Under the pieces are notes generated by a model. That model made no database searches. It was given only the letters and a program-made list of their open reading frames with translations, and had not been told where the DNA came from. From Haliotis cracherodii (taxonomy: Eukaryota), in contig NW_027266267.1 in the NCBI RefSeq assembly GCF_022045235.1, positions 26,350,001 to 26,414,000 on the forward strand: DNA of 64,000 bases, in the 5' to 3' direction. The position numbers and the translations under genes are program-made. Below, in pieces: positions 1 through 64,000 of this stretch (the stretch's first letter is position 1; every line of letters starts with the position of its first letter).

Positions 1-160
1 TGGTCAGACTCGCTGACTTGGTTGATTCATTCCATCGATCCCAATTGCGTGGATCGATGCTCATGATATTAAGCACTGGATTTTCTGGTCCAGACTCGAT
101 TATTTACAGACCGCCATCATATAGCTGGAATATTGCTGAGTGTGGCGTTAAACAACAAAC
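1..160 (+). mobile_element. SINE family A, 3' part (probably a Meta-domain SINE)
   Basis: Near-identical to 19914-20075; ends gctggaatattgctgagtgtggcgttaaacaacaaac. Confidence 0.8.
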
Positions 161-1416
161 CATCCTTATGGAAGACGTTTGGTCTGTACCTCAGTTGATA
201 AATAATCTTGAACTACTGGTGTATAGAATTGAATATTTTGGTTGTGTATTTGGATGTACAAGTGATGCCATTCTTACAGTAAAAGAAAGTAAGAAGGGTC
301 TACTAAATCTGAGACACACTTGGCCTTACTTGTGGCCCTGGAAAGTGGGATTATTGGAAAGAGAAACCATGTTTAAATACCTTGTTAATGAACATGGTTG
401 TCTGATGTTTGGCCAATCAAGCAATATAAGGCGACACTTCTTTCATTTTTCATTTAACACATTCAACCAATAAGAGCGAAAAGCCACAATAAAAAACCAA
501 AGTAATGGTACCGTATTCAATTTCTTTTTTAAATTTGATTGACCGCCTATTTGTAGATAATAAAAATAAAAATATACAACTGCAAAATATTTCATTAATA
601 GTACTGTATGACAACATACATAGAATGTCGCCGATGTTAGAAATTAAGGTAACTACATCAATGTAATTTGTTTCAATGCACTGAACCTTTACATGAATGA
701 AGTCTTTGATAGTCTTTTAAAAGTTGGAAGAATATGAAGACATGAAACTTTTTATGCATAAGACGTTTTTCCTGACACAATTTGTTGCATCCTATGCACA
801 AACAAATTGTAAATAGTAAATTGTAAACAAATAATTTACTTTGCATGTCTTGATGGATGGATACCAAAAAACCTTGACTGTATAAAACTTATAAAAATTG
901 TTGATCACATGTTGCATACAGCTGCCTTTTCTATTTCAGTAATAAATACTCAAAGTTTGTGGTTAAGTTTCTTCAATATAACAATGACATCCCCATCTAT
1001 AATAAGCTTAAGGCTTCCGAGCATGTGCAATGATATGATATCTGTAAAATTCTTGGAAATCAAGTGAAACATGCCACATGTCACCAGCCTGGGACCCCCA
1101 TGTTCATGCTGTGGACCCAAAAATTGATTCTAGTCTGTACCGAAAAATTTGAGTCATCTTGTCTGAACCTGGCTCTTAGCTCCATTGTCAGTAGATTTTA
1201 GTGTTATTGAAAACTTATTTTATGACTATTCTTAGCTGAGCCTACTTGGCCAAACAATATGTTAATAGACTCGGGCTTCAGACTAGTGGCTAAAGTTGCT
1301 GAGCCCATGGGGTTTGAAAAGATACCCAGGTACATGATTCTCAGTGTGAGCTGTCACATGTCCAGTGCTGTGTAATGGTTACTGTCAGATGATAAGATTG
1401 TTCATTGTCACTCCAG

Positions 1417-1559
1417 GTGAGTGGGAGCACTGGTCAAACCGTGTGGAAGAGTATATCTACCCGTCTGACAGCGTACCTGAGTTTGCATCTATTCTTGTTC
1501 CGAATGTGGACAACGTGAGAACCAACTTCCTCATTGACACAATATCCAAACAAAACAAG
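1417..1559 (+). CDS. DNAH5: Dynein HC exon w1 ([10 protein letters not shown]...ISKQNK)
   Basis: ctccag|GT acceptor, AAG|gtctgt donor; [11 protein letters not shown] motif. Confidence 0.92.
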
Positions 1560-4500
1560 GTCTGTACTGTGTATAATTTTACATTCTGAAGAACCATTTC
1601 CATTTACAGATATGAATGGTCATATTGAAACAGTTATGAAATAAATCACTTGAGAGTGAGTTTTGCAGAGATGCCAACCATTAAGATTTTGGTGGATTCA
1701 TTATATTTTTCTCCAAATTCCATCAATACAATAAAGTACAAATATTATGAAGGTTGGTAAAATATAAAGCTAGTGTTTAGTTATTGATTTTGATCTGTCA
1801 CAGCGGTTGTGACAAGTAGCTTGTTGGTTCAAAAAAACATATACAATATGTTGATATGACTGTAGAAAATATTTTTTTCTCTGTAATGTTTGGTATAAAT
1901 AAATTATCACAAGCATTGTCAAATAGTTTGAAATTTGACTGGAAGCATCCCTTGGTGGTGGGGATTTAAAATTTTACAAATGGTAATGCTGACCCCCAGG
2001 GGACTGAGGGGCGGGGCCAATTGTGGTAATTTGCCCATATTGCTTTAATCAACTTCTTCTCTGGAATTAAGAGATAGATATCAACCATATTTGGTTGGAA
2101 GCATTCTTCGGTGGTGATAATTCAAAATTGTACAAATGGAAGGGCTGACCCTCCAAGGAGCTGAGGGCGTAGCCAAAAAATGGGTAATTTGGCTATATTG
2201 CTTTTAGCAACTTCTTCTCTGGAACTAAGAAATATTTATCAAACATATTTGGTTGGAAGCATTCTCCAATGGTGGGGATTCAAATTGGAGAAATGGAAGG
2301 GGTGATCTTTATGTTACATTTGTATCTGTAGAAGTACACTCTCATGCTGTCAGATTTGCCACCCACCCCTTTTATATGCTGACAGTCAAAATTACAAAAT
2401 ATTTGCAGGATTATATACATGTAGAATGCAAATGTATATTTTGTCATGATTGCGTAAATATCCAGATGAGCGATACAGTCCCTATGGGCCTCTTGTTTAT
2501 CTTGTTTTGACATGTACAGTCAGTCATGGTATTCATGCTAATAAAGATGACTATGTTTGTGTTTGATTACTAATTTGTGACCCCAATTATCCTGGATACT
2601 TCTTATTATCCCCCCGGGCTCCTTCTGTCCGTCCGTCTGTCACATTTCGTTTCCGGAGCATAACTCAGAAACCGTTTAATATTGTTTCATGAAACTTTGA
2701 AGGTCTGTCAAGTACATGCTGAACTGGTGCCTTTTGCTATTTAGAAATTTTAGAAATTTTTATTTTTTACGTGTCCAAGGCAACAAGATGGACTTAGGTT
2801 CCAAACTCTTCTTTTTTTTAAAATTTCCATTACAAGTTCCACCTCGGTTAAAAAAGGTTAGGGTTATGTCATAAATTCTGCAACAGGGGAGGGGGATATA
2901 TAGAGGTTATCACGCGAGTGTGTTTGTGGATGGTAAATATCCTGCATTAGGAATAAACATTGTATTTAGCGAGCCTTGAATGATAACCTCTTTATCATAT
3001 AATGTCATTCTTTAATTCTGTGCTTTAAAATCGCTTTCCCTCTCTCACAAACATTACCGAAACATTGCGAGTTTTCCTGGAATGCACGCATTAATATTTA
3101 TTACATCACAGGGTAAGTGATGTGTCAGTAGGACTGTGACAGTAGCCAATATAGTTCCAACTGAAATCTGTTTCATATACAGTGGCGAAGCAACTTATAC
3201 GCAAACCAACAGTTGTTTTTAATTGCCTTTCGTGGCAATCCATCGGTCTGCCCACTAGAGTAACTGCCCTTTGTCAAAGGGAAGCTACTCTAACCCTAGT
3301 CTATGAGACGTCACGGCCACGGTCAGACGTTGACAGTTGGTCTGTCCTTTCATAACGTTAAGAAGTGTAGTCAGATGTATACACAGCGACAAATCGAAAC
3401 AAGGTATCAGTTCAAACATATTTCGGCCGAATCCAACCATTTTGATGTGTGGAGAAGGTTTCAAGCCACAGAGGTCTACAAGCACAGATATGGCTACTGA
3501 TCCCGCTTGGCTAGGCCTCGTGTCCTCGCAAAATTGTTTCGAAATTTAGATATCTCGAAAGTTGTCAAAACTTATAAAATGCTTTAGCTACGTCACGGTT
3601 AGACACTGATTTTCAGTATATTAGACTGTTCGTTTGATAATGATAGCAATTATCCCTGTAGTTTATCCAGATTCACGATGGTTAATTATGACTCGATCGC
3701 CGAATGACGAGGGCGACGCCATGTTTGTTTATAAACAGTGAAAGTAGTCCTAATTGACCTTTGATATTTGCATCTCTATACGCATATGACCCCAACGGAT
3801 ATCGTTTTTATCCGTTGGCTTTATCCTGCCGAGAAACCTACCCATTATATGATAAAGCCACATTAGTGGCAAACTCTTGTTTCCTTCTTTATGTCCCGCT
3901 ACGTAAATTTTATATGATAACATATAGGAGATAAATCGGGGATTTTTTAACAGTTCGTTGTATCCATTTGTTTGCTCTATCCGTATTTGTTATATCTGTG
4001 TTCTACTGTTCTTGTGAATCTTGTCTCCAGGCAGTGCTACTGATTGGTGAGCAGGGTACAGCTAAGACTGTTATGATCAAGGGTTACATGTCCAGGTATG
4101 ACCCTGATGTTCACCTCAGCAAGAGTTTCAATTTCTCCTCTGCTTCCACACCCATGATGTTCCAGGTGAGAACAACTAGCCTTCTAAATGAATGCTTGTC
4201 CGCTATCTGGGCGTGTAGCATTTGAGGGCTTTGCTACTTATTGGAACTGAATAAAATTAACTGATTATGTAAATATGGAAAATATTTTTGTCTTGTTGAA
4301 GCAGGACCAGCTACAAACTCAGAGGACTAATGAAATAAGGTTTTTTAAGGCTATTCCACTTTACCTGACACTTCACTTTGTTAGGCGTACCTGGACATAA
4401 CAAATAAAATTGGACAGAGTGTTTTGCAGGCTGCTATAATAAAAGTGGGAATAGCGAGAGTGTGGTGTTAAACAAGTGAAAAAACAATAGTATTTTGGAT

Positions 4501-7500
4501 TAAATAGAGCTACGAAAAAACACCTCCAAAGAGCACTATTTCTGTTTGTCTGATTGATTTTGCAAATCACTTCATAAAGCCTATGAAAGATTCATATCAT
4601 GATTTATGATATAGTTCTGGATGAATGAGTAAAATACTGCCCAGATTAAATAATTAATATGATAATAATTGAGAGTATTTATTCTTTCTGATGATAAATG
4701 TCCTTGATTTTAGGATGTTTATGAATGTGTTATGTTTCCACCCATGTTTTGTCAGAGAACAGTAGAGAGTTTTGTTGAGAAGAGGATGGGCAGCACTTAC
4801 GGCCCGCCAAGTGGTAGAAAGATGACAGTGTTTGTGGATGATATTAACATGCCTACCATCAATCCATGGGGAGATCAGGTCAGTCGGACACAATACTTAC
4901 AATTAAATCACACTTTGGTTCAAAATTCAATTCAGCACCATCAAATCCACAGATAGTATAGTTTATATTTGAAAGCATTTTCCTTCAGACCAGTGTTTTG
5001 ATTGGGTTGCCAATTTGAATTAATGAATAAATTTTAGTGAAACATTGTTTTGTTTTTTCATCCATATACTTTTCTCTAATATGATAGGCATTGACAGTGT
5101 TTGGCAAAACTTTAACTTCAATAAACATAAATTGGACATCTACAGGAAAGCTTTGTGAGTAAGGTTTAGTTATTATAATACCACAACATTCATGTGGCGC
5201 AGGGGGCATGAGTGGCCCAGTCGTCTAAGTGGTCGCAATTCGCTGTGCAGAGTTGCGTCCCTTGGGCACGCCAGAAACCTATGATTGTGAGTTCGAATCC
5301 TGGTTCGCCCTGATTATGTTTCTAGGTTTGTCAGCACCATACCCGTGCTCATTGGTTTCACCGAAGTTGTAAATGTCTAAGACTTGCATCACTTCAGGCT
5401 TTCCTCCCACATTAAGCTGACACACCATGATATAACTGGAATACAGTTAAAAGCAGCGTTAAACATAACCAGTGCCGTAGCCAGCCGGGGTTGTAATCTT
5501 ATTTGTCAGATACAGATTTGATTGTTAAAAGCCTGCAGTATCATTGCTGGAATATTGTGTAGCATAAGACAGCATTTTTTCCCAAACTGTCTAGTTATGC
5601 CAGAAAACAGTCACTAAATATTGCCTGTTCAGTAGAGTGTATATGCACTTAATCTCTTATACCCTTTATAAACCTGTACTGGTGTTTACTTTCGATCTAG
5701 AATTCTTATGTAAAGTTTACTTTTGATAAAAATAAAGTATACATATATGTAGGTGAGGGATTATGTAAGATGTTGGAATATGGATTTTATAAATATTTTA
5801 GCCTATTAATAGACTATCCCAAGTTTAGAAGACTGACATTAAAAAATGAATGGATGCAGGTAAACTGACGTAGTGTATCTGTGGCAGGTAACTAATGAGA
5901 TCACCCGTCAGATGATGGAGATGCATGGCATGTACAGTCTGGACAAGCCCGGAGACTTCCTGTCCATCGTAGATGTACAGTTTATTGCAGCTATGATTCA
6001 TCCAGGCGGAGGTCGCAATGACATTCCACAGAGACTCAAGAGACAGTTTTGTATCTTCAACTGTACTCTGCCTTCAAACAGTTCCATCGACAAGGTTTTT
6101 GGTAAATTCATAAAGAAAGAAGCATGTTAGTCAAACATTAAGATTAAAGTGAAGCCTTAAATTGATACAACACCGCACCGCGATGTACCAAACCTTGTAT
6201 ACAGCATTGGGTACCCCTTGGTTTCCAAGAATTCATAAAAAATATCCCTAAAAAGCACAATCATGTATTCAGTGGAATACAGTCTGTGACATAAACATTT
6301 GAGTTCAGCTGCTAACTTGGCTGTTGGCAGATGGATAGATTTTATTGTTAGAATGTAGAGTATCATTAGCTGTGATTACTAAACTAAACTGAATTTTACT
6401 TTACACAAGCTTCAGACGAGAAGATTTAAGTCGCATTCATGGAATTAGTCTTAGGTCAATTCTATTTCCTACATATATGCATGATAACTGATATATTTGT
6501 CACAAAGACATAGTATTTGCTATATTCTAATTCTATTAAGAAAAAGTCTCTCCCAGATTATTATCTCGGAGTTCAATCTTTCTATCATCAACTCCTACAA
6601 AGACATTCCTCGTAATCCATAAATTGGGGACACAAATGGTAAGTTTGTCACATAAATTCTTTTAAGTTTCGGTAAACTGGTTAATGATTACTTGATACAC
6701 CTTTCCCAGTGGTAGATCTAACAGTTTTAGTCCACTAGTCCTTATAATGATAATACATGTGTATTGTGAAACCCTTAAAACTCGCAAATATCTACTTGTC
6801 CTTATGATACCTTTATAATTGAGCAGTTTGGCAAGGACTACAGGACTAGTGCCAATTTCGAACTGTTTTTGTATTTTAGGGCGATGGAGTAGCCTAGAGG
6901 ATGAAGTAGCCTAGAGGTTGTAGTGTTTTTTGTCATGGCAATGGGTTGGAATCGATTTCAACATGTGAAGCCAATTTCTGGTGTTACCTGCCATGTTATT
7001 GATGGAATATTGCAGAAAGTGGTGTAAAACAATACTCAATCATTTAGCATGTATGTATATGTGAATTTTTACCCTGTTGCAACTGCTTCATACGGAAGCC
7101 TTTTAGGACCATTTGTTTTTTTAAAATTTTTTCTTGAAATTTCAAGTTAATATCTTGAAATCATTATTTTGAAATTTCAAATTAGTATGTACTTGAAATG
7201 TCAAGTCAGTATCTTGAAATTTCATCTTAGTATCTTGAAATGTCAACTTTGTTTTTTGGAATTTTTAGAAAAAAACAAAAGGCCCTTTGAGTCAAAGGCT
7301 TCCGTGGCATCAAATTAATGTGAGTAGTGCTGAAAACCAAGGTCTGCTTTCAGGTATCATTGGTGAAGGCTATTTCTGTACAAGCAGATTTAACCCAGAG
7401 ATCTGTGATGTCATCAAAATACTAGTTCCATCTACCAGAATTCTCTGGCAACAAACAAAGGTACCTCTATTACATCTTTGCCATAAATCCTGTATAATTC

Positions 7501-10500
7501 TTGCGAGTCCTCTACCTCTTACATCTTTGCCATAAATCCTGTATTTTGGCTTCAGTCACACTAACTAAATTTTCAGATTTTCAACAGTCGTGCTCTTCAC
7601 TGTCAATTAAACACAATTAGTTGTTTCCAAATAGCACTAAAGTAACCCAAGCTGTGACGTGCATAATGGCGGGAAACCTCACTTCTTTCCTGTGTGTGCT
7701 AGAGCCAACACCTGTTGTTATAGTTCTAATGATCTAGCACTTGGTTGTAGTCACTTTAATCTAAGATTGTTCTATAGTTTTCTTAAAACAGATATATTAA
7801 GTCATATTAAGAGCTGCTAATTGAAGTGACGATCGTTCTCACGTAAGTATTGTTTGTGTGAGGTGTTTGTGAGTTCGTCATGGAGTCACTCCCTCCTGCC
7901 TTTAAGAAATGTGGCCATTTTATGATCACGGAAGATCCTCACAAAAACTGCCGGAAGTGCAGATGCAATGAAGAGGCAAGATGCGATCAGTGCTCTACTC
8001 TGTCTAAGAAGGCATTCAACAAACAGAAGCCTTGACTTAAGCTAGAAGAAGAGAAGCTGCTAAGAAAATGACGTGATTGCAGCTATTTACTCTGACCCTG
8101 TCATAGCATCTCTACCTTCTACTCTGTCGATTGAATCTACTTACTATGAACATGTTGGAACAGCTCTTCAACCAGCAGAAGAAGATGATGGAGTCACTAT
8201 TTGAGCCCCCCTTCTCAGCTATATCTCAGGAGATTGAGATACTTAAAAAGAAGCAGACAGTATTTGATAAGAAGAGTCCTCCAGCCAAGAGGCCACATGG
8301 AGGACAGCCATCTGATCAGGCCTACCCCAGATGACCATACAGACTAGCCGGATAGAAGCTCCCAAGCTTAACCCTCCCATGAAACTCAGGCATCTAGAAC
8401 TCTGCTTGGGTCCCGTCAGGGTACAACAAGGCCATCTTCCTAATCTATGACACCGTGCAGTCACCACACGGACCCCACGGTAGCCCAGGAGACCGTTACG
8501 GGTGTGTCACTTCAACTGTATGGTCACCATCAAACGACGGAACCCAAGCCGGTCGCTTGTTTTTTGAAAGAGAACCATCATTCCCGTACGGGTTTTGCTA
8601 TACACAGGCAGTCGTCATAAGCCGCATGGACTTTACTCATAGCAGAGTCCTGGACACCAGCGGATGACGAACCACACAGTTGAGTGTATGGATTATGACG
8701 AACATCCACCCACGGTCATTCTGAGGCTGAATCGGACCTACATGAGGAGGTGAATCACTCTGACCATTCACCCCAGCGGGATTATACAGAGGGATACATC
8801 TTTGTGGAACTCATTGAGGAGTTATATCATCTTATGCCTGTACTCCAACCTCCAATGACAGACATGATGATTGGCTACCCTTACCCCCATTGAAACGGAA
8901 GTTGTATCAAACCCATGAATCTCTACTTCTGGACCATAAAGTTTTGGATGAGGACTTTATTAAGCTTTTAGACAACTGGATTAAAAACCTGTCTATGGCA
9001 TCCAGACATTCAATTGACATTGGCGCTTATATCAACTGGTTTGTCGCAGTAATCAGGCACATCATTCCGCTGTTGCAGACATCACATGATGGCATATCTG
9101 GAGAGAATCCTCTGACTATTAGGACTGATTGGGTCGGATTCATCCTCAGCATGCTAGACACCATAGTCAGAATGCAGGAAGCCTTACTCTTAAATTGGGA
9201 CCTGTCATAGATGAGGTCAGACAAGACACAACTGAACGATGCCAGGTGTCGACTATCAACCTAGCTGTTACACATGGATCTTCCTATCCCCCAAAGCATA
9301 CCTCGGATAAAAAAGACTCGGACGTTAGATAGATATCCTCTAGTCCGAGACAAGCTAGCGGCAGCAGATCTGGCCATCAGGAAGCTACTAAAGAAGCAAG
9401 CTATTTGGAAACTATCGGAGATCATCATTTTACTCTCCGGTATTCTTAGTTCTGAAGAAGAATTCTGCCGACATGAGGATGATAATAGACTTTAAGATCT
9501 TCAACAAAAAATTCCTGGTACCTCCTCAAAAGTTCCAAATGGAATCCGTACGGATTACAGCGCCAGTCATCAGGTTTGCCGACCTCCAGCTAGTACAAAT
9601 GCATGAATACGTGGACGATTTCCTGACAGCAGACCAAGAAGCTCAGTTACACCAGAACATGCTATTTCTGGTCCAGCTTATGACCTACCTAGACTTCCTA
9701 GTCAATCCCTCCAAGTCCGAAACAACTGGGGTTCAAGACATCGTATACATTGAAGCGCATTTCCAACTTCACAAGGGATATCTATGTCCACCAGAGGATT
9801 GATTCGGCAAGACTATTACGATGATTCAATACCTATCAATTTATCCCAGCAGGTCCTTAAGTGGTGGATATCTCTTCTAGGCAACGTAACAGGATTTGAC
9901 CTTCACAGGAAGGTTGATGTTACGTCTTCTACAGACATGGATCAACTTATCACGATCCCACACACATGAGTTCACGCCTCAGCTACCTCCTAACTTGTTA
10001 CGGGACCTGCACTGATATACTCACAGAGAGCACCTGATGAAGCAGCATTATTCAGACTTCTCTGACGCCTGAACACCATCTATTTACAGACGTGTTAGAT
10101 TTAGGGTGGGGAGCCTATATGGACGATCTCACGGTACAAGGATCTTGGAACACTTGAGAGAGGATCCTACATATCAACTGCAAGGAAATAAAGGCCATTT
10201 ATTATGCCATCCTGGCATGGAAAATATGTCTATCCCAATGAACCATCCTCATAGCCACGGACAACAGCACAGTAGTGGCATACATCCAAGACAGGGTTTG
10301 TGTACATTCTGCTCCTCTACCTCATACATACTGCAATTGTAGTCACTATTTTAACCAGCAAAGAAAGCAAAGTCATAGCTCTAGCATGAGGGAAGCCAGT
10401 AAGTGCTGTAAACCAACAAGTTCTCAGCTTACATCACACAAACAGCTTTGTTTCTCACAATGGCACTACTACACTGCATAACATCTGTATGCCAGCAGGG

Positions 10501-13500
10501 GTGATGGAAGAACATTGAAAATGACAAGGTAGACACAATTTTATGGATAAGAACCAGTCTTGCTTGACAATGGTATAAGGATCTATACCAAAACGTCACT
10601 TTTTTTACAGTATTACAGAAGTTGTTATCCATAAAATTGTGTCTACATTGTCATCCATCAACTTCTAAGTAATGCCTATCAAACAAAACATTGTGAAGTT
10701 TTAACAATGAGAAGCCCAGAATTGAGTCTCTCAACATCATTTTTAGAAGATTTTAGTATTAAACTATGAAATTTATTAGCCATGTATACTGGACAAAACA
10801 TAATTTACAATACTGGGTCTTCAGACAAACGAATTTGGCAACTTGGATGAGAGTATATTTCTAACATGTTCCTTTCATATACTTACAGATCAAGATGCTG
10901 CCAACACCAGCCAAGTTTCACTACATCTTCAATTTGAGAGATTTATCCCGAATCTGGCAGGGTATGCTGACCATTGCTGGTGCGGAGTGCCAGGCTACAG
11001 CTATGATACTGGCTCTGTGGAAACACGAATGTACACGAGTCATAGCTGACAGGTATACATGTGATAGATGAGAAAGATAAACAACAAGGACATGTTCCTC
11101 AATGCTATCGTAGTGCTATGATGATTGTAATTTCCATACTTCAACATAGACTTATGACAGTCGTAGCGCTACAACTGCTTTGTGGAATGGGACCCTGAAC
11201 AGCAAAAGTAATAATAATTCTATATGAAGCATTGTATAAAAGATAAACCTGTTTAGGGTTTTGAGGTTCCAAACATTGATTTTATTTAAAATGAGTGGAC
11301 AGTAAGATGTGACAATGTGACAGTGGTACTGGGCTGGCCGCATGGAACTCTGGGTAGGAGAGTTATTGGCATCATACGACCAAGGCATTTATTTTGTAAT
11401 CTAAGATTTGATAAACACTGTCTTCCAATCTAATCAAGCTGGCAATTAGAATTAGTATTTTGTTACTCATCTGTAAGAAAAACACATGAGCCTTCTCTTC
11501 AGTTTGCCCTTTTGATGTGACATCAGACTCGGAAATTATTTCATAAGCAATTAAAAAACACACAATTGCCAACATACTGTCCATTTAAACAAACCATTCT
11601 TACTGCATTGATAATTCAGTTGTTTGTTGGTATCCTGTCCAAAATGTCTTGGAACACTTGTTTTAGGTGATCTTGGTACGGCAATATTTAATAAGTATTT
11701 GTAATATTGATATTTGAAATTACACACCCTTTTTATCCACCACAACATGTTTTGTGGGGGGTATTTAAATGGACTAATGGTCTGTGAAAGATGCTGTTTC
11801 TGGAGCAGATCTTGAAAACTGTACAATATTTCTTCACCAAACTGTGCACATAGATAGGTCTCATGGAGAACTGGTGCCTTTTGATAGTTTGGGATTTTTT
11901 AAAGAAATAATTTTTCGAGTTTACATGGCAATATTTTTTATGTATCTATTCACGACAAGTATTTACCATTGCAGGGAATATCAATGACTTTGTCCTCTTT
12001 TTGAGATGAAAATGCATTCAAATGGATTTTTTGTTGACAGTATGACTAAATCAGTGAGCTCAACAAGTTATTCAAGGTCTAAACAGAGTCTTACTAACCA
12101 CAAAATATTGCAACCTGTACACACAGACATGACAAATAGACACAAATAATATCACATTAGAAGTAATGGAGTATGGATGTTGGAATCATTGACAAGAAAT
12201 AGAATCAATGTTCTGACATTTTGATACATACAAGGAAATCCCTTTTTATGACAAGCATGAGGCATAACACATTGTATTTCTTTGCTGTTGAAAGAGTGGC
12301 CATCTTGCGAACCCCATTTAAATGCCTTGGACCCCAAAAATGTATTAGCAATAGTCCCAAGGACTTGCAAATATATACCCCTCTCCAACCATTGTTTATA
12401 CAACTGTAAAATCAACGGGAATTGATTTTAGCTTCACTGGTTATCACATGTTAGGTCACATGTGCAATATGCAAATACTTACCGGTACTTCCGGCTCTCT
12501 ACTCAAAGATGTTGATTGTTTTACCGTGTCAGCTGGCTTGACAATGTGGATCAAGGCGATTATTTCAACTTTATTTGCAGAAAATATTCAGATACAAATC
12601 ATGTTTATGTATGGAAATAGTTATTGGAACAGTTATTTAGGACGAAATGTAAAGTTTCATCGTCAAATGCTGGGCTTGCTATTGAACGCCGGTTGACATC
12701 GCCGAAGCTGAAAGTGAAACAACTAGAAAAAATTGTGAGATCTTCGACTCCGTGTATAAGACGACCTCGCTTCTTAACCCCCTCATTCTAGGTACGAAAA
12801 ACTCACCTTATACACATCGATATACGGTAGAGTGAGGTAAAACATTGATAGATCTGATACCACTAGCTGACAAATAAGAATTTGAAATATATACTAAGAA
12901 TTATACACTGACCTTAAACTGTTTCTACAGATTCACCAATGCAGAAGACAAGCATTGGTTTGAAAGTGCCCTGATGCAGGTGTTGCGGAACCAGGCAGGT
13001 GATGAGGCTGTGAGCGTGACAGACCCAGAGCCCTACTTTGTGGACTTCCTCCGAGAAGAGCCGGAACCTACTGGAGAGGAGGACGATGATGCTTCATTAG
13101 AGGCACCCAAGGTGTATGAAAAGGTTGTTAGACTACCATCTTTGTCCCCAGCAACCTATGCTGGTTGTAAGAGGCATACTCTATTTAGTGACTTCATGGA
13201 TAGGAGGGTCAGACTTGGAGACATGGTTAATAGAATACCTTCTTACCTTGACAGTGTGGATCGTTGCACATGTAATATTGCGAAGTGGGAGGTTAACAAA
13301 CATACTTTTTACTTAATTAATTAAGTATATGTAATAATATAAGAAAAATGGAAATAAAAATAAAATGTTCCTATAAAACTTGTTCAGAATATTACATTGA
13401 AAAGTCTCCAAATGCCATTCACATTAAGTAGATATATGGGAGAATTGTCAGTACCAATGGGTTAGATGAAATTGTTTCATAATTACACTTAGATGGGTGT

Positions 13501-16500
13501 TATCGGACCATGATTACAACCAGGTATAATGTAGAACCTGCTTGTCAAGAGAGATAGGGGGCATGGGTGGCCTAGTCATCTCAGGCTCTTTAATCGGTAT
13601 GTTTGTGTCCAGGTATGCCAGAAAGCTTAATAATGATTACTCTCATTATGATTCTAGCTTTTTCAGCACCATACCTGTGTTTCACCAAAGTTGTAATGTT
13701 GAAATCCTGCTTCATTTTAGGCAATCATCTGACATTAAACTAATGCAACGTTAAACCAAACACATTCAAGATAGATATGTCTTGAATTGTTGGTGCAAAT
13801 GATTCCTGGCTTAATCTGCAGATTCCCAGCTATGATTTCCTGAATGACAAGCTACTGCAGTATGTTATGCAGTACAATGAAATAGTAAGAGGTGGCCATC
13901 TGGATCTAGTCTTCTTCAAAGATGCCATGGTGCATCTTGTCAAGGTAAGGAAACTCTCTGGTAACCTTTTACTCATGCTTATTTGATATATACCGTATTC
14001 GACTTAATAAGCGCCCATGGCGATATTTGCTAATATATTGGCCATTAAACAATCCCAATTAGCACCCCTTCCGATTGATCAATGTATACAAGACATTTAT
14101 TTATTTGTGCATAATACATGTGTTATATGCATCCTTAATCATGGGAACTTAAATTCTGGGAAAATATATCTTTTGAATATAAACATTTCAGGCCGTCAGC
14201 ACAAACCATGAAATTAATGATTTTTCAACTCTGTTGTTTTTCACCAAAATAATATTCTAAGAAGAGCCCCCTATTTCTAACTTTGAGAGTGCCCTGAGCG
14301 CTTATTATGTTGAATACGGTACATAGTGTCACTGTCCGCCACAAATAAGTTACAGTTCAGTGTGAAAGAAGAGTGGTTGTCTTCTCATTATTATGCGATA
14401 CCCAGTGGGGATTCCAGGTAAGAAATGATCCCCAGCAACATATTATGCATGTCATGAGAGGTGATTAAATGGATTGGGTGTTGATAGAGAGTCACTTTAC
14501 ATCATAGGCGGGAGACTTTGCTCATATCAATCTGGGAATAATTTGGTCTCGATTAATAACAGGCTTCCATCATATAGGCGTAATGTTGCTGTGACCTGTG
14601 TTAAATGGCGTGTCCATTTTGCATTGAATGTGATGTTAGAATACCAATGAACGATAGACTATGAAATCCCATTTGGGCGAAAACATGTATTTTGCCTTAT
14701 CCTGTCTCATACCAATAGCTTATCTCTTCTCACAAGGTAGTGGAAATATTTGTTTTTGCTCGTAATCTGAACCATCCTATCAAAATTACCCATTTTCATT
14801 AAATTATTTTGATTTTGATTCCATTTTCCATCCATCTGTCATATTCATCGATTATTTTTTGGATTCGGCTGTAATTTTTCAAAATTTTGTCTCTTTTGAT
14901 ATCCCCCAGTTTTCATGATGAAAATGTGTTTTAAATGTTGCCATTGTATATCAGATCGTGATCCTCTCCCCATCTGTTCTACATGATGAAACATGATAAA
15001 GAGGATTTACAGGGAGAGAAGGGACTCTTCATGACCTCCCACGTGTGCGGGAGGAACCTCCTCTTTCTCTCATTCCGCCCATTGTTCAATATCCAGAGAC
15101 ACTGCAGTCCAAACTATCAAAAGCCATCGACACACTTTTTACAAAGGGATCAGTAGAGGGTTTTATTCACCGATTTTCTTAGTTCCCCTTAAAAACTGAA
15201 ATGGAAAGTTTTGTTTGATGTACAACATAATTTTTCTTAAAAGAATTCAACAAAAAGCATCTTCAAAAGCCAGACAAGTTCAGAATGATCTACCTACCAC
15301 AACTAAAGCAGATGATCAAACAGGACGGTTATCTGTAAAGCATCAATCTTCAAGATGTTGGACATTCAAGTTGAATGTCTGCGGAAGACCTTATTTGCAC
15401 GAGTCGGAATACAATCAACATATATTTGTAGACGCCTCACTACAAGGATGGGGTGCCCAGAAGATAAGCTCTTCCACATCAACCATTGAGAGTTTGAGGC
15501 AGTAATCCGAGCAATATCTCATCGGGTGCCACAGTTGAGAGACAAGTATCTGATGAAAACAGACAACTCAACTGTGGCCTTCTACATAAACCTCCAAGGC
15601 ACAACACAGTCGGCAACCCTTCTGAAGGTTAACTTTTCTGCTTTACAAATTAACAGACAGTGTGAATCTAAGGATCAAAGCAAGATGCATCCCAGGTGCA
15701 TCGGTGGACCTATTCGCAATCAGGTTCAGCAAACAGATAGCAACCCTCGTTTCCCCAGTCCAACGATGCGGTGGCAATATCATGGGAGGTTTACATGTGC
15801 ATGCATTCCCACCACCAGTACTCATACCTCTGCTTTTACAGAAGACTATTCATGAATATGGAGAACCTGTGAGTGCTTTTGGTTGTGCCTTCTTGGGCTG
15901 GTCATGGTTCCCAGACCTTGTTGCAATAGCAGGAAAACCAACTGGCCAAATCTACTTTGTCATCCACACTCAAAACAGCTTCATCCAAGACCGGATCTCT
16001 ATAAGCTTCATGTATGGGGCATATTGCAAGTAGCTTCACAAGACGAGGATACTGGACCAGAGCAGCTAACGCAGTTTCTTTAGTACTTTGTAGGTCCACA
16101 AGGAATATATGTGTGGACAAATGGAAGTGGTTTGACCAGTTTGCAAGATCCAAAAAGGTTCACAGCAGCCAAAGCTACTTCACCACAAGTAGCAGATTCT
16201 TGTGTCATTTACGAAGCACAAGAGACCTCAAGTGCTCAACCCTAGAAACCTATTTGGCAGCTATCAACTACTTATGAAATTTTCCAAACTGAAAGCCCTG
16301 CAACAGAAGTTTTGAGCCCAGCTTGAGATTTATATGTAGTGCTGAAACCTCTCACCAGCGGCTTTTATCAACCACAAGAACAAGCTGATTTTGAACATCT
16401 GACCCAAAAGGGCTTATTTCACTGGGCGTCCAACCCACACAAAATCAGAGCGATAGCAACGCATCGACTCTTGCCCTATGCAGGAACTCTTCCATGCTGA

Positions 16501-19500
16501 CTATTTGGGCCACTGGGAACAAACGATATCCACCGCAATATAGACTAGAGCTACATGCACCCACAGTCTGGTTGACTCACAGATGTCAGGTTACTCTCCC
16601 AAAAAACCTGACCGAGAGTCCATGTTCCCCTGAATTACTATGATCCAGAGCATGAGAGATTGTGTCAAGATTATGTCCTTCTCTTAACACTTTAATCATC
16701 ATAATGCAAGCTTGAAATGTCCCCAAAATCTTAAATTTGCTCCTTTACCCCGAAAAAGGAGATGGTACCCCACAACTGACCACGTTCCCGAAGGGTTTAT
16801 TCAGAGCAGATCACATCAGAATCACACACATAGGTGAGACCCACCTGCGACTGTGAGATTCACGTAATTAGTATCGGAATAATGCAAAGTATGATATATA
16901 TGTCATATATACTTATCCTGACTTATACGCTGAAACACTCACTCAGCTGTTAAGACCATATGAATAAAGACAATAGGAAAATGGAAAGTGATGAGTCAAA
17001 CAGGTTACCGGTAGTCACGTGGTTCCGGTGCGCCTGTGCGTGAGAGGGTGCATTTGGGTGAGATGTTTTTCTGTTCTTGGTGAAAACAGCATAGGACGTT
17101 ACCACTACCTTTCGGGAATGAGAAGAGATAAGCAACTAGTATGAGTCAGAATAACTATAAATGATATTTTTTTTAAATTCATTTTTCCCAATTTGCTGAG
17201 CACAGGCACTCATTTTGAAATCCTAGATAAAGTCATGGATGTTTATTATTCAGATTTCTCGTATCATCCGTACCCCAAGAGGAGCAGCACTTCTTGTTGG
17301 TGTGGGAGGTTCAGGGAAACAGTCTCTTACCAGACTGGCCTCCTTCATTGCTGGCTACAAGATCTTCCAGATCACACTTACCAGGTGGGTGTTACCTCAA
17401 GCATTGCACTTTCATGCCAGTCCGTTACCTATCGTTACTTAATTGTGCTGAGAACATAGTAATTTTGCTAAAAATTTGAACTGAATAAAACTGACAGAAA
17501 ATGTAAACATGGTAAATATTTTTGGCTTGTTCAAACAGGACCAGCCTCAAACTTTGATGACAAGTGAAATAGTCCTCTGGACTAGTTTTTATAATATACT
17601 TTTCTGAGGCTGTTCCATTAATTTAAATGTATTGGGAATAAATATTGTATAATGCAAGCTTTTTGTGAGCATAATACATGTTTTGTATTCCTAATATATA
17701 TTTATGATGCAGAAAAACATGAGGATAACAATTATTAATCATAACAAAGTAACAAAGTAACTTCATATAAATATGAGCCCTATCAAAAAGTGATGTGAAG
17801 ATGAAAGATTATTATAATGCAATGTTACAGGAATGTGTTTTGGTAACGTTACACCTTAACTTAGTGGCAACATTGAGATAACTATACAAATTAATGTTGT
17901 AGCATCTTTGTATTCAAACGTGGCCACAACAAAACACAAATGTTACAATATTGTTGCAATGTTTTTATCAGCCTGGCATGGGGATATAGTGATCATCCAG
18001 TTGTCTGTCCATCTGTCTGTAAGTCTGTCCATCCATCCTTATGTTCTTTCTGGAGCATAGCTTGAAAACTGAAAGATTTTTCATCCAAACTTGCTATATT
18101 AACCTTAAAGTGCAGTGGTGCCTTTTGTTATTTATGAACTTTTCAAATTTCCTTTTCCCTTTTTCCATGGAAACAATTTAGACTTTGCTGAAATGGAGGT
18201 GTAGGTGTCGTTTTCGGAGCAGTACTATAAAACTATTCAACCCTATTTTTCATTCAAACATGGTACTTGTATTAATCAGCAGCTGAATTGGTCCCTTAAT
18301 TTTGCTATTTAGGTATATAATTTTTTTTATTTTAAATCCTGTTTCTATGGCAACAAGTTTTAACTTTGACTCTGTTCATATTGGTGTGTTTGTCCGAACC
18401 ATATCTCTAAAACTAATATGTACTCTTTCTTGAAACTGTGCACACACAAAGACCAGTTTGTCAACAGGTGGCTTTTGCTGTTTAGGAATTTTTAGAATCT
18501 ATATGTTTTTCCTTTTCCATGGCAACACGTTTGAATTTGAATCTGTTCAAATGGAGATGATCCTGACATAGAATAACCAAGTTCCGAATCCCCCCAAATT
18601 CCTGAATTGGAATTAAACATTTCCTAATTCATGCTGTTATATAGTTATTACTGATGTTATGGCTTCGTAAGGTTAATTGTATTTCCCCGATAACAGGACC
18701 AACATAGAGGGAGGGGGAGGTTTTAATGATTAGTTTGACATTATTGTGTTAAATGCGATGTCAAAATCTCTGAACAATTTTTCCCAATTTGCCTGGCAAG
18801 GGCAATGCTGATTATATCTATCCTGAGGAACTTGTGTATTTAATTTTTGGGCCTTTAAGGAACTTCCAACCTCATTTCACAAGGGACAGATAGTTCCGAG
18901 TTATGAGTTGTTTATTGTTTATATTAGTCTTGTATGTGAGAATTGAGACTGGGAGATACAATAGCTAAACTCTAAAAGGGTATGTTTGGCTAGTAACTAG
19001 TGTCATTTAGAAGATTATATCATTTTGTACTAATTTGTAGTCGCCATAACCATTTGAGATGTAAGTATATACCACATTAATTCTATTTGTACCCTATTTG
19101 TCTATTTGTCCCAGCCCTTCCTGTACCTTGTGCATACAAGTCTGTACATACCTGTCCAGCTTCATTCTAATCTGCACCATATACTCTTTCTACTAGATCT
19201 TTCAAATATATCATTCTCGACTCCCCTAGTCTCTTCCCATGTGGATTCACATCTGTGATGAAAACTTGATTCCTTTCACGCACGCACGCAAGCACGCACA
19301 CACACACAAAAAAAAAGGGATGGATTGTTGCTTGTCAGTCACTAGTCTGTCTTGTCCGGACTTGATTATTTTTTTACCATGTTATGGCTGGAATACAGCT
19401 GTATGCAGTGTAAAACAGAATTCACAAACACACTCTGTGTACTTCCTTGAAGAGGGACCACCTTTGAAGAACCAAGTTTCAGCTTGTCTTAAAGTTTGGA

Positions 19501-22500
19501 TGTGTCCTCAACCAACTATGCTTGTGCTACAGGGCGTCTTAGTGGATTGGGAGGACAGACTCAGTGACTTGGTTGATAGGGTTTCAAAATACTCTGATGG
19601 CATGTTACTCATAATATCAATCACTTAATTGTGTGATCCCAACACAAAATTCTAAGACCACCATCAAACAGACAAGCTTGTTTTCAGTCTAGTAGCCATT
19701 GTCTTGTGGAATGATGACTTGTAAAAAGCTGCTTCACTCTGAATCTTTCCCCTCAAGCACAGTATTGTAGTATATTTTTTGCACTCTAACAGCTGTCAAT
19801 TATTCTCTGTGCTTTGTTCGTGAAGATCGGGGGTTGAATAGGTCTTCAGCAACCCATGCTTGCCCTAAAAGGCGACCATGTGCTTGTCGTAACAGACGAC
19901 TGACGGGATCGGGTGGTCAGACTCGCTGACTTGGTTGATTCATTCCATCGATCCCAATTGCGTGGATCGATGCTCATAATATTAATCACTGGATTGTCTG
20001 GTCCAGACTCGATTATTTACAGACCGCCGTCATATAGCTGGAATATTGCTGAGTGCAGCATTATACAACAAACCAACCAACTAACTTTGTTCATCATTTC
20101 ATAATATTTATTTCATAGTTGATTTGTAAAAATACGATGGGGGTCATGATACAATACGATAAATATCCCCATACTAAAGGTGTAATACAATACGTATCGT
20201 GATACAGTACTTTTACTCCTTAAGTTGATATTTTTTCTTTTTGCAGGTGAATTACAAACCGGAATAATTTGTTATTAAATTTAAGAGATCGAAAATGAGA
20301 TATTGTAGGGCAGAAACATATGGGTTAAAGGGCACTGTGAATGTTATGCTTTTTGTGCCAACTGGAAAATACCGAATCTGCATAAGCTTGTTGTTTAACT
20401 GGTCCTGTTATTATTATCATGTTTTTACTCCAAAATAAGTTATTTGTTATGTATTGTATGTATCACAAGACAGGTGTTATAAATGTTTTGTATCTTGGGC
20501 CTTGTATCGGGATACAATACTGTATTGTTGTATTATTACACCACTGTTTTGTAGAACATGAAAATACAGAATTACCTCTTGAATGTTTTTCTAAAAGTAA
20601 TTTAGAAGAATAGCTTAAAAAACGAAGGCTTTGCTCTTGGATAAACAGTTAAACATTTGGTGTAACAGAACTCAGATCTCTACCAGGTCCATCATGTGAC
20701 TTTATTCAGCGTTAGAAATTGGCACACGTCCTATAGTCCTTGCAAGAGGTATTGTCAAAAAATAAACTCTTAAAAAACCCAGCCATAGCAACTCCAGTTT
20801 GTGGCAAAAAATACATTTACCCGAAGAAACTTACAATAACTTGTCAGATTCAAGTTTTGATGACTGCCTCTGTCAGTCAAAATGCTGGTTTTCTTCAACC
20901 TTGTTCAGTTTGACGAGGAATCTACAAGGTTAATGGTTTGGGAGAAAATCCACCATGGTTGTTTGGAATATTTTAAGACAAGGATGCATGATCATCAGAT
21001 AATGGTTGATCAAAAATGGGTGGATAAACAAGATGGAACCAAATTATTAGGGTACTTCAGTTAAACAATGATCAGGGTTAGAAACTGGCACTAGTCCTAT
21101 AGTCCTCGCCAAACTGCCCAATAGTTAGGTATCATAAGGACTAGTACAAATTTGCCCATTTTAAGGGTTTCGCTATATGTTATCATTATAAGAACTAGTG
21201 GACTAAAAATGTTAGTTTCTACCGCTGTTTATTAGTATTACGTTGCCACTGAATTAATGAATTCTTTCATTTTTTCCTCAAGATTTACTTGTTCAGAAAC
21301 ATAAAGGTCACATCACAAAGTGTACTGGTATTCTTCTTGTTATAGCACAATATTAATATGTTAAGATAATGTGAGACTTTATGTTCTATTGTGAGAATGT
21401 ACCCTCTAATGACACAGTTACATAATTATAGGTCGTACAATGTGACGAATCTGATGGATGACCTCAAGTATATGTACCGAGTGGCAGGAGGTAAAGGTCA
21501 AGGCATTACGTTCATCTTTACTGATAATGAGATCAAGGATGAATCTTTCCTGGAATACCTCAACAATGTTCTCAGCTCTGGCGAGGTATGTAGACATGAT
21601 CAATCAAACACATCCACAGTTTTTTGTATTCCCAGTTCTTTTTATTTCAACTCATGGTTAGGGGAAGGTGTCTGAGTCCTCTAAGGCACCACTATTTTCT
21701 GTGTGTAAGGTGTGACAGAAACCTATGGTCAATTCAATCTGATTATGTTTCTAAGTTTGTCAGCACCATACCAGTTGTTTTGCCAAAGTGGTAAAAGTCT
21801 AAGACCTACATCACTGAGTACTTTCCTTTAAACATAAAGCTGACATGCCAAATAATCAAGCGTAGTTGAAACTCACTCACTCACTCACTATTTAGTGATG
21901 TGTAATTCTAACCAGACTCAAAAGAAACTATGGTGGAGAATGGGTTCAGTGTAAGGCTGCATTACAAAAAAAAAATCTCGGGCAGTTTTTTCAAACGTGA
22001 GGAGGGAGGAAAAACTTCATTTTTTATTTTATGAAAAAAAATAATGAGGGAGAACACTATATTCTTTTCCCACCAAAAATACCAAAAACCACGACTATGC
22101 AAACATTGAACTCGGCTCTTATAAAATGTAATTTGTCACACATGTATAGCCACTGAAATCTTTAATCATTAAAGTTATATGACCTAACCATTGATAGGTT
22201 TCCAACCTGTTTGCTCGCGATGAACTGGATGAGATCACCCAAGAACTGATATCTGTGATGAAGAAAGAGCAGCCCCGGCGACCTCCCACCCAGGAGAACC
22301 TGTATGATTACTTCATCTCCAGATCAAGGAACAATCTACATACAGTTCTCTGCTTCTCACCAGTAAGTCTTTTTCTCCATGTGGATTCCAGTTTTGTGTT
22401 GGTCACTAGCAACCAATGCTTATACAAAAGACATAATGGATCGGATGGTTAGGCCTGGTGACTTGGTTGATTGTGTATCATCATACCCTGACAGTGTGGA

Positions 22501-25500
22501 TCGTTGCTCACAATATTTACCCCTGGTTTGTCTGACCTGGACTCATTATTTTTTTTATCAGGCTGCTGTGGCACAGCGAGAATACTGCTGGCTTTTAGTT
22601 TCAAGGAGAAGCCTTAATTTTAGTGTCTGTCTTAAAAAGTCTTGAAAATCATTGTAATATCTTGAAAAGTTTGAATTTGTACCTAATGATAGTTACTTAA
22701 TTCCTTCGAATACTTTACCTCTATTACATCATAGCCATAAATCCTGCATTTTGGCTGCAGACACACTATAACTAAATCTTCAGATTTTCAACAGAAGTCC
22801 TCTTCACTATCAACTACACACAACTAGTTGTTCCCCTAATAGCACATGTAGCTCTTCAGCCCTTCTGTGCAAAAAGGCGTGAAAAACGTCACTTCTTTCC
22901 TGTTTGTGCCAGAGTCAACATCTGGTGGTTTTTTTTGTGTCTAGCACCTGGTATAAGGTAGTCACACTGTTTATTAATTTCTTCAGAAATGTTATTACGA
23001 TCTGGCTGGATACGGAAGTGTACTGGGGTTGTTTTTTTTTTGTATCTCTGACTATGGCGTCCTCCACTTCCTCACTGACATGTCAGAAGTGTGGCCAGTT
23101 CATGCTTACTTGAGATCCACATAATTTCTGCTGGAAGTGTAGAGAGGCTTCATGTCGAGATAGGACATGTGCTCTCCCCTATCCAAGTCCTTTGACACCC
23201 CAACCAGTTCCAGCCTTGGGATTTGAGATCACGACTTCCAGACAATCACCATGATAGTGGCAAGAACGCCTTACACCGAAACCGACCATCCGAGCCGCTG
23301 AAAAAAACGTAGGTTCCCTCACAGACAGCACGGAAACCACCGGCCAATCCGAAACGTCTGCTACTGTTACCACAAGAAGCCGGTCACCACGTGACTCCCA
23401 CACAGGCTCCCCGGGAGTGGCTAGACAAACCAAAGGTTCCAGCACGGACCACAGAAGGCACGAGGAGTGAGCTTAGTCTTCACACCACCAAGCCAGCCGT
23501 CCAGATTCTGTTACGCCCGACCCTCAGCCAGCGTATCGGCAGATTATACCTGATTCATGGACCCCATCGGACGAGGACGATCTTGTATATGAGCCCATGG
23601 AATCATCGGCACCGGAGCCGGACAACGGAGAGGCACACAATCAATCGGCCACATCACCTCCGCAGGAGTATGGACCACTGCTCCTTTGTGAATATGATAC
23701 ACGCTATATATCACTACATGCCGACCACACAGCCATGGACTGAACAGTCGCCTCCTCCAGAAATGCCCGAGTATGCTGGAAGCCATGCTCCGTTTTCGTC
23801 ATCCCATATCCACGTACTTTACCGTGGCCAAGTTATATCTCCAGGATTCTAGACCAAATGATTGAAACCATGCAGAAGCTCTGTCCCAACTATGAGGAAG
23901 GAAGAAGTTATATCAGAAACTCTGATGTCCATCTGAACAGACCAAGTGGGACTCATCTACAGTCTGCTAGATGCGATTGTCAGCATGCAGGAGGATATGT
24001 TATTTACGCAGGTCTGGACTGCCTCCCAGCTCCTATGGCTTCAACGTCAACAACTCCTGTCTCAAGTCAGATCAAGGGCTGTCTCCAAGCATGCCAAACA
24101 GACGGTTGTTTCAGCCAGTCACATCATCGATGCTCTTTAACAAGAAGCTGGGCACGATCCTGGCAAGGTCAGACAGGACACAACAGAGAGATTACGGCAT
24201 TACGACAAGCCATCTTCAGGTTCTTTTCAGAACTCCAAACGCCGTGGATCTGGCCATAGAGGTTTCAAGTCCGGAGCTCGCCATCAAGACCCTTCTCACC
24301 CTTCTCATCAAACGGGTCATTTAGAGATTGTTGGATACCAACGAAACTCAGGAGTTCTACTCCCCAGTGTTTTTAGTACCGAAAAAGAACTCCACAGAGA
24401 TGAGAATGATCATAGACCTCAAAACTCTCAACAAGAAGTACTTAGTCCCGCCTCCAAGATTTCAGATGGAATCAGTCAGGAAGCTTTGTTCATCACTCAG
24501 AACAGAAGATTGGGTCATCAGCCTCGACCCTTAGGATGCATATCTCCATGTGCCAATCCACCGCATGTCACAAAAGTATTACAATTAACGACCATCGGTA
24601 CGAGTTCCAGGTTCTACCATTCGATATATCAGAAGCCCCTTGATTATCCAGCAGAATAACGGCACCATTCATCAACTTTGCCATCATACAGTGGAAGAAA
24701 CTGTTTCAGTCCTCTAGTCCTTATAATGATAACATACAGCAAACCCCTTAAAAATGGCAATTTTCTACTAGTCCTTATAATACCTTAACTATTGGGCAGT
24801 TTGGCAAGGACTATAGGACTAGTGCCAGTTTTTAACGCTGACATACAGATGGTACGACTTCTGGACGCCAATCAGGAACACACCCAGCTGCATCAGGATG
24901 TGACATTCCTCACCCAACTCATGTCTTATCTCAGGTTCTTCATCCATTTGACCAAGTCAGAGATTTATCCGGTACAAGACATAGTCTACATCGGGACCAG
25001 ATTTCTTCTACGTACCATGATCAACTTACCCCGAGACCAATCTACCAGATCAATCTGATGGTGGATGTCTCTCATGGGAACGCTGTCCTCTCTACAGGTT
25101 ATGACTCACAGAGGCCGTTTACAATTACGCCCTCTACAAAATTGGATCAACTACATACGATCTCAGAACCTGGATACACGGACACTGATACCTCTCCACC
25201 TGCGCCAAGATCTAATCTGGTGGAATCAAAAGATCATGTAATGATGGGGATTGCTCTCACCCTGCCAGCTCCCGAACACCACCTGTTCTTTTAACACCTA
25301 TGACAGGATAATAACTTCCGACATGGAACTATTGAAGGATATAGATGGATTGATGATTGATGATTGGAACACATCCGGTACCGAACAGACTCATGCAAGC
25401 ATTCAGCCGAGAGGATATTCGCATTCCCCGAATCTTCCCCAAAAGGTATTTATCAGTCGTCCTGTCTGCTCTACTACTACTAGCCGCTCCATATGAACCT

Positions 25501-28500
25501 CTTGGAAACGCTACTCTTCTCCAAAAATCCCGAAAAGCAGCATTTTTACTAGCCATGGCTACTGCAGCTAGAGTTTCTGAACTCTGGGCTCTCGACTACT
25601 CCAGTCTCACTCACACTCCCAACTGGACCTTCATCACCTTGCGGTCCTTACCGGACTTTATAGTCAAGAATCAGTCCATGGCCATTGGTCCTTTGGGTCA
25701 CAGACATTATACTCTTCCCACCTTGGCACCTACAGTTCGCCCCGATTATGTTTCTAGGTTTGTCAGCACCATACCCGTGCTCATGGAATTCAGCAGCTAC
25801 AGAAGGTGAGTACACCTATTACCTTGATTTACTAGTATGGTACGTAAGGAATTCAAGGGCTACCTGTGTTAGAACAGCTGATAAACAGATCTACCGGAAG
25901 TGACGTCACAGTCGGAAATAATACAGACCGGAAGTGACGTTTTATCTGGAAGTGACGTCGTAAATGACATCAGAGGTTCTAGAAATGACATCAAAACCAG
26001 TCAAAAAGAAGAATTGATGTCATTAGAATCAGAAGTGACGTCATAACTGGAAGTTGATAAACCGGAAGTGACGTCACTCTCAGAATCTGAGATAAACAAT
26101 GAGTTAGATAGACATCATTTCATGATTCTCAGCAAATAATAAGGTACTTCAAGTGAACGTATCTCATATTGACTGATATAATCATAATACCCGATTTCAA
26201 GTCCTCTAAAAGAGATTCTAGTGTAATTACCTCTTGAAAGGGTTTGATTCCGGTAATGTACAAGAACTCATACGACAGTAGTGGATTGCTGTCAAATACA
26301 CAGGGAGTTAGTAGAGGCAGATCCCGCCTTATCCCTCTGTTATATTCTGGCTATGATGTAATAGAGGTAAAGGATTCGCAGGAATTATCAAACAATAGTT
26401 ATCATTGTTAATAATTCTAAGAATACTACTTATTTTACATCAGGAAGTATTCCCACCCACCTCCCCAATGCATCTGCCTCCAGTGGTGTGATGTTTTGGA
26501 AAGAAGTGACGCTTTTCCCACCTTTTTGCACTGAAGAGCTACATATGCTATTAGGGCAGCGTTGTGTGTTGTTGACAGTCAAGAGGACTTCCAGGGTTAG
26601 AAACTAACAGGTTTTTTCCACTAGCCCTCATAATGATAACATATAGAAAAACCCTTAAAATGGGCCAATTTCTACTAGTCCTTAGGATAATACCCTTACT
26701 ATTGGGCAGTTTGGTAAGGACTATAGGACTAGTGCCAATTTCTAACGCCGACATCTGTTGAAAATCTGAACATTTAGTCATTGTGTGTCTGCAGCCAAAA
26801 TACAAGATTCATGGCTATGATGTAATAGAGGTACCGGTAGTATTCTTAGAATTATTAACAATGATAACTTATTGTTTGATGTTTATAATAGTATTTTGAC
26901 AAACACTTTTTTCCTGTTGTCAGTAATAGTATAGTTACAAATAGTTTTCATCAATATGTTGAAATGTTAAAAGTACTTGTCACTTGAGCATTGCACTCTC
27001 AGATTAAGAGATATAATTACTTCTCGTCAGTATATACTTGGTGGATCTTGTATTAAATAGTTTATTACGAATGTTGGTCGTGTGCTCTTGGCCTATCAGC
27101 CATGCAAATTATGGTAGTGTATGACATCTATTAAGGTGTTTGTATTAATTGAGAAATTATTTGTTTACTTAGGCTATTATATTTGTTATGAAAGGTGTTG
27201 AAAATGTTATTTTTATTCCCTGAAAAGCCTTGAAAAGGCTGTACACATTAATGCTCAATATCTGTATGAACGCTGTATAGGTAGGTGAGAAGTTCCGCAA
27301 CAGAGCCCTAAAGTTCCCTGGTCTGATATCTGGGTGTACAATGGACTGGTTCAGCAAGTGGCCCCGGGATGCCCTGGTGGCTGTGTCTGGCCACTTCCTC
27401 AACAACTTCCCCATGGAGACGTCTGAGGAGATTAAGCAACAGGTGGTCAACACAATGGGAGTTGTACACGACAACGTAGCTGCGGTCTGTGTGGAGTATT
27501 TCCAGAGGTGACAGTAGATTGTCTAGTAGTTAATGTGTTTGCTCGTCATACTGAATGTCCCTGTTTAATTCCATATTTGGTAAATGTGTGAAGCAATATT
27601 CTGGTATTCCCAGTCGGAATATTGCTGAAACATATGATACCTGCATTACTATTGGCTTTCCTCCAACATGAAACTGACATGTCATGATGTGACTGAAATA
27701 CTAATCTATGCAATTTGGATATGATGACAGGCATGAACCAAGTTGGAACCCCTTGACTTGACTACGTAGATCAATGCTTATGATGTCAGTCGCTGGATTG
27801 TCTGGTGAAGACTCGATTATTTACAGACCACTGTCATGTAGCTGGAATATTGTTGAGTGAGGCGTTAACAACAAACAAACAAACTGTTCAAAGTGGTCAT
27901 TGACTCAGTCACTAATTAAAGATAGTATCCCAGTTGTTTGATTACAGGTATTCAAATGTTGTGTTTTTGTCGTCTTTATTAGTGTCTATGTTACGTATGT
28001 AATTGATAATGATTTTAAAAACACAGTGCCAGTAGGAAAAATGTAAGTTTCATCTGAAGCTATGAACCAATCTTCCATTGTATATGTCATGAAACTCATA
28101 CGATATAGTTCAGTAGTTTCTTGATATTATATTAAGTGCAATATATGGATAATTATGTAAGTAATATACGAGTGAATCGTAACGGCCCTAGTAAATACCC
28201 AATGAAGCTTTTTCAGCATGCGCACAAAGGAGCTAATTTCTGAAACACAATTACGAGCTAATTTACTTTCCAAGCCAAGGCTATATATTTAGAACAGTTA
28301 TGTACATCTAAAACATTATTTCATTTTTTTAAATCTGAAAATGTTCACTAATTTGGGGAAAAAACCAATAGATTGATGAATAGATGAGTGGACAAATATT
28401 GGTTACCCAATGAAAAATGTAATAACCCAATTAAAATAGAAACCCTTAAGTAAAAACTCAATTGCTCAAAAAGTTATCTGGAGCTCTGTATAATTTATGA

Positions 28501-31500
28501 CAATTTGTATTTTATTCTGTTAGTAAGTAAGGAATATGTTCGGACATGTAAAATGTGTTGAGCGATTCAGGAAAAAGTGTGGTACCTCAAAACTTGCACA
28601 AGAAACAGTTTTAGTGTATCATATTGCAATATTGATAACATCAGTCTCCAAATATGATATTAAAAATACTAGCTCACCACTCAAACTTGTCAATGTTCGT
28701 GATTGTCAGATTCCTTATCTGAACATGGGAGACTTATTCTCGTGGGAATTTTGGGTCATCGTACGTCAACGATGTGGATTGTTCCACACAATATCTTTAA
28801 CTGGATTGTGTTGTCCAGACTTGAATAATTACAGGCTGCTGTCATATAGCTTGAATATTGCTGAGTGCATCATTAAACAAAACAACAAAACAAATACCCA
28901 TATGTATATTTACATAGGTATCGGAGACAGTCCCATGTGACTCCCAAATCATACCTGTCCTTTCTGGATGGGTATAAGAATGTGTACAAGGAGAAACACA
29001 CAATCATTGGTGAGATGGCTAGGAGAATGAATACAGGGTTGTCCAAGCTGATTGAGGCAAGCGAGTCTGTCGACCTACTCAGCAAGGAGCTAGTCATCAA
29101 GGAGAAAGAACTGGAATTAGCCAACAAGAAGGCAGACAAGGTAAGATTATCTCAAGACCAGGGCTTGAACATGAATTTGCTAGTCCAAGACTAGTAAAAT
29201 TCACATTGGACTCTTGAAATACACTAATCCCAAGGCTTGTCACAATGAACGATTTAATATCAATTCATTTAAATGAATTTAATTCCCCAGATTTGACACT
29301 TTTGTGCTATAAGTTGTACCATGTTTCTCTAACAGACTGTCAAACCCTTTTCTGAACAATAAAGGCAGGGTCTCTGATAGATGTGAGGTTTCCAATACAT
29401 GCAGGATGATGCCAGATATTATAAAAGAGGTGAATGATGATCTGCATGTAGACACTTTATGAATAGCCAATACCAAATGTGTTATGAATTATTTCAAAGT
29501 TCCGCCCAAAAAAACAACTAAATTGTGCTTAAGACAGGTAAAAAACCAGTGCTGGTAATTCTCAGTGACCAATGACATTTGAGGTCTAAACTTTTTATAC
29601 CAGCTCTCTATACATTTTTAATCTTCTACAAATTTAGCTAGCTGAACGCGCAACAATCTTGGAGGGCTAGTGAAATAAGTTTTGCACTAGTCCTCTGGAC
29701 TTGTTTTTAAAAAAAATGCTCAAACAGTTCTCAATGTTTCAAATTTGTTACAAATTGGAATTGAATAAAACTGACAGAAAATGTAAACATAGTAAACATT
29801 TCGTTTTGTTCAAGCAGGACCAGCTACAAACTGTGGACTAATGAAATAAGGTTTCCACTAGTCCTCTGGGCTGGTGTGTTACACTGCAGCGTTTGAGATA
29901 CTTGGTTGATATTTGTCATTAATTTATGTAGACAATTCATATGCAAACAGGAAAGAGTGAGCTTGACACTATTACTCCCATTCAGAGAAACATTCTGAAC
30001 TTTGTCTCTCATTGAACAAATGTATGATGACTGGTTGTTGCAGAGATAATCAACAAGGTGAAAGGGGTAATAAACATTTATTGTTTCCTCCTTTACTGTA
30101 CAGAGCATAGACATAGTGTTATAGACAGGTAGTTGATGGTGCTGTATTGTCATCAAGGTGTTGGAAGAGGTGACAGTCAGTGCGCAGGCTGCTGAGAAGG
30201 TCAAGGCTGAAGTACAGAAAGTCAAGGACAAAGCTCAGAAGATTGTTGATGAGATCAACTCTGAAAAATCTTTTGCTGAGGAGAAGCTGGAGGCAGCCAA
30301 ACCTGCCCTGAAGGAGGCTGAGGTAGCACTGCAGGTGGGTTGATATGACAGGTGAAAAACAACCAAATCTTACCGAAGCGTTACTAGGATCAGGATACAA
30401 TAAAGGGAAGTAATTTCGTCCGGAAGATTTTGAATCATAACGGTTTTTGTTGTTTGAAATTGATAGAGAAATTAGTAATAAGTATTGAAAGATAAAGGGT
30501 CCTTGTCATAACCCTAATGTTGCGTATTTGAGATTTCTGGGTGCCTTGATTCAAATCTACAGGAGCAAATCTCAAGGACTCCAGGGCCCTCTTTCACAAA
30601 GCGATCTTAGCGCTACGACTATTGTAAGCCTATGTTAATGTATGAGAGTGTATGATCATCTTAGCGCTAAGATCGCTTTGTGCAAGTGGGCCCAGGACCC
30701 CCCCCCATAAATTCAAACAATGATTATAGTAGGGATGGAGGTGTACGCATGTTGTGCACATGCAGGTCATGATGATGACATTAACTAAGCTCCCGTGGAC
30801 ATCAGCATGTACTATTATTAATATTTTTTATTTAACTCACCACTAGAACTCATTTGCCGAGACAGGACATACACATATTCATCGTACTACTTTTCACGGA
30901 CCACCCAATACCCCTTGTTCACAGTGGTACGTGCCAGTAGGCAGACCTCATTCATATTTATTCAGGATTTATTGTCAGGTCACAACTCACTTATCCTGGA
31001 TTAGTAATGTCATGATATGACTATCTCCTGATACAATATGTATCGCAATACTTTGTTCTTAATACAATCGTATATTAATTCGCAACATACATATATATCA
31101 TAGTGCATAAACACTTAAAAAGGCTTGAAACTTCCAGAATATCTGGTCTCATATTTGAAAATAAAAATGTCTCTTTTCAGTTAATACTTTGTTTCAGATA
31201 AGACTGGAGTGTCATCATAAGTATTTTCTGTTATTAAATAAAACAGCAAATCCCCTCTCTGTGAAATGCCACAGATGTGCACCAGAGAATATAATTTCCT
31301 GTCATATTGCACATATATAAGAACATGAAAAATAGAGAATTTGAAAGGAAAGTTTATTATTAACCCTTTTTTGTGCAAAAGAACAAAACACTTGAAGGGT
31401 CTAACTTTATCTGTATTTTTGTTTTAAACACTGAGCACTGTTTTTTCATACACACAAAATAGGACAGATAAAACAATCAGGACCCACCTGCACAAGGCGA

Positions 31501-34500
31501 TCTTAGCGCTAAGATGATCATAACTCCCATACTTTAACTTAGGCTTAAGATAGTCTTAGCGCTAAGACAGCTTTGTGCAAATGGGACCCGGACATAAAGA
31601 TAAGCATTATCCAGTTATATCATGGAACTGTTGTGACAGGTATTGCGAGATTTTCTGCATATTATCATTGTCAAATGTTGATTGTTTTTTTGCCTCTTGA
31701 TAATCCAGACAATCAAGCCATCCGATATTTCCACAGTGAAGAAACTTGGTAAGCCTCCCCATCTCATCATGAGGATCATGGACTGCGTGCTCATCCTGTT
31801 CGGGAAGAGACTTGATAGTGTAACACCAGACCCAGAGAGAGCTTGTCCTAAACCATCATGGGGGGAGTCTCTCAAGGTATGACACATCTTGCCCATGTAA
31901 ACTTGGAACAAAGTTTATTTGTTTGTTTGTTATAACGGTGGACTATTTCATCTATTATATAGTGGTATGTAAATAATCAAGTCCAGACAATAATCTCAAG
32001 CTTCAATCCATGCAGTTGGGATATGATGACATGGCTTCAGCTGTAACTGATCACCCAGTTGATTTTGTTGCCTCATACGACCAGGTTTTCAACTCTGTGA
32101 TTTATACATCTTCAATAACAGTGGACAAGCTAATTGGTTTATTTATGTAAATCTATTAAAATTCAATTCAATTTACATTTGATTTAAAGATACCCGGTAC
32201 CTAATGTTACTTACTGTTATAGATCAAACGTAAAACAAGAGAAGTTACTCTAACCTTATTACCTGAGAACATTTTACAGTGGCTCGCCTGAGAGTGAGGA
32301 CTGACAATACTTTCAAGCTAAATTCTCAGGGAAATGTTTTGTTAGTTTCTTTCTGTTGTTTAACACCACACTCAGCAATATTCCATCTATATGACAACAA
32401 TCTATAAATAATCAAGATGTATTTCAACTGAATGGATTTTGTAAACAAGCTATATGGAAACATAACGCAAGTTCAGTGATAAACTAAATCTGTCAGTTTT
32501 AACCAGGTCTAACAGTTGTTTCCAGTAAGTATCTTTAATAGATATTGATTGAATTTTAATCATTTTGAACTTGATCTATATTATGAATATTAGAGGTGGT
32601 GGTGTAGTCTTGTGGTAAAACATTTGCTCATCACATCAAAGCTTTGTTTCTATTCTCCACATGGGTACAATGTGTGAAGCCTATTTCTGTGTGTGAATTC
32701 CCCTGCTGTAATGTTGCTGGAATATCACTGACAATTTTAACTCACCCAGAACACTTTTTATCCCCCCAGCATATAATGTGGAGGGGATATAGTCATCATC
32801 TGATCTGTCTGTTCATCAAAACTTGGTACATGTATTAATTAGGGGCTGAAGTGGTGCCTTTTGCTATTAAGGAATTTTAAATTATTGTACTCCTGTTTCC
32901 AAGGAAACAAATTTGACTTTAACTCTGTTCATATTGATGTGTACCTGACATAGAAATACAAAGTTCTGAATCTCAATTCAATGGTATATTTTTGATAGTT
33001 CAATAACTACTCTACAGATAGACAGATTTGATAGAAATTCTCTCATCAAGTAGGCCTGAAGTCACTAAAGTAACAGTCAGAGGATGTGTTATTCCGAATT
33101 TGTAGGGATTTGTGATAATCTGATGTCTCTTTTTTTAACAAAGAGTATGCACTACTCCCTTCTGGACAGTGATATTTAATGACACATTATAAGACAAATA
33201 GAGATCTTTTATCCCAACGAGTATCTGTATCTTAAATGATTGTTAATAATGTACCCTTTTTTCCGATCTTTGTTTGTATGTTCAGGCCTCAAAGTTTAAA
33301 TTTTTACCAAGTAGCCATATGGCTACAAGTATTTTTTGCTAGGTAGCCAGTGGTAAAGTTAAGAAGTCAAGCCAATAGTGTAGGTAGCCAAAAGCATTTG
33401 AAATTATCTGTTATCAAATAACTACTTTTATATGTACAAGTCAAAGCACTTGTCTTGGAATTGTATATTAGTGGAAACTGTACTTGAGTTTTGTTATTTG
33501 TGACTCGAACAATGATGCAATCTATGTTACTAGATTATATAGGTATATCCTTGCTTATCCAATAAACTATCAACTAAAATATAATACTAATTACATTAAT
33601 ATTTATGTATTTCAGTTCATTGTTGACTTAATGAGGAATTATTTGCGAGTACAATTAGTAGCAGACATGTTTATTTTTGTGTCTACATATGTGTAGCAAT
33701 AGAATTTAGTCGCCACAAGATATATCACAAGGCAGTCATTTGGCTACCTCTTGAATTTTAGACAGTAGACAAATTGAAATTTAGGTCGCATTGGCGACTG
33801 TTTTAGTCGCAACTTTGAGGCCTGATGTTTTATTTCAAATAGACAATCTGCATCCCTGTTAGCACTTTCATATTAAATTTCCAAATTTTGAGTGAGCTAC
33901 AGAGCAACATGGCTATGTGTTTTATCGAATTGATCTTGAATTCAAGTTTTCTGTTTACAGCTTATGAGTGGCTCTGGCTTTCTGACCAGCTTGCAGACCT
34001 TTGGTAAAGACACCATTACAGGCGAGACTGTAGAGCTGTTGCAGCCCTATTTGTCAATGGAGGACTATTCATTTGAGACGGCTAAGAAAGTGTGCAGCAA
34101 TGTGGCTGGTCTGTTGTCCTGGACCACAGCTATGGCTTTCTTCTACGGTATCAACAGAGAAGTTTTGCCACTGAAGGTGTGTCTTTATTATAATAAGATA
34201 ATACATTATTATCCTGAAGGAAATTTGGGTGGCATCCTAAAAGCATAGAGAAACAAGTAACAGGTTTTAAGTTACTTAGGCTGACAGACACATAAGCACC
34301 ATGTCCAAACGACATAAAAAGCGCTAATCAACAACAAATGAGAAAAGTGTTTCAGAGAGAAGCATGTGAGGCATTAGGGAAGCAGGCTAAAGTCAACATG
34401 ATAGAGATAATAAATTGGTTAAGTACTTTCTCTGTTCTTTTAAAAGTGAATAATTTTTAGATAACGCAACTGGTCATACACTCATTGAGCTTGTGAAATG

Positions 34501-37500
34501 AAAATGCATTACAATAAACATTATTGATATTGTGTATATATGCGTCTTATGACCCACACTTCTCTGCTATGCAATTTGTTCAAGTGTTTTATGTAAGTTT
34601 TCAAATGTGTTACTTGTATTTTTTACTTATCCTTCATTACTCCTTAATGCATTCACTGCTTACCTCATGACAACAAGGACAGTGCAACGGCGATGGTCCT
34701 GGGTGAAGAAATAAAGTTGTTGTTCTGAAGTCCCACTTTTACTGACCACCGCCGTTGGCATGTGACCTTAATGGCACCTAAGGTCACCTTCTTCACATCA
34801 CTGCCTGTCGCGCTACAGCAAGGACGTGGCCCAGCGGAGCACTCCTTTTGGATTAATTTAGATCTTCAGTTTTTGTCTACAATTCTGAAATAAATTTGCG
34901 ATGGGTGATGTATTCCTTTCATATCATATATGATCCCTGATATCTTTTTTTCTGGTTTGGTTGTTTATTTTGAAGTTTTGAAGATTAAATGTTATGTTTG
35001 TTTCAGGCTAACCTGGCCAAGCAGGCAGGACGGTTAGATATTGCCACAAAAGAGCTGGACAATGCCCAAGCGCAGCTAGATGATAAGCAGAGGGAATTGG
35101 ATGTGGTGCAGGCACTCTATGATTCAGCCATGAAAGAAAAACAGGTAATACAACACAGTAGAACATGGTTGTTACTGACATCAGATAATTAATATACACA
35201 TGGTCTAAAGAAGCTAATTCTTACGAAACTTCTTCATCTAATACATCTTTGCCATTAATCCTGTATTTTAGCTTCAGTAACACTAACTAAAATTTTCAGA
35301 TTTTCAACAGACGTCCTCTTCACTGTCAATCACACACAACTAGTTGTTCACAAATTGCATCGTAACCACTCAAGCTATGACATTTGCAATGGCGGGAACC
35401 TCACTTCTTCCCTGTGTGTGCTAGAGTCAACACCTATTGATATAGTTGTAACGATCTGGCACTTGTTAGTTAGCCACATTAATCTAAGATTATTCAAATA
35501 GTTTTCGGGGGCACAGGTGGCCCAGTCGTCTAAGGCGCCGCGATTCGCTGTGCAGAGTTGCGTCCCTTGGACACGCCAGAAACCTATGATTGTGGGTTCG
35601 AATCCCGGTTCACCCCAATTATGTTTCTAGGTTTGTCAGCACCGTACCCGTGCCCGTGCCCGTGCCCGTGGGTTTCACCGAAGTGGTAAACGTCTGAGAC
35701 CTGCATCACTTCGGGCTTTCCTCCCACATTAAAGCTGACACGCCGTGATATAACTGGAATACTGTTAAAAGCGGCGTTAAACCCAACTCACTCACTCACT
35801 CACTCAAATAGTTTTCTCTAAAACAGACCCAGTAAGTAGATATTAATAAGATTGCTAACTGATGTGACGATCACACGCACATGAGTATAAGCTGGTGTTA
35901 GATGTTGCTGTGAGGTCGTAATGGAGTCTCACTTTACTCCCGGTTGCAAGAAGTGTGGTCGGTTTATGATCACATGAGATCCTTATCTTAACTGCATGAG
36001 GTGCAGAGGTTCTACCTCTACATAGGAGGTTAGGTGTGAGTAGTGTGCCAATACTTCAAAGAAAGCCTTGCAAAAGTTAGCTGAGGCTATCACCAAGGCT
36101 AAGAGGCGTGAAGCAGCTAAGAAGAAAGTAGAAGTCATCACCGCAGCCGACACTGTTCAGGCCACTGCCTCATCCCCAGCGCCTCCTCTCTCCAATCCCA
36201 GTCGACCGCCAGCAGAACAACCATTTTCTGCACTCTCTATGAGCATGCTACAAGATCTCTTCAAGCAGCAACAAGACATGATGAAGGCCATGTTTGAGAC
36301 GAGGTTCTCAGCCTTAAATGAGGCAATGAAGAGGATGAGACAGGCAGCTCTCCAGATCAAGAGTCCCCAGGTCAAGAGACTGCATGGGAGACAGCCATCT
36401 GCCTCTGCAACACACACCGTGTAGGGCCTACCCCAGCCGACCGTACCGACCAGCCAACCGTACCAACCAGCCAGCCAGCCAGCCGTCCAACCAACCTATC
36501 AGCCTTACGGCCAGCCAGGATTAAGCTTGCAGGCTTTTCCCTACCGTGATACACAGGCAGCTAGGTCTTCGCTTGGGTCCAGCAGGGAATCGCCAGGCTA
36601 TACTCCCCAGCTAAGACACCGTACAGTCGCCGCATGGACCCCAAGGCAACCCAGCCGACTGACCAGCCGTCCACCCAGCCGACCGTTAAGAAATCGTATG
36701 GTTGCCGCACAAACCCAACGGCAACCCAGCCGACCGTTAAGACACTGTACAGTCGCCACATGGACTCCACGGCAACCCAGCCCGCTGGCTGGCCATCCAC
36801 CCAGCCGCCCGTTAAGACACCGTACGGTTACATTATGGACTCTTTGGTAAACCTATGGACCATCCAGTCGATTGGCCTACCATATGACCTCCATCAACAG
36901 GTAGTACCCGAGCCAGCCGCACGGACCACATGGGACTGCACGGACCACACGGGACTGTCCAACCGACCATTATGCTGACCGAGATGAGCATTACCCTACG
37001 GGACCTGTTGACCACGGGCAGCCATCACAAGCCGCACAGACGTTAATCATACTGGAATCCTGGACACCGGTGGATGAGGAATCACACTGGGAATACATGG
37101 CAGACTACCATGAATATCAACCCCCCACTGGAGCTACCCACGGTCACTGGGAGGTGGAAGCAGAGTATTATGAAGACATTAATCAAGCTGATGACTCACC
37201 CCAGTGGGGTTATACGGAGAGATATACGTTTGTGGAACTCATCGAGGAATTATATCACCTCATGCGTGTACTCCAACCTCCTTTGACAAAAAAATGCGCC
37301 ACCTGAGATGCCGGAATATGGGGGATGTCATGCTCCTAGTTTTGGTCAGTCAAACTACAAGAAATGAGGAGTCAGAGGTGAATGCAGATTCTGACCTCCC
37401 TGCCACCCACTCCGACATTATAGACCCTTTTGACCAAGATATGTCTATGGATTGCGATTTACGCCTACCGTTTTTCAACATATTACCAACTCCGGGACCA

Positions 37501-40500
37501 GTGGGAGGGCGCCTTCTGTCATATGCCGAAAATCCGAAGCAAGTTACGCCGGACCGCTGGATTCTAGACGTCATGGCTAACGGATACAAACTGCTATTCA
37601 AGGAACATCCTATCTTGAAGAATCAACCCTATGGACACAGATTTGATCCAGTCTTAGCCAAGCTAGCGGCAGCAGATCTGTCTGTCAGGAAGCTTTTTAA
37701 GAAGCGAGCCATTAGGAGACTAGCGGAGACCAACAAGACCAAAGGCTTTTATTCTCCGGTATGCCTAGTCCCGAAGAAGAAAACGACCGACATGAGGAAG
37801 ATAATCGACTAAAGATCCTCAAAAAGACATTCCTGAAACCTCCGCCAAAATTCTTGATGTAATCTGTACAGAAGTTATGGTCTAAATTGAAGACAGGAGA
37901 CTGGCTCATCAGCCTTGATCTACATGATGCCTATCTCCACATTCCGATACACTCATCGTCACTGAAATATCTGTGCTTCGTGATCAAAGGTCGGGGTTAA
38001 GAGTTCCAGGTCTTACCATTCAGGATATCAGTAGCAAATATAACGGTAATTCTAGTGAAAGTATCACATATTTGATCGATTCTTGAGACATTCTGATTTT
38101 CAAGGCATCAGGGGGAAATTCGGAGGAAATTTATCTTGAGTTAGGATTAGAATCAGAGAATAATGGTTTCCAGAAGAGATTACTGTCAATTACACAGGGA
38201 GTTAGTAGAGGCAGATCCCATCGGACCCCTGTGGTATATTCTGGCCAAGATGTAATAGAGGTAGAAGTTTCATAAGAATTATCGAACAATGGTTATCATT
38301 GTTAATAATTCTAAGAATACTACATCTATTACATTGGAAGCTAGTACTCCCACCCACCTACCCAATTCACCTACCTCTAGTGGTTAGATGTGGGAAGAAG
38401 TGAGGTTCCCGCCATTGCATACGTCATAGCTTGAGTGGTTACCATGCTACTTGGCAACAACTAGTTCGTCTGTGTAATTGTCAGTGAAGATGATGCCTGT
38501 TGAAAATCTGAAAATTTTAGTTAGTTTGACTGAGGCCAAAATACAGGATTTACGGCAAAGATGTAATAGAGGTAGTATTCTTATAATTATTAAGAATTAT
38601 TATTATCTAGAATTCCAAACTGAGTGACCTAGGATGGCAAATTTGGAAGAAAAAAATTGTTTTGTTCAAAATTGGGATTTTGTGAAAAGTTCTTGTTTTC
38701 TTCATTACCATTGCAGTCAATGCAGTCCATCTATCCGTAATCTTTTCTTTTCCAGATCACAACTCGAAAACCGTTCAAAATTTTTACAAAACATATGGCA
38801 GATCTATCAAACAGATCCTGAAGTGGTACCTTTTGCTATTTGCAGCTTTTGGGCATTTATATTTTTTTTCGATTTCCATGGAAACAATTTGGACTTAGTC
38901 TCAAAAGGGGGTGGTGGATTTTGTTTCCAGAGCACAACTTGTAAAACCATGAAAGACTTTTCATCCATACCTGGTACATATATTAACTAAGGGCTGTAGT
39001 GGTGCCTTTGGCTATTTAGGATGTTTTCAGAATTTCATTTTTCCATTTTCTCATAGAAACCAGTAAGATTTAGCTGAAACAGAGAGAGGTGTCATTTCTA
39101 GAGCAGAACTTAGAAATTTTCATCAAAACTTGGTACATGTATTAATCAGGGGCTGAAGTGGTGCCTTGTGCTATTTAGGAATTTTTAGAAAAATAATGTT
39201 TTCCCCATTTCCATGGCAACAAGTTTGACTTTGACTCTGTTCATGATATGTTTATCTCACCTATCGACACATACTATATTAAGCCTCCTGTTCCAATAAG
39301 CCCATGGCAAATATTGTCATACTTGTGTTACGATAAGATACTTTTTTTCTCTCATTTTTGTGTGAAATTCTCCATTTTCTGGATGGCCCAAAAATCTAAG
39401 CATGTACGTATGAATGCTTGGGGAATCCATGGTAGACAAGGTTTTGTGAGTAACAAACAAGGGATAATATGAAAAAAATCAGCAATCCATGGAGTTTTTT
39501 ATTATCCTGTTTTACTGTAGCTCCTTGAGGGTGTGCTCTCAACTGGGTATCCTTGACCAGTAGCATGTTGTATGAGTGAACAGTTTTCAAATATGTGAGT
39601 TCTTTGGGGAAGTTGAAGTGTTGGATTACTGATGTTATTTCATGTTTGACTTAAGGAACTGATGGATGATGCTGAGTCTTGTAGAAGGAGAATGACAGCA
39701 GCCTCAACTCTTATTGGAGGTCTTGGAGGAGAAAAGACCAGATGGACGTCTCAAAGCAAAGAGTTCAAGACTCAGATTGACAGGTAGTCACTTTCATATA
39801 GCTGGATCCATGTTACTGTATAAATTGAATTGAAATATTCAAGGGGTCCTTATCATAACCCTAATGTTAGAACGTAAAGATTCCTGGCCTCTAGATTCAG
39901 GGTTTGCCCCAACCTTTTAAAACTGGGGGTCATTATGACTCCTTAGGTGTAATACAGGGAGTCATATGTCTTTCAAAGGGGGTCATATTAATAAAACACT
40001 AATTGATGTTACATATCATAATGATAGGAAATACAACTACCCCACTAGGCAACTATTGAAACTTCTTTCTGATAGCGTCTGAGACCTGCATCACTTCGGG
40101 CTTTCCTCCCACATTAAGCTGACACGCCGTGATATAACTGGAATACTGTTAAAAGCGGCGTTAAACCCAACTCACTCACTCACTCACTCTTTCTGATTGG
40201 CTGCAACTGAGAGCTTGCCAGTAGGTCTGTTCCATTTTTAGACATTAGGATTTCCAACATTAGACAAAGCTGATATCAGTCATATTTTATTGTCAAGGGA
40301 TATGTCCTTTTCAAATATTAATGTTTCGACCATATAGTGCAATTGATTGATTTTGACTGTCTGAATGATCTGCATCTTCTTGACTGATGCAATGGAGAAA
40401 TGATATTGCGTATTTTCTCCTTAGATTGAGTCAAATACGCAGGTTTTTTGCATCAGGGCAAACCCTGCTCTAGATCAACTACTATAGCAGAAATCATCAA

Positions 40501-43500
40501 GGAACACTGGACCCTCCTTAATTTAGAATGCTCAATGTCAAACTATTTTGCCTTCAATCTGGTTATTTTTGAATGAGAACCAGTCATACAAACTTGATAA
40601 ATGCTTAAATTCGACCCTTGACTGTTAGCCGACTTGTGCCTTATAAGCATAAAATAATGGTATAGTACTTTGAACACATAAGTGTGTGGAATCTAGCCCT
40701 TAAGTACCAATATACACATTATTTAATCAGAAGCCTGAATCTAGTAAATTTCTGTCCAGTAAGTTCAACTCTCAATTGTCTATATCAGTATATGTTAACA
40801 TTTAAAGCTTATCAAATGTTAGACGAGTTTGGGTCACGTCAATTTTTTGGGGCATTTTGGAATACAATACATAAATGGCCTAATAATATAGAGGGATTTG
40901 AAACCTAGAATTATTTCACATATGAATATACCTAGCACTTGCATGTCGCAGTAACAGATCCGTGATGATGTACATATGTATCTAATGCTGATTAATGTAT
41001 TTGTTTATGACCTGTCAGACTTGTCGGGGATGTGGTTCTGTGTACTGGCTTTCTGTCCTACTCGGGGCCATTCAACCAAGAGTTCCGCACCAAACTGTTG
41101 ACCAATTGGCAGAAGGAAATGTTCAAGAGAAAGATTCCCTTCACTCATGACTTGAATGTCACCTCCATGCTAGTGGACACAGCCACTGTAAGTACACCGT
41201 AGCATCCTATTAAATATGTATGTCATATTTATGTCCATGCTAAATACTAGCTATATCACGTCTATACCCAATCAATATCACACCAACATCCCTTCTATAT
41301 CACGTCTATACCCAATCTATGTCACATTAATATCCGTTCTTTATCACATCTTATCCCGTCTATGACACATCTACATCGTCTATATCTCTTCAGTCTTAAT
41401 TAACATTAGGGTTATGGCAAGGAATCCTTGACCTTCATACTTAATATTGAACACTGATGACTTACAACATCTGTATGATGCCTTTATCCCATCTATTAAA
41501 ACATTGCACTAAGTACAAACGTATGAAATATGTCAAACTCTGTATAAGCCTCTATGCAATGTAGCAATATCCCTAACCGTCTGTTTTTACATGCTGTTGC
41601 ACTTCAAACTTTCGATGCATTGCAATTCTCAATTGCCCGATATCAAGACATTGATGGCACAAATTATTCAAGACTTGTGAAAAAATTGTAGTTGAAGAAT
41701 ATCAAATCAATATCTTAACAAATGAATTAATATTACTTCCAGTAGAACGTAGATACCTGTGCACATATACAAAATCTTATCTAAATAAATGTTCAATTTG
41801 GTATAGATCGATGTCTCTTTTACCTTGGGTGCCACCATCTTTGAACCAAGTTCCATTTATGGAAATGGACCTCTTGCATTAGGGCTAACAAAAATCGAAC
41901 AGATTCTTGAAATGGCCAAATGAATGATCTCAACTAAGGCTAAGCTGTTAAAACTGTATGCTAAATCAACACAACAATATAAGGACTGATACCATGAGAT
42001 CTGGTCGTGTCATACTGCCTCAAAGAGGGTACTGACGTTAGCTTATTGTAACATGGTGAGGTCAACTTCACCTGCTTGCACGCTGGTAAAAATGACTACT
42101 GAGAAGTTAAGGGTATACAGGTCTGGAATTCTACATTGTAGATACTATCAAAATGCTTGTGCAGGAGTGGTAGAACTGTTGCAATAGTATCACATTAGTA
42201 TTTTTAACTATTGGATTGCTGTTGCAGTAGATATTTTGCCCCTTTTAAGTTTAACATAGGTAGTATGTTATGTATTGGTGCCCCGTGAAGATCTGGGTTA
42301 GAATAGGTCTTCAGCCACCCATTCTTGCTGAAAGAGGAGACTATACTTGTCGTAAGAGGCGACTGATGGGATCGGGTGGTCAGACTCAGTGACTTGGTTG
42401 ATGCATGTCATCGTATCCCAATTACATATATCAGTGTTCATGATGTCAATCGTAGGTTTGTCTGGTCCAGACTTGATTAGTTATACACTGAAATATTGCT
42501 GAGTGTGGCATTATAAAACAAATAAAAGAACAAACAAAACGTGGTTGGTCTATGCCTAACATGGAAAGTCATACATGATCAAGATTGTTTATTCTGTCTT
42601 GGACTTTGTAAGTGCAAGGTGTTATAGTAAGCCCAGTGTTAGAAATTGGCACTAGTCCTTAAAAAATTATAGTCAGTGCAAAACTGCCCAATAGTTAAGA
42701 TATTCTGAGGACCAGTAGAAATTTGCCCTTTTTAAGGTAAATCTTTGAAAGGCATTTAGAAGTGATGCACATCATGAATGGAACTTCTTTATTATGAGAA
42801 ACAGAATGTTTCGGAAGAAGTAAGTATACCTCAAAACATAATAAAAAAAAGTCGACAACCATAGATTCTATTCCTTTTTAAGGTTTTTGCTTTATGTTAT
42901 CATTATAAGGACAAGTGGTCTAAAACTGTTAGTTTATATCGCTGCTTGTAGTAACCCTCACAGCACATTACAGTTTAAACTGAGTAATAGAGAAGAATTA
43001 AATTGCAAGAATTATCATGTTCTAAACAAGAAGTCACCACAACAAACTTATCATGAGTTTAGGGACATCAAAATATCACTGACCCTTTACGTTTCAGATT
43101 GGAGAGTGGAATATCCAGGGTTTGCCCAATGATGACCTGTCTGTACAGAACGGCATCATCACAACGAAGGCCACCCGCTACCCACTTCTGATTGATCCAC
43201 AGGGGCAGGGCAAGAGCTGGATCAAAAACAGGGAGAAAGATCATGACCTGCAGGTAAGTACATGTAGCTGCAGCAAGACAGGCAATTGTTTATTTTGGTC
43301 TTCAAAGTTGTTTTCTTGCTCAACTTCCTGGCAGTGTAACTCAATATCAGCCTCACTGACCAATGTTCAATGTAAACAAATCTTGTAAAAGTCTGGACTT
43401 TATGCAGGAGGATACAAGTTGTGTGCAGCTTTGGACAGTATTGCCTGATTTAGGATGAAGTGATGCAGGTCTTGGATGTTTAAGCCCTGAAGGGATTCTG

Positions 43501-46500
43501 GATAAGAATTGGTCCCCAACAACCTGAACTTATGAGAGGTCATTAAATGGATGAAATGGTCAGACTTGGTGAATTGGTTGATAGCTTGTCAGATTACTAC
43601 TTTGTATGGCCAAGAATGAATTATTTCCAGACTGCAGCCATAAGGCCCTCGATCATAAATTCCTGTCGATACCTATGGAAATCTAAGGCAACAAAGATAA
43701 TTGTACCACCCATGGCCCCCATTGCCCTTGAGATCTGCAGTCTAGCGTAAATACTGCTCTTGGAGGATTGTCTTTGCCTCTGTAGGACAAGACTAACCTT
43801 CCTGAGGAAATCCCTTCATTTTTTTATTTGCCGATAAAGGATTCTGTGAAGCAAAAGCTGAACTCCATTTGAATGCTTCATGAACTCAATCGTTATGATA
43901 TGTTGATGATGTGACCTGAACTAGAATTCTGTATTGTCCATTAACAACTCAGAACAAACAGCCTCAATTGCAATACCCCACGGCTGTAGTCAATAAATCA
44001 GCAAAAAATAAGAAAGCATCTGTATGAAGAGGGTCATCCTTCAGATGACAGCTTTACCATATCAGTTTAGGTCTAACAGGGTTTAACCTCTTTGTTTTGG
44101 GGGACATGGTTTTTGTGTCCACCTGCACATAGTGTTCTTAGCGCTACAACTTCATGTATTGTACGTTTATGCTAAAGGCTAGGTTACAATAATGCTGATT
44201 GTTTTGTGCCCTGGTTTAGGATCAAAACGTCCTTGGTTCAATTTCCTGCTTGTGACTCAGATATTTTATGGATGCTTCATAAAAACATAATGTACATTGT
44301 GATAAAATTCAGTCTTGTGAGGTTGTTTTTGTTGAGACAAAGTTAATATTTTACAAAGGTAATAATAATGTTAAAGACTAACATTTGTGTATCAGGCCAC
44401 ATCAATCTCATTCAAGCAGGTCTTTTACTCCTTTATGATACCATTCTGCTGAAGATCTAACAAACACTCCATTGGAGGTCACATCAGGTGAGCAAACTTT
44501 GACCACCAAATCCAAATAAACGATGCTTAGGTTTTTCACCCTATCAGATGTTATTTCTTTTAAAAACTTCAACTTTCTCATTTTCGTCACTTCCGAAATT
44601 TTAATCTTAACAAAAGAAAACCCACGATGATACATCTGACTTTTCATGAATATTATGTGGCATGTAGCAAAGTAAAACATCATCTTTAGAAATAAAGGCT
44701 ACTTCTGTGTATCAGTCAGTATAAGACAGTCCAGAGAAAAAAATCAAAGTTAATCAGAACTTTCATAAAATTGTTCATAGCTTCCGCGCACCAGGCTACC
44801 CACCAGGCCTGGGGACAATACTGCCATAAACCTCACCCCCATTCTCCAGACACAAGGACAACTGTCTCAAGCGTGCAATATATGACCTTTCTCCATGTTG
44901 AAGCATATAGAAAAAACAAACAAACCTTTTGTAGAAAAAAAACAAGACAACATTGTAAACAAAAGACATTAATAGCGCCAACAACATATATTGTGTTCCC
45001 ACTGGCTTTTGAAACTTGTCAGTCACGCTGGACTGGCAGCTCTAAATATTACCAGTCCCCCCAACTGGTTTTATTTTTCTTTCATCACGTTCAATGCAGA
45101 CAAAGTAGACAGAGGGAAACCCTGATGACAACAGACAAGTTGACTTTGTTTTGTATTGTATATCACAGATGTTTTGTGGAACAACGAGGATTTTTTCAGG
45201 TACTTTTTTTTTTTGGCCGGTCCACTAGATTAATCAGAAAAAAAAGATTACAAACCAAACGTATTTGCAATCGGGAGCTTAACTTAAAAGTCGAATAAGT
45301 TTTAAATGGAAAGTGATTGTGTAAAACAACTTAGACATCACTGGTACGTATTGCGCCTCTGGGCACACAATATCCAGTATTGATGCGTTAATTATTACAA
45401 ACATACAGCAACGTCACAGAAACCAATCCTTGATCTAATCCTGCACAATGATATGCAGCCTTTATAATTTCCATTTTGAACTGCCTGTTTATGGTAATTT
45501 CAGCATACTGAAATCAGATAAGCTGCTCTGACTGATTACTCCTACTGCAGGTGACGTCCCTAAATCACAAATACTTCCGCAGTCATTTGGAAGATGCCCT
45601 CTCCTTGGGGCGACCTCTGTTGTTAGAGGATGTGGAGGAAGACTTGGACCCTGCTCTTGACAATGTTCTTGAGAAGAACTTTATCAAATCTGGATCTACT
45701 TTCAAGGTAAGTTCACCCTAATTACAGAAAGTTCAACAGAGATTGTTTGTGACATTTGAACTAAATGATACTATTGTTAATGTTTAATAAGATTAACAAA
45801 TTATTATTTTCAAATGCAGAATCATTTTCTATTAGGGGCCAGTCACAAGATGTGAACTTGTTCAATATATAGTTATTTTCAGAACATGATAAAGCAGGCT
45901 TTGCCCTCTTGCACTTGTTCATATATGTGCGAAATACAATGTTTTTTTTCCATTTATGGAATTACAAGCATACTGTTGACAGTTGCAGGGGTAGATGTGC
46001 CATTGGTTATATATCCAACTGGTCTGCAACTTGTTTCGGACTAGTGATTTATGTAACATTACTAGATGTTGGGTGAAAACAACTAGCCCCTCTAGCTTCT
46101 CACTTGGACTAGTCCCCATGATTAACGATGCAGTTGTCCTAGCTCCTACAGACTGATGATGCTGAGAATATGGTTATGGTTTCAGGTGAAGGTTGGTGAC
46201 AAGGAAGTAGATGTGATGAAAGGCTTCTACCTCTACGTAACCACAAAGCTCCCAAATCCATCCTACACTCCAGAAGTAAGCAATTGTTACAATGTAGTTA
46301 AACTTGTGATTTCTTTGTTACTTGTATTGAAATATAGGTGGAATAAGACCCTATTCTTTAGTTGAATTTAGAAGTTGTATATGTCACTAATGTCAAGAGA
46401 TTAATTGGGTCAAATTTTGAGTTTTGTCTTAGGAACTCTGTAATAAGTTTTGTGGTCATATTCATGAACATGAGGGTTCCAGGATGGTGACATGCTTCAA

Positions 46501-49500
46501 CTGATTTCCAAGAATTTATGGATGGTACATCATCGCCCATTATAGATGGTAATTTTAATGTTTAATGCACTGAACTCTGAGTGTCTTACCAGAATAAATT
46601 TGTCAGATGTGTAACTTGCAATCTACAATTTTGATTGGTTTTAAGAGCTATACCGATTTGGAGTCCCCTAATCCTTGCAATGTTAATTACTCATGTTCAT
46701 TCTCAATTTGTGTGGATGTAGGATGCAGGATTTTGCATTTCGGTAAAACCATGAGATGGCATGGATGATCAACCTCTTTATTACCGGTACAATAGCAGTG
46801 ATGATTCTATTTGGATTCCAACACCATTATCCAGCTAGTGATCATGTCACTTCAAATGTGATGCAGAAGATGACCATCTGTATCACTTTGTCATTTTGCC
46901 CTTTATTGGTTGCCATGTGGGGATTCCGGGTAAGAATACAAACCCCTAGCAACCTATTCTTGTCGTAAGAGGCAACTACATGAATTGGGTGGTTAAGCTT
47001 GGTAACTTGGGTGAGTGAATGATCACATCACGATGGAGTGGATCATTGCTCACATCATCAATCACTGCAGGGTTCCTACATGCTTGAAGAGGCCTTGAAT
47101 TCAAAGGTCCCACTTGAAAAGACTTGATATCTACTGTCAGCCGTGAAAAGCGTTGAAAACCACCAATAATACCTTGAAAAGACTTGAATTTGTATAACAG
47201 TACAAAAAAAACTTGTTAATAAAAGTGTTAAAAAACACTTACATATGTATCAAGGATGTTTAAGTATGATTAATCACTGTGATAGATTTGTGTGCCAAAG
47301 AGGTTATGACACTTAATTTATTTTTGTTAATTGTGAAAATTTGTGATATTCATACTGCACTTGAGGTCTGCACTATGTTCAAGTGCACTGTGACGTCAAA
47401 TCAGCGTAATGGTATAACAGTACTCTTGAAAATCACATTTGTGAAACCATTTGAGTAAATTATACAGCTCATCTTTGGACTTTTGTATTCTATCATTTAA
47501 AAAAGCCTTGAAAATGACTTTCATATCTGTATGAACCTGCACTGGATTAACTGTTCCAGACACGATTGTGCCACAGTGCAGCATTGATTTCAGTGGTATA
47601 TGTTATTTACATTAAATTGTATTGTAGGATTTGGTGACATGTTTGTCTGATGTTGCAGGTGAGTGCCAAAACCTCCATCATTGACTTCACTGTCACCATG
47701 AAGGGTCTGGAGGACCAGCTGCTGGGTAGAGTTATCCTCACTGAGAAAAGTGTAAGAGAAGGATAGAAAAGTAGTATTTTATCAAGTCTGCCACAGGATG
47801 CTTATATAGATGTTTAGGTGTGCCCTTTACAATTGAAGTGTACCAACTAGAAGGATAACTTTAATCTTTCATCAAATTTGGCAAATATCATTTCACCTTG
47901 GCTGGATGATCCGCACTTGAAACTTTTAAAGTTTGGCCCCTTCCTATTTATCATTGACATCAATAATCATGTTAGTACCCCTTTCTCTTCTGAATCCCCA
48001 TATTCATATGTTCATTTTTTTCTGTGTTGTCATGTTTATTTGTGGTTTCATGTTATAAACATTATATGGTTGCCCTACAGGCAAATGAAACATAGTGTAA
48101 CTTTCTTAAACATTTTTTGGGCAATAAAATTCAAGGCCCTTAGTCTGTGAAAATTTAGTTAAACTGCAAAGAAATATGTATACAGATAATTTTAAGAACA
48201 TGTACATATTAATTCTTATAATGACATCATGCAATCTGGCTACAGATAGCGTAGTCATGGAACTTATGATGCCTGCATATAGCCCAGTCATGGATGCCTA
48301 CAGATAGCCTAGTCAAGGATGCCTACAGATAGTCTTGTCATGAAGCTAATAATGCCTACAGATAGCTTAGTCATGGAGCTAATCATACCTACAGAAAGCC
48401 TAGTCATGGACTCCTACAGATAGCCTAGTCATAGATGTCTACAGATAGCGCAAACATAAAGCTTAACATGCCTACACATAGCCTAGTCATGGAGCTTATG
48501 ATGCATACAGATAGCTTAGTCATGGATGCCGACAGATAGCCTAGTCATGAATGCCTACAGATAGACTAGTCATGGAGCTTAAGATGTCTGCAGATAGCAT
48601 AGTCATGGACTCATGGTATCTTCCCTTGACCAATATCTTAGCAGCCTTTCAAGATAATGTGTGATCTATGGATAATACCTTGTAACATATTCAAATTAGC
48701 TAGAGATAATCTCATGATAGATTGTAAATCCTTTGTGGTCTAATATTCAGGGAATATATTGATCCTATTGTTGATCATTTATTTTATCTGTACCACAGTG
48801 ATGTTGTTTTTGCTACAGGAGCTGGAAGCTGAGCGTGCGCAACTGTTGGTTGATGTGACAGCCAACAAACGTAAGATGCAGGAATTGGAGGATAACCTGC
48901 TGTACAAGCTGACCAGCACAAAGGTAGCTGACAACATCCTTTACTTAGTGTTCTATTAACTCACCTCCCATAATGCTTGTACAAGCTGACCAGTCATAGG
49001 TAGCTGCAGCTGACAACACCCTTTACTTAGTGTTCTATAAACTCATCTCCCATAATGCTTGTACAAGCTGACCAGCACAAAGGAAGCTGACAACATCCTT
49101 TACTTCGTGTTCTATTAACTCACCTCCCATAATGCTTGTACAAGCTGGCCAGCACAAAGGAAGCTGACAACATCCTTTACTTAGTGTTCTATTAACTCAC
49201 CTCCCATAATGCTTGTACAAGCTGGCCAGCACAAAGGAAGCTGACAACATCCTTTACTTAGTGTTCTATTAACTCACCTCCCATAATGCTTGTACAAGCT
49301 GACCAGCACAAAGGTAGCTCACAACATCTTTTACTTAGTGTTCTCCCACCCTTAAACATAGCTGCACAACGTTTAACAGTGGAACAGCTAGAGAACTTAT
49401 CCCCATACACTTGTGACATGTGGCCATGAATTTCTTGGGGGTACTTTTCTCTTAAGTCAAAAACTTCATGACTGCTCATTACTTGTTCTTTTCCATTTCT

Positions 49501-52500
49501 GTGTCTATTTGGACCCCTATCATGTTCAACTGGCTGTCACTAATATACAAACCGCCTCAACAGACTAAATACACTTGCAATGAACTCTTCAAACAATGTA
49601 CTATATTGACTAGTTCACTTTCTTATGGCCCATAGTTTAAAGTTCAGGCTTTTTGACCAGCCCTTAATTGTAATGGCTACTTGTTCTGCCTCCTTGTAAT
49701 AGAAATAAGCCTTCACAGCAGGATTCGTCCAAAAGGTGGGGCTTCCAGGTTAACAAGATCATGACTAATCAGATTTCACTTTGTCAGTGAGGACTTTAAA
49801 ATGCATTGGTACCTGTTGGACATTGACTATTTTTATCAGGAATGTTTTGAGGTGCCCATGAATGAGTTGTGTCCTACAGGGGTCTCTAGTAGATGACGAG
49901 TCTCTCATAGAGGTGCTGTCAGTCACCAAGATCACAGCTGCTGAAGTCAGTGTAAAACTGACAGTGGCTGCAGAGACGGAAATCAAGATCAATGAAGCTA
50001 GAGAAGAATTCAGACCAGGTTTGTTGCCAGTTTCATTTCTTTATTTAACAAAAGGGCAGTGTGAACCAACAGTGGAAATTTAATAATTAATATATTTGTG
50101 CTGGGATGCAACTAACCTAAGACAATTACCAGCCTAAATAGTGACAATGTATAAAGACACCACTAAAAAGCCTGAAATTCTTCTAGCCCTAAGGATATCT
50201 TTAACATCAGACAAACGGATTCTGACTCATGGGCTAGTGCAAAGGTGCTTCCTTGCATTAGGTATTCTAGAGCAAGAAGGGGCACAGACAGACCAGTCAT
50301 TCTGGTAGCCGTTAGTTATTCTGTACGGTGTGTTGCATCCCTCAGGCGTACCAGGAGCCTATGACCTTGGCTTTCCCAAATTCCGGTCCCTTTTTGTGAT
50401 TGATTAGTGTCAACATACCGGTAGATACTTTTTTTTCCACAATATGATTTTGACCCAAATGCATGTTACTTTCTCACTAGAACAGTTTTTGACAGTGAGC
50501 AATGGTCAAATTTTTCAGCACCATGAAACACAAACTATCATCCCACACATTGTATCAATAGAATAATTATTTGTGATCTAACTGATCTCTTAAATTCAGT
50601 GCTGCATCAGCAGTCTTGCAGCTACTCTGACCTACAATCCAACTTACGGATTCCTGGGATGGGTTGGTGTGTTACAATGACCAAACATCTGACTAAAATA
50701 GAGTCTTGGTGACCAGAATGGCTGTACATAGTTAGTGTAACTTTTTCTCTGCTGATCTGCTGAACTCATGATGGTCCGAGTTCGAATTTGTCTTCAGCTG
50801 CCCATGTTTGTTGTAAGACACAACTAACGAAATCAGGTGGCCAGTCTTGATTGCCTAGATTGTTGCTCATATTATCAATTCCAAGTCAGTGGTTGAAATT
50901 TAGCATGCAAGTCAAGGGGTACTTCTCACAACCGAGAGGTTGAAAGTATTAAGATTTGGAGGTCCCTAGATTGAAATACCATAGAAGACCGCAAGCACCC
51001 CCCAAGTTTCAATCACTGCGCAGAGACCAATCTATAAAAAACAAATCTCAATTTTAAAGAAAATAATAAATGTTTTTCCCAATTTGCCTGCCAAGCTAGG
51101 GCACTTAATTTGCAATCCTGTATAAGTCCTTGTGGCTGGTTTGTCTGATCCAGACTTGATTATTTGGAAGCTGACATCACAGCTAGAATATAACCGAGTG
51201 CAGTGTTCAACAATAAACAAAGGGTAATGAGAGGAATCAGTATTAATTATAATCTGTTGACTTGTTGCATTGATCAGCATTTTCTTTGCACAGAAGTGAG
51301 ACATAAATGTTCTCTTTCCAGTCAGAGGCAGATTGAATTATGACATTTTAGACTTGATCATGTAACATTGGGTTTGGACATGTATAATTAGGGATGTATG
51401 TGAACTTTTCAGTGGCCAACAGAGGAAGTAACCTGTACTTTCTGATCTGTGACATGAGTATCATCAACTGCATGTACCAGATCTCTCTCAACCAGTTCCT
51501 GGGCATCTTTGACATTTCAATGGCCAGGTCAGTTACAGTAGAACACTCAATAGGCATGACAAACAATAGCCTTTCCTATGGGATACCTGTCTACACTGGT
51601 GATGAATTAACAGAGACATACAATTCACTTTGTCATTGTTCAACTTCAGACTATGTCAGTGATATGTGCTAGAGACAATTGGCATTTGGACATATTCATG
51701 ATTCTATGAACTTTTTATAGGACATTCTGTCTTCCAAATTTGAGAAAAATCTTTAGGACATTTGGGATGACAATCAGTGTCCTAGAAGATTAATATACAA
51801 CCTTATGTTATGCTTTTATCAAACATACTGATACAATAGGGAGTTATCTATTTTTAGACATGGTGCCAATTGGTGTGATTGATAATTGATTATGACACCA
51901 TCGTGTGAGGGGGAAGGGATCGATTTTTGTCTTTCCCTTGAGGTGGGGTCACAGATTTCAACTTCCATCACGTTTGGGTAAATATTTAATGTAAATTAGG
52001 AAGTAATCGTAATTATGATCGCTGCATTTTCTCAATGACTATTTTCAAGGCTAAACAATGCCACGTATTACTTTAAATCTGTTCAACATTGAAGAATAAC
52101 TGATTTGATATAAGATGTAATTATATTAAATGGAATCCCATGCCACAGGAGCGAACATCAAGGACCTGATGACCTTAAGTTCAAACACTGAATTCATGTG
52201 AAATGAACATATTGTATTCATAAGATACAGGGCTCCAGGTAAAGCCTATATTAGTATTTGTACGGATGAAAATATGCTGGCGGTGAGAATAATTATGAAA
52301 ACATATCAGATACACATCATGGTATACATGTACAGTCTAACATTCATTTAAAGGTCTTTTTCCCCCAAATTGTCTTCTGATTTCAATCAGCATGTTTTCT
52401 TGAGTACAGTGTGCACTGTCTAAAAACACAACTGTGTAAAGGGGTGCACATTATACATGCCATGATGAGTTTTGATGTTTTTTCCCCAACACAGAGACAT

Positions 52501-55500
52501 TACCGTGTGTACATAACACTGGAAATACCATGTCAACAAATCCGTAATGAAGTACGCAGATTAAAAATATAATTACACTGTCTGGTTACAAAAAGTGTTC
52601 ATTGTATATCTGGACTTATGTTTGAAACCTATTTTCATAATTTTATTTAAGATATCATTCAATTGTTGAATCGTGTGTAAATTGATCGGTAGATCGCACA
52701 ACTCATCATGATTTACAGCAACCATGGTCAGATGACATTATTGACGCCTTGAAATGAACTTTAGCTGACAGAGAATGGATACATATATCATAAATGCCAT
52801 ACTTTGATTCGTTAAAAGTCCTATTTTTTGTAGTTTGACTGTTACACAATAACACTGAGTTTTCTAGAGCAAATGCGGGAGCCTGGACAGTGATATTATT
52901 CCATGCATAAAAAATATCCAGCAATAGCAATAAGCTGTATCAAAGTTAGGGAAACGCTTCTGGTCATTATTAGTTTAGACATATAATAATAAAGCTGCTT
53001 CTAAAATGACACAATATTGGAATATATTATTCCTGATAAAATAATAGTTTCAAGTACAATTCTTCCGATTACTGCATCAAAATTCTTTAAGGTTATATCT
53101 TGGGAAATTTTTAACTGAATCATTGGTAGATTGTGAGAAAACGGGTGTACAGCAGATTGCTGATTCCGGCTCAGTTTACAAGAAATACACACGGTTATCT
53201 GAATCTCTTTTAAAACTGGAAGTACAATGTTAACAGTAACTCATCATGTCTACTGATGTTTTATTTCAAATTTCAAGTGAGACCTGCACTGGGTACCCGG
53301 GTAGGGTCAGGTAATAGGGGGATGGGTACCAGGGTAGTAAATTCGGACTCGTCCCAGCCTTAATAGAGGGGATGCGCATTATACAATTGACATAAATGTA
53401 CAACGAAAAAAGTATTGTTTATTGTTTTTTTACCTGTTTTAACAATCGTAGCAGTGCTGTGGTAAATATCTAAAATGAAAAACAAGATTGTTCCAAGATA
53501 GACACAATTTTTATGGATAACAACTTCTTTAATACTGTAAAAAGCAACGTTTCGGTATAGACAGTCTTGCTTGACAACGGTATAAGGATCTATACCGAAA
53601 CGTCGCTTTTTACAGTATTAAAGAAGTTGTTATCCATAAAAATTGTGTCTATCTTGTCATCCGTCAACTTCTAAGTAATGCCTATCAAACAAGTTAAGAT
53701 TAATCCATTAAATTCCATTCAGTACTCTGTGTACTCTTCAGTTTTGCCAGTACTCCTATACTGAAGTAATAAGGAGTACAGACTCCTGATGCTGAAATAT
53801 TATCTGGAGCCCTGAGATATGATAGAAAACCAGTACAGAGACTTCCTCAGCCTTTTTGAAGTATTTCGTATAACCAAAATGTTTAAAAATTACAGCTGTC
53901 TTGTCTCGTCTTTTCAGATCTGAGAAAAGTCCAGTTCCATCTAAGAGAATTCACATAATCATTAATTACTTGACGTTTGAAGCCTTCCGTTACACATGCC
54001 GAGGGTTGTATGAGGAACACAAGTTCCTGTTCACGTTGTTGATGACACTGAAGATAGATCTTCAGTATGGCAAAGTGAGAAATGAGGAGTTCCAGACTTT
54101 CATCAAAGGTAAACCATTACTGCCATGGATGTCAAACCACTTTTCACAGGGCATTCTTGGGCCATCCATTCAAATTAAACTCATCTTTCATGATTGCAAC
54201 TAACCAGTCACCAGGACTGAACTCGCCTTCTTGTGTGGCGTCTAGGATAGAATCAGAAATTGTTGTAGCTGGAGGACTTCCTTGCAACATCAAAGCTACA
54301 GATAAGCTGCGTATCTGCTTACATTACAATACCCCCAAATATATTCAAAACCCAATTACTTTCAAGTAACTTGCATACAGAAATGCATGCATTAAATGAA
54401 AAACTCAAATCTATAAAAACAGCATATGTAAAATATCCAATGAAGCTTTTTCAGCATACGTACAATGAAGCTAATTTCCGAAACAATATTACGAGCTAAT
54501 TTGCTTTCCGAGTCAAGCCTATATTTAGAACCGTAATAATTCATCTAAAACATTATTATTTTTCTGAAATCTCAAAAAAAGAGCTCATTTGGGGAAAAAC
54601 CCAATAGAGTGATGAATAGATGAGTGAAAAAATATTGGTTACCCAATGAAAAATGTAATAACCCAATTAAAAGAGAAACCTTCAAAGTAAAAACTCAATT
54701 GCTCAAAAAGTTATCTGCAGCTTTGAAACATTCTTGGAGAGTGTTAGCATTTTGTCTACAAGCACCTATATCCATAGTCAAGAAATGAGCAATTTCATAG
54801 TTTTTCTGTTCTGTCCTACTTTCACTTTTGACATCAAACTGATTTCATAACAGTGTTTGCAGTGTTAGAAACTGCAACTAGTCCTGTAGTCCTTGTCAAA
54901 CTGCCAAATAGTTAAGGTATCATAAGGACTAGTTGAAATTTGCTATTTTTTAAAGAGTTTTTTGTGTATTATCATTATAAGGACTAGTACACTAAATTTG
55001 TTAGTTTCTATCGCTGGTTTGTGTGTATCTGTATTGCAGAATCAATAAATGAGAGAAATTAGATACGTTCGCCACTTGACAGAACTACTGTATTAAGTGC
55101 TCCCTAACCACTTTCTAGACCCTTCTGCCTGTAATCTTTATAACTGCCCTCTACTAGAGCTAATATACACTCTCAAATAACTATTGTATCTGTGGTACAA
55201 TAATGGATACAGATTAATTTCCTTTTGTTAATCATCAATGTAATGATGATGGTCATCGTTTACTTTAATCACTGGTAGCGTACATGAGCGGAAAAAACAT
55301 ATGTCTATGTGATTGCTACAACAGTATTGATTTTGTCATCTATTTAATGCTTTGGGTTTTTTTTAGCACCCACCCTGTCAATCTCCAAAGTTTTCTGTGT
55401 GTTTTTTAAGGTGAATACAGTGCTTAAAGTTGAAATTGCCTGTTGAAAGGTGGGGCTGCTCTGGATCTTAATGCTGTTCAACCCAAGCCCTGCAGGTGGA

Positions 55501-58500
55501 TATCTGACATGACTTGGCTAAATCTGGTGCAGCTGAGCTCTCTACAGCAGTTCTCTGAGATTCTTAATCAGGTGAGTCTTGCAGTCCACTGCAAATCAGC
55601 CACCACTACCGGTAAATGCTAAATCTGTAACAACTTCTTGGCAGGGGAATATAGGAATGGGTGCTATCCTTCTGTCCATCCATCCTTCTCTCTGTCACAT
55701 TTCGTTTCCGGAGATGGTGTTAGTTTGGGATTTAAAAAAAAAATATTTCTCAAGTTTCCCTGGCAACGACTTTGACTTAGACTGAAAATGGCAGTAGTCC
55801 TCGTTTCCAGAGCAGATCTTGAAAACCGTACAATATTTCTTCACCAAACTTGGCACATAAATTGTAATAATTTTTTAATTTGAAGTTTACACGATATACG
55901 GCTTTTCCATTGGACGAGAGGTCGGTCACATGACCACGAAATTGACGTTCATAAGTGTATGAACGACACAATTTGACGTTCATACGTTTTTCACGAGACC
56001 GTGTTCTTGAAATGACGTAAACACTGACGGACTACTTCCACATTGCTGGGGAAACCCCTGGGAATTCCCTAGCACGAAAACATGCATAAGCGTTCTTTCT
56101 GATCATTCAGAACCTTTATTCTTGGTCTCAGCGTTTTAGTATGCATTGAGAAATGTCAGAGAGCGTGACTGCATGATTGTTCACGAATATCCTCGCAACG
56201 GCCCATCATAATGAACAAACGAACAAATGCACATCTATTTATTCACCTTTCAATGATCGGCCAGTTGATCAATGATGACTAACACATGTAACCGCCACAG
56301 GTTCATTAACAACTTCGGAAATCTCTCCCGTCATGTTTATCGTGTTGGCCATTTTGACATCTTGTACTTGATGTAAATGTATTACGACGTGTTGTCATTG
56401 TGACTGACTTACTGATGTAGTTCTTTACAGACCTTTCTCATCTAATGAGGATATGATTTGAACAAACGTGCTGCTTAAGATGTTTCTGAAGAGCAAGTTG
56501 TGCATCCATACGCCCATGTCACCTCTCTTTTTGAGGAACTATAGCTGGTTGTTGTATGGCTGTCAGTGTAAACATTAAGTTACACGTACTAAATAAAATT
56601 GTGTTTAGATCTTGGCCTACATCCTTTGAGGTAAGAAATTGTGATAAAAAATTATAAGAATTGACTTTCACTTTGTGTGAGTTCATTGGAGTATGAACCT
56701 TCATAGAGTGAGCGCCAAACATTGTATAAACGTCATCGCAAGCTCCGACGTTCATACAGTTTGGCCCTCACTCTATGAAGGTTCATACTCCAATGAACTC
56801 ACACAAACTGAAGGTCAATTCTTAAGTAAACAAAAAAGCATTGGATAGATTGCAGAATGAAAGACACACCGTGTAGAAAACATTCACGGTGATGGACTCA
56901 AGGTGGCTCACTTGAATGTTCAATCTCCCAATGCTCATTTCCAAGATGTGAAGAAGGATAAGTTTGTTGGAGTCGTTCATGTTTTGTGTTCCACAGTAAC
57001 ACACATCAATGATTACAGTAAAAGAGACCTGCAAGGATATCAAGTATATGCAGGAGTCACTACACACGGTATTGCTGTGTATGTTTCAACAAGTTTCAAG
57101 AACAGTGTCCAGCTATGTGATGTAATGTCATCCCACAGTATTGAATACATTTCCTTTTGTTGGCAAGTTGTGCATTGCTTGTGTGTATCTTCCTCCAAAA
57201 GTGTCATTGACACGGTTGTAACATTCACTTAAGGCCCCATTACACAGGGCTGCAACTTTTGTGCGATCAAAAACTGGCCTGGTCGCTCAATGGTCGCCTA
57301 AACCCTGAAAATCATGTTTCTATGTAACTGCTCCAGCAGTTGTTCAGCAGTAACTGCTCAAGTTGTTCAGCGTCTGCAACCACAATAAAACACTGTAGCC
57401 CTCTATTTATAGGCAGGCTGAGGAGGCACTACAGGTAGCTCAAAGGAGGCAGAAGCATTGCTATGGTGTCTCAAGGGTTGCCGTAGTAGCCGAATGAGGC
57501 ACGATGGCCGCCATACTCATCGTTCAATGCACGCTGTTGGTCGCCCAAAGAAGGCACAAGGGAGGCAGAAGCATCGCCCAGATTTACGGGACAATATTTC
57601 AACAGAACAGAATCTATTACCTGGTGACCATTGGGCGACCACTGTGCCTTCATTCTGCAACAACGGCAATGCTTGTGCCTCCCTTCTGCCTCCTTTGAGG
57701 CACCTTTGAGCAACCAACCTCCTCGGCGACCTTTGTGCAACTGTTTTGAACATGTTCAAAAATTCACGGCGTCCATGGCAATGTCTGAACCTCCTGTGCA
57801 CCACCTTGGAACGACCGAGGCAACCATTCTGCCTCCTTTGAGCCTCCAATGACGACCTGATCAATTCTATATGGTTGCACACGTGAGGCACAAAGGTCGC
57901 CATCCTGTGTAAAGGCCCCATTACTGATTTCATGCAGAAACTTCAGGATCTCTTCAAGCAGCATGAATGTGAACATGTCCTAGTTACTGGGGATTTCAAC
58001 TGTGATCTGAGTGAAAAACTGAAACTTGAAGATTTCTTTAATGTGCGGAAAATGACTCAACTCTTTCACTCCCCAACTCACTGTCTTGGAGCTACACTGG
58101 ACTTGTTGTTTACTGATCCTGCCAGTGCTGTAGCAGTCTAGACTCCAGTCTACTACTCAGATCATCAGATGATTGGTGCTGTACTTCTCAGTATATCTCA
58201 TGGTGACCCCTGCTCTCAATGATCTCTAAGTAAAGTAAGAACTCCCTTACTTCTCTGATTATTGTTTAAGTAATAACACAACTCATTTCAAATACAGTTA
58301 CATATTCTATCATAAAGTGCAGATGGCAATACACACCAATAATAACTTTCTTAGTGCTGCAATTAGGTCATTTACAAAAAGGTTCTGTGAACATAGTTCA
58401 CAGCATCTAATGCATTGCACACAACTGGACATGTCATATTGGTAGGGAATATAAGTATTTCATGCTTGTTAGAACATGCATTTGTTCACTGCTCATGCTC

Positions 58501-61500
58501 TTGCTGAAGAAATGGCACAAAACAGAGTAGTAACTAAGCATTTTGTAATACAGCATGCAAGTCACATGTAGGTCAGGCAGATGTTATTCTGTGTATTCAT
58601 ATGCCTTTACTGGACAAATATCAGAAGTGGTGCATGTTCAATCAATCTTTCTTCATTATCATTCTGATACAGCTGGTATGCTGTTCAATGTGGTGTTAAA
58701 CTCCACTGTCACTCACTCCAGTCAATAGGGGCAGGAGCCCCATTACAATAAACACACGTTTGATAAAGGGGACACAAGTAAAGAAAGTCCTGTTTTTGAC
58801 ATATTTACAATCACTATGGAAATGTTTGGGCGTCAACAGCTAGTGACTGAAATGCATCCCTTTGTTCCATACACAGGATTGCTACAAATGTATAACAATG
58901 ATATCATTTACTCAAATCAGTTTGAGAGACACAGGTACAAGAGTTTTGATATATTTGTTTAATTATCTTTCCCCTGTCTAGATTCTGGGTTAGAATTGGT
59001 CCCCAGCAACCAATCCTGTGTGAATGAGGCAACTTAATGGATCAGTGATCAAGCTCAGTGACTTGGTTGATGGCATACCCCAACGGGGTGGGATCGTTGC
59101 TCATAATATCAATCACTAGTTTGTTTTGGTCAAGGTTTATTTACAGGCTGCCTTCATATAGCTGGAATAGTTGGAATGTGACATTAAACAAGAAACAAAT
59201 CCTTTGTTCTCCAGGTTCCAAGGAATGAGAAAGGGTGGAAATCTTGGTTTGACTCTGACAATCCCGAGGAAGAACAAATACCTGATGGCTACAGCTCCTC
59301 ACTAGATGCATTCCGCAAACTGATGCTCATCAGGTAGGTTCCAGAGATAGTGACATCTTGTAACCTGCAGGCCAGCAATGGTATACAAATCAGTCTGTTC
59401 CTGCTATACTTGGACCACATTGAAAAAACATTGAAATCACATCATGCGTTTCTGCAACAGTTTGGAACGAGGTGGGTCAAGTAGCATGGTACTCTATGCT
59501 GTTTCAGTGGTGAATGTATAATCAATAGTATTGCAGCATGTTTACTGACCTATTACATCTGTCATACAATACTGTTTCTTGGTATTTGTTCCACATTGTT
59601 GACAACATTTGTTATACAATGGTGCTAGTTTGTTTGAGCTACATTGTCAAAGAGATAGATCATCCACCAATTTTGACAAAAGAGGGTCAACTCTCTGTTA
59701 TTGTGGTATTGCTACAAATGCACATGGGAACTTGTGGAATGTGTGCTTACATCACCTCCTAATATCAACACCTTCATAAAATATGAATCATCATTATGCA
59801 GATGAACTAGGTCAGGTCAACAGAGATCATCCAAACAAGTGGGATATTTTCTAACCAATTTCGAATGGAGGTAGGCATTGTGCCACAGGACAGTCAACTG
59901 TGTTGAAATAGCAAATCAATTGTCACATAAATATATTCACACACCCAAATTAGATTTCAGATATTCTTGCAATGTTATTTCAAGGTTTGTTGCATCTTGA
60001 CATGACTCTCATTACGGTGTGATGGTAGGTCGTGGTGTCCAGATCGTACCATTGCCCAAGCCAGGAAGTATGTGAGTGATTCAATGGGAGCAAGGTATGC
60101 TGAGTCTGTGATACTGAACCTGGAGGCTACATGGGGGGAGAGTGAACCTTCCGTCCCCCTCATCTGCCTCCTTTCTATGGGTTCAGATCCAACCAACCAG
60201 ATCGAGTACCTGGCAAAGAAGCTGCAAGTTGGTGAGTGAAATATCTATCTGTCCTGAGTGTGTAATCATTCCTTGTAGTGTTATTATACCAACAAATTAT
60301 ACACCAGAACAAGTTTGATTGTCAAAAACCATTTCACCAATGAATCTGAAACTTCACATACCGTATTCGACGTAATAAGCGCCCCGCTCTATTTAACGCC
60401 CATGGCGATATTTGCTGATATATTGGTTAGTGAACAATCCCAATTAGCACCCCTTCCAACTGATCAATGTACACAAGACTTATTTATTTGTGTATAATAC
60501 CCACTCGTGTGTTATGTGCTCCCTTAATTAAGGGCAATTAAATTTAATTTAATAAAGTTTTGTACATCTGTAGTTAGTAGTATGTCTTTACATACGTTTT
60601 CCATTCCTTGCGATATTTTAAGTTTTGACCTGGTTTGTTTTGCAATATTTTAAGTTTTGACCTTTATTTCACCTTTGCAGCATGCTCCTAAACTCTCTGA
60701 AACTACATTTCCTCTCACTGTAAACATCCTTACCTCAGAAACTACGGTAACAATGAAGCTGAAACTTCATATGCCACCAATGATGACACCTGAATATGTT
60801 CAAAAGGTTCAAATCTGAAAAAGCTATTTATGGCCATTACTCTGCCATTTGGTACATGTGTAGTTTGTGGTGGGGCTCTACATTATTTTATATGTTCTGG
60901 TGTGTATTCAGTATCTAATGTTTTGACCTTGTTTCTCTCTGCTTTTTTTGCATCTTTGCCTCTTTAACCTTCTCTGAAATTGAGAGACTGGGGGAACTGA
61001 ATTTTGGCATGCAAGTTTCTTCCTTTTGATCACATAATTGTTTGTGTAGTTAATTACATGTTAATGTTAAGTAAGTTTTAGTACTTGAATATCAATGTCA
61101 TTGAAGTTCTTGGTAAAAACAAGAGTGTCCCATGGGGCCAGACAGTGGTCAAATTGAGACTATTATTGATGAGAGTCTGAAACTCTCTGACTCACGGAAA
61201 AATAGACCAAGGTTAATCACTTGGTGTAGAATACTTTCATATTATTCTTTATTTAGAAGCTTATCTCAAGGTTGTCTAGTGATCGCTTTGAGGTAAAATT
61301 GGTTTTGACCATATTTTGTTTGATTTCAGATTTCCGTGCCATTTCTATGGGACAGGGTCAAGAGGTTCATGCCAGGAAGCTTGTCAATCAGTTCATGCAG
61401 AGTGTGAGTGGGTTCTGCAGTCTCTCGCTGAGCTATCTTTGCACAAAGGATGTCCAACGTCTATGCAAAGAAAATGATTTGCAACAGTCACAACTAAGAA

Positions 61501-63978
61501 GATTTTGTGGAATGTTGGTCATAGCTGTTTCCATTGATATCAAGTGTTCACCTTCACTTCAACATATGATACTGACCAAAAAGTATTAATTATGTTTAGT
61601 TCTGAATATTGAATTAATTAGTTATGATTTCAAGGTTAAATAGTTTCTCTTGGTCTAAATTTGTTATTATTTTCCAAACTGCACTTGTCATTCTGCAAGT
61701 GGTAAAAGCAAAGAGAATATTTGCAATTTATCGTGTACACCACAAAGGTATTGGAGTGCAATCTGACTCTAAAAATAACTTGACTTACTACAGGGATCTA
61801 TATCTTCTCAGAGGCCCGTATTTGTTTCTAAGTTTGCAACAAATGTCATTAAGAATTCTCAAAATGGAATTAAAAATTTCTCAATTTCTGGCTGTGAACA
61901 GGTAACCTGTATTTCACTGATAACAGAACCAAACGATAGGAAGAGGTTTTACTGCTTAGTTTTATAGTATTGCATTTAATGCAAAATCAGCAATTTAAGA
62001 ACATCCAATTTTGAACAAAATTATTTTTTTTACCAATTTGCCTGCCAAGGTCACTTAGTTTACAATACTGGATATTCCCTGTCCAAACATGTACAGAATA
62101 GATTTACTCAACAAATAACTTCTATATTCTGGTTGTGTTCAGGGTGGCTGGGCATTGCTACAGAACTGTCACTTGGGACTGGGGTTTATGGAGGAACTGA
62201 TCGACATCCTGGCTGAGGCAACTCAGATGAATGATCAGTTCCGTGTGTGGATTACAACCGAGGTCCACCCTCACTTCCCCATCAGCTTGTTACAGGTAAT
62301 GGCACATGATACAGAGAAATAAACTGACATTGAAAATCTGCCCAGTATTGGTAACATGGAGCATCCCTAAAGCGTATCAGCATGCTGGAAGTAATATCAC
62401 ATGATATTGATAATATATTAATTGTACTTGCCCTGAAGACACCTTTAACTCTGGGCAAACATATTCCCCCTCAGGGCATCTTAACGCTGAGCAAACACAT
62501 TTTCCTTCTTAGGACGCCTTAAATACTGGGCAAACATGTTCCTTCTTAGGATACCTTTAACACTGGGCAAACCAGTTAGCTGGAAAAAAAAGAATTGGTT
62601 CTCAGGCAACAGCTTTTGAAAATATCGTGCGGGCGGGCGGCTTTTTTGTTTTTGTTTTTTGGGGTTGTGTACAAACTAGTAAGAATCCAAATCTGTATAT
62701 CGCTGTTTAATTACACTGTCTGGTTGTAAAAAGAGCTATAATATTTCTGGACTTATGTTGGTAATCTATTTTATTAATCTTATTCAACATTTCATTCAAT
62801 AGTGTTTCAATTCAATTTGGCGAAATCGTATGTGAAGTGATCGGAAGATCGCACAACTGACCGTTATTTACAGCAACCACGGTCATATTGACGCCTTGAA
62901 ACAAACTTTAGTGGATAGAGAATGGATATATATATCATAAATGCCGTACATTGAATCGCTGAAAGTCATATTTGTGGACGTTTGACTATTATATGTCAAC
63001 ATAAAGTTTTGCAATCGCGGCCGCGGGAGCATCGACAGTGATTGGTCAAATAGATTCCGAGAAACACTTGTACAGCTGATTGCTACTCTCGATTCCCCAG
63101 ACAAGACACACGGGAATCTTAATCTCTGCATATAAAACAATGCCAATCAGAACAGGAAATACAATTTAATCAGTAAATCATCATGTCTAGTGATATTTTA
63201 TCTCAAATTTCAAATTTGTATTGATTTCACTGAAAGGATAGGATGTAATTTTTTTCTGCGGAAGACAAACATGTTTTTATTGCAAATGTAGGGATTGTGT
63301 ATGCGCTGGTGACGTGCTTCATTCAGATTCGCTCTGAAGACGGTGTATACATATCAGCATCATTTTCCCGCTTATTTTATAAGACAAATAAATATGTAAA
63401 TCTTAACCTCTGCGCATGAAACATTGTCCCACATACAGTACACAGATACCATAGAAATTTGTAAATCATCATGTCTAGTGATGTCTTATTGCAAATTTCA
63501 TGTTTTCATTGATCAAATATGCAAACGGAAAAAAAAGCACACTCCTATTACCCTCATAACCATAACACACACAATGGGCAGTAAAGCAGTGCGCATGAGA
63601 AAGGAGTAACTGCACACTATATTGGATAGCTCAGGACTTCTTAACCACTGTGCAGACTGGCTTAGACATAACACATTTTTAACATTTGACAAATTTGTTC
63701 TAGTGAGTGCAAATATCTTTGGCTGATAATGTCAACCTACTCGAATGATTACAACAGACATTGTTTGCAATGTTCTAAGAGTCAGTTGAAATAAATTTAT
63801 TCCATTCACTTTGTGTTTACAGATCTCGATCAAGTTCACCAATGAGCCTCCTCAGGGAATTAAAGCTGGCTTGAAGAGAACCTATGCTGGTATCACTCAA
63901 GACTTCCTTGATGTGTCTAGTCTCCCACAATGGAGACCCATTCTCTATGGCGTGTCCTTCCTTCACACTGTTGTACAG
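1417..63978 (+). CDS. DNAH5: Axonemal dynein heavy chain, outer-arm gamma type (DNAH5/DNAH8-like); partial multi-exon gene, 33 exons in window, both ends outside
   Basis: 33 GT-AG exons join phase-consistently (4970 nt). Motifs: AAA3 P-loop GEQGTAKT (typical of DNAH5/8), [22 protein letters not shown]4 P-loop [36 protein letters not shown]5 [12 protein letters not shown]6 [21 protein letters not shown]5 vs DNAH8 paralog not resolved. Confidence 0.96.
1875..2497 (+). mobile_element. pearl/CvA (HINE)-type non-autonomous element with ~157-bp internal tandem repeats
   Basis: gaagcat units at 1942/2098/2256; 3' end atgagcgatacagtccctatgggcctcttgtt resembles the mollusc pearl-type terminal palindrome. 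Confidence 0.65.
2603..3882 (+). mobile_element. pearl/HINE-type element (GTCC microsatellite head, gccac-atta-gtggc 3' hairpin), interrupted by the insert at 2900-3856
   Basis: ttattatccccc..ctgtccgtccgtctgtcacatttcgtttccgg head; core ggtgccttttgctatt shared with 11750-12000, 17965-18560, 32755-32960, 38730-39245, 55645-55858. Confidence 0.65.
2900..3856. mobile_element. Hairpin-ended non-autonomous DNA element (Crypton-like by inference)
   Basis: IR agaggttatca 2902-2912 / tgataacctct 2981-2991; 14-bp IR tttatcatataatg 2991-3004 / 3843-3856; CpG-richer than flanks. Confidence 0.5.
4031..4165 (+). CDS. DNAH5: Dynein HC exon w2 (AAA3 Walker A GEQGTAKT)
   Basis: ctccag|GCA ... CAG|gtgaga, 135 nt. 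Confidence 0.95.
4756..4878 (+). CDS. DNAH5: Dynein HC exon w3 ([10 protein letters not shown]...FVDDINMP...WGDQ)
   Basis: gtcag|AGA ... CAG|gtcagt, 123 nt. Confidence 0.95.
5202..5470 (+). mobile_element. tRNA-derived SINE family B (V-domain-like)
   Basis: A box tggcccagtcgtctaag, B box gttcgaatcc, ctttcctcccac; homologous to 35507-35803. Confidence 0.82.
5888..6101 (+). CDS. DNAH5: Dynein HC exon w4 (VTNEITRQ...[17 protein letters not shown])
   Basis: ggcag|GTA ... G|gtaaat, 214 nt. Confidence 0.95.
6707..6865. mobile_element. ~155-bp MITE with CAG..CTG termini (family M1)
   Basis: Copies also at 21073-21227, 24689-24840, 26592-26750, 42634-42944, 54860-55016; actagtcc/ggactagt subterminal repeats. 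Confidence 0.75.
6878..7042 (+). mobile_element. tRNA-derived SINE family C, decayed
   Basis: gtagcctagagg head, tgtgaagcc..atttctggtgt, ggaatattgc..aaagtggtgtaaaac tail; second relic 32593-32745. Confidence 0.6.
7128..7265. repeat. ~20-bp degenerate tandem repeat (atcttgaaatttcaagttagt)
   Basis: About six ttgaaat units; flanked by the IR catacggaagcc / ggcttccgtgg. Confidence 0.7.
7354..7460 (+). CDS. DNAH5: Dynein HC exon w5 (IIGEGYF...LWQQTK)
   Basis: tttcag|GT ... AAG|gtacct, 107 nt, phases match neighbours. Confidence 0.92.
7462..10335 (+). mobile_element. DIRS1-like retrotransposon, copy 1 (decayed, 3'-truncated)
   Basis: Left ITR homologous to copies 2/3; gag Cys-knuckle [19 protein letters not shown]; [22 protein letters not shown]; RNase [11 protein letters not shown]; stops and frameshifts. 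Confidence 0.85.
10521..10686 (+). mobile_element. Penelope-like pLTR fragment with inverted 5' arm and decayed hammerhead motif
   Basis: Homologous to 53494-53692; arms 10521-10550 / 10625-10654; aacattg on both flanks. Confidence 0.65.
10889..11052 (+). CDS. DNAH5: Dynein HC exon w6 ([25 protein letters not shown]...RVIADR)
   Basis: ttacag|ATC ... AG|gtatac; read by hand, ORF track shows another frame. Confidence 0.95.
12931..13123 (+). CDS. DNAH5: Dynein HC exon w7 ([10 protein letters not shown]...YFVDFLR...APKVYEK)
   Basis: ctacag|A ... AAG|gttgtt, 193 nt. Confidence 0.93.
13822..13944 (+). CDS. DNAH5: Dynein HC exon w8 (IPSYDFL...[15 protein letters not shown])
   Basis: ctgcag|ATT ... 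AAG|gtaagg; not in ORF track. Confidence 0.94.
13993..14319. mobile_element. Tc1/mariner-pogo (Tigger-like) MITE
   Basis: TA|ccgtattcgacttaataagcgc...gcgcttattatgttgaatacgg|TA; 5' half repeated at 60361-60540. Confidence 0.8.
14684..17175 (+). mobile_element. DIRS1-like retrotransposon of a second family (decayed, internally deleted)
   Basis: ITR gcttatctcttctca..aaggtagtgg (~14718-14742) vs ccactacctt..tgagaagagataagc (~17102-17133); ICR-like 16870-16928; [11 protein letters not shown]; RNase [24 protein letters not shown]; MT-like VDLFA/HAFPP; recombinase N-terminus [10 protein letters not shown]. Confidence 0.85.
17254..17384 (+). CDS. DNAH5: Dynein HC exon w9 (AAA4 Walker [10 protein letters not shown])
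   Basis: attcag|ATT ... AG|gtgggt, 131 nt. Confidence 0.95.
17965..18560 (+). mobile_element. pearl/HINE-type element with (GTCC/GTCT)n head and ~160-bp internal repeats
   Basis: ggggatatag head, ctgtccatctgtctgt, three ggtgcc/ttttgctattta..ccatggcaacaa units. Confidence 0.65.
19819..20081 (+). mobile_element. SINE family A copy (Meta-domain-like core tgcttgtcgtaa.aggcgac, AAAC/AACC tail)
   Basis: Repeated at 1-160 and 42282-42540; decayed copies near 13150, 14410, 19490, 22400, 27750, 28770, 43490, 46920, 50770, 58975 (+) and 31920, 32350 (-). The Meta assignment is from recollection of the mollusc SINE core. Confidence 0.8.
21432..21585 (+). CDS. DNAH5: Dynein HC exon w10 ([12 protein letters not shown]...LSSGE)
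   Basis: tatag|G ... GAG|gtatgt, 154 nt. Confidence 0.95.
21660..21888 (+). mobile_element. SINE family B, decayed copy
   Basis: gattatgtttctaagtttgtcagcaccatacc and (ACTC)n tail; another relic at ~13555-13760. Confidence 0.7.
22198..22362 (+). CDS. DNAH5: Dynein HC exon w11 (VSNLFARDE...[10 protein letters not shown])
   Basis: gatag|GTT ... CCA|gtaagt, 165 nt. Confidence 0.95.
22698..26880 (+). mobile_element. DIRS1-like retrotransposon, copy 2 (both ITRs and ICR, decayed ORFs)
   Basis: Left ITR 22698-~22900, right ITR ~26500-26880 (split by a MITE), ICR ~26350-26430; gag [14 protein letters not shown]; [24 protein letters not shown]; tyrosine recombinase [20 protein letters not shown]. 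Confidence 0.9.
27281..27507 (+). CDS. DNAH5: Dynein HC exon w12 ([24 protein letters not shown]...EYFQR)
   Basis: tatag|GTA ... AG|gtgaca, 227 nt. Confidence 0.95.
28918..29140 (+). CDS. DNAH5: Dynein HC exon w13 ([13 protein letters not shown]..., start of stalk CC1)
   Basis: catag|G ... AAG|gtaaga, 223 nt. Confidence 0.95.
29752..29875. repeat. Interspersed repeat fragment (aattggaa.tgaataaaactgac...gcaggaccagctacaaact)
   Basis: Also at ~4240-4345 and ~17473-17590. Confidence 0.65.
30158..30334 (+). CDS. DNAH5: Dynein HC exon w14 (stalk CC1, ...[14 protein letters not shown])
   Basis: atcaag|GTG ... CAG|gtgggt, 177 nt. Confidence 0.93.
30585..30692. mobile_element. Palindromic PIF/Harbinger-like MITE
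   Basis: cag|ggccc..cacaaagcgatcttagcgct...agcgctaagatcgctttgtg..gggcc|cag; second copy 31481-31588; fragments near 11160 and 44125. Confidence 0.7.
31709..31876 (+). CDS. DNAH5: Dynein HC exon w15 (microtubule-binding domain)
   Basis: atccag|ACA ... AAG|gtatga, 168 nt. Confidence 0.95.
33283..33824. mobile_element. hAT-like MITE, 14-bp TIR CAGGCCTCAAAGTT, 5-bp TSD ATGTT
   Basis: atgtt|caggcctcaaagtt...aactttgaggcctg|atgtt; subterminal gtagcca/gtcgc repeats. Confidence 0.82.
33961..34176 (+). CDS. DNAH5: Dynein HC exon w16 (MTBD/CC2, ...NREVLPLK)
   Basis: ttacag|CTT ... AAG|gtgtgt, 216 nt. Confidence 0.95.
35007..35144 (+). CDS. DNAH5: Dynein HC exon w17 (stalk CC2, ANLAKQ...MKEKQ)
   Basis: tttcag|GCT ... 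CAG|gtaata, 138 nt. Confidence 0.94.
35215..38603 (+). mobile_element. DIRS1-like retrotransposon, copy 3 (both ITRs and ICR, pol/YR largely deleted)
   Basis: ITRs 35215-35412 / 38392-38575; ICR ~38248-38322; gag CKKCG..CMRC with internal cccagccgacc repeats 36430-36830; [41 protein letters not shown]. Confidence 0.9.
35507..35803 (+). mobile_element. tRNA-derived SINE family B, full-length young copy inserted in DIRS copy 3
   Basis: A/B boxes, (ACTC)n tail, 13-bp TSD TCAAATAGTTTTC at 35494-35506 and 35804-35816. Confidence 0.9.
38730..39245 (+). mobile_element. pearl/HINE-type element, three internal repeats
   Basis: gaagtggtgccttttgctatt units near 38820, 38997, 39156. Confidence 0.62.
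39656..39783 (+). CDS. DNAH5: Dynein HC exon w18 (ELMDDAESC...[10 protein letters not shown])
   Basis: cttaag|GAA ... AG|gtagtc; not in ORF track. Confidence 0.93.
39898..40467. mobile_element. hAT-like MITE (TIR CAGGGTTTGCCC) containing a SINE B copy
   Basis: ctctagat(t)|cagggtttgccc...gggcaaaccctg|ctctagat. Confidence 0.78.
40074..40187 (+). mobile_element. SINE family B, 5'-truncated copy
   Basis: Near-identical to the 3' end of the 35507 copy; TSD TCTTTCTGAT 40064-40073 / 40188-40197. Confidence 0.88.
41019..41187 (+). CDS. DNAH5: Dynein HC exon w19 ([23 protein letters not shown]...)
   Basis: tgtcag|A ... ACT|gtaagt; not in ORF track. Confidence 0.94.
42282..42540 (+). mobile_element. 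SINE family A copy
   Basis: ccgtgaagatctgggttagaataggtcttcagc...cttgtcgtaagaggcgactga...aaacaaac tail. Confidence 0.8.
42739..42872 (-). mobile_element. Penelope-like pLTR fragment inserted in an M1 MITE
   Basis: 12-bp TSD cctttttaaggt 42727-42738 / 42873-42884; minus strand has ccgaaacattc..aataaagaagtt..cacttctaaatgcctttcaaa, resembling the 3' end of 53494-53692. Confidence 0.55.
43098..43253 (+). CDS. DNAH5: Dynein HC exon w20 (AAA5: [16 protein letters not shown]...LLIDPQGQG)
   Basis: tttcag|ATT ... CAG|gtaagt, 156 nt. Confidence 0.95.
45551..45706 (+). CDS. DNAH5: Dynein HC exon w21 ([15 protein letters not shown]...[13 protein letters not shown])
   Basis: ctgcag|GTG ... AAG|gtaagt; not in ORF track. 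Confidence 0.95.
46186..46275 (+). CDS. DNAH5: Dynein HC exon w22 (VKVGDKE...[12 protein letters not shown])
   Basis: tttcag|GTG ... GAA|gtaagc, 90 nt. Confidence 0.94.
47068..47539. mobile_element. hAT-like MITE with 5-bp TSD CACTG, inserted in a SINE A copy
   Basis: cactg|cagggttcctaca...tgtatgaacctg|cactg; cttgaa subterminal repeats; SINE A resumes afterwards. Confidence 0.78.
47659..47751 (+). CDS. DNAH5: Dynein HC exon w23 ([22 protein letters not shown]...)
   Basis: ttgcag|GTG ... AGT|gtaaga; not in ORF track. Confidence 0.94.
48239..48610. repeat. Minisatellite of 25- and 33-bp units (core cctacagatagcctagtcatgg)
   Basis: 13 unit starts, spacing 33,25,25,33,33,25,25,33,33,25,25,33. 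Confidence 0.9.
48819..48923 (+). CDS. DNAH5: Dynein HC exon w24 (buttress, ELEAER...LYKLTSTK)
   Basis: ctacag|GAG ... AAG|gtagct, 105 nt. Confidence 0.93.
48901..49344 (+). repeat. 77-bp tandem repeat (~5.7 copies) comprising the 3' end of exon w24 and its splice donor
   Basis: Units start 48901, 48978, 49060, 49137, 49214, 49291 (tgtacaagctg...). Confidence 0.92.
49340..49664 (-). mobile_element. Mariner transposon 5' relic (TIR plus N-terminal HTH of transposase)
   Basis: Minus strand TA+AGGGCTGGTCAAAAAG terminus; [34 protein letters not shown] resembles the mariner HTH. Confidence 0.7.
49880..50018 (+). CDS. DNAH5: Dynein HC exon w25 ([10 protein letters not shown]...AREEFRP)
   Basis: ctacag|GGG ... 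G|gtttgt, 139 nt. Confidence 0.94.
51413..51527 (+). CDS. DNAH5: Dynein HC exon w26 ([12 protein letters not shown]...MYQISLNQF)
   Basis: tttcag|TG ... AG|gtcagt, 115 nt. Confidence 0.94.
53494..53692 (+). mobile_element. Penelope-like pLTR fragment with 68-bp inverted arms
   Basis: Arms 53494-53561 / 53589-53656 (1 mismatch); contains ttgacaac-ggtata-aggatc-tatacc-gaaacgtc. Confidence 0.7.
53569..53606 (+). ncRNA. Putative minimal type-I hammerhead ribozyme variant (U3:A8 core, palindromic ACGU stem III)
   Basis: gc-UUGACAA-c-GGUAUA(aggauc)UAUACC-GAAA-CG-UC-gc matches hammerhead topology; activity untested. Confidence 0.55.
53918..54108 (+). CDS. DNAH5: Dynein HC exon w27 (SEKSP...[11 protein letters not shown]...FIKG)
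   Basis: tttcag|A ... G|gtaaac, 191 nt. Confidence 0.95.
54291..54725. mobile_element. MITE with TIR caaagctacagataa/ttatctgcagctttg
   Basis: 3' two-thirds repeated at ~28192-28488. Confidence 0.7.
54860..55016. mobile_element. MITE family M1 copy with 5-bp TSD GTTTG
   Basis: gtttg|cagtgttagaaac...tttctatcgctg|gtttg. Confidence 0.78.
55450..55571 (+). CDS. DNAH5: Dynein HC exon w28 (GAALDLN...[11 protein letters not shown])
   Basis: tgaaag|GT ... CAG|gtgagt; not in ORF track. Confidence 0.93.
55865..56824. mobile_element. Hairpin-ended non-autonomous DNA element (Crypton-like by inference)
   Basis: 170-nt imperfect palindrome 56655-56824; CpG-rich interior with gacgttcata repeats; starts where a HINE-type element breaks off. 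Confidence 0.55.
56880..58225 (+). pseudogene. Decayed AP-endonuclease domain, probably the C-terminus of a Helitron/Helentron
   Basis: [47 protein letters not shown] in order; frameshifted and split by a MITE; no RT seen downstream. Confidence 0.7.
57232..57920. mobile_element. GC-rich PIF/Harbinger-like MITE
   Basis: tta|aggccccattacacagg...cctgtgtaaaggcccca|tta; internal gaggca/tgcctc and ggtcgc repeats. Confidence 0.7.
59215..59333 (+). CDS. DNAH5: Dynein HC exon w29 ([13 protein letters not shown]...FRKLMLIR)
   Basis: ctccag|GTT ... AG|gtaggt; not in ORF track. Confidence 0.94.
60029..60231 (+). CDS. DNAH5: Dynein HC exon w30 (SWCPDRT...[12 protein letters not shown])
   Basis: tggtag|G ... 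G|gtgagt, 203 nt. Confidence 0.94.
61330..61403 (+). CDS. DNAH5: Dynein HC exon w31 (AAA6: [13 protein letters not shown])
   Basis: tttcag|AT ... AGT|gtgagt, 74 nt. Confidence 0.94.
62143..62295 (+). CDS. DNAH5: Dynein HC exon w32 ([11 protein letters not shown]...FRVWITTE...LLQ)
   Basis: gttcag|GGT ... CAG|gtaatg; not in ORF track. Confidence 0.95.
62430..62572. repeat. ~37-bp degenerate tandem repeat x4 (cctttaacactgggcaaaca...)
   Basis: Four tg(g/a)gcaaac units. Confidence 0.75.
63823..63978 (+). CDS. DNAH5: Dynein HC exon w33 ([21 protein letters not shown]...FLHTVVQ)
   Basis: ttacag|ATC ... CAG|gtaatg; not in ORF track. Confidence 0.95.
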
Positions 63979-64000
63979 GTAATGTAATTAATTGTTACCG

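What the first reader, a model, noticed from the sequence alone, without database searches (positions are those of the whole stretch)
53494..53692. Non-canonical minimal hammerhead ribozyme (U3:A8 covariant, loopless palindromic stem III) in a small Penelope-type mobile unit
Seen: + strand gc-UUGACAA-c-GGUAUA-aggauc-UAUACC-GAAA-CG-UC-gc (53569-53606), preceded by a 68-bp inverted copy of its own 3' part. Established: the hammerhead core is CUGANGA-stemII-GAAA-stemIII-UH; C3 pairs with G8 in the active fold and a U3:A8 swap is compensatory; Penelope pLTRs carry short-stem-III hammerheads that cleave as dimers through a palindrome; inverted 5' pLTR fragments typify Penelope insertions. Inference: a retrozyme-like family that CUGANGA-based searches would miss, with U3:A8, an extra nucleotide after A9 and ACGU dimerisation. 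It lies in sense within the dynein pre-mRNA, where the upstream antisense arm would sequester GAAACGUC and act as a built-in off switch. Caveat: stem I is only ~2 bp here.
Basis: partly seen in the sequence, partly recalled or inferred. Interest (0 to 1): 0.75.

Follow-up and report, generated by a model that had tools for sequence, protein, structure and literature searches.

The report
Ordinary Penelope fragment with minimal hammerhead
This is one of many short scraps of what is likely a Penelope-type jumping gene, sitting in an intron of a dynein gene; it carries a predicted self-cutting RNA motif of a variant form published in 2014, which is likely silent here, so it is ordinary.

Summary
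It lies in sense in a dynein heavy-chain intron.

It is not new. Cervera and de la Pena 2014 (PMC4209133) describe the U3-A8 core (about 1,300 hits in Schistosoma, one family in a Penelope element), the extra base, the loopless palindrome and 2-bp helix I forms. Craig 2021 describes the inverted 5'-truncated copy and a 30-40-bp tail as the Penelope signature; both window copies have them (tails 36 and 32 bp), each between 6-7-bp direct repeats. Public reads show a high-copy family with fixed ends and some 50-52-nt tandem hammerhead units.

The arm is predicted to mask the core, but it is best read as an integration by-product: copy 2's arm misses the core, and published lone minimal hammerheads do not cleave. 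Not shown: cleavage, stem II covariation, a linked RT/GIY-YIG gene, circular RNA. Verdict: new member of a known kind; interest 0.17.

The parts
53484..53489 (+). left copy of a likely 6-bp target-site duplication (AAGATT)
   Evidence: sequence; empty-site joint 53483 to 53696 in contigs of 3 of 4 runs laid, with 4-6 letters fitting either side (shorter side only 28-30 letters)
53494..53561 (-). inverted, 5'-truncated copy of the element (reverse complement of 53589-53656); lacks the 5' half of the core
53562..53692 (+). forward copy, 131 bp, of a high-copy Penelope-type repeat (family consensus may run to about 53695)
   Evidence: second copy in window; raw-read depth about 280 against 0-2 on the unique flank, loose ends at 53562-53566 and 53692
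53569..53606 (+). minimal type I hammerhead motif: 2-bp stem I, U3-A8 core, extra C, 6-bp stem II, GAAA, loopless ACGU palindrome, predicted cut after C53604
   Evidence: match to the published consensus in PMC4209133
53657..53692 (+). 36-bp 'tail' present only on the forward copy
   Evidence: 30-40-bp tail described in PMC8557442 and PMC11167929
53696..53701 (+). right copy of the likely target-site duplication (AAGATT)
10521..10686 (+). second family member: 34-bp inverted arm (10521-10554) that misses the core, forward copy 10555-10686 starting at the same base, 32-bp tail, AACATTG on both sides; G12 changed to A, 4 of 5 CpG sites of copy 1 changed
53918..54108 (+). next exon of the host axonemal dynein heavy chain gene (DNAH5/8 type); the element ends about 225 nt before its acceptor

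Best explanation
This is a short, non-coding insertion that was likely made by a Penelope-like retrotransposon from the ribozyme-bearing end (pseudo-LTR) of its RNA, and its minimal U3-A8 hammerhead motif is predicted to be inactive at this locus. Shown: a 131-bp high-copy repeat with fixed ends, an inverted 5'-truncated copy in front, a 36-bp tail behind, short direct repeats around it, and a full minimal-hammerhead pattern. Inferred from published Penelope work: a GIY-YIG/RT protein supplied in trans nicked AT-rich DNA and began reverse transcription at two sites about 35 nt apart (tail end 53692 and about 53656), giving the forward copy with its tail and the inverted copy without it. The template was uncleaved RNA, since the cut site is intact in the copy. 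Inferred: both window copies and many others stop at 53562-53566 because the RNA begins there (initiator-like site) or an intron ends there. In the parent element the motif would cut after C53604 only when two motifs pair through ACGU, or with help from the element's protein. Here it has no partner nearby and the arm, transcribed first, would pair over stem II and the core. That masking is a by-product of integration, not a designed switch.
For: Architecture: inverted copy plus tail in 2 of 2 window copies equals the Penelope signature of PMC8557442. Direct repeats of 6 and 7 bp around the two copies and an empty-site joint in 3 of 4 runs. Motif meets the published consensus point by point, including U3-A8 (S. 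mansoni family 4, in a Cercyon element) and 2-bp helix I (6 of 56 rows of fig. S3, among them GC/GC in Oikopleura); 0 of 588 simulated windows. Cut site to 3' end is 88-91 nt; in the anole element PAc it is 85-92 nt from the numbers in the text (cut 26 nt, RT start 111-118 nt into the ORF), though I could not tell whether that is the outer or the inner start site. Both direct repeats hold ATT, the cut motif PAc prefers. Family-wide: depth about 280 against 0-2; 3' loose ends at 53692 without common flank (agreement 0.40-0.43) in 4 of 4 runs; none of the 40 best-supported differences falls in 53562-53606, four fall in 53607-53653. Fold: G10.1-C11.1 probability 0.00 with the arm, 0.999 without. 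Lone minimal hammerhead did not cleave; PAc hammerhead needs protein and is not needed for insertion.
Against: No Penelope RT or GIY-YIG frame found: 0 of 130 open frames of 75 aa or more in the window (one scanned in part), and no genome is held, so the link to an autonomous element is inferred only. No stem II covariation seen: the two window copies have identical stem II, and one search shows only 40 of 240 differences, without linkage. The only paired change in copy 2 (C53578 with G12 becoming U with A) would extend the hairpin at the cost of catalytic G12, although both are CpG transitions. Stem I is 2 bp, the low end of published forms. The 3' end is AC-rich but is not predicted to fold into the stem-loop reported for PAc. 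The empty-site joint has short sides at 80% likeness and may come from a paralogous repeat, since the flanks are themselves low-copy repeats.
Confidence: 0.75

Rival explanations
1. Same Penelope origin, but the hammerhead of this family is a catalytically dead relic or only a protein-binding fold, even as a dimer.
For: Stem I of 2 bp; weak duplex through the palindrome (-3.1 kcal/mol); published dimers of minimal hammerheads cleave poorly, 8 of 9 Xenopus dimer elements did not cleave, and PAc inserts equally well with a dead ribozyme. Copies keep the cut site intact.
Against: All core positions fit the consensus, with U3 and A8 changed together, which needs past selection on that pair; 50-52-nt tandem units at other loci would supply a partner.
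Confidence: 0.13
2. A non-Penelope repeat (MITE, SINE or fold-back) with a plain 7-bp hairpin that resembles a hammerhead by chance.
For: No coding partner found; no Rfam hammerhead match; the C-G to U-A change in copy 2 keeps a 7-bp hairpin; a 21-nt stretch after the core is 18/21 identical to another repeat family in the window.
Against: 0 of 588 simulated windows hold the pattern; arms differ in length between copies (68 and 34 bp), unlike fixed terminal repeats; tail and spacing match Penelope; 4 of 5 CpG sites changed in copy 2, so CpG decay explains the paired change.
Confidence: 0.07
3. One reading: a retrozyme-like unit whose antisense arm is a selected, built-in off switch that protects or regulates the dynein pre-mRNA.
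For: The arm is predicted to mask the core (gap 16.9 kcal/mol against 5.2 without it). Both sense-strand intronic copies in the window are disabled, one by pairing and one by G12A. Tandem hammerhead units exist at other loci. PLE-derived ribozyme repeats are depleted in Xenopus introns.
Against: n = 2; G12A is a common CpG transition; copy 2's arm misses the core; 6 of the 15 joints shown link the element's start to opposite-strand ends at 53620-53654, downstream of the core (geometry only partly resolved); a lone motif is not expected to cleave, so there is little to switch off; nothing suggests the arm can be released.
Confidence: 0.05

Closest known systems
Minimal hammerheads (min-HHR) of metazoan Penelope-like elements, U3-A8 type of the Schistosoma mansoni Cercyon element (Cervera and de la Pena 2014, PMC4209133)
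   Same: U3-A8 core, extra base between 9 and 10.1, G10.1-C11.1, long helix II, palindromic 15.2-16.2 with no loop 3, mostly single dispersed copies, pairs on opposite strands close together.
   Different: Different sequence family and host; helix I 2 bp rather than 3-5 (as in the D. virilis, Culex and Oikopleura rows, which have C3-G8); no ORF link shown here.
Penelope-type insertion structure (Craig et al. 2021, PMC8557442; Frangieh et al. 2024, PMC11167929, anole PAc)
   Same: Inverted 5'-truncated copy directly 5' of the forward copy, 30-40-bp tail at one end, AT-rich target holding ATT, similar distance from cut site to 3' end.
   Different: No coding region; in PAc the ORF starts at stem II, here the frame from that place stops at the third codon; no predicted stem-loop at the tail end.
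Animal non-LTR retrozymes (Cervera and de la Pena 2020, PMC7229834; Li, Clavereau and Pollet 2026, bioRxiv 10.64898/2026.07.22.740005)
   Same: Small, non-coding, AT-rich, type I hammerhead, likely Penelope-derived; tandem units near the 51-bp lower size limit of Li et al. occur at other loci of this family.
   Different: This locus is a single unit with an inverted arm; the hammerhead is minimal, without loop 1-loop 2 contacts; no circular RNA shown.

Membership tests
PLE minimal hammerhead (PMC4209133) | Core CUGANGA or its U3-A8 variant, GAAA, UH | tested here: met
   UUGACAA 53571-77, GAAA 53597-600, UC 53603-04; variant described
PLE minimal hammerhead (PMC4209133) | Extra base (A, C or U) between 9 and 10.1; G10.1-C11.1; helix II longer than 4 bp | tested here: met
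   C53578; G53579-C53596; 6 bp, pair probability 0.999 without the arm; consensus line
PLE minimal hammerhead (PMC4209133) | Palindromic 15.2-16.2, helix III absent or tiny | tested here: met
   C53601 G53602 within ACGU
PLE minimal hammerhead (PMC4209133) | Short helix I (usually 3-5 bp, 2 bp in some) | tested here: met
   2 bp GC/GC; 6 of 56 published rows have 2 bp
PLE minimal hammerhead (PMC4209133) | Core conserved and helix II covarying across the family | tested here: inconclusive
   No difference in 53562-53606 among the 40 of 240 shown; two window copies have identical stem II, copy 2 has G12A
PLE minimal hammerhead (PMC4209133) | Self-cleavage as a dimer | not testable with these tools
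   needs in vitro transcription
Penelope-like element insertion (PMC8557442, PMC11167929) | Inverted 5'-truncated copy directly 5' of the forward copy | tested here: met
   2 of 2 window copies
Penelope-like element insertion (PMC8557442, PMC11167929) | 30-40-bp tail at one end only | tested here: met
   36 bp and 32 bp
Penelope-like element insertion (PMC8557442, PMC11167929) | Repeat flanks an ORF with telomerase-like RT and GIY-YIG nuclease in full-length copies | not testable with these tools
   No genome held. In the window itself none of 130 frames has such a domain, as expected for a truncated or non-autonomous copy
Non-LTR retrozyme (PMC7229834) | Head-to-tail repeats of 150-450 bp at the locus | tested here: not met
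   single 131-bp unit with inverted arm; 50-52-nt tandem units only at other loci
Non-LTR retrozyme (PMC7229834) | Canonical type I hammerhead with 6-bp helix I and loop 1-loop 2 contacts | tested here: not met
   helix I 2 bp, no loop 3
Non-LTR retrozyme (PMC7229834) | Expressed as monomeric circular RNA | not testable with these tools
   no raw-read RNA run was available; contigs cannot show ends or circles

The most novel reading that the evidence does not exclude
The family is an active U3-A8 ribozyme system in miniature: 50-52-nt head-to-tail units act as natural intramolecular dimers (among the smallest retrozymes), the mass of about 130-bp copies running from a fixed RNA start to two fixed RT start sites is an in vivo record of internal priming on uncleaved RNA, and selection lets sense-strand intronic copies persist only when an inverted arm or a core mutation has silenced them.
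Probability: 0.1. Interest if true: 0.5.

Novelty: new member of a known kind. Interest (0 to 1): 0.17.

Why it matters
As it stands, little: it adds one more family to a class counted in thousands of copies per animal genome since 2014. It is a tidy textbook example (arm, tail, target duplication, minimal core in 210 bp). It could be useful as test material, because I found no cleavage test of a U3-A8 Penelope hammerhead in what I could read (searches; Lunse et al. could not be opened), and because the family's fixed ends allow the internal-priming model of PMC11167929 to be checked in another animal.

Tried and rejected
Own genome: none held, so no family alignment or covariance model could be built. 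Rfam at E up to 10: only miRNA-type hairpin matches far below gathering score, no hammerhead. Metagenome scan for stem II plus 3' core: 2 loci, both lack the 5' core and share nothing else; chance; a promoter scan on one of them told nothing. Prokaryotic genome scan: 0. Viral scan for a loose U3-A8 pattern: 66 loci, 10 of 66 with a stem of 4 bp or more, none resembling this family outside the pattern; not followed. A 36-codon open frame across the element: one hit among 1.84 billion proteins, a repetitive spurious protein; rejected as ORF evidence. Repeat family at 5440, 35758 and 40142 sharing 18 of 21 bases after the core: no hammerhead core in front of it; taken as unrelated. Loose-descriptor hit at 12538: no G-C closing pair, long bulged stem; taken as chance. 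Sequencing runs: no RNA holder listed; run X13 is RNA only by guess, and although one of its contigs covers just the dynein exon, contigs show no ends, strand or circles. Homolog search with the exon confirmed dynein but did not place the organism. Earlier scan notes: nothing by sequence or place; the 8 shown of 358 by words concern other elements. Lunse et al. (PMC5785218) is not held; supplementary file 1 of PMC4209133 was not searchable and the supplements of the 2026 preprint were not seen; either may bear on how widely U3-A8 forms are already listed or tested.

Full report
1. The observation. The inverted arm 53494-53561 mirrors 53589-53656 over 68 nt with one mismatch, which faces C17. 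A loose descriptor finds 0.03-0.065 hits per shuffled window (200 shuffles); a strict one modelled on the published consensus finds 0 in 588 simulated windows and 1 in the real window. That descriptor was written after the motif was seen, so the figure is generous, but the pattern is not easily chance. Rfam does not recognise it.

2. The setting. The window is one long axonemal dynein heavy chain gene of an animal on the + strand: Pfam dynein domains in order from 1.3 to 61.5 kb, exons mapped by tblastn from 39.6 to 64 kb, and the exon after the element matches DNAH5 at E 6e-20. The element is in sense in an intron of about 2.4 kb and ends about 225 nt before the acceptor.

3. A second copy. 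At 10521-10686 lies a 92%-identical copy, also in sense. Its forward part starts at the same base and ends at the same base. Its inverted arm is only 34 bp and covers sequence downstream of the ribozyme motif. It has lost G12; 4 of the 5 CpG sites of copy 1 differ in it by a transition. Each copy sits between short direct repeats, AAGATT and AACATTG.

4. The family. No genome is held, so I laid 4 of the 21 listed public runs on 53251-54150 at 80% likeness. Raw DNA reads reach a depth of about 280 on the motif against 0-2 on the unique flank, so there are likely hundreds of copies or more. Loose ends pile up at 53692 with no common flank in 4 of 4 runs. At the 5' side, ends pile up at 53562 with a partly shared upstream sequence ending in a pyrimidine-rich run and CATT (agreement 0.51-0.61, 3 runs), and at 53566 with no shared flank (106 and 110 contigs, agreement 0.37-0.38). 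With that upstream letter the start reads as an initiator-like word or as a CAG splice acceptor (both labels from my own knowledge; the D. virilis intron ends at the same place relative to its hammerhead). A joint from 53483 to 53696 in contigs of 3 runs gives the empty site, with the 6-bp repeat present once; its sides are short and the flanks are low-copy repeats, so it may be a paralogous copy rather than an empty allele. None of the 40 best-supported differences (of 240) lies in 53562-53606, while four lie in 53607-53653; the family has C at position 17, so the arm's mismatch is private. Several joints go back from 53594-53606 to 53561-53564 with 4-21 letters between, which gives head-to-tail units of 50-52 nt, each with one motif (1-4 contigs per row, runs X1 and X11). 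Six of the 15 joints shown (of 143) are between opposite strands, five of them linking 53564-53569 with 53640 or 53654, likely other inverted arms that stop downstream of the core.

5. What is in print. Cervera and de la Pena 2014 (PMC4209133; I read parts 1-2 of 4 of the text and parts 1-2 of 3 of supplementary file 2) define the minimal hammerhead of Penelope elements: long helix II, short helix I, an extra base between 9 and 10.1, G10.1-C11.1, palindromic 15.2-16.2. They report the U3-A8 core in the Cercyon element, about 1,300 hits with a descriptor made for it, pairs on opposite strands 100-700 bp apart, and 2-bp helix I forms (6 of 56 rows in fig. S3). A single motif did not cleave; dimers cleaved weakly. 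Craig et al. 2021 (PMC8557442; 12 passages) describe the inverted 5'-truncated copy and the 30-40-bp tail. Frangieh et al. 2024 (PMC11167929; parts 1-2 of 4) show that the anole element primes reverse transcription at two internal sites whose gap is the tail, prefers to cut at ATT, has a hammerhead that cleaves only with protein present, and inserts without cleavage. Cervera and de la Pena 2020 (PMC7229834; part 1 of 6 and 12 passages) define retrozymes as tandem repeats with canonical hammerheads; Li et al. 2026 (bioRxiv; parts 1-3 of 5) derive them from pLTRs, with units from 51 bp, and found cleavage in 1 of 9 dimers. A 2019 review (PMC6765202; 6 passages) restates the dimer model; Lunse et al. 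I saw only as a title in its reference list (one search failed).

6. How it most likely works. Shown: the anatomy above. Inferred: a Penelope RT/GIY-YIG protein from elsewhere in the genome nicked an AT-rich site and copied an uncleaved RNA from two start sites, one at the tail end (53692; 88-91 nt after the cut site, against 85-92 in the anole element, without knowing which of its two sites that figure refers to) and one about 35 nt upstream, giving the forward copy with tail and the inverted copy without. The copies stop where the RNA starts or where an intron ends. In the parent, the motif would cut after GUC when two motifs pair through ACGU or when the protein helps it fold. At this locus it has no partner, and the arm is predicted to pair over it: G10.1-C11.1 falls from 0.999 to 0.00, and the gap to a core-open fold grows from 5.2 to 16.9 kcal/mol.

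7. Against this reading. No RT or GIY-YIG domain in 130 window frames and no genome to search; no covariation seen; stem I of 2 bp; no predicted stem-loop at the tail end; the paired change in copy 2 fits a plain 7-bp hairpin as well as CpG decay; no cleavage or RNA-end data. Collection scans gave no further copies and the 36-codon frame over the element has no credible relative.

8. Verdict. It works like, and by sequence and structure is filed as, a Penelope minimal hammerhead of the published U3-A8 type in a truncated or non-autonomous Penelope-type insertion; the ORF link and catalysis are untested. This locus is not a retrozyme by the 2020 definition. New member of a known kind; interest 0.17. 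The boldest reading left open (active 50-nt tandem dimers and a selective filter on sense intronic copies) gets probability 0.10.

Noticed in passing
other loci, seen as joints at window 53594-53606 back to 53561-53564 (runs X1 and X11): Head-to-tail units of 50-52 nt, each holding one minimal hammerhead of this family; they could act as natural dimers and sit at the lower size limit reported for retrozymes.
   Followed up: partly
window 53562-53566: Both window copies and over 100 contigs per run start here; the shared upstream sequence makes the site look like an initiator (with an AT-rich run about 25-30 nt upstream) or a splice acceptor. Unresolved.
   Followed up: partly
window 53278-53359: A different high-copy repeat (raw-read depth about 100) whose family ends in CTAG at the 3' side; Helitron-like end by recall, not tested.
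   Followed up: no
window 53430-53490 and 53696-53820: The target of the insertion is itself a low-copy repeat (contig depth 70-600 against 11 on the exon).
   Followed up: partly
window 5202-5464, 27628-27702, 35507-35805, 40076-40189: A SINE-like repeat family ending in (GAGT)n on the minus strand, sharing 18 of 21 bases with the stretch after the hammerhead core; no core in front.
   Followed up: partly
window 9331-10340, 15490-16033, 24141-25809, 37195-38035: Decayed retroelement pieces related to each other, one with a weak RVT_1 match (E 0.006); DIRS-like with a tyrosine recombinase remnant at 25357-25809 by recall, not tested.
   Followed up: no
window 56676-56803: A long hairpin (Rfam MIR1428-type match at 39.8 bits, far below the gathering score); likely a MITE or fold-back.
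   Followed up: no
window 56861-58138: Remnant of an AP-type endonuclease frame (Exo_endo_phos E 0.0004); likely a decayed LINE.
   Followed up: no
window 48237-48612 and 48901-49344: Two tandem arrays in dynein introns, the second with a period of about 77-80 bp.
   Followed up: no
L035, L050, L053, L058 about 301-339: Four viral contigs share one identical stretch that fits the loose U3-A8 pattern with a 6-bp stem II; L037 has another with 7 bp. Probably chance inside coding DNA; not examined.
   Followed up: no
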